From Patescibacteria group bacterium (GTDB lineage: Bacteria > Patescibacteriota > Patescibacteriia > JAXHNJ01): 64,000 nucleotides of DNA. Positions 1 to 64,000 of this stretch are shown piece by piece. The notes under the pieces are model-generated. The model did not search any database. It saw only the letters and a program-made list of their open reading frames with translations, and had not been told where the DNA came from. The translations under genes were made by a program, and so were the position numbers. Location: positions 18,741 through 82,740 of the forward strand of contig JBAZMP010000001.1 of the NCBI GenBank assembly GCA_041649715.1. The letters are read 5' to 3'. Within the stretch, counting starts at the first letter, position 1. Every line of letters starts with the position of its first letter.

Positions 1-38
1 AAATTAAACTTTTTATACTATAATGAATTGATAGCCAT

Positions 39-1058
39 ATGAAACTTTCTCTTTTTAATTATCATTTACCCAAGGAATCAATTGCCCAGAAGCCGGCCAA
101 ACCCCGTGAGAATTCGCGCTTGATGGTTCTAGAACGGAAAGAAAAGACGATCAGACATGATCATTTTTATAATCTGCCGAAATATCTGCGAAAAGGCGAT
201 GTTTTGGTATTCAACGATTCCAAGGTTTTTCCGGCTCGCCTGCCCGCCAGAAAAAAAACCGGCGGCAGGCTGGAAGTTTTTCTTTTAAGACCGGAGGGCA
301 AATATTGGGAGTGTTTAGTAGGAGGAAGAGTCAGACGGGAAGGAATGGAATTTTCCGTGGGGCCGAAACTATCAGGCAAAATCGTTAAAAAAATAGGGAA
401 AGGTGTCTGGCACGTAAAGTTCAATTTAAGCGGCAATAAGTTCTGGCAAGCCGTGAATAAATATGGTAAGGCCCCGACGCCGCCGTATATCAAAAGAACT
501 TCCGATTTAAAAGAATACCAAACGGTTTTTGCCAGAAATTTAGGCTCGGTGGCCGCGCCGACGGCCGGATTTCATTTTAGCAAAAAGTTAATCAAGAATT
601 TACGAAATTCAGGAATTAAGACCGAATTCGTCACCTTGCATGTGGGCTACGGCACTTTTCAGCCGGTAAAAGTGGAGGATATTACCAAACATAAGATGCA
701 CGAAGAGTTTTTAGAGATAAAAAAAGAAGTGATTCAGAAGTTATTTAAATATAAAAAAGAAGGCCGGCGGATTATCGCGGTGGGTACGACCTCGGCTCGG
801 GTTTTGGAAGGAATTATCGCAAAATATAAAAAGGCGCCGAATAAAGATATTCTCAGTCAAACAAATATTTTTATTTACCCTGGCCATAAATTCAAATTCA
901 TTGACGGTCTAATCACTAATTTTCATCTGCCGAAAAGCACGCTCTTGATGCTCGTCAGCGCTTTCGCCGGCTTGCCTTTTATTAAAAAAGCTTATCAAAA
1001 CGCGATCAGAAAAAAATACAGGTTTTATTCCTTCGGTGATGGAATGCTTATATTATAA
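39..1058 (+). CDS. queA: S-adenosylmethionine:tRNA ribosyltransferase-isomerase
   Basis: 339 aa. N-terminal LFNYHLPKESIAQKPAKPRENSRLMV and overall length/architecture match the QueA family. Confidence 0.8.
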   Translation: MKLSLFNYHLPKESIAQKPAKPRENSRLMVLERKEKTIRHDHFYNLPKYLRKGDVLVFNDSKVFPARLPARKKTGGRLEVFLLRPEGKYWECLVGGRVRREGMEFSVGPKLSGKIVKKIGKGVWHVKFNLSGNKFWQAVNKYGKAPTPPYIKRTSDLKEYQTVFARNLGSVAAPTAGFHFSKKLIKNLRNSGIKTEFVTLHVGYGTFQPVKVEDITKHKMHEEFLEIKKEVIQKLFKYKKEGRRIIAVGTTSARVLEGIIAKYKKAPNKDILSQTNIFIYPGHKFKFIDGLITNFHLPKSTLLMLVSAFAGLPFIKKAYQNAIRKKYRFYSFGDGMLIL

Positions 1059-1078
1059 TCATCATTTATAAATTGTCT

Positions 1079-1113
1079 TGACAAAATAAACAAGTTGATG
1101 AATAATGAGTTTA
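1079..1113 (+). promoter_or_regulatory. sigma70-type promoter (TTGACA, extended -10 TGATGAATAAT) upstream of small ORF
   Basis: TTGACA at 1079 followed by ~17 nt and an A/T-rich -10. AGGAGG RBS follows at 1137. Confidence 0.4.
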
Positions 1114-1149
1114 GTCTATTTATCTTCAAAAGTATAAGGAGGTGCAGAG

Positions 1150-1350
1150 ATGAAAGAGGCAGTTAGTATTCTCGCGACAGTCTTGTCTAGTAGCATAAAT
1201 ACAGATGATAAAATCGAGGCAATCAATAGTTTGGCGGATTATTTGCCGGATCACGATGCCGTACACGCCCTCGGAGTTGCCGCAGAGACAGCCACTGACG
1301 GTCGTGTAAGACAAGCCGCTATAAAGGCTCTTGGTGGTCGGACGACATAG
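1150..1350 (+). CDS. 66-aa microprotein, HEAT/PBS-lyase-like repeat (AxxALxxLGD-type)
   Basis: Strong RBS AAGGAGG 7 nt upstream of ATG. The antisense ORF 1126..1368 lacks an RBS. Repeat signature IEAINSLADYL...VRQAAIKALGG. Confidence 0.5.
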   Translation: MKEAVSILATVLSSSINTDDKIEAINSLADYLPDHDAVHALGVAAETATDGRVRQAAIKALGGRTT

Positions 1351-1427
1351 GCAATGCCAAAATCGCAAACCGCTCTGAAAAATGGGCGGTTTTACTCTTT
1401 CGGCGACGGGAGGCTGATTTTTTCTGT

Positions 1428-1456
1428 TTGACAGGTGTTTTGGCCTTTGTTAGAAT
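1428..1456 (+). promoter_or_regulatory. consensus promoter TTGACA-N17-TAGAAT
   Basis: TTGACA 1428-1433, 17-nt spacer, TAGAAT 1451-1456. No ORF with an RBS follows. Confidence 0.5.
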
Positions 1457-1463
1457 AATAAGG

Positions 1464-1624
1464 TTCTTTCTTGCGCAACGCTATCGCTTAATCGTTGTGT
1501 GTCGTTTTCTCACTTTCTCCGTTCTCGCTTTGGCGCTAGCGTTGCGCCTATTTCACGCGTGCGGCCGGGTTTTCCTCGTTTTTCGAAGAATGCGGTCTGA
1601 TCCATAACCCGGCCGCTTTTTTTA
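1464..1624 (+). ncRNA. candidate ~160-nt structured small RNA (unknown family) ending in intrinsic terminator
   Basis: Lies between a consensus promoter and the GC hairpin gcggccggg...cccggccgc followed by T7. A long-range helix pairs ttgcgcaacgctatcgc (1481-1497) with gcgctagcgttgcgc (1535-1549). No coding ORF. Confidence 0.3.
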
Positions 1625-1656
1625 TCCGGCAAGAAGTCGAATTATTAAGGGTATAT

Positions 1657-1685
1657 TTGACAAATAGGTATCATTTTTCTAAGAT
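1657..1685 (+). promoter_or_regulatory. consensus promoter TTGACA-N17-TAAGAT
   Basis: TTGACA 1657-1662, 17-nt spacer, TAAGAT 1680-1685. Confidence 0.45.
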
Positions 1686-1691
1686 GGATTC

Positions 1692-1797
1692 AATTGCTCT
1701 GGGCAAGGCCAGAGAGTGGGTCTTGCTAATATGCCTAGGCTGGGCTAGAGTGCTTTGGGATTCCCCTCCGTGGAGCACTCACCCAGCCGTTTTTTTA
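1692..1797 (+). ncRNA. candidate ~105-nt small RNA ending in terminator ggctgggct...cacccagcc-T7
   Basis: Promoter-to-terminator unit with no ORF. Contains the internal hairpin ctctgggcaaggccagagag and a terminal GC-rich stem followed by a poly-T tract. Confidence 0.3.
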
Positions 1798-1813
1798 TTA
1801 TCCTTTTAAGATC

Positions 1814-1845
1814 TTGACAAAATAACTTCTATGTCCTAATATAAT
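1814..1845 (+). promoter_or_regulatory. consensus promoter TTGACA ... TAATAT/TATAAT
   Basis: TTGACA 1814-1819. TAATAT lies 17 nt downstream, overlapping a perfect TATAAT. Confidence 0.45.
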
Positions 1846-1849
1846 ATTT

Positions 1850-2071
1850 CCGTTCATTCCGATATTTTTGGTAACCACCCAGCCGGGGGCAATCCCGTCT
1901 TCCCCTAGAAGATGAGCCGCTTAAATCGCCCCCAATAAGACTGTTGTCTTGGCTCCCCGCCGGACATAGAATTCGCCTCATGAATTCTGGCGCGTTACCT
2001 ACGAGGCGGCCATCCACACTGGTAATGAGTCCCTAAAAATCCTCATAAATCCAGCTGGCCGCCTTTTTTTT
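1850..2071 (+). ncRNA. candidate ~220-nt structured RNA ending in long terminator hairpin (ggcggcca..ctgg / ccagctggccgcc-T8)
   Basis: Promoter-to-terminator unit, GC-rich relative to its flanks. No ORF with an RBS. Antisense ORF 1829..2017 is judged spurious. Confidence 0.3.
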
Positions 2072-2093
2072 ATTAATATTTTTCTTTTCGCCC

Positions 2094-2121
2094 TTGACAA
2101 AAAATAAGGCGGGAGTATGAT
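2094..2121 (+). promoter_or_regulatory. promoter TTGACA-N16-TATGAT for metalloprotease gene
   Basis: TTGACA 2094-2099 and TATGAT 2116-2121 lie upstream of the 2235 CDS. Confidence 0.4.
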
Positions 2122-2234
2122 GGAAATAGACAAACTTTGGTGGCGCAAAAGCAATTTTGCGCTTTTTTGTATTTTGGCGAAATTGCCCCAACAATTAATA
2201 TACTAGTATATAAATACAAAGAAAGGGAAATAAT

Positions 2235-2780
2235 ATGAAAAAAGTTCTTTATTTTCCGCTCTTTTTTCTGATGGCGGCGTTTATTATCGGCGCGGACGCA
2301 AAAGAAGCCAGGGCCTTCAGTTACGCCGGCTATCGCTGGGGCGGCTCCTGGCCATATGTCACGGTGGATTATAGCCCGGTAGCGGTCAATGCTTGGCGGA
2401 ATATCATCGCCAATATGATGTCCGACTGGAATAATACCCGGGCGCGCTATATTTTTCAGGCGGGCTCCTCGAACAATAAAGTCACGGTGACTTGGCGGAA
2501 TAGCCACGCGATTGCCACGACTAGCATTTATCGCCAGTGGTGGGGCGGCGGGAATGTTTCGAAAGTCACGGTCGCCATCAACAGTTATCACGCGTTTTAT
2601 CCGGTTCAGGCTTCCGGATATGATTTGGCGACGGTCATGCGCCATGAATTCGGCCATTGGCTGGTTTTGAACCATACGAACCCGCCTAGTTTGATGCAGC
2701 CGAGTTTAAGCCCCCGAGAGGTCCAATATGTCGGATTGGACGACCGGAACGGAATAAGATATATTTATGGGACAAGATAA
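2235..2780 (+). CDS. secreted zinc metalloprotease (zincin/matrixin-like, HEFGHxxxxxH)
   Basis: 181 aa. N-terminal signal peptide MKKVLYFPLFFLMAAFIIGADA. HEFGHWLVLNH zinc-binding motif. RBS AAGGGAAA upstream. Confidence 0.7.
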   Translation: MKKVLYFPLFFLMAAFIIGADAKEARAFSYAGYRWGGSWPYVTVDYSPVAVNAWRNIIANMMSDWNNTRARYIFQAGSSNNKVTVTWRNSHAIATTSIYRQWWGGGNVSKVTVAINSYHAFYPVQASGYDLATVMRHEFGHWLVLNHTNPPSLMQPSLSPREVQYVGLDDRNGIRYIYGTR

Positions 2781-3333
2781 TCATATGACAGCCAAAAAAC
2801 AAGTTATCCGCGTAGTTATTATCGTCGTGGTTTTGGTCGCCGTTTTCTTCGGCGGCCGGGAATTGTATTATGCCAAGCATATCACCCGGCAGAGCCTGAT
2901 GGTAAAACTGACGGCCGAGGAATTGGTCAGGGATTCAAATATAATTATGCAGGGAACAGTGACAAAGTCTCTGGGAACAAAAAGGTACGCCGATGAAAAT
3001 GGCGAGATAATGGTGAGCACTCGCTGGCAGGTGAAAGTGGATAAACAGTACAAAGGAGAAAATTTTGGGACGGTTATCGTGCAAACGCCGGGTGGCCGCT
3101 ATGGTTTAACCGAGGTAATCGTGGAGGATGCCGCCGTTCTAACGCCAGAAGAAAAGGTGCTGTTGTATCTCAGTCAGGCAGAAGATGAAGGGGAATACCG
3201 GGTAGTGGGCGAATTGCAGGGAAAATTTGAAGTGTCCGAAGATACCGCCGGCAATGTCACTTTTATCCAGCAAGGCACCGATGAAATAAAGACTCCGGAT
3301 AAATTACAAACAGAAATTTCTGTCGTAGAATAA
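2767..3333 (+). CDS. membrane-anchored hypothetical protein (single N-terminal TM)
   Basis: 188 aa. Hydrophobic segment VIRVVIIVVVLVAVFFGG. Overlaps the upstream gene by 14 nt, which suggests operon coupling. Confidence 0.5.
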   Translation: MGQDNHMTAKKQVIRVVIIVVVLVAVFFGGRELYYAKHITRQSLMVKLTAEELVRDSNIIMQGTVTKSLGTKRYADENGEIMVSTRWQVKVDKQYKGENFGTVIVQTPGGRYGLTEVIVEDAAVLTPEEKVLLYLSQAEDEGEYRVVGELQGKFEVSEDTAGNVTFIQQGTDEIKTPDKLQTEISVVE

Positions 3334-3344
3334 ATAAGGAAATC

Positions 3345-3376
3345 AAAAAGGCCCTGATACAACCAGGCCTTTTTGG
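3345..3376. terminator. bidirectional intrinsic terminator (aaaaaggccctg...caggcctttttgg)
   Basis: Perfect GC stem flanked by A-run and T-run. Sits between convergent genes. Confidence 0.55.
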
Positions 3377-3395
3377 TATTTTTGTTTTTATATAA

Positions 3396-6119
3396 TTAGT
3401 TGAATCCGGCCACCGTTATCCCCCCGCGGAAACTGGAAGAAAAAGCCATAAAATTAGCAATGAAATTTCCAGCCATCCCAAAAATTTTCACTTCCGGGCC
3501 GATATAGCCGGTGCTGACCGAGGTGATAATTTCATTGATGCCGTCGTTATTAAAATCGCCTGACCCAAGGTTTAGCCCGCCGCGGAAAGCGTTACTGTAG
3601 ACCATAAATTGGTTTTTTACGTTTCCATCCCGGTCAAAGACTCTCACCTGTGGCCCGCCGGATGATTGCGGAGCGGCGATTATTTCGGCTGTTCCGTCAT
3701 TATCTATATCGCTAGCCGCGAGATTGACGCCGCCGCGAAAAGTGGCGGCAAAGGCGAAAAATTGGCTTAAGACCGTTCCGTCAGCCTCAAAGATTCTCAC
3801 CTGCGGCCCGCCGCCCGCTCCGGCGCCGGCGATAATCTCCGAGACACCGTCGCCATTCACATCGTCAGCGGCGACCTTTACGCCGCCGCGGAAAGTGGCG
3901 GCAAAGGCGAAAAATTGTTCTTTCAGATTTCCCTTATAATCAAAGATCCTGATGTGCGGCCCGCCGCCCGCTCCGGCGCCGGCGATAATTTCCACCTTGC
4001 CGTCCCCATCAACGTCGCCGGCGGCGATATTGACCTCGCCCCGGAAGGTGGTGGCGTAGGCAAAGAACTGGCTGACCAGTTGGCCGCCGCCCGTGAAAAT
4101 CCTCACCTGCGGCCCGCCGGACGATTTTGGCCCGGTAACTATTTCTTCCGCGCCGTCCTGATTGATATCGGCGGCCACGACATTTAGACCCCCGCGGAAA
4201 GTGGCGGCAAAGGCGAGGAATTCCCCCGTTAATTTATTTTCGGAATTAAAACCCCTAACGCGCGGCAATTCACCGGAACCTAAGCCGATCAGAATATTGT
4301 TTTTAGGATATGAATAAACCTCTCGGGTTATAGAAGTAACATGACCCGCCCTGTCTTCGACCGAATAAGTCAGGCTGTTTATTCCCTTGTTTAAAATGAG
4401 TTCTTCCGAAAAAGTCGCGGCCGTGGTTTCTTGAGCATGATCGTCAATAGATAAGCTGATCACTCCGGAGGTGGCGTCACTCATAGTTCCCTTCGAGACC
4501 AGGCTTGAAGCGTAAACCGTTTGATCGGCGAACGGCAGGCTGATTTGAAGGCTCGGGGCGGCCGTATCAACATAGATGTAAGCGCTCTTTTTCATCTCGT
4601 TATTGCTGATGATGTCCTTGGAATAATATTCTATTAAGTGTTGTCCGTCTGCCAGGGAAAAAGACTGCGAGTATAATTTCCAGCTACCGGAATTGATCCG
4701 GTAATAAGTCGCCGCCACCCCGTTGTTGTCGGTGGCGGAAAGAGTTATTCGAGGATAAGTGATAAAATAGCCGTTATCGCCGTCAGGCTCGGCTGGCTTT
4801 GTGGTCAGGGTGGTGGTCGGTGAATTTATATCGTTTTCCGCCAAAGCGAAAGCGCCCTCGATATCTAGCAAGCCATAGCCGAAAGTGGTGTCATAGCCGG
4901 CCAGCCCCAGGTCTTTGGCGCCGTTTAAAAGGGCGGCTTCGGTTTTTTCCGCCGTCAAGCCAGACGATAATAGCAGGGCGGCGGCGGCCGTGACATGGGG
5001 AGCCGCTTGGGAAGTGCCGTTGAGGCTGGCTTGCCGGAAACGAGAACAGGTCGGGGGATTGGTGCAGTATTCCGCCAAGATGTTTTCTCCCGGCGCCATC
5101 AGGTCCAGGCCGGCTCCGTAATTGGAAAAAGCGGATATTTCATCCGTTTGTTTGGTGGCGCCGACGGCGATCACTTCCGGGTAAGCGGCCGGGTAATATA
5201 TCCGGTCGTTGCTGTCGTTGCCGGTGGAGGCGACGATGATAAGGCCGGCGTTGACGGCGTCTTTTATGGCGGTATATAATATTTCAGAACTGGTTTCTCC
5301 GCCCAGGCTCATGTTGATGACGTCCGCGCCATTTTCCCGCGCATAATCAATCCCTTGGGCGACCACCGCGGCCGTGGTCGTAGAATCATGTTTTATGACC
5401 CGGACCGGCATAATTGAGATATTAAAGGCGATGCCCGCAATGGCGCGGTCATTGTCAGTGGAAGCGGCGATGATCTCCGCGATTGAAGTGCCGTGGCCGT
5501 CGTCGTCATTGGGGTGCTTGTCATTTTCCATAAAGTCATAGCCGGCGACAAAATTGGTGTTTTCCAGATCCGGGGCGCGAATAAAGGAACCGTAATTTTC
5601 ATAAGCCACGCCGGTATCCAGCACGGCCACCACAATACTCGAACTGCCGCCGTACAAAGGAGGAGTGGCGTCATAATCCCAGGCCAGGGCCGTATTTATT
5701 TTCGCCAAATTCCATTGCTGGCTGTAATAAGGGTCGTTTGGGGAAAAAGTGTTTATCTTCAAGATATAATTTAGTTCGGCATATTTGACGTATGGATTTT
5801 TTTCGTAGGTCGCCACCAACTCGGGAATATTCTTGTTTTCGTCAAAATTTAGCTGAAATGAACCATAAAGGCTGGATGTTTTTTTCTCGCTTAAGGGTTT
5901 GATTTTTATCACGCCTTGATTTTTGTTCAAAGCATCAAGAGAACTAAGGGAAAATATTCCCCGGTTACCTAGATTCTCCAAGGCGGCGGCCTGGTAGGTT
6001 TCTTTGAGTTTAAGAATGAGGGAGTTTTGCGGGTAATCTGACTGGTTCGCTTTTGCCCCATTAACAAAAAATGCCGATAGCAGGCAGCTGAAGGCAAAAA
6101 TTGCGAAAAATTTTTTCAT
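3396..6119 (-). CDS. secreted subtilisin-like serine protease (peptidase S8) with C-terminal 7x FG-GAP repeat region
   Basis: 907 aa. Signal peptide. Asp/His/Ser triad motifs VAVLDTGV, HGTSIAEI, GTSQAAPHVTAAAALL. Seven tandem FAxAxxFRGGxNVAxxDxxxDGxxEII repeats. Confidence 0.85.
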   Translation of the reverse strand: MKKFFAIFAFSCLLSAFFVNGAKANQSDYPQNSLILKLKETYQAAALENLGNRGIFSLSSLDALNKNQGVIKIKPLSEKKTSSLYGSFQLNFDENKNIPELVATYEKNPYVKYAELNYILKINTFSPNDPYYSQQWNLAKINTALAWDYDATPPLYGGSSSIVVAVLDTGVAYENYGSFIRAPDLENTNFVAGYDFMENDKHPNDDDGHGTSIAEIIAASTDNDRAIAGIAFNISIMPVRVIKHDSTTTAAVVAQGIDYARENGADVINMSLGGETSSEILYTAIKDAVNAGLIIVASTGNDSNDRIYYPAAYPEVIAVGATKQTDEISAFSNYGAGLDLMAPGENILAEYCTNPPTCSRFRQASLNGTSQAAPHVTAAAALLLSSGLTAEKTEAALLNGAKDLGLAGYDTTFGYGLLDIEGAFALAENDINSPTTTLTTKPAEPDGDNGYFITYPRITLSATDNNGVAATYYRINSGSWKLYSQSFSLADGQHLIEYYSKDIISNNEMKKSAYIYVDTAAPSLQISLPFADQTVYASSLVSKGTMSDATSGVISLSIDDHAQETTAATFSEELILNKGINSLTYSVEDRAGHVTSITREVYSYPKNNILIGLGSGELPRVRGFNSENKLTGEFLAFAATFRGGLNVVAADINQDGAEEIVTGPKSSGGPQVRIFTGGGQLVSQFFAYATTFRGEVNIAAGDVDGDGKVEIIAGAGAGGGPHIRIFDYKGNLKEQFFAFAATFRGGVKVAADDVNGDGVSEIIAGAGAGGGPQVRIFEADGTVLSQFFAFAATFRGGVNLAASDIDNDGTAEIIAAPQSSGGPQVRVFDRDGNVKNQFMVYSNAFRGGLNLGSGDFNNDGINEIITSVSTGYIGPEVKIFGMAGNFIANFMAFSSSFRGGITVAGFN

Positions 6120-6137
6120 GCCGTAATTATACCAGAT

Positions 6138-8051
6138 TTAGTAGATTTTTTTAATCTCCACGCCGGTGTAATAGTGTTTTAATATTTCCAGCCAGGTTTT
6201 ATTATCATTTTGCGCCATGGCTCTTGCTCCGGTGCCGGACAAACCGACGCCATGGCCCCACAAGGTCATCCCTTGGCAATAGGGATCACTGACCGAGACC
6301 AGCCAGGGCTTGGCGCTGCCGCCGAAGACCTCGGTCCAAGCGCGGGTGCGCCCGTCTGAGCGGGAAAAATAAGGGGTGATGACGACCGCATTTTGATAAG
6401 TGACCGCCTGACCCGCGGTTTGGAGGGCATAAGTCGTGATTTGGGGGGAGCGAATTTCCACGTTATATCCCCGGTAGATTTGATCATTGGCCGAGTCATC
6501 CAGGGTAAAGTTGTCGTCTTTGTGCTTGAGGCCGCCTGTATTTATGTGGTACAGGGCGTATGTCCGAGCGGCGGTGATAAGAGCCTTTATGTATTCTTTC
6601 GGCTGGTCGCCGGAAGTTTCGCCCAAGCCTCGCAGGTAGGCCTCTAAAGAAAGTTCGTTGATGACCCAAGTTTTGCGCGAAGAGGCGGAATAGCGGATTT
6701 CCAAACTCCCTCGGAATTTATTATCATTGATGGTTTTGTTCCATTCGGTCAGGTTTGACCAGGAAGTGATTTCAAAAACCGTTTCCGGATTGTCGGAGGT
6801 AAAACGGATATAATTACTCAATGATTTTGAATAGCCGGGCGCTTTGACCAGATACTGACCGGTGATAAATTCCACGGAAGATTCTTCGCCGTTTACCTTG
6901 GCTAAAATATTATTGGCGCCGTCTCTTAAGGCATAGGGGCTGTTCGCCCTGATCTTCACCGCGCCGGTGGCGTCATAAAGACCGATCCGGATATTTGGTT
7001 CGCCGGCCTTGTTAGTAATGTCCGGGGGAGTGTATGTTTCTTTTTCCGCCACGGTGATCGGAATGGTCACTTGCCCGCCGCTTATCCATTCTAAATTTTC
7101 CGCCACCAGGCCGAAGCTTTCCCGGTAGTTGCCTTCGGTCACCGGCGCTTGAAGTGCGAAGCGGAAACGGCCGATTTCTCCGGGCTTTACTTCGTTATTA
7201 AGCAGGACGGCCGGCCGGTAATAGACTGGCCAAAAGATATGTCTAAAAAGGCTTTGGCGGCCGGCGGGATTAGAAACGTTCATGGCGATGAAGTTCTCCC
7301 CGGTATTGTACCAGGTGGCGGTGCCCCGATTGCGGAAATCTACCTCAAAGGTCAAAGCCTTGCCTGGTTCTATCTTGATGGATGAAGCCGTTGCCCCGGC
7401 TAGTTCGGCTTTGTAGGGTTTTACCACTTCGATCGGAATCGAAAATTCACCGCCGGTTATCCATTCTAGATTTTCGGCCACGAGGGCGAAATTTTCCGTG
7501 TAATCGCCGGCCGTTGGCGGAGCGTTTAAGGCAAAAATAAAACGGCCGGTTTCTCCGGGTTTTACTTCGGGATTAGAGAGCCGGCAGGGCCGATAAAAAT
7601 ACTCCTTCCAATATGGATGCCGGAAAGGACTGACCCGGCCGGCGGGTAAGCTGACATTTAGGGCGATAAAATTATTTCCGGTATTATGCCAGGTTTTTGT
7701 TCCGGTATTTTTAAAATCCACCCAAAAAGTCAAGGATTTTCCCGGCTGCATGCGCAAAGAAGGGTAGGCCCTGTTAATCATTTTCGCCTGATAGTCCTCG
7801 GCGACGCTGGTGGTTTTGACCCCGAGAACAAGGCCGTTTTTCTGATAACCGGCTTGGATATATTCCGTGACAGAATTTATGGCATTTTCGGGCCTGATCT
7901 CTTCGGCGAGGGCCGTATTTCCAGCGATGATCTTTTCTTCGGCCAGACGCAGGCCGAAAGCGGCCAGGCTTACTATGGCGTACATAAAAAGGACGGGAAA
8001 AATGATTTCCCAGGGTTTTGCGGCGCTGAATTTTTGTTTTTGTTTTCCCAC
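6138..8051 (-). CDS. SpoIID/LytB-domain protein with two N-terminal Ig-like repeat modules
   Basis: 637 aa. C-terminal SpoIID signature (YFSRSDGRTRAW...HGVGLSGTGARAMAQ). N-terminal TM. Two ~110-aa repeats with WVDFKNTGTKTW...VKPGETGRF. Confidence 0.75.
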   Translation of the reverse strand: MGKQKQKFSAAKPWEIIFPVLFMYAIVSLAAFGLRLAEEKIIAGNTALAEEIRPENAINSVTEYIQAGYQKNGLVLGVKTTSVAEDYQAKMINRAYPSLRMQPGKSLTFWVDFKNTGTKTWHNTGNNFIALNVSLPAGRVSPFRHPYWKEYFYRPCRLSNPEVKPGETGRFIFALNAPPTAGDYTENFALVAENLEWITGGEFSIPIEVVKPYKAELAGATASSIKIEPGKALTFEVDFRNRGTATWYNTGENFIAMNVSNPAGRQSLFRHIFWPVYYRPAVLLNNEVKPGEIGRFRFALQAPVTEGNYRESFGLVAENLEWISGGQVTIPITVAEKETYTPPDITNKAGEPNIRIGLYDATGAVKIRANSPYALRDGANNILAKVNGEESSVEFITGQYLVKAPGYSKSLSNYIRFTSDNPETVFEITSWSNLTEWNKTINDNKFRGSLEIRYSASSRKTWVINELSLEAYLRGLGETSGDQPKEYIKALITAARTYALYHINTGGLKHKDDNFTLDDSANDQIYRGYNVEIRSPQITTYALQTAGQAVTYQNAVVITPYFSRSDGRTRAWTEVFGGSAKPWLVSVSDPYCQGMTLWGHGVGLSGTGARAMAQNDNKTWLEILKHYYTGVEIKKIY

Positions 8052-8232
8052 TTATTTTTTAGCGATTAAAAAAAGTGCCAAAAGCCTCTGACACTATCTT
8101 TATTCACCCGTGTTTTTGCTTTTTATTTTCTAATATCATTTTAGCACAAAAAACGGGAAAAGTCAAGATACTGATGATTGACCAAAGCGTCTTAAAATGT
8201 TAAATTATAAACACTAATTTTTTCTAAATTTT

Positions 8233-9672
8233 ATGTCTTTAACCGGCCAAGTCGGCAGAAATACGCTTATCCAGGTGGTGGGAAAAATTTTAGGGACAAT
8301 CTTGGGTTTGATCGTCATCGGTCTGCTCACCCGTTATCTGGGGACAGAAGGTTACGGCCAATACACGACCATCATCGCCTATTTGGGTTTCTTTTCCGTG
8401 ATCGCCGACCTGGGTCTGTATTTGATTGTTCTGCGGGAGATTTCGAAAAAAGACGCCGAACCGGAAAAGATCCTGGGTAATGTCATTACTTTGCGGATAA
8501 TTTTTGCCGTCTTGATCTTGGGAGTGGGCGCGATCGTCGCTTTTTTTCTGGATTACCCGCCGGTCGTAAAATGGGGGATTTTGTTGGGGACGATAAATTT
8601 TGTTTTCGTCGCTCTGACCGGAGTGTTGACCAGCATTTTCCAGAAATTTCTGAAGATGTATAAAGTGATCTTCGGCGAAATATTCGGCCGCCTCGTTCTG
8701 CTGGTTTTCACCTTGATCTTTATCGGTTTGAAGCTGAATTTAATTTTTATCATCTTATCGGTGATTTTAGGGAGTTTTGCCAATTTTTTCCTGGTTTACC
8801 GGATGGCGGTCAAATACGTCCCCATCCGTTTTCTTTTTGATTTTTCCTACTGGAAATATATTTTAAAGGAGACCTGGCCTTTGGCCATTTCTGTTATTTT
8901 AAACCTCATATATTTTAAAATAGACACGGTCATTCTTTCTTTGATGAAACCGGCGGCCGATGTCGGGCTTTACGGGGCCTCATACAAGATTTTGGAAGTG
9001 TTGGTGACCCTGCCCAATATGTTCGTCGGTTTGATCCTGCCCCTGCTTACCTATTATGCCTTTTTAAACCGGGAAAAATTCATCGAAATCTTCCGCCGCG
9101 CTTTTGATTTTTTGATTTTAGTGACTGTCCCGCTGGTCACCGGCGGTTTTCTTCTGGCTAAACCCTTGATTTTGCTGGTCGGCGGCCAGGATTTTGCTAA
9201 AGCCGTTCCCATTTTCCAAATCCTCATTTTTGCCGTCGGCTGCCTTTTTTTGGGGAGTCTGAGCGGCCATACCATCGTAGCCATTAATAAGCAAAGGAAC
9301 ATGGTCTGGGGCTATTTGACCGTGGCGGCCCTGGGCCTGGTCTTGTACCTGATATTAATCCCGCCCTTTTCTTATATCGGGGCGGCCGTCGGCACGGTGA
9401 CCACGGAATTCACGATCGCGGCCATCGGTTATTACATCATTTTAAAAACGATGAAGTTCGCGCTGCCCTACAAAATTTTTGCGAAATCAATCATTGCTTC
9501 TGCGGTGATGGCCGGTTTTCTTTACGCCGCTTCCGGCTTTAACCTGATCATACAGCTGGTCGTCGGGGCCGTGATTTATATCGGGATTTCCTACGTTTTA
9601 AAGAGTTTTTCCAAAGACGAAGTTTTGTCCATTATCAAAATACGGGAGGAGGAAAAAAATCATGTTGAATAA
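8233..9672 (+). CDS. polysaccharide biosynthesis protein / oligosaccharide flippase (MOP/Wzx family)
   Basis: 479 aa, ~12-14 predicted TM segments. Wzx-like N-terminus. Confidence 0.7.
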   Translation: MSLTGQVGRNTLIQVVGKILGTILGLIVIGLLTRYLGTEGYGQYTTIIAYLGFFSVIADLGLYLIVLREISKKDAEPEKILGNVITLRIIFAVLILGVGAIVAFFLDYPPVVKWGILLGTINFVFVALTGVLTSIFQKFLKMYKVIFGEIFGRLVLLVFTLIFIGLKLNLIFIILSVILGSFANFFLVYRMAVKYVPIRFLFDFSYWKYILKETWPLAISVILNLIYFKIDTVILSLMKPAADVGLYGASYKILEVLVTLPNMFVGLILPLLTYYAFLNREKFIEIFRRAFDFLILVTVPLVTGGFLLAKPLILLVGGQDFAKAVPIFQILIFAVGCLFLGSLSGHTIVAINKQRNMVWGYLTVAALGLVLYLILIPPFSYIGAAVGTVTTEFTIAAIGYYIILKTMKFALPYKIFAKSIIASAVMAGFLYAASGFNLIIQLVVGAVIYIGISYVLKSFSKDEVLSIIKIREEEKNHVE

Positions 9673-10555
9673 AATTGTCCTTTCCGTGATCATTCCCACC
9701 TTAGAGCGGCCGGAGATCGTTTTTAACTTGGTCCAGGATTTATTGAACCAGTCATACGAGGATTTTGAAATCATAATCGTCGACCAAAGTCAGGCGGAAA
9801 ATAGGCCGCTTCAAGATTTATCCGTCGGTTCGGCCGACAAGATCAGGTATTATTTTCAACCGGGCCAAGGCGGCGTTTGCCGCAGCAAGAATTTCGCCCT
9901 CAAAAAGACGAAGGGAGAAATAATTTTGTTTCTTGACGATGACACGGAGGTGAAAGACCCGGATTTTATCAAGTATCATCTGGCCAATTATCTTGACCCG
10001 GAGATTACGGGCGTGGGCGGCCGGGTGGCGGATAAAAATGTCAAATTGAGGCCGAAAGCGAATGCCCCTATTTTGCGCGTCACCAAAACGGGGCGGGTCT
10101 TCGCCAATTCTGACGGTCAAGAAAAGCAGGAAATAAACGCCCCGCGAGGCGGCAATGTCTCTTATCGTAAAAAAGCGATCGACGAAATCGGCGGTTTTGA
10201 CGAAAGATTTGTCGGCAATGCCATGCGCGAGGAAACGGACTTTTCCCTGCGTATTTTTGAAAAGGGCCACAAAATTGTCTTTGAGCCGAAAGCGGTGGTG
10301 ACCCATTTGGGCGTCAATCGCGGCGGGTCTCGGGCAAAAAAAGATCGCCTGGGCTGGTATTTTGATTTTTTTCATAATGAGATGCTTTTTTTCCTGAAAC
10401 ATTTCCCCAAAAAATATTTGCCATTTTTGATCTGCCGGAAAATTAGGCCGATTATCGCCTGCCTGTTTTGGTACGGCCGCTTTCGGCCCAGGGCCTTAAT
10501 GACGCCCTGGCGGGGTTTTTTGGCCGGCTACCGCCACTATAAGTCTAGGTCTTAA
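9662..10555 (+). CDS. family 2 glycosyltransferase
   Basis: 297 aa. VIIPTLERPE...IIIVDQSQ...LDDDTE (DXD) motifs. Start overlaps the flippase stop (ATGTTGAATAA). Confidence 0.75.
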   Translation: MLNKIVLSVIIPTLERPEIVFNLVQDLLNQSYEDFEIIIVDQSQAENRPLQDLSVGSADKIRYYFQPGQGGVCRSKNFALKKTKGEIILFLDDDTEVKDPDFIKYHLANYLDPEITGVGGRVADKNVKLRPKANAPILRVTKTGRVFANSDGQEKQEINAPRGGNVSYRKKAIDEIGGFDERFVGNAMREETDFSLRIFEKGHKIVFEPKAVVTHLGVNRGGSRAKKDRLGWYFDFFHNEMLFFLKHFPKKYLPFLICRKIRPIIACLFWYGRFRPRALMTPWRGFLAGYRHYKSRS

Positions 10556-10564
10556 AAAAATCGT

Positions 10565-12010
10565 ATGCCAAATTTTGGCTCAAGAGAAAATAAGAATATC
10601 GGCTGGTTTTTAACGGCTTTATTTCTGGCTTTAATCGGCGGTTTTTTGGCCGGCTATTTTAACCTTCTTGGTTTGGCCATTGTTTGCGGTCTTTGTTTTT
10701 TTATTTTAGCCTGCTTGTTCATTTTTAACGAACCTTTTTATGGCGTTATGCTGATCACTTTCTTTCTTCCCTTTGAAAGGATCGGGACGCTGGAAGTCTC
10801 ATCTTTTACTTTAAAGATCAATCATCTCTTCGGGCTGATAACTATTGTCGCCTGGTTCTTGACCATGTTGATCAAAAAAGAAGTCCGCTTCAAAAAAATG
10901 CCTATTATCGTGCCGCTCTTGCTTTTTCTCCTGATCAACCTTTTGTCTTTTACGCAGGCGGCCAACCTGATGCGGGCCGCCACTGTTTTTCTTTTCACTC
11001 TTTTGGCCATTTTAATCGGTTTGACGGCGGCCAATCTTATCGACACCAAAGAAAAACTAAAAAGAACGGTTATCGTTCTGTTCCTAAGCGCTTTTCTGGT
11101 GACGGTTTTCGGGCTTTTTCAGTTCGCCGGCGATTTAAGCGGACTGCCTCCCTCCATAACCGGCCTGAGAGATTTATACACAAAAGAGGTCTTTGGCTTT
11201 CCGCGCGTTCACTCCACGGCACTCGAGCCTTTATATTTCGCGAACTATCTTTTGATCCCCTTGTGCCTGGCTTTAAGCCTGCTTTTTGGCCGGAGCAAAA
11301 AGATCAAATGGTTCTGGCTGTTGATGCTCATTATTTTGGGGCTGACTAATTTTATCCTGGCTTTGTCGCGTGCCGCCTATATCGCTTTGGTTTTTTCCCT
11401 GATTATCCTTTTATTTTTTCATTTTCGGAATTTATTTTCCTTAAAACGGATCATTTACGCCCTGGTCGTTATTCTGGCCGTTTATTTTCTTTTTGTCCGC
11501 ATTTTTCATCTTACCGGCGACTTTAGTTTATATTTTGAAAAATTTTCCACCCAGGTGACCGGTATTTTTACCGGCGCCTCTTATACCGACCGGGCGGACA
11601 CCATCAATCAGGCCTGGGCGCTTTTTAAAACTCACCCTTACTTGGGCGTAGGGACGGGAAATTTCGGGCCCGAGGTCGCCTGGTACGCCTTGGTGACGCC
11701 GGAAAAAGGTTGGCTTATCGTCAACAATGAATTTTTGGAGATATTAACGGAAACCGGGATTTTTGGTCTATTGGCCTTTTTTGCCTGGCTGGCCGTTCTT
11801 TTTATCCGTTCGTTCCAGGCGGTTAGAAGGGCCAAGGACGCTTTCCTAAAAGCGGTGATGATCGGACTTTCGGCCGCTTTTATCGGCGTGATTATCCAGT
11901 ATCAGACTTTTTCTATTTTATATATCATTCATGTTTGGTTTTTATTCGGCTTGATGATGGCCGTCATGAATTTAATAGATCAAGAAAATTCTGATAAGAT
12001 AAAGATATGA
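10565..12010 (+). CDS. O-antigen ligase/polymerase-like membrane protein (Wzy_C)
   Basis: 481 aa polytopic membrane protein. Periplasmic loop between TM clusters is typical of WaaL/Wzy. Confidence 0.6.
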   Translation: MPNFGSRENKNIGWFLTALFLALIGGFLAGYFNLLGLAIVCGLCFFILACLFIFNEPFYGVMLITFFLPFERIGTLEVSSFTLKINHLFGLITIVAWFLTMLIKKEVRFKKMPIIVPLLLFLLINLLSFTQAANLMRAATVFLFTLLAILIGLTAANLIDTKEKLKRTVIVLFLSAFLVTVFGLFQFAGDLSGLPPSITGLRDLYTKEVFGFPRVHSTALEPLYFANYLLIPLCLALSLLFGRSKKIKWFWLLMLIILGLTNFILALSRAAYIALVFSLIILLFFHFRNLFSLKRIIYALVVILAVYFLFVRIFHLTGDFSLYFEKFSTQVTGIFTGASYTDRADTINQAWALFKTHPYLGVGTGNFGPEVAWYALVTPEKGWLIVNNEFLEILTETGIFGLLAFFAWLAVLFIRSFQAVRRAKDAFLKAVMIGLSAAFIGVIIQYQTFSILYIIHVWFLFGLMMAVMNLIDQENSDKIKI

Positions 12011-13299
12011 CAAACGCCATCCTGATAATTATCGCCTTAATCCTTTTTTTCCTCGTCTGTCTGAAGAGGCTGGATATTTCTTTAGGCCTGATCGCTCTGA
12101 CCCTTTTTAGCTATCTGATCCGTTTTAAAATATTCAATATTCCGTTCACTTTCCTGGAAATGATGATTCTGGTGATGTTTGCCGTTTGGCTGGCCAAAAC
12201 TCTGGTCAAAAGAGAGAAGATCTATTTAAGCTCGTTTTTACGGCCGGGCTTGTTTTTAATTTTAGTGGCTATGGTCTCGGTTATCGTTTCTCCGGATACG
12301 CGGGCTGCGTTAGGAATTTTTAAAGCCTATTTTATCGAGCCGTTTCTGTTTTTTCTGGTTTTTATCAACGTGATAAGGACCAAAAAAGAATTGAAATACC
12401 TCATTTTTTGTCTGGCCGTCGGCGCCCTTTTTCTGTCGATAATAGCGATTTGGCAGTATTTAGGCCTGATTCCCGGTCTTAAACCCTATATCACGGAAAG
12501 TCCCAAGCGGGCCACTTCACTATTTGAGTTTCCCACGGCGGTGGGCAAGTATTTAGGGCCGATTATCGCCCTGTTTTTTGCCCTGATCTTCGCCAACAAT
12601 AAAGTATTAAAAGAAGAAAACTACTTTCCTGATAAATTTTATCTTTGGGGAGTGCCGGCCGTCCTGTTGCTGGCCACTGTTTTTTCTTTTACGCGCGGGG
12701 CTTTAATGGGCCTGGCCGGGGCTTTTGTTTTCTTGAGTTTTTTTAGCCGGTACAAGAAAATTATCTGGCTGGGAATTTTATTGATAATGATTGTTTTTAT
12801 CAGTCTGCCCTGGGGCCGGCATGAGCTTTTGTCCGTTTTTTCCGGCCAGGATACCTCGACTGACGTCCACGCCATAATGTGGCAGGGAACCTGGCGGATG
12901 CTGAAGGCTCACCCCGTATTTGGGGCCGGCCTGGCCGGTTTCCCCGCTCTATATAATGTTTTCCGCGATCCCGCCCACGTGGAATTATTTCCTTACCCGG
13001 ATAATTGGTTTCTGGCCGTTTGGTCGGAATTAGGTTTGGCCGGTTTGGCGGCTTTTGGCTGGTTGATCGCCAAATACATCAAAGAGGCTATTTCATTATT
13101 ACGGAAAAATATTGATCCGTATTTCCGTCAGTTGATCTTAGGCTTGCTGGCCGTGATAATCGTCTTATTTATCCATGGGTTAGTTGATACGCCTTATTTT
13201 AAAAATGACTTATCAGTGATGTTCTGGCTTTTCGTCGGGATTTTAGCGGTCGTAAAAAAGACGGGCGAGGCTTGCCAAAAGGGCGAAAACAGTGTATAA
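12007..13299 (+). CDS. O-antigen ligase/polymerase-like membrane protein (second paralog)
   Basis: 430 aa polytopic. Overlaps the upstream stop by 4 nt. Confidence 0.6.
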   Translation: MTNAILIIIALILFFLVCLKRLDISLGLIALTLFSYLIRFKIFNIPFTFLEMMILVMFAVWLAKTLVKREKIYLSSFLRPGLFLILVAMVSVIVSPDTRAALGIFKAYFIEPFLFFLVFINVIRTKKELKYLIFCLAVGALFLSIIAIWQYLGLIPGLKPYITESPKRATSLFEFPTAVGKYLGPIIALFFALIFANNKVLKEENYFPDKFYLWGVPAVLLLATVFSFTRGALMGLAGAFVFLSFFSRYKKIIWLGILLIMIVFISLPWGRHELLSVFSGQDTSTDVHAIMWQGTWRMLKAHPVFGAGLAGFPALYNVFRDPAHVELFPYPDNWFLAVWSELGLAGLAAFGWLIAKYIKEAISLLRKNIDPYFRQLILGLLAVIIVLFIHGLVDTPYFKNDLSVMFWLFVGILAVVKKTGEACQKGENSV

Positions 13300-13323
13300 T
13301 TAAGGGGTAAAATAAAAACAAAA

Positions 13324-15516
13324 ATGGCTAAGGCAAAAACAAAAAAATTCGCCGTTTTATTATCTGTATTTGTAATTACTTTGCCGGTAATTACTTTTTT
13401 GTTTACGCCTTCGGTTTCCGCCAAAGATATCAGCCTGGATATTATCACGCGGGCGGAGTGGGAAGCGGATGAGAGCTGGCGCTTTAATTCAAAAAATCAG
13501 GAGATTTGGCCGGCCGAGTACGCCAAAGTGGAAAAAATCATTATTCACCACACGGCTGGTTCATTGGGCGGCGCTGACCCGGCGGCCATAATCCGCGGCA
13601 TTTATCACTGGCATGCCGTTTCTTTGGGCTGGGGCGACATCGGTTACAATTATCTGATAGATGAAAAAGGCAATGTCTACGAGGGCCGCTATGGCGGCGA
13701 CGGAGTGATGGGAGCGCACGCCTACAACGACAAAACCAACGCGGGTTACAACCGGGGCACGCTGGGGATCGCTATTTTGGGGAATTATCAGACTGACGTT
13801 TTGACGAACGCGGCCAAAGAAGCCCTGACGAATTTAATCGCCGTCAAGGCCCGCGATTTCGGCTTCGCCCCCGATGGCCGCAGTATTTTTAATGACGAGG
13901 ATCTGCTTAATCTTGTCGCTCACCGGGATATTGACAGCACCTTATGCCCGGGAAGAAATATCTATTCGCAGATGGATCAAATTCGGGAAAGCAGCCAGAT
14001 AAAATATAAGGGTTTGCCGGGCCTGCCGGCCGCCGACAAAGAGATGACCTATGTTGGACAAAGCGATGCGACTTTGACGCTCAGTCCGGGAGAAGAAAAA
14101 GAAATGTGGGTGGATTACCGTAATGACGGGCGCTCAACCTGGAAAAACTATGTAGCCAGTACGCCGTATTTGTCCGTTACGGAAACCAGCCCATTAAAAG
14201 CTTCAGATTGGCTTTCCGACACGCAAGCCGCGGGGCTTTCGACACCGAACGTGGCCAGCGGCCAAACCGGGCGGTTTGTCTTCAAGATCAAGGCCCCTAA
14301 CGATGAAATCCGTTTAGACCAAAGCTTTCGTATCATATGGGATGAAGAAGCAGTTCCTGGTACTTCCTTTAATCTTCATTTAGAAATAACCGGCTTTGAT
14401 TACGCGGCCAATGATTTAAAGCACGATATATTAAAGGCCACCTTTCCTAAGGTCACGAGGACGGTCACAATCAACTACCAGAATATCGGGTTAAAAACTT
14501 GGGCGAAAGACGATATTTATTTGGCCATCACGAACGAAAACGGCCGCCAAAGTTCCTATTATGATGCCGCTTGGCCAGACCAGGGAGGAAAGATCAGATT
14601 TAATGAAAGTGAAGTGAAAAGCCAAGGGCGAGCGACTTTTACCTTTAAAATGCATAGCCAGGGCGTTGACGCCTATAAGACCAAATTTTCTCTGAAAAAA
14701 TCCGACGGTACTACTCTGCCGGGCAGCGAAAAAATCGTGGCCACGCGTGTTGATTCCACTTATCAGGGCAAGATCGTTTCCCAAACGGTGCCGGTCGCCC
14801 TGCTTTCTAGTTGGCGGCCGACGGTGACCGTAAAGTTTGAAAACACCGGTTTATCAACCTGGGGAAAGAACATCGTGCTTAACGTGTATGACGGCGACTG
14901 GCGCAACAGCGCTTTTTCCCATCAGTCCTGGCCGACCGCTTGGGGACATTTTAATTTTCAGGAAACTCAAGTGAGGCCGGGCGAAACAGCCACCTTCCGG
15001 CTGACTCTTTATCCGCCCGCGCGGGCCGGCACATATTTTACCATTTTTAAACTGGAGAACACGACGTCGGTCAGTTTGCCCGTGCAAGGGGAGACTCGCC
15101 TGCTTATCCGGGTGGATGATGCCGGCTTGAAATTAGCGGAAAGCTATCAGGCGGAGTTTCTATCGGTTTCCGCCCCGCCCGCCTTGCGGCAGTATCAGCG
15201 CTTTACTAATGTCGTGAAAATAAAAAATACCGGCACGCAAACCTGGGGCAAGGACGTGGTTTTGAATATCTATGACGCGGACTGGCGGGAAACCTATTTC
15301 CGCGATGAATTGACCTGGCCGGCTTTCGAAGGCGGAATAACATTTTTAGAAGATCAGGTCCGGCCGGGCGAAACGGCCACTTTCCGTTTTATTTATCGGG
15401 CGCCGGTCAAAACCGGGCTTTACCGCAACCGGTTCATGCTTTCCATCGCCGGCCGGGAATATCTCGGGGTTCCCGGTTCGGAAAACTCAGCCTTGACCAG
15501 AGTTGATCCGATATAA
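13324..15516 (+). CDS. N-acetylmuramoyl-L-alanine amidase (PGRP/Amidase_2) with ~5 C-terminal Ig-like repeat modules
   Basis: 730 aa. IIHHTAGS...YHWHAVSLGWGDIGYNYLID amidase_2 signature. C-terminal repeats share WxxxxRPGETATFR with the SpoIID-like protein. Internal repeats are visible at the nucleotide level. Confidence 0.8.
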   Translation: MAKAKTKKFAVLLSVFVITLPVITFLFTPSVSAKDISLDIITRAEWEADESWRFNSKNQEIWPAEYAKVEKIIIHHTAGSLGGADPAAIIRGIYHWHAVSLGWGDIGYNYLIDEKGNVYEGRYGGDGVMGAHAYNDKTNAGYNRGTLGIAILGNYQTDVLTNAAKEALTNLIAVKARDFGFAPDGRSIFNDEDLLNLVAHRDIDSTLCPGRNIYSQMDQIRESSQIKYKGLPGLPAADKEMTYVGQSDATLTLSPGEEKEMWVDYRNDGRSTWKNYVASTPYLSVTETSPLKASDWLSDTQAAGLSTPNVASGQTGRFVFKIKAPNDEIRLDQSFRIIWDEEAVPGTSFNLHLEITGFDYAANDLKHDILKATFPKVTRTVTINYQNIGLKTWAKDDIYLAITNENGRQSSYYDAAWPDQGGKIRFNESEVKSQGRATFTFKMHSQGVDAYKTKFSLKKSDGTTLPGSEKIVATRVDSTYQGKIVSQTVPVALLSSWRPTVTVKFENTGLSTWGKNIVLNVYDGDWRNSAFSHQSWPTAWGHFNFQETQVRPGETATFRLTLYPPARAGTYFTIFKLENTTSVSLPVQGETRLLIRVDDAGLKLAESYQAEFLSVSAPPALRQYQRFTNVVKIKNTGTQTWGKDVVLNIYDADWRETYFRDELTWPAFEGGITFLEDQVRPGETATFRFIYRAPVKTGLYRNRFMLSIAGREYLGVPGSENSALTRVDPI

Positions 15517-15675
15517 GCATCTGGACACGATAACCGATTTCATATAAATCGCATATTTTTTTGTGAATCCGTTTATCGTCAGAAGGTTATCCATTACCTT
15601 AATAACATCTCTTATAATAATATAAATAAATTATCGCTGCGTTTTTTGTGGTATTCATAAGCAATCTTCTGCCTC

Positions 15676-15710
15676 TTGACAAGCAAGGAAAAGGGATATA
15701 AGTTATAGTA
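15676..15710 (+). promoter_or_regulatory. promoter TTGACA upstream of PheRS-like gene
   Basis: cctcTTGACAagcaaggaaaagggataTAAGTT. Confidence 0.35.
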
Positions 15711-15778
15711 TTCAGTTAAGAAGGCAAGATAAAAGAAGTAGTTCTTTAACAACCAAGATAGAAATGGAGGGTTTTATC

Positions 15779-16894
15779 ATGAAGAAAGAGATCATGCTGC
15801 CTGAGCGCCTGGCTGCGTCGTTGGCTATTTTGGACCTGACTGATCCAAAAAACGGCATCCATGCGATCAACTTAGTTGTGCAAAAAGTAAGACAGGCTTT
15901 AACAGTCGTCTACAAAGGCATTCCGGTTGAAGAGACCAGGAAAGATCCTATCGTCACCGTCAAAGAGAATTTTGATGACCTTCTTTTTCAAGAGGACAAT
16001 CTTGGTCGCTCTTCGCGCTATACGCGGTATGTGTCCGCGGATATGATTCTGCGAACGCATACCTCAGCGGCCGTTCCCGGCTGGCTGAATAAAGCGGTTC
16101 GCCAGGGAATCAACGATGCCATCATTGTCTTGCCCGGCATGTGTTACCGGAGAGATATCGTTGACAGGACGCATTGTGGAGAACCGCATCAGATGGATGT
16201 TTGGCGAGTAAAGCGCGGTGTTCCGCGGTTGGTACGTTCGGATTTAATCCGTTTGTTCGAGACTATTCTGAATAGCGTCGTACCGGAGTATCAGTATCGC
16301 GCTAATGATGTGGTGCATCCCTATACTGTTAACGGTCTTGAAATTGAGGTATTGGTGGACGGAAATTGGCTTGAAGTTCTTGAATGCGGCGAGATCCATC
16401 CTGCCATTCTGGGAAATGCCAATCTGGATCCGAGGGAGTATTCGGGTCTTGCCCTGGGCATGGGCTTGGATCGTCTCGTGATGATCATCAAAGGCATCGA
16501 TGATATCCGAGTCCTCCGTTCGGAAGACTCGCGTATTAAGCGCCAAATGGAAAACCTCGATAAGTACGTCAAGGTTTCTGATCAGCCAGCGGCTAAGCGG
16601 GTGCTTTCATACTCTACTTCAGCAGACAAGACAGAGGAGGATGTTTGTGAAGAAATCCGCGATGAACTCGGATTCGAGGCCTCATGCATTGAGGAGATTC
16701 AATATTCTGAGATTTTCTACGAGCAGTTGCCGGCAAAAGCACGCGAGAACTTAGGCATTCATCCTGATCAGAAGAATGTGGTCGTGACAATTTTGTTTCG
16801 TTCGCCAGAGGGCTCTCTTCAACGATCCATGGTTAACGAATGGATGCGACGTTTGTATCCGAAGCTAAACAAGGGGGACAGAGGATACATGTAA
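15779..16894 (+). CDS. monomeric (mitochondrial-type) phenylalanyl-tRNA synthetase-like protein: PheS-like class II core + C-terminal FDX-ACB anticodon-binding domain
   Basis: The ORF track starts at 15764, but GGAGGG lies 9 nt upstream of the ATG at 15779 (MKKEIM). Core motifs ILRTHTSAAV, GMCYRRDxxDRTH, WLEVLECGEIHPAIL, GLALGMGLDRLVMIIKGIDDIRVL closely match bacterial PheS. The ~130-aa C-terminal extension carries VVVTILFRSPEGSLQRSMVNEWMRRL, resembling the FDX-ACB domain. The HHPAR-equivalent reads NLGR. Confidence 0.65.
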   Translation: MKKEIMLPERLAASLAILDLTDPKNGIHAINLVVQKVRQALTVVYKGIPVEETRKDPIVTVKENFDDLLFQEDNLGRSSRYTRYVSADMILRTHTSAAVPGWLNKAVRQGINDAIIVLPGMCYRRDIVDRTHCGEPHQMDVWRVKRGVPRLVRSDLIRLFETILNSVVPEYQYRANDVVHPYTVNGLEIEVLVDGNWLEVLECGEIHPAILGNANLDPREYSGLALGMGLDRLVMIIKGIDDIRVLRSEDSRIKRQMENLDKYVKVSDQPAAKRVLSYSTSADKTEEDVCEEIRDELGFEASCIEEIQYSEIFYEQLPAKARENLGIHPDQKNVVVTILFRSPEGSLQRSMVNEWMRRLYPKLNKGDRGYM

Positions 16895-16915
16895 ACGATT
16901 AATCATTATTTCGAA

Positions 16916-16988
16916 GGGTTACTTGCATAATCTGCAGTAACCCTTTTTAATATTATAAAGAGGCCCCGCGACACCAGCGCCGCGGGGC
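16916..16988. terminator. pair of convergent intrinsic terminators
   Basis: First hairpin gggttacttgcataatctgcagtaaccc followed by T5. Second hairpin ggccccgcgacaccagcgccgcggggc, reading as the minus-strand terminator for the lysS-like gene. Confidence 0.5.
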
Positions 16989-16996
16989 TATTTAGC

Positions 16997-18445
16997 CTAG
17001 AAGACCGGAAATAACTCTACGTCACGTATGTCTTCCGTGTTGAGCAGAAGCATAAGGAGACGTTCTATTCCCATACCGATTCCTCGGCTCGGAGGAAGAC
17101 CGAATTTCATCGCACTTAATATGTCTTCGTTGATAACGTTGAGTTGAGTGCCTTTACGATAATTCAGCTGTTCTTTCATTCTTTGCCTTACAATGCCAGG
17201 ATCACGTTCCGGATTAACAATGTCGGCAACGAGCATTCCATTAATTACGAGAAGCGTTTCGTCAACGGTAGACATATCGTCGTTGAGTTTGTAAAGCGGG
17301 GATTGAGCGGCTGGTAGATTCCGGAGGAAGGCCGGCCCCGTGATTTTTGACATAACATAGGTATACAGGGCAGTTGCGATCGTATACTTGTTCACGACCG
17401 CCGGTAGCGGGATGCCCATTCTCATGGTCATGTTCGCGAGCAGTTCGATGGGACCATCCTCTTTATACACAAGACCCGTGTATTTTTGGATTTCGCCCCT
17501 AAAATCATAGGCAGGCCACTCATCGGAACAGTCAATCACTCCACCCGTTATCGGAAGTGTGGCAGAACCATAGAGTTGAACGAGGATTTCGCGTATCATG
17601 TCCCGCACCAGATCTTCCATTTTCTTCCGATCAGCGTACGCTTGGTACAGTTCCAAAATAGTGAATTGCGGGAGCATATCGGCCGTGGCGCCTTGATTTC
17701 GGAAGGATTTGCCGATTTCGAAAACCTTAGAAAAACCGGCAATCATTAACTTCCAAAGGAAAAGTTCAGATGTCACCCTGAGAAACATATCGTTGTCTGA
17801 TTCGACTACGTGCGTCACAAAAGGATCCGCTAGCCCTCCTTCAAAATTTTTCAGCAGTAGGGTTATGGGAGTTTCCTCATAACCCTTTTGGTGAAGAAAT
17901 TGCCTGATTGTCCGGATAACTAACGCGCATCTGCGAAAATGCAGCAGTTTTTCCGGATCCCTTATTAGTTGGAGATGCCTTTGGGTGTGCCAGTTTGTTT
18001 TCTTGTGGAAATCAACGTTAGTGTCGTATACATCGCCGACTGCCTTGGAGAGAAGTTCAATCTTTTTTCCGAGAAAAACAGGGTTGTTATCGACACGGAG
18101 TTTGGTCCCTTCAATCATCACAATATCACCGTAATGAATGGTCGTGTTTATGGTCCGGATATTTTCCGGTGTCCGCGTTAAATAAACCGGAATCGAAACC
18201 CCGTTACCCTCGATTCGCTCAAGGATGATGACGTCTTTTTTCTCAAGTTCTCCAAATAATCCGAACTTAGAAATTTCTCCTGTCCTGTCAGCGAGCATAA
18301 GCCTACCGACTAACACAATTTTCTCGCCGTAACCAACTGTGTGGAACTCTCCCGGTTCAATAGAAACTCTCGCCACCTCACGACGGTAAGCGAGAGCATC
18401 ATTGACGAGGGCATTCATCCTTTTTCTCTCACTTTTTCGAGCCAT
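16997..18445 (-). CDS. lysS: lysyl-tRNA synthetase, class II (divergent)
   Basis: 482 aa. N-terminal OB-fold region. Class IIb motifs FRNQGATADMLPQFTILELY and GMGIERLLMLL. Ends in a TAG stop. Promoter TTGACA-N17-TAAGTT on the minus strand at ~18519-18555. Confidence 0.7.
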   Translation of the reverse strand: MARKSERKRMNALVNDALAYRREVARVSIEPGEFHTVGYGEKIVLVGRLMLADRTGEISKFGLFGELEKKDVIILERIEGNGVSIPVYLTRTPENIRTINTTIHYGDIVMIEGTKLRVDNNPVFLGKKIELLSKAVGDVYDTNVDFHKKTNWHTQRHLQLIRDPEKLLHFRRCALVIRTIRQFLHQKGYEETPITLLLKNFEGGLADPFVTHVVESDNDMFLRVTSELFLWKLMIAGFSKVFEIGKSFRNQGATADMLPQFTILELYQAYADRKKMEDLVRDMIREILVQLYGSATLPITGGVIDCSDEWPAYDFRGEIQKYTGLVYKEDGPIELLANMTMRMGIPLPAVVNKYTIATALYTYVMSKITGPAFLRNLPAAQSPLYKLNDDMSTVDETLLVINGMLVADIVNPERDPGIVRQRMKEQLNYRKGTQLNVINEDILSAMKFGLPPSRGIGMGIERLLMLLLNTEDIRDVELFPVF

Positions 18446-18564
18446 GAGGCTAACCTCCTGTTATGGTTTTTGAATGTGCCGCAGAGAAATTTATTTTCTC
18501 TGTTTCTTGCCTTAACTTATACCGTTTTATCGAAAATGTCAAGGGTTACTCCAGAAAGCATTAT

Positions 18565-19101
18565 TTACCTTTTAAATACATCGTACTTAAAGTCCTTGTA
18601 GGTCATGGAAGGTCTTGGCCCCTTGCTGTTTTGATATTTGCCTTTGTATAAGATTATGTTTCCAAAGGGGACCCAGAAACTTACTTGAGCGATAAGAATG
18701 CCGGGATATAGGCGGACCGGAAGAGTGGCGTATAACTGAAATGTGGTTACTCCGTGAGAGCCTATATCGATCAAATCGGCCGTGACGTGCACAAAAAGGC
18801 CCATTCGAGCGGTGCCGGATTTACCGTGGATCAGCGGCACATAAAAATCACTCCCAATTCTTTCATTTGAATGGCCCAAGACAAACTCACCTTGTTTCAA
18901 AACCAAGCCGTCATTGGGGATTTTTATTTCTACGTAAGGAGTCTCAACTTTTGGGTCGATAATTTCGGCCTTATAGCGTATGATTGTTTCACCAAGAGAT
19001 AAATCGTAGGAATTAGTGGTCACGCGGTTTTCTATAAACGGGTTGATTTCAATTTTGCCGTTTTTCACCTCCTCAATAATTTTGTTTCCTGTTAATATCA
19101 T
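18565..19101 (-). CDS. dCTP deaminase-family protein (dUTPase-like fold), catalytic Glu replaced by Gln
   Basis: 178 aa. MILTGNKIIEEV...NPNSYDLSLG is a Dcd-like N-terminus. The conserved TLEL motif reads TFQL. Overlaps the upstream paralog by 29 nt. Confidence 0.7.
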   Translation of the reverse strand: MILTGNKIIEEVKNGKIEINPFIENRVTTNSYDLSLGETIIRYKAEIIDPKVETPYVEIKIPNDGLVLKQGEFVLGHSNERIGSDFYVPLIHGKSGTARMGLFVHVTADLIDIGSHGVTTFQLYATLPVRLYPGILIAQVSFWVPFGNIILYKGKYQNSKGPRPSMTYKDFKYDVFKR

Positions 19102-19612
19102 AATTTTTTTGATCGCCAGGCGTTAATGATTCTTGCGGGTGATTTAAAAACCCATAACGTCCGCAGTATTTCTTAAACAAACCGTAATTTTTCCAAAACG
19201 AAACTTGCCCGATAATCATCCCCGGGTATAATTTAATTGGTATGGTTGCGACCATTTCCAGAGTCCATTTATGCGTTGATGAGGTGTGGCCAAGATTTGC
19301 CGAGCATTGGAGAAAGAGGCCGTATCTTCCCAGAGAACTGCGACCAATGAGAGACATGGCATACTTCTGGCTGCCGATTACTTCGTAAGTTGTCGCCAAA
19401 TACATTTTTTTTGCCTCCAGGATATACCCTTCCCGGGGCATCTCAATCTCTTCAAAAAATGATTTATACCCATCAAATCTTTCAAAAACTTTCAATACGG
19501 GGCCGAGTCTGTAATTATAACTATTGGGATTAACTTGTTCGGTAGAAAAAGGTTTTATCGTAATATTGCCCCTTTTAACCTCGTCGTTAATTTTACTACC
19601 AGTGAGAATCAT
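19073..19612 (-). CDS. dCTP deaminase-family protein (catalytic Glu retained)
   Basis: 179 aa. MILTGSKINDEV...NPNSYNYRLG. WTLEM motif retains the catalytic Glu. Confidence 0.7.
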   Translation of the reverse strand: MILTGSKINDEVKRGNITIKPFSTEQVNPNSYNYRLGPVLKVFERFDGYKSFFEEIEMPREGYILEAKKMYLATTYEVIGSQKYAMSLIGRSSLGRYGLFLQCSANLGHTSSTHKWTLEMVATIPIKLYPGMIIGQVSFWKNYGLFKKYCGRYGFLNHPQESLTPGDQKNYDINRKQNY

Positions 19613-19617
19613 AAAGT

Positions 19618-20442
19618 TTAGAACAGTTCGGTAAAGCGGTTCGGGTATACTGTTTTTCTAAAGCGAAGAACTAACACGCTATATCTCTGGTAGGGTCGTA
19701 GATCATTCGACATTTTCTTCACCCCAAATAACCGGTCAAACATCGCCTGGCGCACTTTTTGATTCTTTATACTGTGCATGAGGCAGGCCCTCTCCGTTGT
19801 TGACTGGCAGTAACACCGGAGCTCATAATCGGTTTCCGGCACCAACGTATTACGATCCTCATAGATAATTTCAAACTTGTTAAATAGCGTCATTATTTCT
19901 TTGTATGTTTCATTTGTTGGTGTTATGTCAAAGACTTTCTGTGCTCGTTTGATAAGATGATTCGGGATTGTGCGGGTGACATAAAAAGGGGAAGCTAAAA
20001 TATATCCGCCATCATTGAGCATGCCGAGGCATCGGTTTATCATTTTTTCTGGGTTGGGAAAAAATTTCAGAGAAGCTCCAACTACTATGTGAGTAAATTT
20101 ACCGCGCGGTTTATAGCGGAAACCATCAGCTACCTTGTATATAAAATTTATTTTAGATGCGTAGTGTTTTTTATTGTAATTTGCCATTTCAATCGATTTC
20201 CTTGATAAGTCAAAACCTTCGCCCTGGCAACCCGTCAGCGTCGCTAATTCACGAGAGGAAAATCCGGTGCTGCAGGCAACCTCAAGCAAACGGGAATTTC
20301 GGTTCAAACGTGAGTAAACCGCCCATTTCGACAGGGTCGTATACGATCCGGGTAATACATTCCATTGATTGATGAAACCAACAAAGTCGGTGTAGGAAAA
20401 CTTTTTAATAGCCTCCGGTGTTATTTTTTGTCCGTTTTTCAT
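19618..20442 (-). CDS. class I SAM-dependent methyltransferase-fold protein
   Basis: 274 aa. Motif I LLEVACSTGFSS, acidic loop GFDLS. Start overlaps the upstream gene. Confidence 0.65.
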   Translation of the reverse strand: MKNGQKITPEAIKKFSYTDFVGFINQWNVLPGSYTTLSKWAVYSRLNRNSRLLEVACSTGFSSRELATLTGCQGEGFDLSRKSIEMANYNKKHYASKINFIYKVADGFRYKPRGKFTHIVVGASLKFFPNPEKMINRCLGMLNDGGYILASPFYVTRTIPNHLIKRAQKVFDITPTNETYKEIMTLFNKFEIIYEDRNTLVPETDYELRCYCQSTTERACLMHSIKNQKVRQAMFDRLFGVKKMSNDLRPYQRYSVLVLRFRKTVYPNRFTELF

Positions 20443-21697
20443 GTGTATATTTTAGACGATAAACCTTGGGGATGTTGTTTATAAATGTTTGCGCCAGTGA
20501 GTAAGTGAGCGCTCCCTGATTGGGTACGACGATAATATCCTTATCCCGCAGTTTTTTACCATAATAATAGTAACCCCATATATCCCATGTCGTGCACAGG
20601 TTGCCCCACATCTTGAATTTCCGTTCTCTTTTACTAGGATGAGAGAGATTTATTATAGGGAAATATTCAGTTTTGAATCTTTGCCAGCCGACCATATTGA
20701 CGCCACCGTTCAATATGCAATTCTTATCTTCCTTGATATCAGAAACACTTAATAGGATATGCATTGCCCCATTACAGATGTAACGACCGGGTTCAGATAG
20801 ATAGGTGGCATTGATTAACGGAGCTAGATATTTCTTGATGGCGTTACCGATGTTCTGAGCGTATTCTTCGATGGTGGAGGCTTGTCGTATTACATACTTT
20901 GGCCAACCCGATTTACTTTGCTTAATAATTCCTTCGTTCGCAGAAGATTCGAATCCGCCGCCGAAATCAATATATTTTATCTTGCCAAGCTGGTCGTCGG
21001 GAAAATTCCATTTTAAATAACTAGCCAAATCGCGGATTGTATCTCTGTAATAAGAACTGGTTTTGTTGCGAGATTGATGAAAATGGATGCCGTTTAAATC
21101 TAAAAAGGAATATCGGTTTGCCTCTTTCCAGAAATCCTTCAGTGATTTGAGGGGGATGCCGTATTTTGTCCAGTCCCCCTGTAAAGCCATATGGATACGA
21201 ACACCGCATTCAATTCTTTTTTTACGTTTATTCGCCAGCCGGCCTAGCCGTTTTAATTCATTGAAACTGTCTATATGGAGGCGTACTTTGTCGGCATGAT
21301 TCAGAGCCATTTTCAGATCATGGTAGCTTTTAGCCGGGCTGTAATAAACGATTTTTTTTGTCCCGGCTTTTAGTGCGATATTAAGTTCTCTGGCGCTCGC
21401 CACATCCAACCCCATGCCTCTTTTCACCGCCTCCCTGATGATATAGGGATGATGATTGAGTTTTAAGGCGTAATACGGCTGAAAATCCGGGATGTGTTTT
21501 TGGAAGGCGGTAATAAACGTTTTTATGTCTTTGTCCAGGGATTTTTGGTCATAAACATAAAAAGGTGTTTTATATTTATCGGCTAATTTAAAAAATTCAT
21601 TCCTCAGCAAAATAATTTTATTGACCACTGACAATATGTTTTTTGACACTGTATAGCGCGTCATTTTTCTAACCAGAAACGGCTTTATTAAAGACAA
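20405..21697 (-). CDS. PLP-dependent decarboxylase, fold III (Orn/DAP/Arg decarboxylase family)
   Basis: 430 aa. TPFYVYDQKSLDKDI..YALKLNHHPYIIREAVKRGMGLDVASARELNIALKAG matches the LysA/ODC N-terminal TIM barrel, including the PLP lysine. Confidence 0.75.
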   Translation of the reverse strand: MSLIKPFLVRKMTRYTVSKNILSVVNKIILLRNEFFKLADKYKTPFYVYDQKSLDKDIKTFITAFQKHIPDFQPYYALKLNHHPYIIREAVKRGMGLDVASARELNIALKAGTKKIVYYSPAKSYHDLKMALNHADKVRLHIDSFNELKRLGRLANKRKKRIECGVRIHMALQGDWTKYGIPLKSLKDFWKEANRYSFLDLNGIHFHQSRNKTSSYYRDTIRDLASYLKWNFPDDQLGKIKYIDFGGGFESSANEGIIKQSKSGWPKYVIRQASTIEEYAQNIGNAIKKYLAPLINATYLSEPGRYICNGAMHILLSVSDIKEDKNCILNGGVNMVGWQRFKTEYFPIINLSHPSKRERKFKMWGNLCTTWDIWGYYYYGKKLRDKDIIVVPNQGALTYSLAQTFINNIPKVYRLKYTHEKRTKNNTGGY

Positions 21698-22673
21698 TTT
21701 GGTCGTTGTTAAGTAATCCGGTCCCGCCGTTTGGGATAGTGATCATAGGATCGGAATGGCCAAAGTCAGCGTTATATAGGACAGGATACTGGACGCCAGA
21801 AAAATATCTATGCAACAATTCCTCGAATGAATCTTCCGGCGAGAATTGAGATTGCTCGGTAAAACGCCCGAACACTAAACCGGAGATTTTTTTGAACCAA
21901 CCGATTTGCTCGCCTTGGCATAAAAATCGGTCAACATGGGCCGGCGTGCTTGTTTCGTCTTCCTCGATAAAGAGAATTTTTCCGGTCATATCAGGCAGAT
22001 ATTCTGTGCCGTTCAGGATTAATAACGTCTGGAGGTTCCCGGCCACAATTTGTCCTTTCGCCTTCCCTTTTTTGAATATTATAATTCCCTCATTTTTCTT
22101 GTTAACCCGATGGTTATTGTCTTTCCTGATAAAATATAAGTCATCCGCATAATCAGGGGATGACTTAATAATTATTTTTTCTCTTGGAGTAATACAGATA
22201 TTATTCAAATAGTTCCAGCTATAGACAAATGGTTCCGGTTTGGCAAATGAAATCACGCACGGACCGGAAAACGTCACAAGGCCAGTTTTTTGAGTAATCG
22301 CAGTTGTTAAAGCGGTTACGTCCGAATAACCAATAAAGATTTTAGGGTGCATTTTGATCAGCTTGTAATCCAAGTGATCCAATAACTGGTTGGTATTAAA
22401 TCCGCCCCAGAAAGACATAATGCCGCCGACATCTTCCCGCTTTACGAAGTGATGAATATCATCGACGCGTAAAGAGATCGATCCGGCTGTATGCTTTTGG
22501 GTTAATTCTTTCATGGATTTGCCCTCTTCGATTTGAAATCCTTTCATTCGTAGATATTCATAGCCGCGCTGTATTACGTTTTCAGGACAGATACCTCTGA
22601 CCGGATCCGCCGGAGCGATAATCCCAATCTTTTTATTCTTATCCAGTTTTGGCGGTAGTATTCTCAGGCTCAT
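21669..22673 (-). CDS. peptidase S66 family (LD-carboxypeptidase / MccF-like)
   Basis: 334 aa. IGIIAPADP N-terminus. Nucleophile motif GYSDVTAL. C-terminal FGHSDP with a His. HVDRFL. Confidence 0.75.
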   Translation of the reverse strand: MSLRILPPKLDKNKKIGIIAPADPVRGICPENVIQRGYEYLRMKGFQIEEGKSMKELTQKHTAGSISLRVDDIHHFVKREDVGGIMSFWGGFNTNQLLDHLDYKLIKMHPKIFIGYSDVTALTTAITQKTGLVTFSGPCVISFAKPEPFVYSWNYLNNICITPREKIIIKSSPDYADDLYFIRKDNNHRVNKKNEGIIIFKKGKAKGQIVAGNLQTLLILNGTEYLPDMTGKILFIEEDETSTPAHVDRFLCQGEQIGWFKKISGLVFGRFTEQSQFSPEDSFEELLHRYFSGVQYPVLYNADFGHSDPMITIPNGGTGLLNNDQIVFNKAVSG

Positions 22674-22909
22674 AATTATTATATTACGGGATAAAATTAA
22701 GATATTTATACGGTTAAACTATTTAAATTATACATCTTTGGTGGATAAAAATCAAAAATATTGAAGATTTTTTCACGCAGTTTTTTGAAGGAAGCAATCC
22801 TTTGAAGGGGTAAGCCCGTACGACCGTTGTCGCCGTTTATTCTTAGACGGCGAATTTTTTATTCCATAAAAAAACTAGCCTTTGATACGGCCAGTTTTTT
22901 TATTGAGAA

Positions 22910-23512
22910 TTATTGTTCTTTATTTATTCTTTCCTCAAATTCATTGGTGATTTCCACCACTCTTTCATCGTCAGCCACGCCTCTTAGCTCTCCGACTAGT
23001 TCTAGCACCTTCGCTTTTTTTTCTTCATCAGTAAAATCCTTTTTATCTAAAGTAACCAGGTTTAGGCCCACCTGCGCTTCTAAGTGGCGCAAATCTTGTT
23101 CGTTGTGGCCGGGTTTTCCCCAACCGTCGATCACTCTCTCGATTAAACTGATCGTTTGGTCGATTTGGTCCGCTTTGTTTTCCCTGGTTTTTTCCCGCTT
23201 CAGGAGTTTTTTATCCGGTTTCAGGCCAAATCTTTCTTTTAATTGGTGGATGATTTTCGGTATTCTTTTGTCGTCAGCCACTTTCTCCAATTTATCAACT
23301 AAGCCGAAGACCTCTTCTTTTCTTTCGTCAGTTAAATCCCCCTCTTTTAAGACCGCGAGATTCAAGCCCGTTTCCGCTTCCATCCGGCGCAATTCTGCTT
23401 CGTTGTTGTCTGGTTTTTCCCAGCCTGTGACCGTTTGTTCAAGAAGGCCGACCGTCTGTTCGATCTGCCAGCTTTTGGCCGCTTCTTGGTTTGGTTCGCC
23501 TTCAATGCCCAT
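22910..23512 (-). CDS. hypothetical protein with two tandem ~95-aa internal repeats
   Basis: 200 aa, charged composition. Repeat 1 IEQTVGLLEQTVTGWEKPDNNEAELRRMEAETGLNLAVL... Repeat 2 IDQTISLIERVIDGWGKPGHNEQDLRHLEAQVGLNLVTL... The opposite-strand ORF 22827..23516 is Ser/Leu low-complexity and judged a shadow. Confidence 0.5.
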   Translation of the reverse strand: MGIEGEPNQEAAKSWQIEQTVGLLEQTVTGWEKPDNNEAELRRMEAETGLNLAVLKEGDLTDERKEEVFGLVDKLEKVADDKRIPKIIHQLKERFGLKPDKKLLKREKTRENKADQIDQTISLIERVIDGWGKPGHNEQDLRHLEAQVGLNLVTLDKKDFTDEEKKAKVLELVGELRGVADDERVVEITNEFEERINKEQ

Positions 23513-23825
23513 ATAATTTCCTTTCGTATTATTTTTTGATCTATTGTTAGATTAGCTTAGCGTAAAAAACGGAAAATGTCAAGAAGGAAACACGGTTATT
23601 CTAATTTTGTTATATTTTTCCTTCACGTCCCCTTATTTACTCCCTAATTCTTCCCAATCCGCGCATTCTTTGATTTTTATATGCTGTAACGGTAAGGGCG
23701 CAATTTAGGCGGGTAATATCCAGGGGCAGGAACTTTTTAGCTTGTAAATAATGGATATTTTACATAGTTGCTAAAATATGCTATATTTAAAAGGAATTTA
23801 ATTTATTAAAATAATAAAAAAGCCT

Positions 23826-24107
23826 ATGGCAAAAATTACAAAATCCCAGTTGCTCAATGTCTTGGCCGAAAAAACCACTTTGGCCAAAAAGCAAGTCGCC
23901 ATGTTTTTAGATGCTTTAGCGGAAGTAGCCTACAGCCAGGTAAAATCCAACGGAGAATTTACCATTCCGGGAATTGGCAAATTAGTCAAAAAGCATCGCG
24001 CGGCTCGGATGGGTCGTAACCCAGCGACCGGCGCCACGATCAAAATTGCGGCTAAGACAGTGGTAAAATTCCGCGTCGCCAAAGCGGCCAAAGACGCCAT
24101 TCTATAA
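23826..24107 (+). CDS. hup: DNA-binding protein HU
   Basis: 93 aa. GFGKFxxRxRxARMGRNPxTGAxIKIAAKxVVKF is an HU/IHF-family signature. Confidence 0.9.
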   Translation: MAKITKSQLLNVLAEKTTLAKKQVAMFLDALAEVAYSQVKSNGEFTIPGIGKLVKKHRAARMGRNPATGATIKIAAKTVVKFRVAKAAKDAIL

Positions 24108-24128
24108 ACAATAGTTGGTCTAATAATA

Positions 24129-24160
24129 AAAGGCCAGTCTCGTAGGAGCTGGCCTTTTTT
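24129..24160 (+). terminator. intrinsic terminator after hup
   Basis: aaaaggccagtctcgtaggagctggcctttttt. Confidence 0.6.
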
Positions 24161-24167
24161 GGTTTAT

Positions 24168-25205
24168 TCATTTTCTTGTTATTTGGACAATCCCGTTATT
24201 TCCGTCCACTTTAACTAGGTCGTTATCTGTTATGAATTTCGTCGCTATTTTAGTGCTAATGACACAGGGTGTCTTGAGCTCTCGGGAAACGATCGCGGCG
24301 TGACAGGTGATTCCTCCCTCATCAGTGACAATACCGGCCGCTCGTCTCAAAGCGACCATCATATCGGCGGTTGTCATGGGCGTGATCAGAATATCGCCTT
24401 TTTTTACCTTGTTTAAATCAGAGAGTTCAAAAACGACTCTTGCTTTTCCTTGCGCTTTGCCGCGGCAGGCGGATTGACCCTTGATTATATCGGCATCAAT
24501 CTTTTCCTTAGTGTTGTCTTTTAAAATAATATCATTATCCGTTAAGTATTTCTTGATATTTAAATATATTTTACCCCGATGAAATAAGTAGCCATGTGTT
24601 CTTCTGGCGAGTTCATTCTTCGAAGGAAAACTTTTAGTCTTTTCGCTGGGCAATAAATAAGGGAAATATTTTGGAGGAATACGATTTTTTTGTCCTAATT
24701 CGAGGTAAGTAATGTTTGACAGATAGGTCATAGCCGGATGAAGTATGCCTTCGCTTTCCACCCTGATGGTAAAGCATGTTTTTCTTAATTTTTGACTGAC
24801 TTTGAAAATTTTGGTACCGCCAAAAATATTAGAGAGGGCAATAATAGGCCAGATTTCCTGAATCAAAAAATACAACCTATTTGAATTTTTCAGCCTTTTA
24901 GTGATAATCGATTTTATTTCCCGGCGATAGATATCAAATTTCACCTTTCTTTTGATAAACAGTGAAATATTATTTTCTAAATAATTAAATATCGGTTCCA
25001 AGCCTTGTTTTGGGTCAGAAAAATTATAATAGATAGAAATTCCTTTCTGCGGGTGATATATAAATAGCGGATCAAAAAAAATAAGATTATCAAATTGTCG
25101 AGGTAGGGCTAATCTTTCGCCCCTATCCCAGCAATCACAGGCGATTAAATCCATTGGTCTGGCCATGATTTTTCGGAATTCTTGTTTTCGCAAGTGTTTT
25201 TTCAT
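24168..25205 (-). CDS. PEP-utilizing-enzyme swivel (phosphohistidine) domain protein, paralog 5
   Basis: 345 aa. C-terminal GKARVVFELSDLNKVKKGDILITPMTTADMMVALRRAAGIVTDEGGITCHAAIVSREL (PF00391-like). Variable N-terminal half. Confidence 0.7.
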   Translation of the reverse strand: MKKHLRKQEFRKIMARPMDLIACDCWDRGERLALPRQFDNLIFFDPLFIYHPQKGISIYYNFSDPKQGLEPIFNYLENNISLFIKRKVKFDIYRREIKSIITKRLKNSNRLYFLIQEIWPIIALSNIFGGTKIFKVSQKLRKTCFTIRVESEGILHPAMTYLSNITYLELGQKNRIPPKYFPYLLPSEKTKSFPSKNELARRTHGYLFHRGKIYLNIKKYLTDNDIILKDNTKEKIDADIIKGQSACRGKAQGKARVVFELSDLNKVKKGDILITPMTTADMMVALRRAAGIVTDEGGITCHAAIVSRELKTPCVISTKIATKFITDNDLVKVDGNNGIVQITRK

Positions 25206-25253
25206 TTTAAGATTCAGAGAGTAGTAATCGGTCTTGTTTGGATAATATATATT

Positions 25254-26453
25254 TTATTTCCTTCCCGATTTTTTGATAATTTGAGCCACTCCTTTATAGG
25301 CGTTTACTTGTACCAAATCGCCGTTTTTTAAAATTTGAGTCGCATTTTTTGTCCCCACGAGGCAGGGTTTTTTCAGTTCGCGTGAGATTATGGCCGCATG
25401 GCAAGTTATGCCGCCTTCGTCCGTAATAATCGCACCAGCATTCTTAAGAAAGGGAGTCATTTGCGGATTGGTCATGCTCGTGACTAAAATATTGCCCTTT
25501 TTCACCGCCGTGGTGCCGCTCCAGGATAAGTGAATTATTACCTTACCAGTGGCAAGACCGGGGTAGGCGATATCGCCCCTGATTTTGCGGTTATCAATTT
25601 TTCGAAGTTTATTTTGCCAATAAATGAATTTGTTACCGGTATATAAATTCCATGCCCCATCTTTTTTGATAAAAACGCAGCCCTTTAACCTTTTTCTTAA
25701 CTCCCCCGTAGATACTGTTATTTCATCAGTGATAGCCTTTTCTACTTCCTCCTTTCTCATGGCGCTAGCAAGATTAATCGATAGCTTGGTTTTTTTGGCA
25801 ATATATTTTGTGAAAGAGTCATCAGTGACGTATGTTTCCGAGTCTTTATGTAGCTGTAATTTGATCTCTCCCATTCGTCCTAGCCTTTTCACGTATTTTT
25901 TTACTTGACCATTAGTGATTTCGTTTATTTTATGCGTAGATAAAATTTTAACCAATGCGTTTCTTGATGTTAATTTAAGAAGCTTAGCTTCAACTGCCTG
26001 CGAGAATGGCGGTTCGTAAAATCGGTATAATTTGCAGAATTTATCGTTTAACCGCAGAGATTTTTTCCATTCGGCTAGAACGTTTTTTGAATTAAGCCGT
26101 GGTTTTTTGTAGTTTTTAAGCTGGACGCTTAAATTTTTGGATTTGGCAATTAAAGAAGCGGAGAATTTGTCATTTAATAATCGGGAGCCCAAATAACGGC
26201 ATTGTTTTATGCTTAAGGGTGACAAATAGGCCCTAGTGATGTTGTTTTCGCGCAAAACGATAAAATCAACCTCGCCGTAAGTTTCATTGTTGTTAAAAAT
26301 CATGTCCAGGGTAAGAATATTGAACCCGGAATTAGAAAAATGAAGACTATATCTTTTGGCGTCTTGATTATTTTTTTGAGAGCGCATTTTATAAAGTAGT
26401 AATCGGTCTCGATTGGACAATATACATTTTATTTTTTTCGTAGGCCCATTCAA
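25254..26453 (-). CDS. PEP-utilizing-enzyme swivel domain protein, paralog 4
   Basis: 399 aa. C-terminal ...ILVTSMTNPQMTPFLKNAGAIITDEGGITCHAAIISREL. Confidence 0.7.
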   Translation of the reverse strand: MNGPTKKIKCILSNRDRLLLYKMRSQKNNQDAKRYSLHFSNSGFNILTLDMIFNNNETYGEVDFIVLRENNITRAYLSPLSIKQCRYLGSRLLNDKFSASLIAKSKNLSVQLKNYKKPRLNSKNVLAEWKKSLRLNDKFCKLYRFYEPPFSQAVEAKLLKLTSRNALVKILSTHKINEITNGQVKKYVKRLGRMGEIKLQLHKDSETYVTDDSFTKYIAKKTKLSINLASAMRKEEVEKAITDEITVSTGELRKRLKGCVFIKKDGAWNLYTGNKFIYWQNKLRKIDNRKIRGDIAYPGLATGKVIIHLSWSGTTAVKKGNILVTSMTNPQMTPFLKNAGAIITDEGGITCHAAIISRELKKPCLVGTKNATQILKNGDLVQVNAYKGVAQIIKKSGRK

Positions 26454-27327
26454 TATCCTGCGGTATGCCGTAGTGTTTTTCGATTTTTTGGCAGAGTTTA
26501 GCCAGGGATATTATTTGTTTGTCGCCAAGCTTTTGTTTTTCTTGCTGGCTGGCCGGCACAGATTTGTTCATATTTCCAGAGGGACCTTTAACAATCATTT
26601 TTCCCTGCTGACTGATGCTTTTTTCCTTGAGGGCAAAATTCTTTTTATCGATAATATAGGTGTCGGGAGTAATAATACCCCCGACGATCGCTTCGCCCAG
26701 GCCGTAGCCGGCTTCAATCACGATTTGGCCCCGATCTTTAGTCACTGGGTGGGCGGTGAAACAAATACCCGAGATTTCTGAATTAATCATTTTTTGGACG
26801 ACCACGGCGACTGCCACTTTTGTTTTACGCAGTTTTTTCTCAAAGCGGTAGGAGATGGCGCGGGGCGTAAATAGCGACGCCCAGCATTTTTTGACGCTGG
26901 TCAGCAGGTTTTTATTATCCACGTTGAGATAACTTTCTAATTCGCCGGCCCAGGAAGCAACGGAGGAATCTTCGGCGGTAGCGGAACTGCGCACCGCTAC
27001 ATATTTAGCCTTAAGATTTAAGAATTCTTTTTGTATTTCGCCTTTCATCTCCGGCGGAAATTCAAGCTTTAAAATTAAACCCCTGATTTTATCCGACGCT
27101 TGATTAACTGAATTAATATTTTTTAGGTTGATCTTATTTAACAAAGCTTCAATTTTCGTCCCCAGTTGGTTTTTTTCCACGAACTGGTCAAAAGCCGAAG
27201 CCAAAACGACAAAACCGGGAGGGACGGGAATGCCAGCCTGCGTCATTTCGCCTAAAGAAGCGCCCTTGCCGCCGGCAATGGCGGCGTCATTTTTGCCTAA
27301 ATATTGAAAATTTTTAACAAAGGCCAT
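26389..27327 (-). CDS. pyruvate phosphate dikinase/PEP synthase N-terminal ATP-grasp (PPDK_N) domain protein, stand-alone
   Basis: 312 aa. GGKGASLGEMTQAGIPVPPGFVV, VAVRSSATAEDSSVASWAGELESYLNV, EWAYEKNKMYIVQSRPIT. Matches the nucleotide-binding domain of PpsA/PPDK/RPH and lacks a swivel domain. Confidence 0.75.
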   Translation of the reverse strand: MAFVKNFQYLGKNDAAIAGGKGASLGEMTQAGIPVPPGFVVLASAFDQFVEKNQLGTKIEALLNKINLKNINSVNQASDKIRGLILKLEFPPEMKGEIQKEFLNLKAKYVAVRSSATAEDSSVASWAGELESYLNVDNKNLLTSVKKCWASLFTPRAISYRFEKKLRKTKVAVAVVVQKMINSEISGICFTAHPVTKDRGQIVIEAGYGLGEAIVGGIITPDTYIIDKKNFALKEKSISQQGKMIVKGPSGNMNKSVPASQQEKQKLGDKQIISLAKLCQKIEKHYGIPQDIEWAYEKNKMYIVQSRPITTL

Positions 27328-27328
27328 A

Positions 27329-28801
27329 TTATTTTGCCTTTTTAATTATTTTTACCAATCCATGATTAGCGTTTACGTCAATTAAATCTCCATCTGCCAG
27401 AGATCTTGTGGCGATCTGAGTCCCGGTAATGCAGGGGATATTTAATTCTCTGGAGACAATGGCGGCGTGACAGGTAATTCCGCCTTCATCCGTGATGACC
27501 GCCGCCGCCTTTTTCATAATTGAGACATATTCGGGGCGGGTCATAGAGGCCACAATCACGTCGCCGTTGTCCATTTTAGAAAAATCCTTTTGGTTTAGAA
27601 TAATCTTCGCGATACCAATAACTTTTCCGGGCGAGACGGTTGTTCCCCTGATTTCTGAAGCGGCAATGGTTTTTTCCAGAATTTCAAAGTATTCCTCGGC
27701 GATTGAACCAGAAACGACTTCAAGTTTCGTGGTTTTTCCCGCAAAAACAATGAGACCAATGTTAGCTCTTTTTTTAAGCTCGGCAATCGTTTTTTTATCG
27801 CGTTTTATAATCAGGGGTATTTCATCGGGGACAGCATATTTTAGAAGGTCGATGCCAATCCCAATTTCTTTTGATATTTTTTCAATTATTTCAATAAATA
27901 CATAATTGGCTATCTGGTTGTATTTTTTGCGATCATCGCGATACGTAGTTACCCAATTAAAAAAGTTTAAGAATCGTAAAGTATTTCCGCTTATGGCGTA
28001 TTTATTAATCAAGGCGTTTTTGTTTTTCTTTACTTCTTCAAATTTTTCCAGCCCGTTTATTATACTCTTTACTTCCGCCTGATTTTTTACTAATTCTTTT
28101 AACTTTTTGGAAAAATATTTTTCATCGAGATACTCCGCCTTTTCATAATCATTCTTAAGCCAGTAATAATTGTCAGAATGTTTATTGATTAATTTTTTAA
28201 CTTCAGGCGAGTCAATGCCTTTTTCTTTGGCAATTTTATAAATACTTGAAAGGTCTTTTTGCTCTTTCTGCAAATTGGATAGTTCATCCGGGCTTAGCAG
28301 CGTATTTACATCATTCTTGTCTAGTTTTTCTTTGGTAGGGCCGAAAATAAAATCAATAATTTGGCTTTCGAAAGGATCCAGCAAGTCGATGTATAATGAA
28401 TTTTCCCAAAATTTCATATTCCATTCTAAAAATGACTCGTATTCTTTAATAAAAGATCGTGAAATGACTTTGTTTTTGAGGATAGCGAGCCCTGTTTTTT
28501 CTATTTCTTTGGCCGCGAGATAACAATCATTTTTCAGAGTTTTGAAGAAATCATTATTATTTTTGAGCCGGACAAATATCTTTTTTACCTGCTCGAGCGT
28601 TAAAAAATAATCGAAATAATGATAAAAGGTAAAACCGGTTTTTGTTTTGAGAAAAGTGCCTAAATCATTGGGGAAATAAAAACCCGATTTTTTAAACATC
28701 CTTTCGGAAAGGGCTAAAAAAGGCATCCCGCAACATAAAGGAATTCCTGCCCCGGATTGTCGGTACCACTTGATCGTTTTTACCTTTTTTTTCGTAAGCA
28801 T
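27329..28801 (-). CDS. PEP-utilizing-enzyme swivel domain protein, paralog 3
   Basis: 490 aa. C-terminal ...VIVASMTRPEYVSIMKKAAAVITDEGGITCHAAIVSRELNIPCI. N-terminal ~380 aa is paralog-specific. Confidence 0.7.
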   Translation of the reverse strand: MLTKKKVKTIKWYRQSGAGIPLCCGMPFLALSERMFKKSGFYFPNDLGTFLKTKTGFTFYHYFDYFLTLEQVKKIFVRLKNNNDFFKTLKNDCYLAAKEIEKTGLAILKNKVISRSFIKEYESFLEWNMKFWENSLYIDLLDPFESQIIDFIFGPTKEKLDKNDVNTLLSPDELSNLQKEQKDLSSIYKIAKEKGIDSPEVKKLINKHSDNYYWLKNDYEKAEYLDEKYFSKKLKELVKNQAEVKSIINGLEKFEEVKKNKNALINKYAISGNTLRFLNFFNWVTTYRDDRKKYNQIANYVFIEIIEKISKEIGIGIDLLKYAVPDEIPLIIKRDKKTIAELKKRANIGLIVFAGKTTKLEVVSGSIAEEYFEILEKTIAASEIRGTTVSPGKVIGIAKIILNQKDFSKMDNGDVIVASMTRPEYVSIMKKAAAVITDEGGITCHAAIVSRELNIPCITGTQIATRSLADGDLIDVNANHGLVKIIKKAK

Positions 28802-28817
28802 AAATTGGCTTGTTATA

Positions 28818-30320
28818 TTATTTTCTGATTATTTTAATAATTCTATCTTCCAGACCAAATTCGACCAGATCGCCGTCTTTTAAGACTTTAGTCGCAATTT
28901 TAGTGCCGATAATACAGGGAATGTGCAATTCGCGGCTGACAATCGCCGCGTGGCAGGTGATGCCGCCTTCGTCGGTAATGATCGCTTTGGCTTTTTTCAC
29001 GGCCGGCATCAATTCGGGCCGGGTCATGCTGCAGACGATTATCTCTCCCTTTGTTATTTTGCTTATTTCGCTTGAAGACTGGATTATTTTTACGATTCCC
29101 CGAGCATAACCCTTGGAAGCAATATTGCCCCTGATAACGTTTTGAGTCAAATCGGCTGGCTCAGTAATAATACTTTTAACTTCATAAAGCTTTTGGCGGG
29201 GGATCGTTTCTACACGCGTACGAGTGCCGATAAAGCCGAATTTTTGTTTTCTTTCGGGCAATGATTTTAGCGGTTTTGTATCTTCAAAAATACTTGTTAT
29301 TTCATGTGGGGTAAGAAATTCAAGGTCAGACAATTTTAATTTCAGCCGTTTGGCGATTTGACCGTTTAAGATATGTAGCCAGTAATTCGCTTTCATATTG
29401 GCCATTTTGCGCAGGTCTTGCCAGAGAGTCGTCATTTCTACCAGCTTTACCAGGGTTTTTATCTCTTTGCCAAGTTTATATTTGCCGATGATTTTATCCT
29501 TTATTTTTTTGTCTTTCGCATTTTTCTTCAGGGATGCATTTAGGGATATTTTATGCAATTCTTTTTTAAAATAAGCGAGATCCAGATTTCTATTTCTGGC
29601 GTAGCTGCTTTTTATCCAATAATAATTCTGGAAGTATTCATCATAAGCTTTTGCAAAATTTCGCTTCCGCGCGTGAAGCTTATGCTTTTTGGCTAAGAAT
29701 GCCAGAAATTCTTTTTCTTTTTCTAGAAAAGATTTTTCCGCGGGGTTAGTCAGTTCTGAGACAATTTGCGGGACGAGTTTATCGTTCTTTATTTTTTTCG
29801 AAATAATATCTGGAAAATATTCATCCATTAAAAAACCGAAACCGTCGGTAATCAAGGCGAGACTGTATTCTTTGACATAGGTCCGGTAAAATTCGGCATA
29901 AAGTCCGGTTAATTGATGATTTGTCAGTTTTGGTAACTTCGTATTTAATAAGCTGATGCAAAGTCGATTGAATGATGCAAAATAATTTTTCCAGGTATTA
30001 TGGATGATTAATGCCCGTCCCTTTTCGGCAGCCGATAAAAAATATCGGCCTACTTCCAGCGCCTGATTTTTTTCCATGGCATAGGTGGCATGACCGTGAA
30101 TAACCAGGCAGACTAGGGGAGTGTAATCGCGGAGGAAGTGCTTGGCTAATTCCAGAGTGGCGGATTCCACAACCGGATAAATCGTGGCCACTGTCGCTTC
30201 GCCTGACTGGACGATAAATTCATGACCTTTGAGTAGATTGACAATATTGTTCGTTTTTCGCGCCCCTTTTTTTCTAGCGGAAATTATTTTTCTACTCATT
30301 TCCTTAATATTATTTTTCAT
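28818..30320 (-). CDS. PEP-utilizing-enzyme swivel domain protein, paralog 2
   Basis: 500 aa. C-terminal ...IIVCSMTRPELMPAVKKAKAIITDEGGITCHAAIVSRELHIPCI. Shares the YYWIK/YYWLK central motif with paralog 3. Confidence 0.7.
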   Translation of the reverse strand: MKNNIKEMSRKIISARKKGARKTNNIVNLLKGHEFIVQSGEATVATIYPVVESATLELAKHFLRDYTPLVCLVIHGHATYAMEKNQALEVGRYFLSAAEKGRALIIHNTWKNYFASFNRLCISLLNTKLPKLTNHQLTGLYAEFYRTYVKEYSLALITDGFGFLMDEYFPDIISKKIKNDKLVPQIVSELTNPAEKSFLEKEKEFLAFLAKKHKLHARKRNFAKAYDEYFQNYYWIKSSYARNRNLDLAYFKKELHKISLNASLKKNAKDKKIKDKIIGKYKLGKEIKTLVKLVEMTTLWQDLRKMANMKANYWLHILNGQIAKRLKLKLSDLEFLTPHEITSIFEDTKPLKSLPERKQKFGFIGTRTRVETIPRQKLYEVKSIITEPADLTQNVIRGNIASKGYARGIVKIIQSSSEISKITKGEIIVCSMTRPELMPAVKKAKAIITDEGGITCHAAIVSRELHIPCIIGTKIATKVLKDGDLVEFGLEDRIIKIIRK

Positions 30321-31119
30321 AAGATTCGGCTAGTTCTTCAAGCTTGTCCATATCTACGCTATATTCTTGTCCGCGGAAATTAACGGATAATTTCTTTTCG
30401 CCCTTTTCGTCAATATTGAGGGAAAATTCCATGCCCTCGGCAAAATTAAGCGCGCCCCCGATTTCTTCCAGCTTTTCGAAACCGGTAATTTCCCTATCCT
30501 TATCTTTTCTGATCAAGATCTCTTTTAACAGCGCTTCGGGCAGGCCCTGGTGCGTCACATTAACTAGGTCGATATTTGAACCGGAATACAGTCTTTTCGC
30601 CATTCGTGAATATCGATTTAGAACATAGGCTAAAGACTCGGCCACTTCATGGGGCGATAAAGTATCTGGGTCGGGTCTTTCTTTGCCGAAGTTTAAATAC
30701 CAATCGGTGGCCGTGTCGGGATCATTTTTTGCCAACTCATTAAATTTTTTCATGAATTCCTCGGATAAAGGCGGCATGCCTATTTCGGCCCTAATTCGGG
30801 TATTTAACTTTTTATCGTGCGGTGCTCCTTCGATAACTTTTTCTACGGTTTCCAGCGCTCTTTTTACCGGACTGGAATAGCCCTTGATCGCGTCTCTTTT
30901 TTCCAGATCTTCTCCAAATTTAGTAGCTTGTTGTTTGCCTTCTTCTGTTAAAGTTCCGGTTAGATCTTTTGCTCCGTGCCGCATAAAAAATACATGCATT
31001 TCGACATTACTTCCAAATCGGTTTTCCGGTGTTTCTAGATGACTGATTCGTGGCTCATTTTCCATATTTTTATATTTACAATTGCTCAAATTTTTCAGCC
31101 GCCAGCTTTTTGAATTCAT
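30310..31119 (-). CDS. histidine phosphatase superfamily protein (phosphoglycerate-mutase-like)
   Basis: 269 aa. FFMRHGAKDLTGTLTEEGKQQA carries the RHG catalytic motif. Confidence 0.6.
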   Translation of the reverse strand: MNSKSWRLKNLSNCKYKNMENEPRISHLETPENRFGSNVEMHVFFMRHGAKDLTGTLTEEGKQQATKFGEDLEKRDAIKGYSSPVKRALETVEKVIEGAPHDKKLNTRIRAEIGMPPLSEEFMKKFNELAKNDPDTATDWYLNFGKERPDPDTLSPHEVAESLAYVLNRYSRMAKRLYSGSNIDLVNVTHQGLPEALLKEILIRKDKDREITGFEKLEEIGGALNFAEGMEFSLNIDEKGEKKLSVNFRGQEYSVDMDKLEELAESYEK

Positions 31120-31666
31120 TAAAAAAGAAAGAATCTAAAGATTTTTTCAGCAGTTTTAGAATTGCGGTCTTGTTTTTGAACCTCTTTTTTACTTTTTCGA
31201 TTCGCTCGGCGGAAAATCTGTCCAAATGATCAATGTCGTGGAACAATTTTTTGTTATGAGTATTATAAGCCTTGTTGAGGTTAATGCCGGTTAGCGTGTC
31301 GGCATCGTGCAGGCTGATGATGTCGACTATTTCTTTTATTTTTTCTTTTGGGTAATGGAGGGAAGTTAAAATGGTTTTAGCGATTTTCGCTCCGACGAGC
31401 ATATGCACTAATTTGCCGTTAGTTAGCACTTCCGAGCCGGCGACCCATTTAAAGTGTTCTTCCAGGAGGCCGGCATGGCCGATATCATGCATCATGGCGA
31501 CCGGTATTAAGATATCTTGGTCCATTTTCAATTTCCCGCGATAGTTAGTGATAATATTTACAGTTTCTTGGGCATGGCCCAAGTCATCCGGCCGCCCAGC
31601 CCTTAATAAGGGAAGACTTTTTTTCCATATTTTCCGGTATTTCGCCGGAGCGATGAACTTTTTCAT
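31076..31666 (-). CDS. HD-domain phosphohydrolase
   Basis: 196 aa. H...HD...H...D metal ligands (HAQETVNI, MMHDIGH, LHDAD). Confidence 0.7.
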   Translation of the reverse strand: MKKFIAPAKYRKIWKKSLPLLRAGRPDDLGHAQETVNIITNYRGKLKMDQDILIPVAMMHDIGHAGLLEEHFKWVAGSEVLTNGKLVHMLVGAKIAKTILTSLHYPKEKIKEIVDIISLHDADTLTGINLNKAYNTHNKKLFHDIDHLDRFSAERIEKVKKRFKNKTAILKLLKKSLDSFFFNEFKKLAAEKFEQL

Positions 31667-31670
31667 AAAA

Positions 31671-33098
31671 TTATAAGATAATTTTTATAATTCCATTGTT
31701 AGCGTCAATTTCCACTTGTTGGCCGTCTTTCAGAGCCTTGGTCGCCATTTTCGTCCCGATAATGCAGGGTATATTCAATTCCCGGCTGACGATAGCGGCG
31801 TGGCAGGTGATGCCGCCTTCATCCGTAATGATGCCGATCGCTTTTTTGAGCAGAGGGACGAATTCTGGTCGCGTCATGCTGGTTACCAGAATTTCTCCTT
31901 GTTTAAATTTAGAAAAATCTTTAGCGCTTAGAACGATTTTCACCGTACCTTTAACATGGCCTCGATTAGCGACATTGCCTTTTATTTCCGAGATTTTTCC
32001 GCTTAAATTAAATATTTCTTTATAGATATTATTCTTTGCTTTTTCAAAGTCAGCGTATTCGATTTCCGGGCCCTTTTTGCCAAAGAAGATGATAAAGCCC
32101 TTTTTCCTTCGTGTTAATTCCGCTTTGAATTTTTTTTGCTTGTAATGCTTCGTAACAAAATCTTTATACATGGTGTATATAATATTCTTTTCGGGTAAAT
32201 CTAGCCTTAAAAACATTTCCCGGATAGCATTGGAGAGCACGGCGTTTAGCTTATAAACGGATTCTTTACGCACATCTCTGATGTAGATGGCGATTTTTAT
32301 ATAATCAAATAAATCTCTCGTTTTTTTTGTTAAGGTTCGGCGATATTTTTCTACCAAAATTTTGTTTTGCCTAATCTGTTTTTGTAGCTTATTCTCTTCA
32401 TTTTTGATTCTTTGTAAGCCACCCAGTTCTTGAAGGTTTTGACGGGCTAATTTCAAGCAATCTTTTAGTTTTGGCGTATAAAGATAGTTGGCAAAAACCC
32501 ACTGGTTTTCTTTGTTTTTTGATTTATTAAAATCTATGAGCCCTGCCTGGCTTTTGTAAACAAAGGGAGTGAAATCGGTTAGCTGACTTAGATGCATAAA
32601 CTTCTGAAAATTTATCTTTGTTTTCATCCGGTCAAAATATTCTTTAACAATATGCTCATCCAGGGCCTCAGAAAACAAGGTGATAACCTGCCAATCCCTT
32701 AATTTTTCAAAAGTATTTATGATCAATTGTTCAAGCTCGCGAAGATTTAACATTTTTAACCTTGAAGGATAATATTGGCGGTAAATATGGTTAAAATCTT
32801 GGTCGATTTTTTTAAAATCAGCAAGCTCGGTAAATTTCTTTCTATTTTTCAGATATTTTTCCAAAGCTTGTTTGGTGGAAGCGGTATATTGGTTATTATT
32901 AAAAAATCCAATACCCCTTTTTCCGCCCAAAAGTAAGGCTAAAGAACCAAAATCACCCCTAAAATATTTTTTCTTAAGAGGCGAATATATAAGAAGACAA
33001 GAAGTTCCCCAAACCAAAGAGGAGAAATTTCCTTCGTGTTTGGTAATTTCCCGGTCCTTGTTGTCTTTAATGAATTTTTCTATTAATTTGTATTTCAT
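31671..33098 (-). CDS. PEP-utilizing-enzyme swivel domain protein, paralog 1
   Basis: 475 aa. C-terminal ...ILVTSMTRPEFVPLLKKAIGIITDEGGITCHAAIVSRELNIPCI. The annotated ATG abuts the tRNA-Ala 3' end, so the true start may be an internal Met. Confidence 0.65.
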   Translation of the reverse strand: MKYKLIEKFIKDNKDREITKHEGNFSSLVWGTSCLLIYSPLKKKYFRGDFGSLALLLGGKRGIGFFNNNQYTASTKQALEKYLKNRKKFTELADFKKIDQDFNHIYRQYYPSRLKMLNLRELEQLIINTFEKLRDWQVITLFSEALDEHIVKEYFDRMKTKINFQKFMHLSQLTDFTPFVYKSQAGLIDFNKSKNKENQWVFANYLYTPKLKDCLKLARQNLQELGGLQRIKNEENKLQKQIRQNKILVEKYRRTLTKKTRDLFDYIKIAIYIRDVRKESVYKLNAVLSNAIREMFLRLDLPEKNIIYTMYKDFVTKHYKQKKFKAELTRRKKGFIIFFGKKGPEIEYADFEKAKNNIYKEIFNLSGKISEIKGNVANRGHVKGTVKIVLSAKDFSKFKQGEILVTSMTRPEFVPLLKKAIGIITDEGGITCHAAIVSRELNIPCIIGTKMATKALKDGQQVEIDANNGIIKIIL

Positions 33099-33100
33099 TT

Positions 33101-33177
33101 TGGTGGACCCGAGCGGATTCGAACCGCTGATCTCCTCATTGCAAATGAGGTGTTCTAGCCAGCTGAACTACGGGCCC
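33101..33177 (-). tRNA. tRNA-Ala (anticodon TGC), CCA encoded
   Basis: Cloverleaf gggcccg/tagttcagctggctagaac/cctca-tttgcaa-tgagg/T-arm ggttcgaatcc. G3:U70 Ala identity pair. Confidence 0.85.
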
Positions 33178-33183
33178 AAAAGT

Positions 33184-33453
33184 TTATTCCGAAATAGTCG
33201 TCGTCTGGTCTAAAGAGGAAGAGGTAGACTTGAATATTTTACTGATACATCCGCCGAGGCAACCGGTTAGGGCCAAAAAAGTGCCGATAATAATGATCAG
33301 GCCGATAAGCTTGATAAATATCTTGGTCCCGCCCTCGCTGCCCAGGTGAGCTTCCGCCCAGTCGATCGGGCCGGTAAAATTATAAAACCACTCCGTTTTG
33401 ACAACGAGGAGAGAACCCACAATAATGGCGATGCCTCCAATAACGTAGTTCAT
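33184..33453 (-). CDS. small membrane protein (2 TM), hypothetical
   Basis: 89 aa. IGGIAIIVGSLLVV and LIGLIIIIGTFLALTG hydrophobic spans. Confidence 0.4.
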   Translation of the reverse strand: MNYVIGGIAIIVGSLLVVKTEWFYNFTGPIDWAEAHLGSEGGTKIFIKLIGLIIIIGTFLALTGCLGGCISKIFKSTSSSLDQTTTISE

Positions 33454-33469
33454 ATATTTGTTATGGTGG

Positions 33470-33590
33470 GCAACGAGGGTTTTAAAACCCTCGACCTTAC
33501 GGACCCGCCCGCCTTGACTGCCATCAAGGCAGTCAAGGCGGGTGTAAACCGTACGCTCTAACTCCCGAATGTTTTCGGGACGTCGGGACT
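33470..33590 (-). pseudogene. degenerate tRNA-Val(UAC)-like copy carrying a 39-nt perfect-hairpin insertion between anticodon-loop positions 37 and 38
   Basis: Minus strand reads gttagagcg-tacgg-tttaca[cccgcc...gggcggg]t-ccgta-aggtc-gaggg-ttttaaaa-ccctc. D-arm and anticodon arm are tRNA-like. The T-loop is degenerate and there is no acceptor stem. Insert spans 33504-33542. Confidence 0.4.
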
Positions 33591-33839
33591 AGTCGCCCAC
33601 TATTTTATTGATAATCTTTGCGCTTTTCTTACCTTTTTGGGATTTTTCTCTTTTATAAGCCAACCTTCTATCCAGATATTTTTCTAATCGGAGGAGAATA
33701 AACGGTCGTCGATGTTGAGTAGCTTTCGATAAGCCTCAATTATGTTCTCAAAAAACATTTCTTGAAGTTATTTGTTACGCCAATATAATATTAATTATCT
33801 TTTTGGCTTTTTATTATATAGACATGATACATATTACCG

Positions 33840-33913
<74 letters not shown>

Positions 33914-33923
33914 AGAATTATAA

Positions 33924-34006
33924 TGCGGACGGAGGGAGTTGAACCCTCATGCCAAAAATGGCCAGGAGCCTCAGTCCTGCGCGTATACCAATTCCGCCAC
34001 GTCCGC
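33924..34006 (-). tRNA. tRNA-Leu (anticodon GAG), long variable arm
   Basis: gcggacg/tggcggaattggtatacgcgc/cagga-ctgaggc-tcctg/long variable arm gccatttttggc/T-arm gagggttcaactccctc. Confidence 0.8.
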
Positions 34007-34048
34007 ATGAAAATAGATTTTTGTTAAAAAACTCAACACTGGATTTAG

Positions 34049-34130
34049 GGCGTATACCACCCCGAACCACTAAAGGGTTCGGGGTAGCCCTGAACTCTTC
34101 AGTAGTTCAGGGCAATTCCGCCACGTCCGC
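34049..34130 (-). pseudogene. 5' fragment of a tRNA-Leu-like gene with a 55-nt double-hairpin insertion in the D-loop, truncated after the D-arm
   Basis: Minus strand reads gcggacgtggcggaattg[ccctgaac..gttcaggg + ccccgaacc..ggttcgggg]gtatacgcc. The acceptor/D-arm is identical to the adjacent tRNA-Leu. No anticodon or T arm follows. Confidence 0.45.
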
Positions 34131-34136
34131 CTGTTT

Positions 34137-34448
34137 TTACTTGGCTTCGGTTAATTTTCTCGCTTTTGAGGAACGAAGATGATAAAGCTTTGAGCGCCTG
34201 ACTTTATATTTTCTTGTTACTTCTATTTTTTTGATCGTCGGCGAATAAAGGGGGAATATTTTTTCCACGCCGATGCCTTCGGAGATCTTCCGCACTGTGA
34301 AAGTTTTGTTTTCGCCCTTGTTGCGGATAGCGATGACAATGCCTTCAAATATCTGGGTTCTTTCCTTGCCGCCTTCTTTGATTTTTTGGTGGACTTTTAT
34401 CTGATATCCTGGCCGCAGATCCGGCAGTTTTTCTTGGTTTTCGGTCAT
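34137..34448 (-). CDS. rplS: 50S ribosomal protein L19
   Basis: 103 aa. GDxVxVxxKIxEGxKERxQxFEGVVIAxRNxG signature. Confidence 0.9.
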
Positions 34449-34509
34449 AAATTTAATTTGTTTTAAAATAATTAACTTCTTTATAGTATAGAGAAAAACG
34501 AGCGTCCCG

Positions 34510-35433
34510 TCAAGTCTGTCCCTTTAATTCATTTAAAATCGTTGAAAGCTCCGGAGGCAGTTTTTGGCTGAATTCCAACCACTGATTGTTCAGGCTATAA
34601 AAACCCAGTTTGTCGGCGTGCAGAAAAATGCGATTGAGCCGAATTTTTTCCTTTATTTTCTTGTTTTTGTAGAGTTGATCACCGACAATCGGAACCCCCA
34701 GGGCCTTCAAGTGGACGCGAATCTGGTGGGTGCGGCCGGTATATGTTCTTATTTCAAGATAAGTATAATTTGAATAGCGCTTGATGACCCTATAATGGGT
34801 TATCGCTTTTTCACCCGTTTGGTTTTGAGGCCGGGCGACAAATTTGCCTTCTTTGCCGCGGGCAATGGGAAAATCGATCAATCCTTCTTCTTTTATCAAC
34901 CGGCCGGTCACTAAAGCCAGATATTCCTTTTTGACCAGGTGGGACTGGAACAGATTTTTCAGATGGATAAATGATTTTTGGTTTTTTGCCACGACCATCA
35001 GGCCGGAAACGTCTTTATCCAGGCGATGGACGATGCCCGGTCGGCTAGGGTCTTCCCCGACGGAAAGCAAGGAAGGCAAGTGGGCGAGCAGGCGGTTGAC
35101 CAGCGTTTTTTCCCGGCAACTTTCCGCCGGATGAACAGCCAGGCCCGCTTCTTTATTAACGACCAAAAAATCGTCGTCCTCAAAAACGATTTGGAGAGGT
35201 TTTTTTTCGTCAGGCGTAAGGTCGATTTTGGCCGGCTCTTCCGGAGTAATTTCCACTTGATCGCCCCCTTTTAGGAAAAGGTGGACCGGGGGATTTTTTC
35301 CGTTGACCAAGACCATCCCCTTTTTGATCAATTTTTGCAGGTGGGCGCGGGAATATTGCGGATATTGCCGGCATAAGAATTTATCCAGCCTCTCTTTGGC
35401 GGCGTCGTTTTCCACGTTTAGCGTCTGTTTCAT
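34510..35433 (-). CDS. rluD: RluA-family 23S rRNA pseudouridine synthase (RluD-like) with N-terminal S4 domain
   Basis: 307 aa. RLDKFL S4 domain. [16 protein letters not shown] catalytic Asp motif. Confidence 0.85.
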
Positions 35434-36914
35434 TTTAGGAGTTTTTTAACTAGGCTCATCGCTTCTTTTTTCGTGTTTATTTCCTTATTAAGCTGTTTTT
35501 CCCGCGCGGCGGCCAGCAGTCCGCCGATCAAGGGGCCTTGAGGCAGGTCAAAATTTTTCATAATCTCGTGGCCGTTGATCAGGGGCGGCGGCAGGCTTTT
35601 TCTTTTTTTATCCAGGGCTTTCAATTCCTCAAGCCTTTTCAGCATTCTTTTCAGATGGCGGGTGTTGGGTTTTCCTTTTCGCGGCAGACTGGCGAGAATA
35701 TCGGCGAGCATGATCCTGACCAGTTTTTCGCCCGGCACGAGAGGGTTAAAAAAAAGTTTTTCCACGGTGCTCGCTTTCAAGTGATACGGATCGTCAATGA
35801 TCAAAAGCATATGCCGGCCGACCAGCCAAACGACGTTTTCTTTTTTTATTTCACCCGTGCTTTCCAGCTTTAGGCGGTTGATGATCCTTTCGGCGATTTG
35901 CGCGCCCTGGCGGTCGTGCCGGTTAAAGCGGATGCGGTCCACGCCGTCTTTTTCCGGCGTCTGCAGGGTCGGCACTTTGCCGATATCGTGGAAAAGAAGG
36001 GCCAGGATGATCTCCAGGTCGTCCGTTCTTTCCGGCACGAATCTTAAAAATTCCGGGGAATTCAGCTTTTCCAAAGCGAGGCGGGTGTGGGCGTAGACGT
36101 CGCCTTCGGTGTGGAATTGCGGCGGTTGCGGCGTTTTTTTCATCGCATCCATTTCCGGCAGCAAAATCGGCAAAGCGCCGCTCAAGTTGAACAGATCAAG
36201 CGTTTCCAGCGGATTGGCTTTCAGGGCTTTCAAGAATTCTTTGGCGATGCTTTCCCGCGGCACCACTTTATCTTTCAGATGTTTTATCAGTTTCTTTATC
36301 GCCCGCCAGGTTTTTCTCTCGATTTGAAAATTTAGCTGAACGGCAAATCTTAAGGCCCGAAGCAGCCGGGAATAATCCTCTCTGAATCTTAGTTCCGGCC
36401 GGCCGACCGCCCGGATTTTTTTGGCGGCGAGATCAGCCAGTCCGCCCTGGGGGTCGATTAATCTTTTTTCCTTCACCTCGAAGGCCATGGCATTGATGGT
36501 GAAATCGCGCCGGGACAGATCCTTTTCAATGGGAAGTTTGTAGTCTGATTGAATTTTAAAATCTTTATACCCGCCGGTCAAACCCAGAGAATGTTCGGTC
36601 CGCGGAAGGGCGATATCCACGCTTTCTATCCGGCTGTTTCTCGGGATGAACTTAAAAACCCCGAAAGATCTGCCGACCAAATTGACTTTGCCTATTTTTT
36701 TCAAGAAATTTTCCAAGCTTTTTGGCGGCACGTTTCCGACCACAAAATCGTAATCTTTGGTTTTTCTTTTCAGAATGATATCCCTGACGGCGCCGCCGAC
36801 CAGGTAAACTTTTGCTTTCGGAAAATTCTTGATGATTTTGTTTACAAAACTTAAACCCGGCTCATTTTTCAGGGCTTTTAAAAAGATGTCGTTTCTGGCG
36901 GTAATCTTGGTCAT
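35430..36914 (-). CDS. cca: CCA-adding enzyme / tRNA nucleotidyltransferase with HD domain
   Basis: 494 aa. KVYLVGGAVRDIIL ... DFTINAMA polymerase-beta head. LLFHDIGK HD domain. Confidence 0.8.
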   Translation of the reverse strand: MTKITARNDIFLKALKNEPGLSFVNKIIKNFPKAKVYLVGGAVRDIILKRKTKDYDFVVGNVPPKSLENFLKKIGKVNLVGRSFGVFKFIPRNSRIESVDIALPRTEHSLGLTGGYKDFKIQSDYKLPIEKDLSRRDFTINAMAFEVKEKRLIDPQGGLADLAAKKIRAVGRPELRFREDYSRLLRALRFAVQLNFQIERKTWRAIKKLIKHLKDKVVPRESIAKEFLKALKANPLETLDLFNLSGALPILLPEMDAMKKTPQPPQFHTEGDVYAHTRLALEKLNSPEFLRFVPERTDDLEIILALLFHDIGKVPTLQTPEKDGVDRIRFNRHDRQGAQIAERIINRLKLESTGEIKKENVVWLVGRHMLLIIDDPYHLKASTVEKLFFNPLVPGEKLVRIMLADILASLPRKGKPNTRHLKRMLKRLEELKALDKKRKSLPPPLINGHEIMKNFDLPQGPLIGGLLAAAREKQLNKEINTKKEAMSLVKKLLK

Positions 36915-36945
36915 TGCTTTCTTATTCTACCATTGCCATCTTCTC

Positions 36946-36985
36946 TTGACAAAGAAGATAAAATAGGCTAAGATGGATTATTCTC
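36946..36985 (+). promoter_or_regulatory. promoter TTGACA-N17-TAAGAT
   Basis: tctcTTGACAaagaagataaaataggcTAAGATgg upstream of the 37053 CDS. Confidence 0.45.
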
Positions 36986-37052
36986 ATGTTCTTTTTGATA
37001 GATTTCTGAACTAAACCTTTTTAAAAAGGACCTTTTTAAAAAGGAGTGAGTC

Positions 37053-37433
37053 ATGGCGGAAAAAAAGGTCCCTTTGATCATCAAGGCCAGGATTTTCGTC
37101 ACTCCGGTGATGGGAAACACTCTCCTGATTGTTCATCCGCTCATCATCGAGCACGAGGTCATCAGCCTGGAGATCGAAGGCGAGAAAGACAGCATAGCTA
37201 TTCGGCGGGCGATCCAAAACGGCAAGATAATTCAGTTTCCCGTCTTTTCCATTCCCCAAGGGGAACCGGGCCGCAACGCCCTTTTCATGATTGGTCTGGC
37301 TGTGAGGAATATGGTGCGACTTCTGTCGGATGAGTTTCCTGTCGGCAAGACGGAGATCCATTTCTCCTTTTCCAAGCCTTTCCGCGTGGAAGGAGTTAAC
37401 AAGGTCAATCAGCTGGTTATCGAACGCCTCTGA
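37053..37433 (+). CDS. hypothetical protein (126 aa)
   Basis: RBS AAAGGAG 8 nt upstream. Has its own promoter and terminator. The antisense ORF 37011..37361 is judged a shadow. GC-rich. Confidence 0.5.
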   Translation: MAEKKVPLIIKARIFVTPVMGNTLLIVHPLIIEHEVISLEIEGEKDSIAIRRAIQNGKIIQFPVFSIPQGEPGRNALFMIGLAVRNMVRLLSDEFPVGKTEIHFSFSKPFRVEGVNKVNQLVIERL

Positions 37434-37450
37434 AGAGGCAAGGATGCAGT

Positions 37451-37490
37451 GGGCGAAACTCTCTCGCGAGAGTTTCGCCCTTTTTCTTTA
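37451..37490 (+). terminator. intrinsic terminator gggcgaaactctctcgcgagagtttcgccc-T5
   Basis: Perfect 12-bp stem followed by a T-run. Confidence 0.6.
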
Positions 37491-37589
37491 TAATTTGAAT
37501 ATTAGGTCTTGACAAAAAACATAAAATAGTGTATATTGCCAGGTTGTTTGCAAAAACAACATTAGTCGTGGTTTGTAAAACGGGATGTT

Positions 37590-38381
37590 TTGCAAACTAA
37601 AGTTCCTTTCATTGAAGCTTGGCGGGATGCTAAGCTTCAAAACCGTGGCGGGATGCCACAGGAGGTTCGAGCCATGTCCCTCACTAAATCCAAGATTGAG
37701 GCTTTCTTTAAAGAATTCCCATTTCTGAAGAAATGTCTGGATCCTTATCTAGAGCGGCTTGCCAAGTTCTCGGATGATCCGCTTTCATGGATAGGATCCA
37801 TCCAGGTAAGTCGGCTTGATCTGGAAGCATTGGAAGAAGTTCCTCATGTGCGAAAGGGAAGCCGTTACGATAACGATGTCAGGCTGGTAATTGTTGATAA
37901 GTCTGGCAGAGAAATCTGTGAAGTGTCTCGTACGCACTGGGAAAAACATCCGCAGAGGAGTTTGTTCAGGCCCTCGACTTGGTTCTCGATAGAGATTGAG
38001 GGGCAAAAGTTGAGCGATGCCTTGGCGGCTCTTCCTTCAGGCCAGGATTTCGGGTACGTGGTCTGGATTTCAGATACGATTTTCCTTCACGTAAGGATTT
38101 ATAAGCTCCCCAAGAGTTTCTCTCTGAACGAGTGGGTCGAGGAGCTCAAAGATCGGGCAGTAAAGGAAATTCGGGATGAAGTCTCTTTGTCCGAATGGGA
38201 CGGTGAGAGCATCAAGATTATAAAAGGCCAGGGCGGTTACTTTGTCGCGCTTCCCGACGTTACGACGGGCAGTGCGATAGACGATATTTGGTGGGCTCCT
38301 ACGATCGAAGAGGCATTAGGCAAGTTTGTATGCAATAGGGCCGCTTTTATGGGTCTGAAGATTGAAGTTCGTTTAACCTGA
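37590..38381 (+). CDS. hypothetical protein (likely start 37675, MSLTKSK..., ~235 aa)
   Basis: GGAGG lies 8 nt upstream of the ATG at 37675. Promoter cTTGACAaaaaacataaaatagtgTATATTg at 37510-37540. No recognizable domain. Confidence 0.5.
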   Translation: MQTKVPFIEAWRDAKLQNRGGMPQEVRAMSLTKSKIEAFFKEFPFLKKCLDPYLERLAKFSDDPLSWIGSIQVSRLDLEALEEVPHVRKGSRYDNDVRLVIVDKSGREICEVSRTHWEKHPQRSLFRPSTWFSIEIEGQKLSDALAALPSGQDFGYVVWISDTIFLHVRIYKLPKSFSLNEWVEELKDRAVKEIRDEVSLSEWDGESIKIIKGQGGYFVALPDVTTGSAIDDIWWAPTIEEALGKFVCNRAAFMGLKIEVRLT

Positions 38382-38385
38382 CTAA

Positions 38386-38418
38386 GCGGGGCCACGATGA
38401 AAATCGTGGCCCTTTTTC
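38386..38418 (+). terminator. intrinsic terminator ggggccacgatgaaaatcgtggccc-T5
   Basis: Perfect stem followed by a T-run. Confidence 0.6.
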
Positions 38419-38640
38419 TTTATCAAAGAATCACCATAATTGGCGAATCAATTTTAACGTCCTATCCTTACCGCCTGGTAAAAAATAGAGCTGGACAGTA
38501 GGTTAAGTCAGAACTTATTTTATGGATGATTCTAGCGATTTTTATGTATCAAATCGGCTTGACAAAACTCCACTTTCATTATAAGGTGTGGAGTCCTTCG
38601 CTAGTTAACTTGGTTCACTTCAAAATAAGGGGGTTGAGTT

Positions 38641-38994
38641 ATGGATTCGCGGAAAATCCAAGTTTATATGGCTAGAGTGTACCCGAAATCAGTTCACACG
38701 GAGAATTATAGAATTCTCTCAATTCCTGGACGGGATGACGTATATTTCGTCTTCCGCAAAGGTTGGGGCAATCGGTTATTCCTTGTTTGGGAATGCAACG
38801 GAAAGATTCATTGCAAGTTGCTCGGCGGCAATTCCAGCTGCCAAGTTATTCCGGAAGAAAAGACGCTGGCCATGAAGGATAATGTGGTTCAGCTCTACTG
38901 TGGCGTAATGAACTTCATTGGCGCGTCGCCTGGAGTGTTACTGAGATACAGACTTGGTAAAGTCGGCTACGCAAATCCGAAAGCCGTGTCATAA
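38641..38994 (+). CDS. hypothetical protein (117 aa)
   Basis: RBS AAGGGGG upstream. Promoter gcTTGACAaaactccactttcatTATAAGg at 38560-38590. Cys-containing, no recognizable domain. Confidence 0.5.
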   Translation: MDSRKIQVYMARVYPKSVHTENYRILSIPGRDDVYFVFRKGWGNRLFLVWECNGKIHCKLLGGNSSCQVIPEEKTLAMKDNVVQLYCGVMNFIGASPGVLLRYRLGKVGYANPKAVS

Positions 38995-39023
38995 TCTAGG
39001 AGGTCCCAGTTTAGTCGAGTAGT

Positions 39024-39056
39024 GGGGTTGCGATCAAAGTCGCAACCCCCTTTTTC
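39024..39056 (+). terminator. intrinsic terminator ggggttgcgatcaaagtcgcaacccc-T5
   Basis: Perfect stem followed by a T-run. Confidence 0.6.
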
Positions 39057-39140
39057 TTTATATTTGAAAGTAGCCTTGACGTTTTAAGGTTCTTGTGTCA
39101 GTCTGATATCAAATTGGAGGAAGAAATTAAAGCACATTAA

Positions 39141-39638
39141 ATGAAAAAACCAAGAGGTGTAATAATGTTAAAAGTGATGACTGTTAGCTGGTTTGTCAGG
39201 CAGGACCAGATCTTGCTGGGCTTGAAGAAGCTCCGTTTAGGGGCCGGGCTTTATAACGGTTTCGGCGGACGAGTGGAGCCAGGCGAGACCATTGAACAAG
39301 CCGCCATTCGGGAGTTTGAGGAAGAAACCAAAGGGATGCAGGTTAAGAGGCAGGAAGAAATCGGCCGCGTGACGGTTCGATTTGAAGAGTCAGATTTGGT
39401 CGTTGAGCTTCATTTCTTTCTGGTGATTGAATGTTGTGGAGAGCCGGCGGAAAACGACGAAATGAAGCCCGAATGGTTTTCTCTCGAGGAGATCCCCTTT
39501 AATAGGATGTGGCCGACTGACCGTATATGTTTACCTTTGGCGATAAAAGGTTTGAAATTTACCGGCCATTTCTTGCTGAACAACCCAGACCAGAGAAAAG
39601 TGATCTCTAAAGAAATCACCGTTGTCGAATTTATTTAA
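39141..39638 (+). CDS. NUDIX hydrolase
   Basis: Nudix box GGRVEPGETIEQAAIREFEEETKG. Probable true start at 39165 (MLKVMT), with an AGAGGTG RBS. Followed by the terminator ccccttaag...cttaagggg-T5 at 39638-39671. Confidence 0.8.
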   Translation: MKKPRGVIMLKVMTVSWFVRQDQILLGLKKLRLGAGLYNGFGGRVEPGETIEQAAIREFEEETKGMQVKRQEEIGRVTVRFEESDLVVELHFFLVIECCGEPAENDEMKPEWFSLEEIPFNRMWPTDRICLPLAIKGLKFTGHFLLNNPDQRKVISKEITVVEFI

Positions 39639-39718
39639 CCCCTTAAGATTAATAGTCATTAAGGGGTTTTTCCTATCTAAAAAACGCCGGATATAATCCG
39701 ACGGTTTTTCAGGCGTGA

Positions 39719-39947
39719 GTGGGCAGTACAAGACTCGAACCTTTCTGACCTTTACGATGTCAATTCTTCGATGCGACTCAGAACAGGCTTCACGCTCTAA
39801 ATTTCTCTGATTGGTGGGCGGCACAAGACTCGAACTTGTGACCTTTACGACCCGCCCGCCTTGACTGCCATCAAGGCAGTCGGGCGGGTGTCAACCCTTC
39901 GGCTTCGCCTCAGGGCAGGCTCTACGCTCCAAGTTTTTAGTCGTGAG
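39719..39947 (-). repeat. two tandem degenerate tRNA-Val(GAC) partial copies; the second carries the same 38-nt hairpin insertion between positions 37 and 38
   Basis: Both copies share tgggc(a/g)g(t/c)acaagactcgaac...gacctttacga with the intact downstream tRNA-Val. The first copy carries a different 28-nt insertion where the 5' anticodon stem should be and lacks a 5' acceptor. The second copy has the cccgcccgccttgactgccatcaaggcagtcgggcggg insert at 39850-39887 and also lacks a 5' acceptor. Confidence 0.45.
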
Positions 39948-40021
39948 TGGGCGGCACAAGACTCGAACTTGTGACCTTTACGATGTCAACGTAACGCTCT
40001 AACCAACTGAGCTAGCCGCCC
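39948..40021 (-). tRNA. tRNA-Val (anticodon GAC)
   Basis: gggcggc/tagctcagttggttagagc/ttacg-ttgacat-cgtaa/acaagttcgagtcttgt/gccgccca. Confidence 0.85.
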
Positions 40022-40051
40022 ACTCGCAACTAAATATATTGTAAATTTTTA

Positions 40052-40127
40052 TGGTGCGCCTGGGGGGATTCGAACCACCGACCTTCCGCTTATAAGGCGG
40101 ATGCTCTAACCATTGAGCTACAGGCGC
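40052..40127 (-). tRNA. tRNA with anticodon TAT (tRNA-Ile(UAU)-like), CCA encoded
   Basis: gcgcctg/tagctcaatggttagagc/tccgc-cttataa-gcgga/T-arm ggtgg-ttcgaat-ccccc (one U:C mismatch)/caggcgc-a-cca. Confidence 0.7.
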
Positions 40128-40193
40128 AGGCAAAAAAACAAGCTTTTTGTAAAATAAGCTTAGCAAAATTTTTTTATTTCTTCAAGTCTTGCT

Positions 40194-41141
40194 TTATTCT
40201 TCGGTACTTTCAACCCCGGGTTTTCTCCGGAAAAGCCGGATGATTTTGGCGATACCGCGCCCTTCGTTAAGGTCAACAAAGATATTGGTCCAGGCGCTGA
40301 ACTGAAAAGTGGCGATGACGGCGCTTACGAGAATGGTTATTACCGTGAAAATAGTGTAGCCGGCCGAAGTAAAGGGTAGATTGGCGAAACTTAAAACCGC
40401 TATGATAATGTAAAGCACAACAAAGCTCAACAGAAAAAGAATAATGGCGTTCTCAAAAGTAACCAGCCAATTTTTCCGGAAGAGAGAAAAGCTGCTTTTA
40501 ACCGCTTGTTTTACCCTTTGCCCCTTAAGAACGATGTAGGCGGAGGCATAGCGGAGGAGAAAAGAGACAAAAATATTAAAGGGGATATAAATCAAAAAAG
40601 CGAGCAGGCTGGCCAGCCCGAGCCACAAAAAATTGCCGGTTGTAATATAGACAAGAATTAGAGGAAGGCAGAACAACACCAGGAAACCATAGATGAAGAT
40701 CTTCGCCCAAAGGTTTAAAACAAAGATCGGCCAGAAAAACTTCGTGCCGAGAATAAAACCTTCGATAAAGGTAAATTTTTCCCCGCGGCGGAAACGGAAA
40801 GAGGCGCTGATCAGGGCGGTTTGGGAAACGGTAATGAGGTAGATAAAAATCGTCAAGATAACCAAACTGACCAGAAAGATCAGCAATGAGGAAGAAATAT
40901 AGGTGGTAAACATGGCGGACAGATTATGCCAGATCGTTGACCAAAAATCTTGCGGCATAGTTACTTTTAGATTTTGTAGGCCGTTTTCGAGGTCGGTGAT
41001 TTTGGCGAAATTATTAGTGATGATATCATATTCTCCGCCGCTGGAGGTCAGGGCGACAAAAACACCGAAAAACCACAGATATTTCAGGCGCCAGGTCGTC
41101 CGCCAGGCTGTTTTGAAGATAGTCCGATAAAAACCGTTCAT
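40194..41141 (-). CDS. polytopic membrane protein, hypothetical (~7 TM)
   Basis: 315 aa, hydrophobic throughout. Basic C-terminal tail. Confidence 0.5.
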   Translation of the reverse strand: MNGFYRTIFKTAWRTTWRLKYLWFFGVFVALTSSGGEYDIITNNFAKITDLENGLQNLKVTMPQDFWSTIWHNLSAMFTTYISSSLLIFLVSLVILTIFIYLITVSQTALISASFRFRRGEKFTFIEGFILGTKFFWPIFVLNLWAKIFIYGFLVLFCLPLILVYITTGNFLWLGLASLLAFLIYIPFNIFVSFLLRYASAYIVLKGQRVKQAVKSSFSLFRKNWLVTFENAIILFLLSFVVLYIIIAVLSFANLPFTSAGYTIFTVITILVSAVIATFQFSAWTNIFVDLNEGRGIAKIIRLFRRKPGVESTEE

Positions 41142-41244
41142 TATTTTTATACCCCCCGAAATTTTAGTAGAGATAATTTATCTTAATATTATTAAATTAT
41201 AACAAGTCAAAGAAGTAAAGTAAAGAATTTGTGGCCGCCAAATC

Positions 41245-43059
41245 TTATTTCAAGATCGCCTCAAATTCTTCTCTTTCCAGGGTTTCTTTTTCCAGCAATA
41301 CTTTGACTATTTTTTCCAGGGCTGATTTTTTCCCCTGGATGATATCAGTCGCCCGTTTATAGGCGGCGCTGATAAATTTGCTGATCTCCAGGTCAATTTT
41401 TTCCGCCACTTTTTCCGAATAGTCCCTTTGTTCGTGGATTTCCCGGCCCAGGAAAATGAGCTCATCTTTTTCGCCGAAGGTGCGGGGGCCTAAAGCGTCG
41501 CTCATGCCGTATTGGGTGATGATCTGCCGGGCCAAGCGGGTGGCTTCTTTCAGGTCGTTGCTGGCGCCGGTCGTGACATCGTTGAAAATCTCTTTTTCGC
41601 AGGCAAAGCCGGCCAGAAGAACGGCCAAATTTTCCACGAATTCCGTTTTGGTGTAGAGATGTTTGTCTTCGGTCGGCATTTTCAGGGTATAGCCGGCGGC
41701 GCGCCCGCGTGAAATAATGGAAACTTTTTGCACGGGGTCGGAATGGGGCAGGGAGTGGTTTACCAGGGCGTGCCCCGCTTCGTGATAAGCGGTGATTTTC
41801 TTTTCATTGTCGCTGATAATGCGGCTTTTTCTTTCCGGCCCGAGCATTAATTTTTCGATCGAATCAAGGCAGTCGCTCTGGCCGATCTTCTTTTTGTTGT
41901 TCCGAGCCGCTAAAATCGCCGCTTCATTAAGGAGGTTGGCCAGGTCGGCGCCGGAGAAACCCGGGGTGCGTTCCGCCACCTTTCTCAAATTCACCGTTTC
42001 ATCAAAAGGCTTCAGCCGGGCATGGACTTTCAGGATCTCTTCTCTTTCGGCAATATCAGGGAGGTCCAGAATGACCCGCCGGTCAAAACGCCCCGGCCGC
42101 AATAAAGCGGGGTCTAGGATATCCGGCCGGTTGGTGGCGGCAATGATTATGACATTGGTATCGGTTTCAAAGCCGTCCATCTCCACCAATATTTGATTCA
42201 AGGTCTGTTCTCTTTCGTCGTGGGAACCGCCCAAGCCGGCCCCCCTTTGGCGGCCGACCGCGTCTATTTCATCGATGAAAAGGATGCAAGGGGCGTTTTT
42301 TTTCGCTTTACGGAAGAGATCGCGGACCCGGGAAGCGCCTACACCGACGAACATTTCCACGAATTCCGAACCGGAAATATTGAAAAATGGGACATTGGCT
42401 TCGCCCGCCACGGCTTTGGCAAGCAAGGTTTTGCCGGTGCCCGGCGCGCCAACCACTAAAACACCTTTGGGGATGCGGGCGCCGATGCTGATGAATTTTC
42501 GAGGATTTTTCAAAAAATCAATTATTTCTTCCAACTCCATTTTGGCTTCTTTGACCCCGGCCACGTCGCGGAAAGTCACTTTTTCCCGCTTGTCTTTCGG
42601 TCTTTGTTCCCGGGCGCCGCTTTGGCCGAAAGAAAGGGCCTTATTATTGGAGCCTTGGATCTGACGCATCGTGTACCAAATAAAACCGACGATCAGCAAA
42701 AAGGGAAGAAGGAAGGGCAGCAAACTGACCAGCCAGTAAGAAAGACCGCTATTGTCTTTTACCGTTACTTTTACTTTAGCGAGTTTTTCCGGTGTCACGC
42801 CGTAATTTTTCGCCAGCGTGCTCAGCGATTCCACGCCTTCTTTGCGGGTGGTTTCTTTAGTGTCGTTAATCAGGGTGATTTCCAGCTTTTCGCCGTTGAT
42901 CACGATGCTTTTCACCTCTTCTTTGTTTATCTGGTCAATCAGCCGGCTGATATCCACCTCCTCGGCTTTATTAAGGTCGGAGTTGAAAAGGCTTAAGATC
43001 GCGGCCAGGGCGACAAAAATGAAGAAAAAAATGATAAAGTTCTTAAATAAATTTTTCAT
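41245..43059 (-). CDS. ftsH: ATP-dependent zinc metalloprotease FtsH
   Basis: 604 aa. N-terminal TM pair. Walker [12 protein letters not shown] region. HEAGHAL zinc motif. Confidence 0.92.
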
Positions 43060-43086
43060 AGTTGATGATATTTTGTGTTTAAGTGG

Positions 43087-44436
43087 TCAAATTTTTTCTT
43101 TTTTTGGCTTGGTCGTTTTTTTCTCCTCTTTTTCCGGATGATCGGCTTTTTTCGTTTTTTCACTTTTCTTTACTTTTTCTTTTTCAATATCTTTTTTTTC
43201 ATCTTTGCTTTTTTGCGCCGGTTTTTCCGCCGTCGGCAGGCTTTCCGGCTCCGATTTGCTTTTCGCGTCTTTGGCAACTTTTTCTTCTTCCGGCACCGGC
43301 TCTTTTTTAATATCTTTACTTTCCGAAATTTTAGCTTCTTTCGTAGTCGCTTTTAGAGAAAGACCCAATCGGTGGTTTTCCGGCTCTATGGAAAGAATTT
43401 TAAAGGAATATTTTTCCCCCTCCTTGATTATTTCCGAAGGATGGGCGATTTTTTTCTCCGAGAGCTCGGAAATGTGAACGAGTCCGTGGATAGCCTGGTC
43501 TAACTCGACAAAAGCGCCGAAAGGATTTATTTTTAATACTTTGCCGGAAGTCACCTGCCCGACCCGATATTTGTTAATGACATCTTTCCAGGGGTCATTT
43601 TGCAGTTGTTTAGTTGAAAGAGAAACTTTGGTGCCGTCGATACTGATGATCTTTGCCTTGATTTGATCGCCGACTTTTATTATTTCCCGCGGGTTGTCTA
43701 TCCTTTGCCAGGCGAGCTCCGAAATATGGACCAAACCCTCCAATCCCTCGCCGAATTCGATGAAAGCGCCGAAATCAACCACGCCCGTCACGCGGCCTGA
43801 AACGATATCGCCGGTTTTGTAGTTCGCCACCGCCGCTTTTTGCTGGTTTTCCCAGGCGGCTTTTTCCGAGACGATCAATTTATTGTCCGATTCGTCCAGG
43901 TCGATGATTTTGGCTTTCAATTTCTGGCCGATCAGTTTTTTGAGCATTTCCAAAATCTTGTTTTTGTCCCCGCCCTCCACTCGCGGGTAATGTTCCGGGA
44001 TCAGCTGGGAGACGGGGATAAAGCCGTCAACTTTCCCGACCTTGACCATCAGTCCGCCCCGGTTGGCCTCGGTCACCGGCACTTCAATTATATCGTTGCT
44101 GGCCAGCATTCTTTGCAGTTCGTTCCAGGCTTTTTGGTGGCCGGCGGAACGGAAAGAAAGCTCCAGTTCTCCATTTTCGTTTTCTATTTCCAAAACAGTG
44201 GCTTGGACTTCGTCGCCGATTTTTATAGTGGAAAATTCTCCGGATTCGTCGATCAATTCCCGGCCGCGGACAATACCCGTGACTATCCCGCCGATATCTA
44301 GGTGAACGGTGGAATTGGAGACAGAAATGACTTTTCCCTTGATCAAATCACCCACTTTTGGCAAAAGGGGTTGGTTTTTATCTTGCAGGAGTTTTTCCAT
44401 GGTGGAAAAATCCTGGTCCGTAATCTGTTGGTTCAT
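43087..44436 (-). CDS. rpsA: 30S ribosomal protein S1 (4 S1 domains) with long Lys/Glu-rich C-terminal tail
   Basis: 449 aa. Repeated S1 OB folds (GxxVxGxVxxIxxFGAFVEL). C-terminal KEKVKKSEKTKKADHPEKEEKKTTKPKKEKI tail. Confidence 0.8.
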   Translation of the reverse strand: MNQQITDQDFSTMEKLLQDKNQPLLPKVGDLIKGKVISVSNSTVHLDIGGIVTGIVRGRELIDESGEFSTIKIGDEVQATVLEIENENGELELSFRSAGHQKAWNELQRMLASNDIIEVPVTEANRGGLMVKVGKVDGFIPVSQLIPEHYPRVEGGDKNKILEMLKKLIGQKLKAKIIDLDESDNKLIVSEKAAWENQQKAAVANYKTGDIVSGRVTGVVDFGAFIEFGEGLEGLVHISELAWQRIDNPREIIKVGDQIKAKIISIDGTKVSLSTKQLQNDPWKDVINKYRVGQVTSGKVLKINPFGAFVELDQAIHGLVHISELSEKKIAHPSEIIKEGEKYSFKILSIEPENHRLGLSLKATTKEAKISESKDIKKEPVPEEEKVAKDAKSKSEPESLPTAEKPAQKSKDEKKDIEKEKVKKSEKTKKADHPEKEEKKTTKPKKEKI

Positions 44437-44644
44437 ATTTAGTTTTATAGCCTACTTATGGTAAGTAAGCCCCCGGCTGACTGTTCTTGGTTAAAAACCG
44501 AGGTATTTAATTAATTAAGAACAGTACTGGTATTATAGGGCGGACCGGCATTTTTGGCAAGAAGGGGCGATTAGTCGGCATTTGACAGGAGTGTTATAAT
44601 AAGGGCAGAAAGCCGACGAATACATCTAATAATATTCATATTAT

Positions 44645-45619
44645 ATGGTGGCCACCCCTTATATAAAAAGGTTCACGTCAAAAAATCTAAAAGCCGCTAT
44701 CGGGAACATAGTGACGCCTAGTGGCGGGGGCGAATTAACAAAATATAAATTTGATAAGTTAATAAAAAATATCAAAAAGTCTGATCCCGCTGCCCTTGAA
44801 AAACATCAGGCAACGCTTAACAGCATCGCTAAAGGTCATACAAAATCATTTACCAGGGCCTACTCAAAGCAGTTTATGGAGGATTTTGCGAAGGCGGTTA
44901 GAAAGGCACCATCCGGTTATGTTCTGACAGAATCCGGTAAAAATTATCTGGGCAGGGGTATAGATAAATCTTTTAAGGCAGTGGCTGACAAGCCGGCGAT
45001 TGAAGAAAAAATGGGGATGGGCCCAACTCGCGAGGAACTAGCCGTCCAGAAAGCCCATGAGGCAAAAATAGAAAAATTGAGGGGACTAAAGGAAGCGGCG
45101 AGGCATAGGCTTAATGTATACTATCAAGCAGAAGCGATTAGAAAAGAACAAGGCGATCCGCTTGGGAATAGAACGAGTGAATCTTTGGTAGGGCCAGGAG
45201 CAACAGGGGAGAAACCCATGACGAGTATTTCGGAGATAGACAAAGATAAATCATCGGTCGGCCAATCTTCTTCAAAAAATCAGAATGGCAGTTCTCCGAA
45301 AAATTCCTCGGCTCACTTGGCCTCCGGCTCGTTCGGCGGCGCCGGCAGTTCTGTTCCGGCCGCACCGCTGGAGGGCGGTAATGCTTTTTACGGAGTGAGC
45401 GCGGGAGATCCGGGATCAGGTACCGGGGAAAAAACCAGCGACGGTCATATAAAAGACGAAAATCAGACTCCACCCGATGATAGCAAGCCCGCGGCCAGTG
45501 GCGATAAAGACCTGGCTGAAAAAGCGGACGAAGATAAATCAAAAGAAGCAGATAAAACCTCGCCAGAGCCGGAAAAATCTGAATCAAAGGAACCCCCTAC
45601 TTCCGGCCTGTTTGAATGA
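44645..45619 (+). CDS. hypothetical protein with disordered Ser/Gly/Pro/Glu/Lys-rich C-terminal half
   Basis: 324 aa. No recognizable domain. Confidence 0.4.
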   Translation: MVATPYIKRFTSKNLKAAIGNIVTPSGGGELTKYKFDKLIKNIKKSDPAALEKHQATLNSIAKGHTKSFTRAYSKQFMEDFAKAVRKAPSGYVLTESGKNYLGRGIDKSFKAVADKPAIEEKMGMGPTREELAVQKAHEAKIEKLRGLKEAARHRLNVYYQAEAIRKEQGDPLGNRTSESLVGPGATGEKPMTSISEIDKDKSSVGQSSSKNQNGSSPKNSSAHLASGSFGGAGSSVPAAPLEGGNAFYGVSAGDPGSGTGEKTSDGHIKDENQTPPDDSKPAASGDKDLAEKADEDKSKEADKTSPEPEKSESKEPPTSGLFE

Positions 45620-45733
45620 ATAATTACAGAGATAAATTTGGCTAATGTAAGCCATTTTTTTATTAACAGAAAAACTTTACAGACCCGTTATTTTTTGTTA
45701 AAATACAAAGGTAAGAAAGCTAACTTTTTTTAT

Positions 45734-46369
45734 ATGCAGATACAATGGTTCGGTCTCTCGTATTATAAAATCCAGACCAAAGACGCAGTAATTCTGGTCA
45801 ATCCTTACGCCTCAAAATTCGGTTTGAAAACGCCGCATTTCAAAGCGGACATTCTTTTAATCAGTCAGGAAAATGAAGAGTATAATTATCGGCCGGCAGG
45901 CCTTTCTAATCCTTTTACGATTGACTCGCCCGGTGAGTTTGAACTAAAGGATGTTTTTGTGTATTCCGTCCCCTTCTATCCCGAGAATAAGAAGGAGTCG
46001 GAAAAAGGCCCGATAAACCAATTTTTGCTTGAAGCGGAGGGGATGACTCTGGCTTTTTTGGCGGGATTAAATTCGGTGCCGACCGAAGAACAGCTGGAAA
46101 GATTTGATGAAGTGGACGTGCTTTTTATACCGGTCGGCGGCAAGGAGGTTCTAGACGCCGCGGCGGCCAGTAAGGTAATTTCGGAAATCGAACCCCGCAT
46201 CGTTGTCCCCATGCATTATAAAACTCCCGGTTTGAAGCTGTCTTTAGCGGATGCAAATTTGTTTTGTCGGGAGATGGGTATTAAGGAATCAGAAAGTCTG
46301 GAAAAATTGAAAATATCGGCAAAAGATCTGCCGCAGGATGAAACCAAGGTTTTTCTTTTGAAACCTTAA
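45734..46369 (+). CDS. MBL-fold metal-dependent hydrolase (UPF0173-like)
   Basis: Start MQIQWFGLSYYKIQT matches the canonical MKITWLGHS start (the ORF track starts earlier, at 45638). The HxHxDH site reads LISQEN, so it may be a catalytically divergent member. Confidence 0.55.
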   Translation: MQIQWFGLSYYKIQTKDAVILVNPYASKFGLKTPHFKADILLISQENEEYNYRPAGLSNPFTIDSPGEFELKDVFVYSVPFYPENKKESEKGPINQFLLEAEGMTLAFLAGLNSVPTEEQLERFDEVDVLFIPVGGKEVLDAAAASKVISEIEPRIVVPMHYKTPGLKLSLADANLFCREMGIKESESLEKLKISAKDLPQDETKVFLLKP

Positions 46370-46375
46370 AATTCT

Positions 46376-46789
46376 ATGCCCGCAAACCGCCAGGAAAAAT
46401 CCGTCCGCGTGAGGATCATAAAAAAACCGTTTTCCAGGAAGGACAAGGCGGCAAAAATTACCGGCGAACCGGCTCGCCGGTTCGAAAAAAAGCCGAGTCT
46501 GCCCGGGCTTGGGGAAACGGAATACCAGAAAAAGCGGCTGATCGTCGGCGTGAGCGTTAGTTTGATCATGCTGATTGTATTTCTGGTCTGGCTCTCGTTT
46601 GTTGGCCGCAATCTTTCAGGGGTCAGGGGGGAAAATGAAGGATTATGGCCCAAGATCACGGGCTACCTGAAAGAAAGTTATTCCGGCCTGAAGAACAGTT
46701 TTGAGGGTTTCCCCACTTCAGTCAATCAAAATTCCAATTCCGGCGAAGATACGGAACTGGAGAAAAGGATTTTTCCGGCGACAAATTAA
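46376..46789 (+). CDS. hypothetical single-pass membrane protein
   Basis: 137 aa. Basic N-terminus. TM segment LIVGVSVSLIMLIVFLVWLSFVG. Lies immediately upstream of gyrA. Confidence 0.4.
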   Translation: MPANRQEKSVRVRIIKKPFSRKDKAAKITGEPARRFEKKPSLPGLGETEYQKKRLIVGVSVSLIMLIVFLVWLSFVGRNLSGVRGENEGLWPKITGYLKESYSGLKNSFEGFPTSVNQNSNSGEDTELEKRIFPATN

Positions 46790-46798
46790 TCATTACCT

Positions 46799-49342
46799 AT
46801 GCCTAAAAACAGGAAAAGAATCACTAAAAAATTTGTTCCCAGCCCAAGTCTTAAGGGCAAAGAAGCGGAGGTTTTGAAATCCGCGGAAAAAGGGGAGACC
46901 AATAATATCGGCCGCCTAGAAGCACGTTCGATCACAGACGAAATGGAAGAATCTTATTTGGACTATGCCATGTCGGTTATTATCTCGCGCGCCTTGCCGG
47001 ATGTGCGGGACGGCTTGAAGCCGGTCCACCGCCGGATTTTATACGGCATGTGGAAAATCGGTCTGACGGCGTCCGCGAAATACCGGAAATCCGCCACGGT
47101 CGTCGGCGAAGTTTTGGGTAAATATCATCCGCATGGCGATGTCGCCGTTTATGATTCTATGGTTAGGATGGCCCAAGATTTTTCCTTGCGCTACCCCCTA
47201 GTAAATGGCCAGGGCAACTTTGGTTCTTTGGACGGCGATGGCCCGGCGGCCATGCGCTATACCGAAGCCAAACTGGCCAGAATCGCGGAAGAATTGCTTC
47301 TTGACTTGGAAAAAAATACCGTGGATTTTGTCCCCAACTATGACGGGACTCATAAGGAACCGAAGGTTCTGCCGGCCCTGCTTCCCAATTTTTTGCTCAA
47401 TGGCACCGTCGGCATTGCGGTGGGAATGGCCACCAATGTTCCGCCGCATAACTTGGGAGAAGTGATTGACGGCATCGTTCATGTTATCGATCATCCTGAA
47501 GCGGATACCGAGGATTTGATGCAGTTCATCAAGGGTCCGGATTTTCCTACGGGCGGTCTGATCTATAACAGGGATGATATCAAACAGGCTTACGGCACGG
47601 GCCGGGGCGGCATTGTCATGCGGGCTAAGACGGAAATCGTTGAGGATAAAAACGGCGCCTACAAGATCATCATCAATGAGATACCCTATCAGGTGAACAA
47701 GGCCGTGCTGCTGGAAAAAATGGCGGATTTGGTCCGGGACAAAAAACTGGAAGGACTGAGGGATTTAAGGGACGAATCCGATAAAGACGGAGTGCGCATT
47801 GTCATCGAGCTAAAGAAAGAAGCTTACCCCAAGAAGGTTTTAAACAAACTTTTTTCCCTGACCCAATTGCAGGAAACTTTTCATGTTAACATGCTCGCGC
47901 TCGTTGATGGTTTGCAGCCGCGAGTTTTGAACCTGAAGATGGTTTTAGAGGAATACATCAAGCACCGTAAGGAGATCGTGACGCGCCGGACAGAGTTTGA
48001 ATTGGAGCAGGCCAAATTACGGGCCCATATTTTGGAAGGATTGAAAATCTGCCTGGCCAAGCTTGAAGCCGTCATTCGTCTGATAAAAAATTCCAAAGAT
48101 AAGGACCAGGCCAAGGTGAATTTAATGAAACGGTTCAAGCTATCGGAAATTCAGGCCAACGCCATCCTGGAAATGAAGCTCTCGCAATTATCAAATCTGG
48201 AGCGGCAGAAAATTTTAGACGAATTAAAGGAAAAACTGACCCTGATTAAAGAACTAAAGGGTATTCTAGCCTCCAAGGCGAAAATATTGGCGATCATAAA
48301 AAAAGAGCTGGCGGATTTAAGGCAGAAGTACGCCGATCCCAGAAAAACCGAAGTGGTGGCCAATCCCATCGGCAAGTTCACCCAGGAGGATTTAGTGCCG
48401 AACGAACCGGCCATTGTAATGATGACCCGTGACGGCTACATCAAGCGTTTAAGTCCGGAGACTTTCCGCACCCAAAGCCGCGGCGGCAAAGGGGTGATCG
48501 GCCTGACCACCAAAGAGGAAGATATCGTGGAAATGTTTTTGTCGACCACGACGCACGCGGATCTGTTGTTTTTCACCAGTCGCGGCAAGGTCTTTTCCTT
48601 GAAAGCCTATGATGTGCCGGCCGCTTCCCGCACGGCTAAGGGCCAGGCGGTCGTAAATTTCCTCCAGCTAGATTCCGCAGAGAAAGTTTCCGCCCTGCTG
48701 CCCCTGACCGAGCTTAAAGATTATAAATTTCTGGTGATGGTGACCCGCAACGGCGTGATCAAAAAAGTGGACATAAAGTTGTTTGAAGATATCAGGCGTT
48801 CCGGCCTCATCGCCGTCAAATTGAAAGAAAACGATGAGTTGAACTGGGTCAAGCCTTCAAACGGCCAGAGCGAAATAATCCTGGCCACCGCAGAAGGCCA
48901 GGCGATCCGGTTTAAGGAAAAAGACGTCCGGCCGATGGGGCGCGGGGCGGCCGGCGTCCGGGCCATTCGGCTAAAAGGCAAGGATATCGTGGCCGGCATG
49001 GATATCATCGATCTGGGGGAAGATACTTCTATTTTGCAGCTGGCGGTGGTCATGCAAAACGGTTTCGGCAAAAGAACAGGGGTGAAAAGCTATAAAGTTC
49101 AGCATCGCGGCGGCAGCGGTGTTAAAACAGCGAAGATAACTCCGAAGACCGGCCGCATCATCTCCGGCTTTATCGTCAATCAAAAGCTGGAAAAAGAAGA
49201 TCTGATCATCATCTCCCGCAAAGGCCAGGTCATCCGATTGCCCTTAAAAAGCGTTTCTGTTTTAGGACGGGCCACTCAGGGCGTGAGGCTGATGCGTTTT
49301 TCCGAAAAGGATGACGCGGTTGCTTCCGTTACATTTATTTAA
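46799..49342 (+). CDS. gyrA: DNA gyrase subunit A
   Basis: 847 aa. [17 protein letters not shown]. Active-site Tyr region. C-terminal beta-pinwheel repeats. Confidence 0.95.
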
Positions 49343-49364
49343 CAACTAACATCAATATTATTTT

Positions 49365-49643
49365 ATGTCAGTTCCCTCCAAAAGAAGACCAAGAAGTGAA
49401 GCCGGCGGGCGCGCGTTTCACCTGCGTTTGAAAAAAAGAATGTTGATAGCCTGTTCCCATTGTAAAAAGGAGATACCGACGCACCGGGTCTGTCCTTTCT
49501 GCGGCTATTACAAGGGAAGAGAAGTTATTCACATCAAATTAAAAAAGGAAAAAGGCAAAAAGCATAAAGAGAAGGCTGACCAGAATGAAAAAGTCCCAGC
49601 CAAAGAAAATAAGCCGGAAAAAAAGTCCAAAGAAAAAAAATAA
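49365..49643 (+). CDS. rpmF: 50S ribosomal protein L32 with Lys-rich C-terminal extension
   Basis: 92 aa. CPFCGYYKGREVI matches the L32 core (GYYRGRKVI). The extension KLKKEKGKKHKEK... is unusual for L32. Confidence 0.7.
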   Translation: MSVPSKRRPRSEAGGRAFHLRLKKRMLIACSHCKKEIPTHRVCPFCGYYKGREVIHIKLKKEKGKKHKEKADQNEKVPAKENKPEKKSKEKK

Positions 49644-49859
49644 TACACAAATCCGGCTGAACCCGTAATATCCTTTTTTATAAATACACCAGTACTTTTT
49701 CGGACTGGCGGCAGTTTTATTTTAGCCGAGAGCCAGCTAAATATGGTAGATTGCTTATATCATCCGTTCTATTTTTCATTTTCTTCTGTTTATTGCCGAC
49801 TTGAAAATATTTCTCCGATATTATATCCTAAAAGCAGGGTCAAATATTTTTTTAAACCT

Positions 49860-50303
49860 ATGTCAAACCGTCATTTATCCCGTACGATCGCCATGCAGAC
49901 GCTTTATGAGTGGGATTTTAACGAGAGAAAAGACCAGGATTTGACCGATAACATAAAAATAAATGCCCATGAATTCGCGCCGGATTTTGATGATGAGGGT
50001 TTTGCCCGCTCAATCGTCGAGGGGGTGAAGAAAAATATCGAGCAGATCGACCGTTTAATCACGAAATACGCCCCGGAGTGGCCCCTAGACCAAATTACGA
50101 TCGTCGACCGCAATGTTCTCCGCATCGGCATCTACGAATTGAAATTTTCCGCCGATATTCCGCCCAAAGTCGCCATCAATGAGGCCATTGAATTAGCCAA
50201 GGGTTTTGGCGGCGAATCATCAGGCAAGTTCGTAAACGGGGTGCTAGGGGCGATTTTCCGCGACGAGGGCGGCGAGGAAAATCAAAAAAAATCAGACAAA
50301 TAG
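49860..50303 (+). CDS. nusB: transcription antitermination factor NusB
   Basis: Start [20 protein letters not shown] matches the NusB N-terminus. The ORF track starts earlier, at 49743. Confidence 0.8.
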
Positions 50304-50368
50304 CGTTAATAGCCGGACTTAAGGGATTGAAAATCAATCTTTTGTGTCTGGCGGTTAGGAAACGGAAA

Positions 50369-51061
50369 ATGAAGGATTTTTCCCAATTAGAGAAAAAAAT
50401 CGGCCTTAAGTTCAAAAAAAAGGACCTGCTTAAACAGGCCATGGTTCATCGTTCTTACCTGAACGAGAACCCCACTTTCCCTTTGCCGCATAACGAAAGG
50501 CTGGAATTTTTAGGCGACGCCGTTTTAGAACTGGTGGTCACTTTGTATCTGTATAAGAATTTTCCCAATCCGGAAGGGGATCTGACCAATTTCCGGGCGA
50601 GCCTGGTCAATACCCGGATGCTGGCGAAAATGGCCGAAAATCTGGGTTTTGACGATTATTTATACTTAAGCAAGGGCGAGGCGAAAGACGATAAATCAAA
50701 AGCCCGGCAGACGATCTTGGCCAATTCTTTTGAATCAGTGGTCGGCGCTATTTATCTTGATCACGGGTTTGGGCAGGCGGAAAACTTTATCAAAGAGAAG
50801 CTGCTTAAGGAACTGCCGGACATCTTGAAGGAAAGAAAATACCTGGACGCCAAGAGCAAATTGCAGGAGATAGTCCAGGCCAAAATCGGAGTGACCCCGG
50901 CCTACAAGGTGATCGATGAGTGGGGGCCCGATCACAACCGCCGTTTCAAAATCGGCGTCTTTTTCGGCCGCGAGTCGGTGGCCGAAGGAGAAGGGTATTC
51001 CAAGCAGGAGGCCCAGATGACGGCGGCGGAAAACGCCCTAAAAACGAAAGGTTGGCTCTAA
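50369..51061 (+). CDS. rnc: ribonuclease III
   Basis: ERLEFLGDAVLELVV RNase III signature plus a C-terminal dsRBD. Probable start MKDFSQLEKKIG. Confidence 0.9.
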   Translation: MKDFSQLEKKIGLKFKKKDLLKQAMVHRSYLNENPTFPLPHNERLEFLGDAVLELVVTLYLYKNFPNPEGDLTNFRASLVNTRMLAKMAENLGFDDYLYLSKGEAKDDKSKARQTILANSFESVVGAIYLDHGFGQAENFIKEKLLKELPDILKERKYLDAKSKLQEIVQAKIGVTPAYKVIDEWGPDHNRRFKIGVFFGRESVAEGEGYSKQEAQMTAAENALKTKGWL

Positions 51062-51065
51062 TTTT

Positions 51066-51557
51066 ATGGATTTAGGCCTGACACTTGTATTAATCATTTG
51101 CGGCCTGATAATGATGGCCGGACTTTTCAGCATCATTTTTCCTTATTTACCGAGCATTCCCCTGATCTGGCTGGGGATTTTTTTATTCGCCGTGGCCAAC
51201 AAATTCGAGAAAATTGACGAGAAATTTCTGCTCTTGATGACCGTTCTGCTTTTGGTGGTGATATTATTGGATTACATGACCGATTATTGGGGGGCCAAAG
51301 GTCTTGTTTTCAGCTTCTGGGCCATCTTAGGGGCGGTGATCGGCGGCCTCATCGGCTCTCTTTTCAATATTATTTGGGGCTTGATTCTCGGTCCCCTGGT
51401 CGGCGCTTTGCTTGGAGAAATCATGTCCGGCCAGGACCTGGCTTTTGCCATAAAAACGAAAAGATACACCATAATTTGCTATGTCGCCGGCACCATTATC
51501 AAAATAAGCGTGGGGGTGGCGATGGTCGGGCTTTTTATCTGGAAATTAACCAGTTGA
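51066..51557 (+). CDS. DUF456-like small membrane protein
   Basis: 163 aa, 4 TM, Gly-rich helices. Confidence 0.5.
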   Translation: MDLGLTLVLIICGLIMMAGLFSIIFPYLPSIPLIWLGIFLFAVANKFEKIDEKFLLLMTVLLLVVILLDYMTDYWGAKGLVFSFWAILGAVIGGLIGSLFNIIWGLILGPLVGALLGEIMSGQDLAFAIKTKRYTIICYVAGTIIKISVGVAMVGLFIWKLTS

Positions 51558-51664
51558 AATTGATAAAATTATTAGAAATCGCAAATCCGCCTATACAAGG
51601 CGTTTTTTGGCCTAAAAAAAGTCCGGCCTATTAAGGTTTTCTGGCCGGACAAAAGATCACTGCT

Positions 51665-51910
51665 TTAAGAACGAAGCAGACGGGAATAAAAGTCATGTAT
51701 CAACTGCGCGGTTAATTGTTGCAAGGTTAGGCGCATTTTTTCCATTCTTCTGTTGGTCGCGGCCGTTATCTCGTCGTCCGTGAAACCCATGGCCGCCAGT
51801 TCATCATAAAGATTGAATTGAGCGCCTCGCCGGCTTTTTTCTAAAAGTATCTCCATGGCTCCGTCAATCAATAGTATTCGAAAGTCTTTGATCGTAATGC
51901 TCATTTTCAC
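51665..51910 (-). CDS. hypothetical 81-aa protein
   Basis: GAGGTG RBS 5 nt upstream of the ATG. GC-rich. No recognizable domain. Confidence 0.4.
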   Translation of the reverse strand: MKMSITIKDFRILLIDGAMEILLEKSRRGAQFNLYDELAAMGFTDDEITAATNRRMEKMRLTLQQLTAQLIHDFYSRLLRS

Positions 51911-52118
51911 CTCGCAGGTTATGGGTAAAGAGCAATCTAAAATTATCTAATCTCATTTTATCATATTTGTCAAGATTTGACCTTCTTGCTAAGATAAAAT
52001 ACTTTGTACATTGAAAGCTAAGTAGTTTTTTAAGGGCAGAATTGAAGGGAGGTTCTGAATTTAGATAGGTTATTAATTCATGGGTCAAACAGAGGATGAG
52101 GCCTGAAAGGAGAGGAAG

Positions 52119-53096
52119 ATGAAGAATTTTGCCGATCGGCTTATTGAGGCCATCCAGGCCAAAAAGTCCTACCTTTGTGTGGGGCTTGATCCTCAGCTGC
52201 GGTATTTCCCGCCGCTTCTGCTGAAGAATTGTGCTTCGTTGGGCGAGATGGGAGGCGTGGGAGAAGCCATCTTGACTTTCAATCGCTCCATCATCAACGC
52301 CACGGCCGAATACGCCGCCTGCTACAAGACGCAGATGGCTTTTTACGAGCAGTACGGTCCGACGGGCATCTGGGCTTTTCAGGAAACCGTCAGATACGCT
52401 CACGAGAAGGGAGAGCTGGTCGTCGAAGACGCCAAGCGGGGGGACGGCGGCGACACGGCCGAAGCCTATGCCGAGGGTCATCTCGGGCTGATCGATGTCA
52501 TCGGTCCCGACGGGGAACTCGTCAAAGCGAGATCCCCATACGATGTGGACGCGATCACCATCCACGACTGGATAGACGAGCCTTGTCACGAGCCCTTTAT
52601 CAGAGTGGCTGTCCGTGAAGGCAAGGGCGTATTCGTCGTGGACAAGACTTCCTTCAAGCCGGCTTCGCGTTTCCAGGAGATGGCGGACGCCGACGGCGAA
52701 AAAGGCTGGGTCAAGATGGCAAAGGTCATCAAGGTCCTGGGTGAAAGCCTGAAGGGTGAACACGGCTATTCTCCCATCGGCGTGGTGATGGGCGCCACTT
52801 ATCCGGAAGAAGCCAAACTCATGAGAGAACTGCTGCCGGAGGCGTTCAAACTCATCCCCGGTTTTGGTGTCCAGGGCGGCGGGGCGGATGAAGCGGTCGT
52901 CTGCATCAATCCGGACGGATTCGGCATCCTCCCCAACAATTCCCGGGGCACCAACTATGCCTGGCATCCGAAGTTCAAATCGGAATTCCAAGGCGATCCC
53001 ATGAGCTATATCATATCGTCGGCCAGGGAAACGAAGAAGTGTCGCGACGCCCTCAACGCGGCGGTGCTGAAGAAGAACGGTTCTTTGCCCTGGTAG
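52119..53096 (+). CDS. pyrF: orotidine 5'-phosphate decarboxylase, type 2
   Basis: 325 aa. KSYLCVGLDP. DAKRGDGGDT. RBS GAAAGGAGAGG. Ends in a TAG stop. The antisense ORF 51864..53099 is a GC-rich shadow. Confidence 0.85.
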   Translation: MKNFADRLIEAIQAKKSYLCVGLDPQLRYFPPLLLKNCASLGEMGGVGEAILTFNRSIINATAEYAACYKTQMAFYEQYGPTGIWAFQETVRYAHEKGELVVEDAKRGDGGDTAEAYAEGHLGLIDVIGPDGELVKARSPYDVDAITIHDWIDEPCHEPFIRVAVREGKGVFVVDKTSFKPASRFQEMADADGEKGWVKMAKVIKVLGESLKGEHGYSPIGVVMGATYPEEAKLMRELLPEAFKLIPGFGVQGGGADEAVVCINPDGFGILPNNSRGTNYAWHPKFKSEFQGDPMSYIISSARETKKCRDALNAAVLKKNGSLPW

Positions 53097-53139
53097 CAAG
53101 TGATCGTAAACCCTAACCCTTTTAAGGGGGTGAAAGAAA

Positions 53140-53874
53140 ATGGATGAGGAAGAAATCCTGCAAGTCTTTGAGAGATCGGGCGCCTTGTTGCGGAATACTC
53201 ACGTGGTTCTGACCAAAAAGGAATTTCCCAAGGGTTCCGGCGACCTGCACTGGTTCCACAGCGATCAGTACGTGAACAAGGACGCTCTTTTCACCCGGCC
53301 TCATGATCTAGCGTGTCTCGGCGCGGAAATTGCCGAACACTATGACGGTCGGGGGATTGAAATCGTCGTCGGACCGGCGGTCGGCGCGGTCGGCCTTTCT
53401 CTATTGGTCGGCTCCAATCTCCAGCTTCTTGAAGAAGATGAAAGTCGCGTAATCCCCGTATACGCGGAGAAAGGGGTGGATGGAGAATTTATCATTCGGG
53501 GTTATTTTGCCACTCTTATTCCTGGCAAGAGAGTGCTGGTTGTGGAAGACGTGGCTTCTTCCGGGGGTTCGGCCAAGCGGGTTGTGGAGGCGGTCAGAAA
53601 AGCGGAAGGAATCGTTGATGATGTCGCTTTCCTCTGGAACCGCGGTCGGGTGACGCCTGCTGATCTGGGAGTGAACGAAGTTTTTTCTCTCCTGGAATCA
53701 GAGATGCCGATGTTTATCGCCGAAGAGGATGGCCAGTGTCCGCTCTGCCGGGACAGGATCCCGATTGACAAGCGCGTCGGCAAGTGGAAAGAATATCTCG
53801 AAGAAAAAGCCAGAGGTGACAGCCGTTTTGCCGACTGGTGTCGCAGTTTGCTCCATTTCAACGAGAAGATTTAA
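53140..53874 (+). CDS. pyrE: orotate phosphoribosyltransferase-like protein with C-terminal Cys-x2-Cys zinc-ribbon-like tail
   Basis: 244 aa. PRTase motif VLVVEDVASSGGS. Collinear with E. coli PyrE through ~residue 200. Extra ...GQCPLCRDRIP... tail. Confidence 0.7.
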   Translation: MDEEEILQVFERSGALLRNTHVVLTKKEFPKGSGDLHWFHSDQYVNKDALFTRPHDLACLGAEIAEHYDGRGIEIVVGPAVGAVGLSLLVGSNLQLLEEDESRVIPVYAEKGVDGEFIIRGYFATLIPGKRVLVVEDVASSGGSAKRVVEAVRKAEGIVDDVAFLWNRGRVTPADLGVNEVFSLLESEMPMFIAEEDGQCPLCRDRIPIDKRVGKWKEYLEEKARGDSRFADWCRSLLHFNEKI

Positions 53875-54023
53875 CCTTCAAGCGAACCCGCTCGACTTCA
53901 AGAGAGCGGGTTTTTTTATAGGCAAAAAAATCTATTGACATATAAAAAACAATGTGTTAAGATGGCGTATTCAAATACTTACTAGTTCCTTATTTGTGCT
54001 CATTATAGAAGGGAGAAATCCAA

Positions 54024-54400
54024 TGGATAAGAAAATACTGTTGCTATTAAATCGTTCGGTGCAAATGGATTCAGGGAGCGCCATCCTTTACGGAGGCAAA
54101 GAATTTGAAGTCATGACTTTTGAAGACGGCGACGAGGCAATTAACATGGCTCGCGACTGGCAGCCTGATTTTATCCTGGTTGATATCATTACCCCGAAAC
54201 TCGACGGCTACGAAGTCTGCCGGATTATCAAAGGAAATCCGCTCACCAGACATATTCACGTGGTGCTTGTCACCGGTCATGACCGCGAAATAGACAAGCG
54301 GCTGGGCCAGCAAGTTGGGGCGGCCGGCAATTTGGTCAGACCGGTCAACGCCATGAGACTGATTGAGCTTATCAACCGGATTCTGGCTTTGCCAGGCTAG
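54024..54400 (+). CDS. single-domain response regulator (REC/CheY-like)
   Basis: Start MDKKILLLLNRS, with the RBS GAAGGGAGAAATCC. Phosphoacceptor Asp in FILVDIITPKLDGYEV. Conserved TGH...K. TAG stop. Terminator aaacccgcggccaag...gcgggtttttt at 54446-54481. Confidence 0.7.
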
Positions 54401-54551
54401 AAAATACAGAGTTGACGCCTATCTCACAATTTAGGATAAGAAAGTAAACCCGCGGCCAAGAAAAAGCAGCGGGTTTTTTTATCCACAATAATAGTATTTG
54501 ACAATCAAATTCATTTCCTATAACATAAGATAACTGTTGTTCAAAAAATAA

Positions 54552-54627
54552 GTGGGCGTAGCTCAACGGTTAGAGCGCCTGACTCTAAATCAGGATGTTG
54601 TTGGTTCAAATCCAATCACCCACTCCA
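54552..54627 (+). tRNA. tRNA with anticodon CTA (amber-reading), CCA encoded
   Basis: gtgggcg/ta/gctc-aacggtta-gagc/g/cctga-CTCTAAA-tcagg/atgtt/gttgg-ttcaaat-ccaat/cacccac-t-cca. One C6:A67 mismatch in the acceptor stem. Confidence 0.7.
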
Positions 54628-54649
54628 GATTTTCTTGCTCTTTAGCGTT

Positions 54650-54724
54650 GTCCCAGTAGCTCAGCGGTAGAGCGCCTGACTCTAAATCAGGCAGTCGGAG
54701 GTTCAACTCCTCTCTGGGACTCCA
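54650..54724 (+). tRNA. tRNA with anticodon CTA (amber-reading), second copy, CCA encoded
   Basis: gtcccag/ta/gctc-agcggta-gagc/g/cctga-CTCTAAA-tcagg/cagtc/ggagg-ttcaact-cctct/ctgggac-t-cca. Perfect acceptor stem. D-arm and anticodon arm are identical to the first copy. Acceptor and T arms differ. Confidence 0.75.
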
Positions 54725-54866
54725 AATTTTGAGGCTGGCAGGAAAAGCGATAAAAAAACCGCAGACTCTCCGCTAATCCTGGTCAGCCTTTTTCTATTGG
54801 CAAAACCAGGAAAATCTAGTAAAATAATAGGAAAGGGCGATTGTCGCCTTTTCTCATTTTTACGTT

Positions 54867-57575
54867 ATGTATTTAAAGAAACTGGAAATTCAGGGTTTTA
54901 AATCGTTTGCCCATAAATCGGTCTTGGAATTCAACCCCGGTATCACTTGTGTGGTGGGCCCGAACGGTTCCGGCAAATCAAACGTGGCGGATTCCATCCG
55001 CTGGGTGATGGGCGAGCAGAGCCTTAAGGTTTTGCGCGGCAAAAAATCCGAAGACGTGATTTTCGCCGGCTCCGACAAAAAAACCCGGTTGTCTTCCGCC
55101 GAGGTGTCTTTGCATATCGATAATCGGGATCATTCCATGCCCATTGATTATGACGAAGTGGTGATCACCCGCCGGGTCTACCGCGACGGTTTGGGCGAAT
55201 ATTTGATAAATAAAAAACCCGCCCGGCTGCAGGACATTTTGCTTTTATTGGCTAAAGCCAATTTCGGCCAGCGGACTTATTCCATCATTGCCCAAGGCAT
55301 GATCGATTATTTCATTATGGCTTCCCCGCGCGAACGCAAAGAGCTTTTCGACGAGGCGGCCGGCGTGAGGCAGTATCAGATCAAGCGGGATCAGGCGATC
55401 TTAAAACTTGACCACACTAAGGAAAATTTGGGCCAGGTGGAAGTTTTGCTCAATGAAATTTCTCCGCGCCTGCGTTCATTGACCCGGCAGGTTCACCGCT
55501 GGGAAAGAAAAGAGGAGATCGAAAAGAACTTGCGGGAAAAACAGATCGGCTATTATAATTTTTTATACCAGGATATTTTCCAGAAACACGAAGAAGCGCA
55601 AAATAATTTTTTAACCCTGGAAAAAGAAAGGCAAAAAGTTAAGGAAGAAATCGATCAGCTTCATGGGCGGCTGGAGGGTCTGGCCAAGGAAAGCACCCGG
55701 GGGGAATTATTCACTGAACGGCAAAAAGAATACCAAAAGATTCTGGACCAAAAAAACTCTTTGGCTCAGGAAAAAATGGTTTTGGAGGGTCAAATGGAGC
55801 TGGATCTGGTCGCGACCGGCGGCAGCGACCTGAATTACTGGCGCAAGAAAAAAGAAGAGGTGGGCCATAAACTTGGCGATTTGAGAACCGAGACCAAGAT
55901 TATTGAAGAAAAAATAAAGATACTAGAGCCTAAATTAGAGGAAAGGATCCGCCAGCAAAAAGAAATATTGGGGGAGTGTGATAAAATAGAGCATCGTTTG
56001 AAGATAGTCCAGGAAAAAATGGCCGGTCAGGAACCCCTGGATTTTACCGGGATAAAAAATGAATTGAACCAGCTGTATCTTTTACAGCAGGATTTCATCA
56101 AAAAAATCAGCGAAACAAGCGAACTGGAGGGCTTAAAGACGATCAAAAAAGAGGCCGAGAAGATCAAGGAAAGGATGGCCTTGTTTTTGGAAAAAGTGAA
56201 GTCTTCTTCCCCCACCTCCCCGAAAGAAATCATTGGCCTGCAAAATGCGCTTAGCGAGCAAATCAGAAAAAGAGACATTCTCGTCAATGAAGTCAATGAC
56301 ATGAAGGTGGAAATGGAAGTAAAGCGGGAAATACTCAGCAATAGGCTTAAAATAAGCCAGGAGACAGAAAATGAATTAGCGGCCCTGGATCGTCAGATTG
56401 AGCGTTTTGCCGCCGGAACAAAGGAAGAAAAAAACAGCCGTTTAGCCGGCCAGAAAAAAGAACTGGAAGGAAAGATCGCGGCGGCGGATAAGGAATTGGC
56501 CGAAGCCCAAAAAAGAATCAACGCTTTTAATGACGAGGAACAGCAGAAAAAGGACAGTCTTTTCGCCCTGCAAAAGGATTTTCGCCTCAAACAGGAAGGT
56601 TTGAATGAAATTGCCAACAAGATAAATAGTTTTAAGGTGGAACTGGCCCGTTTTGAAACGAAAAAAGAGGATTTAGAGCATGAAGTAAAGGAGGAATTGC
56701 CGGAAAACCACTGGCCGGCTGTGTTTAGGGAGAAAAGACCGGTTGTTGAGGGCTTTAATAAAACGGAAGATGAAAATGAGATCTTGCGGCTCAAGCATCA
56801 GATCGGTCTGATCGGCGGGATCGACGAAAATACGGAAAATGAATACAAAGAAACTAAAGAGAGATATGATTTTTTAAAGACCCAGTCGGATGATCTAAAT
56901 AAATCTCTTCTGGATCTTGAGAAAGTCATCGCGGATCTGGACCGGACCATCGAGCAAAGATTTAACCAGTCATTTGAGAAAATAAACGAGCAATTCGGCA
57001 AATACTTCAAGGTTTTGTTCAATGGCGGCCAGGCCAAACTTAGCCTGATTAAGGAAGAATTAAAGGAGGATGAGGAGGAATTAGAGGTGATCGATGAAAA
57101 ATCCGCCGGAGGCGGATCCGCCTTAGGCGGAGAAAAAGAAAAAAAGACCGCTGAGGAAGAAATGCCGGAAGCGGCCGAGAAGAAGAAAAAGTCGGAAAAA
57201 GTGGTCGCCGGAGTGGAGATAATGGCTACCCCGCCCGGTAAAAAGTTAAAGAATATCAACATGCTTTCCGGCGGGGAAAGAGCCTTAAGTTCGATTGCCT
57301 TGATTTGCGCCATCCTGGATAATAATCCTTCGCCCTTTGTCGTGCTGGACGAGGTGGACGCCGCCCTAGACGAAGCCAATTCTATTAAATTTGCCAGCAT
57401 TGTGGGAAACTTGAGCAAGAAAAGCCAGTTTATTGTGATCACTCATAATCGGGCGACCATGGAAAAGGCGAATATTCTTTACGGCGTGACCATGGGCGAT
57501 GACGGCGTGTCTAAGCTCCTTTCCATAAAAATGGAGGAAGCGGAAGAGGTGATAAATCAGCACGGCAACCGTTAA
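54867..57575 (+). CDS. smc: SMC-like chromosome segregation ATPase (short, 902 aa; no obvious hinge)
   Basis: N-terminal Walker A GPNGSGKSN. C-terminal ABC signature LSGGERALSSIAL and Walker B VVLDEVDAALD. Long coiled-coil middle region. Confidence 0.8.
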   Translation: MYLKKLEIQGFKSFAHKSVLEFNPGITCVVGPNGSGKSNVADSIRWVMGEQSLKVLRGKKSEDVIFAGSDKKTRLSSAEVSLHIDNRDHSMPIDYDEVVITRRVYRDGLGEYLINKKPARLQDILLLLAKANFGQRTYSIIAQGMIDYFIMASPRERKELFDEAAGVRQYQIKRDQAILKLDHTKENLGQVEVLLNEISPRLRSLTRQVHRWERKEEIEKNLREKQIGYYNFLYQDIFQKHEEAQNNFLTLEKERQKVKEEIDQLHGRLEGLAKESTRGELFTERQKEYQKILDQKNSLAQEKMVLEGQMELDLVATGGSDLNYWRKKKEEVGHKLGDLRTETKIIEEKIKILEPKLEERIRQQKEILGECDKIEHRLKIVQEKMAGQEPLDFTGIKNELNQLYLLQQDFIKKISETSELEGLKTIKKEAEKIKERMALFLEKVKSSSPTSPKEIIGLQNALSEQIRKRDILVNEVNDMKVEMEVKREILSNRLKISQETENELAALDRQIERFAAGTKEEKNSRLAGQKKELEGKIAAADKELAEAQKRINAFNDEEQQKKDSLFALQKDFRLKQEGLNEIANKINSFKVELARFETKKEDLEHEVKEELPENHWPAVFREKRPVVEGFNKTEDENEILRLKHQIGLIGGIDENTENEYKETKERYDFLKTQSDDLNKSLLDLEKVIADLDRTIEQRFNQSFEKINEQFGKYFKVLFNGGQAKLSLIKEELKEDEEELEVIDEKSAGGGSALGGEKEKKTAEEEMPEAAEKKKKSEKVVAGVEIMATPPGKKLKNINMLSGGERALSSIALICAILDNNPSPFVVLDEVDAALDEANSIKFASIVGNLSKKSQFIVITHNRATMEKANILYGVTMGDDGVSKLLSIKMEEAEEVINQHGNR

Positions 57576-57622
57576 ATAGCAAAAAACAAGCCAATATCAG
57601 ATATGGGTTTCTTTTTATTTTT

Positions 57623-58807
57623 TTAAATGGAAGTGACGCGCAGCACTTCTTCCAAGGTGGTGATTCCCGCCGCGGCTTTCATGATTCCTTTTTCCCGTAA
57701 GCTTTTCATGCCCTTGATTTGCGCTTGTTCAAATATGGTCTGATAGGGAGCGCGGGAAATAATTAGGGATTTTAGCTCGTTATCCAGGTTCAATATCTCA
57801 AAAATAGCCGTGCGGCCGAGGTAGCCCGCCGCGCCGCATTTTTGGCAGCCTCTTGATTTTACGAGGTTTATTTCTTTGAAGTTTTCCAGGCTGAATTCCT
57901 TGATCAAGGCCGGGGTCGGTATGATTTTTTCGGCGCAATGCGGGCAGACGACCCTAACCAGGCGCTGGGCGATGATACCGATGGTGGCCGAACTGATTAA
58001 GACCGGTTCAACGCCGATATCCACCAATCGGGAAATCGCCCCGACGGCGTTATTGGTGTGAAGGGTGGTCAAGACCAGGTGCCCGGTGAGGGCGGCCCGG
58101 ACGGCGATATCGGCCGTGTCGCGGTCGCGGATTTCGCCAAGCATGATGATATCCGGATCTTGCCGGAGCAATGAGCGCAAACCAGAAGCGAAGGTCAGGC
58201 CGTTATCCGGATCAATCTGGGTCTGCCGGATCAAGGGCAATTGATATTCCACGGGATCTTCCAGGGTGACAATGTTTTTTTCGATGGTGTTTAAGGTATG
58301 AAGCGTCGAATATAGGGTGGTGGTTTTGCCGGAGCCGTTCGGGCCGGTGACAAAGATAATCCCGTAAGGTGTCGCTATCATTTTTTTGTACAAGGCATAC
58401 TCTTCCTCTGAAAAACCCAGGTGTTCCAGGCCGAGCATTATCTGGGTTTTATCAAGAAGTCGCAAGGAGACATTTTCGCCATAAAGAGTGGGAAAGATAG
58501 AAACCCTCAGGTCAAGCTCTTTTTTGTCTAGTTCAAAACTGATCCGTCCATCCTGGGGCTTGCGGCGTTCAGCGATGTCCAGGTCGGCTAACACCTTGAT
58601 CCTGGAAACGAGCGGTTCCAGAAAGGAAACAGGATGGTTGGCCACTTCCCTTAGAATACCATCAATTCTGAACCTGATTCTCAATCTTTCGTTTTCCGGC
58701 TCAAGATGGACGTCAGAGGCATGATAGGTTAACGCCGCCCTCACTATTTCATTCACCATTTTTATGATCAATCCGGATTCCGATTCTGTTTTATTGCTTT
58801 TTCCCAT
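57623..58807 (-). CDS. type IV pilus / type II secretion assembly ATPase (PilB/GspE family), short form
   Basis: 394 aa. Walker A VTGPNGSGKTTTLYS. Asp box and His box present. C-terminal tetracysteine CPHC...CQKC. Confidence 0.8.
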   Translation of the reverse strand: MGKSNKTESESGLIIKMVNEIVRAALTYHASDVHLEPENERLRIRFRIDGILREVANHPVSFLEPLVSRIKVLADLDIAERRKPQDGRISFELDKKELDLRVSIFPTLYGENVSLRLLDKTQIMLGLEHLGFSEEEYALYKKMIATPYGIIFVTGPNGSGKTTTLYSTLHTLNTIEKNIVTLEDPVEYQLPLIRQTQIDPDNGLTFASGLRSLLRQDPDIIMLGEIRDRDTADIAVRAALTGHLVLTTLHTNNAVGAISRLVDIGVEPVLISSATIGIIAQRLVRVVCPHCAEKIIPTPALIKEFSLENFKEINLVKSRGCQKCGAAGYLGRTAIFEILNLDNELKSLIISRAPYQTIFEQAQIKGMKSLREKGIMKAAAGITTLEEVLRVTSI

Positions 58808-58927
58808 AAGATTGTCGCCTTAATACGATTTAATCTTATCTTTTTTCACTTTTTTCGTCAAAGCCCTTACCTTGACAGTTTAATCCATTTCATTTATCAT
58901 GTAAGAAAGACTTATTAAGCTTTCATT

Positions 58928-59338
58928 ATGCTTATCATCCGTTTAAGCCGTCAGGGAAAGAAAAATGAGCCGTATTTTCGGCTGATTATCAACGAAAAAA
59001 CCAAAGACACAGTCGGCGACTACCTGGAGTCACTCGGTTTTTATGATCCGAGAAAAAAAATTCTGAAAATGAACGAGGAAAGAATAAAATATTGGCTTTC
59101 CAAAGGCGCCCAGGCTTCAGGCACTGTGCATAATATTTTAGTGACCAGAGGCCTCATTTCCGGAAAGAAGATAAAAAAGGGCGGGAATAAAAAAGAAGAA
59201 ATAAAAGTGGAAGGGCAGGCGGAAAAGAAAACCGGTACAGGTCCGCAGGCCGCGCCGGCGGAAAATACTGCAACTCCGAAAGAAGAGAAAAAAGAAAAGG
59301 CTAAGGTTTCTGAAGAGAAACCGGCCGAAAAAAAGTGA
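58928..59338 (+). CDS. rpsP: 30S ribosomal protein S16 with Lys/Glu-rich C-terminal extension
   Basis: 136 aa. MLIIRLSRQGKKNEPYFRLII..GFYDP S16 core. ~55-aa K/E-rich tail. Confidence 0.85.
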   Translation: MLIIRLSRQGKKNEPYFRLIINEKTKDTVGDYLESLGFYDPRKKILKMNEERIKYWLSKGAQASGTVHNILVTRGLISGKKIKKGGNKKEEIKVEGQAEKKTGTGPQAAPAENTATPKEEKKEKAKVSEEKPAEKK

Positions 59339-59503
59339 AGGTTTAATAATATTTTTCCGGATAGATAAAACTTGACAGCATTATTCCATTTGGTACATTA
59401 AAGATAGAGAGTATTTGATAAACCAGTCTGTTTTTACCGGTTTAAGGTAAATCGGTCGGTGAAAAGGTCGGCAGCACTGGTAAACCAAAATGTAAGGAAG
59501 CAT

Positions 59504-59836
59504 ATGGCAAAGTACAAAGATCAGGAATTTGTGGAATACGTGGTTAAAGCCTTAGTGGACAAACCCGAGGATGTCAAAACCGATCGGGCTGTCGATGAGA
59601 TGGGCGTCTTAATCACCCTGAAAGTAAACCAGGAAGATTTGGGCCAGGTCATCGGCCGTCAGGGTCAAACCGCGAAATCCATCCGCACGCTTCTCCGTGT
59701 CGTAGGCGCCAAGAATCATGCCCGCGTCAACCTCAAGATTTATGAACCGGAGGGCAGCCGCCGACCGCCAAGAATGGTCCGCGAAGATTCAGCCGCGAAT
59801 GAAGATACGTCCGCGGTAGACGACTTAAAACTTTAG
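59504..59836 (+). CDS. KH-domain RNA-binding protein (UPF0109, rpsP-trmD operon member)
   Basis: Start MAKYKDQEF, with a GGAAG RBS (the ORF track starts earlier, at 59459). VIGRQGQTAKSIRTLL carries the GxxG KH loop. Confidence 0.7.
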   Translation: MAKYKDQEFVEYVVKALVDKPEDVKTDRAVDEMGVLITLKVNQEDLGQVIGRQGQTAKSIRTLLRVVGAKNHARVNLKIYEPEGSRRPPRMVREDSAANEDTSAVDDLKL

Positions 59837-59911
59837 AATCGTCGAAATAAAAAAGACAAGAACCGTAATTCGTGATAAAATGTAATTACGGTTTTTGTTA
59901 ATATTTTGACT

Positions 59912-60559
59912 ATGCAATTCGATATTCTTACGATTTTCCCGGCCATTTTCTCCTCATTTTTAAAGGAGAGCATTTTTAAAAAGGCGCAGGAAAAAAAACA
60001 GGTGAAAGTCAATCTTCATGATTTCCGTCGTTTCGCGGCCGGCCGCCATCGGACGGTTGATGATAAGCCTTACGGCGGGGGGCCAGGCATGATTTTAAAA
60101 GTGGAGCCGCTTTATGCCTGTTTAAAAACAATCAAAAGAAAAAAGAAGACAAAAGTAATTATTTTGAGCGCCAAGGGAAAAATGTATGATCAGAAAATAG
60201 CGCAAAGATTAAGCCGCGAGGAGCAGCTAATTTTTCTTTGCGGACGCTACGAAGGTATTGACGAAAGAATAAAAAAATTCGCCGACCTGGAACTTTCTTT
60301 GGGGCCTTATGTGACCATGGGCGGCGAGGTGGCGGCGATGGTGATGATGGAATCAATCGCCCGGCTCATCCCCGGGGTCTTGGGCAAACATATCTCCTTG
60401 GAAGAAGAAAGTTATTCCCAAAATTTGAAATATTTGGAATATCCCCAATATACCCGGCCGCCCGTTTTCAAAGGAGCAAAAGTTCCCGCTGTTCTCCTTT
60501 CCGGCGATCATAAGAAAATCAAAGGCTGGCGGGATAAATCGGCTAAAACAATCATATGA
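59912..60559 (+). CDS. trmD: tRNA (guanine37-N1)-methyltransferase
   Basis: MQFDILTIFPAIF N-terminus. SPOUT knot motifs. Confidence 0.85.
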   Translation: MQFDILTIFPAIFSSFLKESIFKKAQEKKQVKVNLHDFRRFAAGRHRTVDDKPYGGGPGMILKVEPLYACLKTIKRKKKTKVIILSAKGKMYDQKIAQRLSREEQLIFLCGRYEGIDERIKKFADLELSLGPYVTMGGEVAAMVMMESIARLIPGVLGKHISLEEESYSQNLKYLEYPQYTRPPVFKGAKVPAVLLSGDHKKIKGWRDKSAKTII

Positions 60560-61833
60560 CCATTATTCCCCGGGGTCTTTCAGAAATATTAAAAAATCGT
60601 CATTTTTTAAAACTTTGGCTCTCCCAAGTTTTGTCTATGACGGCCGGCGATATGCTGACCTTTTTGCTGGCAATCCGCATTTATCAGCTGACCAATAATA
60701 ATTTTATCGTCAGTGTCTATATCGCCCTGGTGGGCATACCGCCCGTCGTTTTTTCCGTGATTGCGGGGGCGTATGCCGATAATCACAACCGGAAAAGGAT
60801 TCTCGCCGTTTCAAACTTGTTACGCGTCGGTATTTTGTTTTTGTTTTTAGCCTTTCATGCCAACCCCTATATTTTGATGGCCTTGGCTTTTTGTATCGCG
60901 ACTGTTTCCCAGTTTTTCGGACCGGCGGAAAGCGCCACTATCCCCAACCTTGTGCGGCGAGACCAGTATTACCTCGCGAATTCGATGTTCATGTTTACGA
61001 ATTACACCGCTTTTTTAATCGGTTATTCGTTGGCTGGTCCGGCTTTATTCTATTTGAAAGACCAGACAATTTTCGTCGTATTATTGATAATGTACATAGT
61101 GGCTTTTGGCGCGAACTATTTATTGCCGTCTCAAAGCCAGCATCTTTTAATGAAAAAGGAAGCGGGGGTCTATGGGAACGCATTGAAGAAAATTTTTCAC
61201 GATATTGGCGAAGGATTTAAGATATTAAAGAATAATAAGCCCGTGCTTTTTTCCATTATTCAGATGGCCATTGTTTTTTCCGCGGAAAGAGCCGTGATCG
61301 CTTTATTCCCCGATCTCGCCTCTAAATATTTTCATTTCAGCGTGGCGGAATTGAGCTACTATTTGGTCTTGCCGGTCGGGATAGGAGCATTCGCCGGCGC
61401 CGTTCTCGTCAATCAGATTAAGAAAAGATTTGCCAAAAGAAAAATAATAAACTGGTCTCTGATCGTCGATGGTATTGTTCTGCTCGCCATCCCCTTTTAT
61501 TATTTCGCCTTGAATCTCGGCCCTGTTTATCTGAAGATCGCCACCTGTTCGCTGGGTTTTGCCTCGGGTTTGGTCGATGTCTTTATCATCGTTACGGCCC
61601 AGACCTTGATTCATGAGTCAACCGCCGATGAAAGCCGGGGCCGGATCTTTGGCAATTTAATGGGCGTCGTTAATTTGGTCAATGTCCCCGTGGTTTTAGT
61701 GGTCGGTTTTTTGGCCAGTTTTTATCCGGTCACGACCATTATCGGCATTGTCGGACTGATTGTCACGGTTTTCGGCCTGAGCTGCCGGTTTTTTTATAAG
61801 AGAAACTTGCGCTTAAAGGCGTCTGATCCTTAA
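60556..61833 (+). CDS. MFS-type transporter (12 TM)
   Basis: 425 aa, polytopic. ADNHNRKR motif at the loop 2-3 position. Confidence 0.65.
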   Translation: MTIIPRGLSEILKNRHFLKLWLSQVLSMTAGDMLTFLLAIRIYQLTNNNFIVSVYIALVGIPPVVFSVIAGAYADNHNRKRILAVSNLLRVGILFLFLAFHANPYILMALAFCIATVSQFFGPAESATIPNLVRRDQYYLANSMFMFTNYTAFLIGYSLAGPALFYLKDQTIFVVLLIMYIVAFGANYLLPSQSQHLLMKKEAGVYGNALKKIFHDIGEGFKILKNNKPVLFSIIQMAIVFSAERAVIALFPDLASKYFHFSVAELSYYLVLPVGIGAFAGAVLVNQIKKRFAKRKIINWSLIVDGIVLLAIPFYYFALNLGPVYLKIATCSLGFASGLVDVFIIVTAQTLIHESTADESRGRIFGNLMGVVNLVNVPVVLVVGFLASFYPVTTIIGIVGLIVTVFGLSCRFFYKRNLRLKASDP

Positions 61834-62040
61834 TTGCTTGACAAGCGCCATCTTTTGATATATTATAAATATGCTCTTTGAATTAGGTCGAAATTTAACT
61901 AAAATTAGCCAAAAAGGAGAACAAAATCTTCTTCTTATTCTTAATAATTCGATTTTGAGTTTTTTTTGAGAAAAAACAGTGATCTCTAAAATATTTTTCG
62001 GGGCTCTCTGTTTTTTCTTGATTTAATTTTAGCGGCCGAC

Positions 62041-62072
62041 CTTGACAACTAAAACGTGATAGAAATGGGTTC
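62041..62072 (+). other. 16S precursor leader half of RNase III processing stem (also carries rRNA promoter TTGACA at 62043)
   Basis: ttgacaactaaaacgtgatagaaatgggt is the reverse complement of 63852-63883 (acccatttctatcacattctagttgtcaa) with 2 mismatches. Confidence 0.6.
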
Positions 62073-62287
62073 ACGAAATCAATTAAACATACTTTAGCAA
62101 GTGGTGGAGAAATGAAAGGAGGATGTTTGAGGACCAGCATGTTCTTTTTATAAAATAACAGCTGATGTATCCTATCTTCTCCTTTCATTCTTCCATCACT
62201 TGTGTAAAGTCAACAAAATTTTTCACTTTTTGAAAAGTTTACCGCGAGCTATTGAGTGGCTTGCGTTTAATCTTTTCAAATTTTACT

Positions 62288-63774
<1,487 letters not shown>

Positions 63775-63851
63775 AGGGAGTAAACTAGAAGGTTAATCCA
63801 TCAAGATTAATCTCAATACGGTCGGTCTTCGAGAAAATTTTTCGAAGATAT

Positions 63852-63883
63852 GACCCATTTCTATCACATTCTAGTTGTCAAAG
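63852..63883 (+). other. 16S precursor trailer half of processing stem
   Basis: Pairs with 62041-62072. Confidence 0.6.
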
Positions 63884-64000
63884 AGGCGTCAAGACGGGTC
63901 AAGAGTTGATTTTTCCCGTCTTTTTTGATAGATTATTTATATACTTTTGCCCCGCACAAATTCCTTTTGGAATTATGCGGTGTAGGGAGCGCGGACGATG

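What the first reader, a model, noticed from the sequence alone, without database searches (positions are those of the whole stretch)
54552..54724. Two tandem tRNAs with CUA anticodon (amber suppressor-type) next to TAG-terminated genes
Both tRNAs fold into canonical cloverleaves with C32-U33-[C-U-A]-A37-A38 anticodon loops, standard D and T arms, and encoded CCA. They share identical D and anticodon arms but have different acceptor and T stems, so they are not a simple duplication.

TAG is clearly used as a stop in this window (lysS-like, pyrF and the REC gene all end in TAG). This therefore looks like dedicated amber-reading tRNAs coexisting with TAG stops, rather than a complete codon reassignment.

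They could support programmed read-through, decode in-frame TAG in specific genes (Pyl-like logic), or be mobile-element or phage derived. The nearby unusual aaRS genes make a charging partner conceivable, but that is pure inference.
Basis: seen in the sequence. Interest (0 to 1): 0.7.

Follow-up and report, generated by a model that had tools for sequence, protein, structure and literature searches.

The report
Two amber-suppressor tRNAs in CPR bacterium
Two neighbouring, well-formed tRNA genes in an uncultured Patescibacteria genome carry the anticodon that reads the stop codon UAG, yet the genome still uses UAG as an ordinary stop, so they look like natural stop-codon suppressors in a fast-changing accessory tRNA operon, not a new genetic code.

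Summary
Positions 54552-54627 and 54650-54724 (+) are two canonical cloverleaf tRNAs (Rfam 68.8 and 70.3 bits) with a CUCUAAA anticodon loop (CUA), U73 and encoded CCA. They sit behind a sigma-70-like promoter that is 91% conserved in a sister genome.

The window is standard code. TAG ends 7 of 53 genes. One of these TAGs replaces a TAA found in three relatives. Making TAG a sense codon merges no ORFs, whereas a recoded phage contig used as a control changes dramatically.

A sister MAG (SMC 85% identical) has the homologous operon: an odd tRNA-like gene, then Glu-UUC, a Lys-like CUA tRNA and a GUG tRNA. The window's two genes keep the acceptor and T arms of the first and last of these, but both carry the CUA arm. 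The second has a tRNA-Arg(CCU)-like body. More distant relatives lack the operon at this locus.

These are not tRNA-Pyl, not phage-resident and not a sequencing error. The nearby aaRS-like genes belong to a cassette widespread in this phylum, with no CUA tRNA nearby elsewhere, so the charging-partner idea has no support.

Best reading (confidence about 0.5): expressed natural amber suppressors, probably Lys-inserting, that cause limited read-through. Their physiological role is unknown.

The parts
54449..54480 (+). Hairpin (CCCGC...GCGGG) followed by a T run. It is a terminator-like end of the upstream response-regulator gene and separates that gene from the tRNA operon.
   Evidence: Read directly from the sequence. 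The automatic scan did not call it because the loop exceeds 8 nt.
54498..54526 (+). Sigma-70-type promoter-like site, TTGACA-17 nt-TAACAT, ending 25 nt before tRNA 1.
   Evidence: 10 of 12 matches. The stretch 54498-54551 is 49/54 (91%) identical to the sister genome L002, compared with 81% for a nearby coding gene and 32% for the DNA downstream of the operon.
54552..54627 (+). tRNA 1. Anticodon CUA, U73, encoded CCA, one C6-A67 mismatch. Its 5' flank, acceptor arm and T arm match the odd first tRNA-like gene of the L002 operon.
54628..54649 (+). 22-nt spacer between the two tRNAs, partly conserved with L002 (the motif CTTTAGCG precedes the last tRNA in both).
54650..54724 (+). tRNA 2. Anticodon CUA, U73, encoded CCA. 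It is the positional counterpart of the GUG-anticodon tRNA of L002. Its acceptor and T arms are tRNA-Arg(CCU)-like.
54830..54864 (+). Hairpin plus T-rich tail just before the smc start codon (54867). It could be the operon's terminator or an smc leader. A similar hairpin precedes smc in L002.
   Evidence: 11-pair stem; L002 sequence.

Best explanation
These are two real, co-transcribed elongator-type tRNA genes with a CUA anticodon, that is, natural amber-suppressor-type tRNAs. They lie in the chromosome of a standard-code Patescibacteria (CPR) bacterium. They form a small accessory tRNA operon with its own conserved promoter. At this locus the operon is seen only in a narrow subclade, and it evolves by moving anticodon arms between different tRNA bodies. 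Here one amber arm sits on two unrelated bodies, one of them tRNA-Arg(CCU)-like.

Inferred mechanism:
1. The pair is transcribed as one precursor. It is then processed, and no CCA addition is needed.
2. It is aminoacylated by a synthetase that reads the anticodon. This is most probably LysRS, because the arm is tRNA-Lys-like and differs from a CUU Lys anticodon loop only at position 36 (the sister genome's CUA tRNA is Lys-like overall). U35 is the main LysRS determinant (from general knowledge, not tested here).
3. The charged tRNAs compete with release factor 1 at UAG. This gives partial read-through that adds 1-16 residues to TAG-terminated proteins before the next in-frame stop.

TAG remains a stop codon. 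The physiological benefit, if any, is not established.
For: - Canonical tRNAs with CUA in the loop.
- The cloverleaf is maintained by compensatory changes across operon members: 98.4% paired, 13 pairs changed on both sides. Pair 2:71 is U-A in both window tRNAs and C-G in the other four, including the L002 GUG counterpart of tRNA 2. Pair 27:43 of the CUA arm is C-G in the window and G-C in L002.
- The 7-nt loop CUCUAAA is identical in the window (twice), L002 and L011.
- The promoter TTGACA-17-TAACAT is 91% conserved with L002, while the DNA downstream is unalignable.
- CCA is encoded, and a CCA-adding enzyme gene is also present.
- The L002 CUA tRNA is Lys-like: its best E. coli match is tRNA-Lys.
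- Standard code in the window: 7 of 53 genes end in TAG, no ORFs merge when TAG is read as sense, and the longest ORF goes from 914 to 915 codons. In the positive control L029 the longest ORF jumps from 191 to 1851 codons.
- In-frame stops follow TAG after 1-16 codons.
Against: - TAG stops are not depleted: 6 of 21 genes around the locus, compared with 3/22, 4/21 and 3/23 in relatives.
- One TAG stop (KH-domain gene) is newly derived from a TAA kept in three relatives. This would be unexpected if suppression were efficient.
- The discriminator is U73, not the A73 typical of tRNA-Lys.
- tRNA 1 has a C-A mismatch in the acceptor stem.
- The bodies are chimeric, so recognition by any synthetase is uncertain.
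- BLAST of the two window tRNAs against E. coli gives Asn and Thr as best hits, not Lys.
- The operon is absent at this locus in relatives with SMC 58-79% identical, so it is dispensable.
- There are no expression, charging or proteome data. The RF1 and MiaA status of the genome could not be checked.
Confidence: 0.5

Rival explanations
1. The genes are relics of tRNA remolding and are neutral or nearly inactive. The operon is a decaying or shuffling accessory array. Gene conversion copied one anticodon arm onto a neighbouring body. The products are poorly charged or poorly used, so they have little effect on termination.
For: - The identical 24-nt block in the two genes fits a recent conversion tract.
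- The bodies are chimeric: Arg(CCU)-like acceptor and T arms without the Arg-type D loop.
- Sister and analogous operons contain clearly aberrant members: an L002 tRNA-like gene with a hairpin in the D arm and an 8-bp/5-nt anticodon arm, and L011 members with G33 or an irregular loop.
- TAG stops are undepleted and one is newly created.
- The operon is missing at this locus in relatives.
Against: - Both genes keep every stem paired, apart from one C-A in tRNA 1, and all universal tRNA positions. They score as high as the housekeeping tRNAs.
- Compensatory changes and a 91% conserved promoter indicate purifying selection since the split from L002.
- The CUA loop is conserved in two genomes while its stem covaries.
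Confidence: 0.2
2. The operon has a mobile-element or phage-related role. It was acquired from a TAG-recoded phage or plasmid of this lineage, or it serves such an element. Examples would be supplying amber decoding for a resident recoded prophage, or being a remnant of one.
For: - Most tRNAs found with the same anticodon-arm pattern are on phage contigs: a 468-kb contig with phage-like gene content (L012), IMG/VR tRNA arrays (L006/L026), and L029, which is clearly TAG-recoded.
- The tRNA 2 body matches phage tRNA-Arg(CCU) genes and lone tRNA 3' halves on viral contigs, which may be attachment sites.
- The operon sits in a rearranged, variable spot upstream of smc. It is flanked by different accessory genes in the window (REC) and in L002 (pilin, Nudix).
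Against: - There are no integrase, phage or plasmid genes next to it, and the flanks are core genes syntenic with relatives.
- No TAG-rich ORFs occur in about 84 kb.
- Exact-pattern scans of viral contigs with the tRNA 1 T arm and 3' acceptor sequence and with the L002 CUA arm found nothing.
- The promoter looks like a host promoter and is conserved vertically.
Confidence: 0.15
3. This is a dedicated recoding system with Pyl-like logic. The CUA tRNAs would be charged by a specialised synthetase, for example the LysRS-like paralog or SrmL of the nearby cassette. They would then insert a standard or modified amino acid at in-frame UAG codons of a few genes elsewhere in the genome.
For: - A full-length LysRS-fold paralog with a divergent but structurally retained N-terminal OB domain is encoded in the same window.
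- A PheS-related 'mystery ligase' is also present. Some members of its family carry a ferredoxin-fold anticodon-binding domain.
- The cassette also encodes a PLP decarboxylase and a methyltransferase, which could in principle make a modified amino acid.
- Only about 84 kb of a genome of at least 608 kb could be inspected for in-frame TAG.
Against: - The cassette family is widespread (about 75 LysRS-like clusters and over a hundred close SrmL clusters), whereas the CUA operon is confined to a narrow subclade at this locus.
- In L041, L042 and L043 the same seven-gene cassette has no CUA tRNA within 10 kb.
- The tRNAs are 37 kb from the cassette.
- No in-frame TAG was found.
- The tRNAs lack any unusual architecture of the kind that makes tRNA-Pyl or tRNA-Sec orthogonal.
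Confidence: 0.05
4. The tRNAs have a non-translational role. They would serve as decoys or spares against anticodon nucleases, or as aminoacyl donors for a tRNA-dependent transferase, rather than decoding UAG on the ribosome.
For: - The operons carry variable anticodons on shared scaffolds (UUC, CUA and GUG in L002; CUA twice here). Glu, Lys and His are classical anticodon-nuclease targets (general knowledge).
- The discriminators and bodies are atypical.
- An archease gene, which belongs to the RtcB tRNA-repair context, lies nearby.
Against: - No nuclease, transferase or defence gene is linked to the operon in the window, L002 or L011.
- The tRNAs have normal T arms and all the features expected of ribosomal substrates.
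- This reading is purely speculative.
Confidence: 0.07

Closest known systems
Suppressor tRNA(CUA) genes of TAG-recoded bacteriophages (Lak, crAss-like and others; Borges et al., bioRxiv 10.1101/2021.08.26.457843; metagenomic phage suppressor tRNAs in PMC12636597)
   Same: They are canonical cloverleaf tRNAs with a CUA anticodon, often found in tRNA clusters and derived from ordinary isoacceptor bodies. The same CTGACTCTAAATC anticodon arm occurs on phage contigs found here (L004, L006/L026, L012, L029).
   Different: Here the genes sit between core chromosomal genes of a bacterium, behind a vertically conserved promoter. No phage genes or TAG-interrupted ORFs are nearby. The phage control L029 is visibly recoded, and the window is not.
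Classical bacterial amber suppressor alleles (supE, supF, Lys- and Trp-derived suppressors)
   Same: An elongator tRNA whose anticodon has become CUA coexists with RF1-dependent TAG termination and gives partial read-through. The anticodon loop is one base away from Lys-CUU (or Trp-CCA).
   Different: The classical alleles are single-base mutants of a redundant canonical gene, selected in the laboratory. Here there are two wild genes in tandem with chimeric bodies (one Arg-CCU-like), U73 discriminators, and conservation of the CUA loop in a sister genome.
tRNA-Pyl / PylRS system
   Same: A CUA anticodon coexists with TAG stops. ARAGORN therefore labels the genes 'tRNA-Pyl'.
   Different: None of the architectural hallmarks of tRNA-Pyl is present, apart from a possible G26-C44 pair in tRNA 2. 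No pylS or pylBCD genes are present: the best PylS-C-terminal score is 27 bits against a cut-off of 178, and it falls on the LysRS-like protein.
tRNA gene remolding (alloacceptor or anticodon shifts) and accessory tRNA arrays
   Same: Positional counterparts in two close genomes carry different anticodon arms on conserved acceptor and T arms (GUG versus CUA). One arm is shared by two different bodies.
   Different: Described remolding events usually replace one sense anticodon with another. Here the recruited anticodon is a stop-codon reader, and it occurs twice.
Stop-codon reassignment in CPR bacteria (UGA to Gly in Gracilibacteria and Absconditabacteria)
   Same: It occurs in the same superphylum, and a tRNA reads a former stop codon.
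   Different: Those lineages use UGA in frame throughout their genes and have lost RF2. Here TAG is an ordinary stop at normal frequency and never occurs in frame in the DNA inspected.

Membership tests
Canonical elongator tRNA (Rfam RF00005) | Cloverleaf with 7/4/5/5-bp stems and a 7-nt anticodon loop, scoring above the family threshold | tested here: met
   The genes score 68.8 and 70.3 bits against a gathering score of 29. ARAGORN calls both. Across 6 operon members, 98.4% of pair cells are paired and 13 pairs are compensatory.
Canonical elongator tRNA (Rfam RF00005) | Universal positions U8, A14, G18G19, U33, purine 37, T54-Psi55-C56 (UUC), A58 | tested here: met
   Read directly from the sequences.
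Amber suppressor tRNA (functional definition) | Anticodon CUA at positions 34-36 | tested here: met
   The loop is C32 U33 C34 U35 A36 A37 A38 in both genes.
Amber suppressor tRNA (functional definition) | Expressed, aminoacylated and able to read UAG on the ribosome | not testable with these tools
   There is only indirect support: a conserved promoter, encoded CCA, and structural covariation.
tRNA-Pyl | Six-bp anticodon stem | tested here: inconclusive
   tRNA 1 has 5 bp with G26/A44. tRNA 2 can add a G26-C44 pair in the minimum-energy fold.
tRNA-Pyl | Three-nt variable loop, one nucleotide between the acceptor and D stems, a short D loop without G18G19, and a T loop without the T-Psi-C motif | tested here: not met
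   Both genes have a 5-nt variable loop, U8-A9, a 7-8-nt D loop with GG, and a UUCAAAU or UUCAACU T loop.
tRNA-Pyl | pylS and pylBCD genes present | tested here: not met
   None was found among the window proteins scanned. The PylS C-terminal model scores 27 bits against a cut-off of 178.
tRNA-Lys | Anticodon UUU or CUU | tested here: not met
   The anticodon is CUA. The loop differs from a Lys-CUU loop only at position 36.
tRNA-Lys | A73 discriminator and a Lys-type body | tested here: not met
   Both window genes have U73. Their best E. coli matches are tRNA-Asn and tRNA-Thr. By contrast, the L002 CUA tRNA best matches tRNA-Lys, and the L011 CUA tRNA has A73.
Phage-encoded suppressor tRNA of a recoded phage | Located in a phage or prophage genome whose genes contain in-frame TAG | tested here: not met
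   The flanks are pyrF, pyrE-like, REC and smc, syntenic with relatives. ORF coverage is 0.90 in the standard code and 0.94 with TAG as sense, and the longest ORF is unchanged. In the recoded control L029 coverage goes from 0.56 to 0.92 and the longest ORF from 191 to 1851 codons.
Genome-wide UAG reassignment | TAG absent or rare as a stop and present in frame at conserved positions | tested here: not met
   7 of 53 genes end in TAG. The KH-gene TAG aligns with TAA stops of three orthologs. No ORFs are merged across a TAG.
Genome-wide UAG reassignment | Loss of release factor 1 | not testable with these tools
   prfA is not in the accessible 84 kb, and the rest of the 608-kb contig could not be fetched.
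Cognate pair with the SrmL / LysRS-like cassette | Co-occurrence or linkage of the aaRS-like genes with a CUA tRNA across genomes | tested here: not met
   The same seven-gene cassette occurs in L041, L042 and L043 with no CUA tRNA within 10 kb. The family is widespread, whereas the operon is subclade-specific at this locus. Genome-level co-occurrence could not be computed.

The most novel reading that the evidence does not exclude
The two CUA tRNAs are the tRNA partners of the conserved but uncharacterised CPR cassette in the same window: a LysRS-fold paralog, the PheS-related 'mystery ligase' SrmL, a PLP decarboxylase, a methyltransferase and two dCTP-deaminase-like proteins. In this lineage the cassette would charge them with lysine or a modified amino acid. 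That would create a natural, lineage-specific genetic-code expansion or an ambiguous UAG (stop plus amino acid), caught at an early stage of codon capture.
Probability: 0.03. Interest if true: 0.9.

Novelty: new member of a known kind. Interest (0 to 1): 0.4.

Why it matters
Natural, chromosomally encoded stop-codon suppressor tRNAs in free-standing standard-code bacteria are rarely documented beyond a gene-finder label. Here there is a case with comparative evidence: a conserved promoter, compensatory changes, and a conserved CUA loop in a sister genome.

If the tRNAs are active, this Patescibacteria lineage tolerates constitutive ambiguity at 13-29% of its stop codons. That is the state theory postulates as the intermediate in stop-codon reassignment, and it occurs in a superphylum that has already reassigned UGA in other branches.

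The operon also shows how such tRNAs can arise, by grafting one anticodon arm onto other tRNA bodies. It also offers compact natural amber-suppressor scaffolds for genetic-code-expansion work.

If the tRNAs are inactive, the locus is simply an example of tRNA remolding in an accessory array.

Tried and rejected
- Sequencing error or mis-fold of the anticodon: rejected. Two copies, the covariance-model alignment and an independent sister genome all agree.
- tRNA-Pyl: rejected on architecture and on the absence of pyl genes.
- Genome-wide or local TAG reassignment: rejected for the accessible DNA. The candidate TAG-joined ORFs at 33184-33735 and 28818-30512 were translated, and their upstream parts look like non-coding sequence.
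- Phage residence: no phage genes were found. Exact-pattern scans of viral contigs with the tRNA 1 T arm and 3' acceptor sequence and with the L002 CUA arm returned nothing. The tRNA 2 body pattern hit only tRNA-Arg(CCU) genes and tRNA 3' fragments.
- Exact 22-mer of the anticodon arm in GTDB species genomes: 0 hits.
- aaRS partner: the cassette neighbourhoods in three contigs from two other genomes have no CUA tRNA.
- Isotype assignment by BLAST against annotated E. coli and phage tRNAs: ambiguous for the window tRNAs (Asn, Thr, Lys, Asp) and informative only for L002 (Lys).
- Shorter extensions after TAG than after other stops: median 8 codons against 18 (TAA) and 10 (TGA), one-sided p = 0.02, n = 7. 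The comparison is confounded by in-frame downstream genes, so it is treated as a hint only.
- Literature searches for SrmL, 'mystery ligase', and CPR plus CUA or suppressor tRNAs found nothing relevant.
- Fetching independent assemblies of the locus through the REC protein returned only the same contig.
Full report
**Observation**

ARAGORN finds seven tRNAs in the window. Two of them lie at exactly the reported coordinates, 54552-54627 and 54650-54724 on the + strand, and both have anticodon cta. The 'tRNA-Pyl' label is only ARAGORN's name for that anticodon.

The Rfam tRNA covariance model scores them 68.8 and 70.3 bits against a gathering score of 29, the same range as the window's Ala, Val, Leu and Ile tRNAs. 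For the second gene, the printed alignment places CUCUAAA in the seven-base anticodon loop. The first gene's alignment was not printed, but it has the identical arm.

The sequence shows the universal tRNA positions, U73 and an encoded CCA in both genes. The two share an identical 24-nt block, TAGAGCGCCTGACTCTAAATCAGG, which covers the 3' D stem and the whole anticodon arm. Their acceptor and T arms differ. tRNA 1 has one C6-A67 mismatch.

**Where it is**

The window is part of a 221-kb ENA contig (ERZ27247363 k141_1757489). The same proteins occur on a 608-kb contig of an NCBI 'Patescibacteria group bacterium' MAG.

The surrounding genes are ordinary chromosome: gyrA, rpmF, nusB, rnc, pyrF, a pyrE-like gene, a receiver-only response regulator, then the two tRNAs, then smc, a T2SS-type ATPase, rpsP, a KH-domain gene, trmD, an MFS transporter and the 16S rRNA.

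A TTGACA-17-TAACAT promoter-like site ends 25 nt upstream of tRNA 1. A hairpin with a T run closes the upstream gene.

**Status of TAG**

- Of 53 curated genes, 35 end in TAA, 11 in TGA and 7 in TAG. The TAG-terminated genes are the LysRS-like gene, an LD-carboxypeptidase, a small ORF, nusB, pyrF, REC and the KH gene.
- Treating TAG as sense merges no substantial ORFs in the window, in the 10 kb upstream, in the 3.5 kb downstream or in the sister locus. The two marginal candidates do not look coding upstream of the TAG.
- ORF coverage barely changes (0.90 to 0.94), and the longest ORF goes from 914 to 915 codons. A CUA-tRNA-bearing contig found during this work (L029) goes from 0.56 to 0.92, with its longest ORF rising from 191 to 1851 codons. 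This shows that the test detects real recoding.
- TAG is not depleted compared with relatives: 6 of 21 genes here, against 3/22, 4/21 and 3/23.
- The TAG of the KH gene aligns exactly with a TAA stop in three orthologs, followed by a conserved terminator. It is therefore both a true stop and a recent TAA-to-TAG change.
- After TAG, the next in-frame stop comes 1-16 codons later. This is shorter than after TAA or TGA (p = 0.02), but n = 7 and the comparison is confounded.

**Comparative anatomy**

The closest available genome is L002 (JBDRMK010000015, SMC 85% identical). It has a homologous operon 1.65 kb upstream of smc.

The promoter-to-first-gene stretch is 49/54 identical (91%). A nearby coding gene is 81% identical, and the DNA after the operon is essentially unalignable.

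The L002 operon has four genes:
1. A tRNA-like gene with a 25-nt hairpin inserted in the D arm and an 8-bp/5-nt anticodon arm.
2. A UUC tRNA with an atypical body and U73.
3. A CUA tRNA with G73.
4. A GUG tRNA with G73 and no encoded G-1.

The window's tRNA 1 shares its 5' flank, acceptor stem and T arm with the first of these. tRNA 2 shares its spacer motif, acceptor stem and T arm with the last (82-85% identity outside the anticodon arm, 59% inside it). Both window genes carry the D and anticodon arms of the CUA type.

Across the six aligned tRNAs, the cloverleaf is 98.4% paired. Thirteen pairs have changes on both sides, and no shuffle reaches any of the five measures. The seven-base loop CUCUAAA is identical in all four CUA genes, while pair 27:43 of its stem switches from C-G to G-C. 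These are marks of selection on structure and on the amber anticodon.

Relatives with SMC 58-79% identical have pyrF, a pyrE-like gene, a methyltransferase (plus a pilin-like gene in L038), or other genes, directly before smc, with no tRNA there. At this locus the operon is therefore confined to a narrow subclade. The locus itself is rearranged between genomes: REC lies upstream of the operon here, whereas in L002 a pilin lies upstream and a Nudix gene downstream.

**Origin of the parts**

- The L002 CUA tRNA best matches tRNA-Lys of E. coli.
- The anticodon arm CUGA-CUCUAAA-UCAG is the Lys type with U36 changed to A. It is also one change away from Trp-CCA, but the 31-39 A-U pair is Lys-like. 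This comparison rests on my own knowledge of reference tRNAs.
- The acceptor and T arms of tRNA 2, and of the L002 GUG tRNA, are nearly identical to tRNA-Arg(CCU) genes of phages and to lone tRNA 3' halves found on viral contigs. These halves may be attachment sites, which was not checked. The Arg-type D loop and anticodon are gone.
- The window tRNAs give ambiguous best hits in E. coli and phage collections: Asn, Thr, Lys and Asp.

The genes are therefore chimeras. This fits tRNA remolding by recombination or gene conversion inside a small array.

**Wider occurrence**

A degenerate anticodon-arm pattern found no exact relative in GTDB species genomes. It found 4 viral and 28 metagenomic stretches, of which about 20 are CUA tRNAs.

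Several are on phage or phage-like contigs: a 468-kb contig with phage-like gene content (L012), IMG/VR tRNA arrays (L006/L026), the recoded L029, and short contigs where the tRNA sits beside a PTH2-like ORF (PTH2 confirmed only for L015).

At least two are cellular:
- L011 carries MurC, MnmA, ComEC and an Asp/Asn-type synthetase.
- L020 carries Pth.

In both, the CUA tRNA closes an operon of atypical tRNAs: G33, an irregular loop, an 89-nt 'Phe-AAA', and a type-II body. Accessory operons of odd tRNAs that include an amber reader thus recur, but I could not establish how often.

**The proposed synthetase partner**

The gene at 15764-16894 matches NCBIfam NF051887, 'PheS-related mystery ligase SrmL' (408 bits, cut-off 300). 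The convergent gene at 16997-18445 is a LysRS-like protein that scores below every LysRS cut-off.

The LysRS-like protein belongs to a tight family of about 482-residue proteins that are 49-77% identical to it (one outlier at 40%). True LysRS are at most 36% identical. Its AlphaFold model (pLDDT 82.8) aligns over its full length with LysRS structures, and DSSP shows an OB-like beta-barrel at residues 42-133.

Both genes lie in a seven-gene cassette: LD-carboxypeptidase, PLP decarboxylase, methyltransferase, two dCTP-deaminase-like genes, LysRS-like, SrmL. The cassette is repeated in the same order in three contigs from two other Patescibacteria genomes, with no CUA tRNA within 10 kb. The cassette family is widespread, whereas the CUA operon is not.

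Co-occurrence therefore gives no support to a pairing, although genome-level statistics could not be computed.

**Mechanism and rivals**

What is shown:
- two intact, selected tRNA genes with CUA
- a conserved promoter
- encoded CCA
- TAG used as a genuine stop
- no in-frame TAG in about 84 kb

What is inferred:
- co-transcription and processing
- charging by an anticodon-reading synthetase, LysRS being most likely
- competition with RF1 that produces short C-terminal extensions

I put this at about 0.5. The main doubt is that an efficient suppressor should select against TAG stops, and none is seen.

The rivals are:
- a nearly inactive product of remolding (0.2)
- a role for, or origin from, a recoded mobile element (0.15)
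- a non-translational role (0.07)
- a dedicated recoding system with a special synthetase (0.05)

**Comparison and verdict**

The genes work like classical or phage amber suppressors, but they are not members of the tRNA-Pyl family. The variable loop, the 8-9 spacer, the D loop, the T loop and the pyl genes all fail the test. They are also not phage-resident, and they are not part of a reassigned code.

I rate this a new member of a known kind: natural suppressor-type tRNAs. Two features stand out. They are chromosomal in a standard-code CPR bacterium, and they arose by grafting one amber arm onto two different tRNA bodies. Interest is 0.4. The finding is real and tidy, and moderately surprising to a tRNA or genetic-code specialist, but there is no evidence of recoding or of a new mechanism.

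**Limits**

- The rest of the 608-kb genome, including RF1, the full tRNA set and possible in-frame TAGs, could not be read.
- Nothing here measures expression or charging.

Noticed in passing
window 15764-22673 (also L041 5771-12676, L042 5862-12665, L043 2812-9666): A conserved seven-gene cassette of unknown function in Patescibacteria. Its genes are an LD-carboxypeptidase, a LysA-like PLP decarboxylase (below cut-off), a methyltransferase, two dCTP-deaminase-like genes, a LysRS-fold paralog (NCBI name 'amino acid--tRNA ligase-related protein') and the convergent PheS-related 'mystery ligase' SrmL. The two ligase-like genes appear to share contigs in dozens of genomes, judging from matching contig lengths in the two hit tables. 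This may be more novel than the tRNAs themselves.
   Followed up: partly
L002 1337-1450: The first gene of the sister operon is tRNA-like. It has a 25-nt hairpin inserted in the D arm and an 8-bp stem with a 5-nt loop in place of a normal anticodon arm. ARAGORN does not call it, and Rfam aligns only part of it (20 bits).
   Followed up: partly
L011 7604-7858; L020 1054-1630: Two cellular contigs carry operons of atypical tRNAs that end in a CUA tRNA. The atypical members are a Gly-like body with an irregular 16-nt anticodon arm, a 'Pro-AGG' with G33, an 89-nt 'Phe-AAA', and a type-II body not called by ARAGORN. This suggests a recurring kind of accessory tRNA operon.
   Followed up: partly
window 40052-40127 (and L041 3419-3494): A tRNA-Ile with anticodon UAU is present. 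This implies that AUA is decoded without lysidine (TilS) in this lineage.
   Followed up: no
window 24168-33098: This is a cluster of five paralogous proteins that end in a PEP-utilizer mobile domain. There is also a separate PPDK_N (ATP-binding) ORF that overlaps the next ORF by 65 nt. It looks like an expanded, split PEP-synthase or rifampicin-phosphotransferase-like family.
   Followed up: no
window 59834-59836: The KH-domain gene ends in TAG, whereas L002, L037 and L038 all have TAA at the aligned position. This is a recent TAA-to-TAG change in a genome that carries amber-reading tRNAs.
   Followed up: yes
L029 (Ga0071330_1040281), whole 8.4-kb locus: The contig carries a CUA tRNA and is clearly TAG-recoded: the longest ORF rises from 191 to 1851 codons when TAG is read as sense. 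It is probably a recoded phage and was used here as a positive control.
   Followed up: partly
L015 248-649, L018 902-1252, L030 118-432: Short phage-like contigs have a CUA tRNA next to a small ORF. The L015 ORF matches PTH2 peptidyl-tRNA hydrolase (31.6 bits). The L018 and L030 ORFs look similar to it at the N terminus by eye but give no Pfam hit.
   Followed up: partly
window 62283-63772 and L001 19147-19351: The 16S rRNA gene is followed by tRNA-Ile(GAU) and tRNA-Phe(GAA) and then by protein genes. No 23S gene lies within 3.8 kb, so the rRNA genes appear to be unlinked.
   Followed up: no
window tRNAs at 33101-34007 and 39947-40127; L001 19147-22477: The genome mixes tRNA genes with encoded CCA (Ala, both Ile, Pro and the two CUA tRNAs) and without it (both Val, Leu, Phe, Gly). 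A CCA-adding enzyme gene lies at 35430-36914.
   Followed up: no
L052 8847-9257 (about 800 bp upstream of the window start): An archease gene is present. Archease is the usual activator of the RtcB RNA ligase, which acts in tRNA repair and splicing.
   Followed up: no
L046, L048, L049, L051 (IMG/VR contigs): These viral contigs carry only the 3' half of a tRNA-Arg(CCU), from the anticodon loop to the acceptor end. They may be attachment-site fragments, though their position within the contigs was not checked. The sequence is nearly identical to the 3' half of window tRNA 2.
   Followed up: partly
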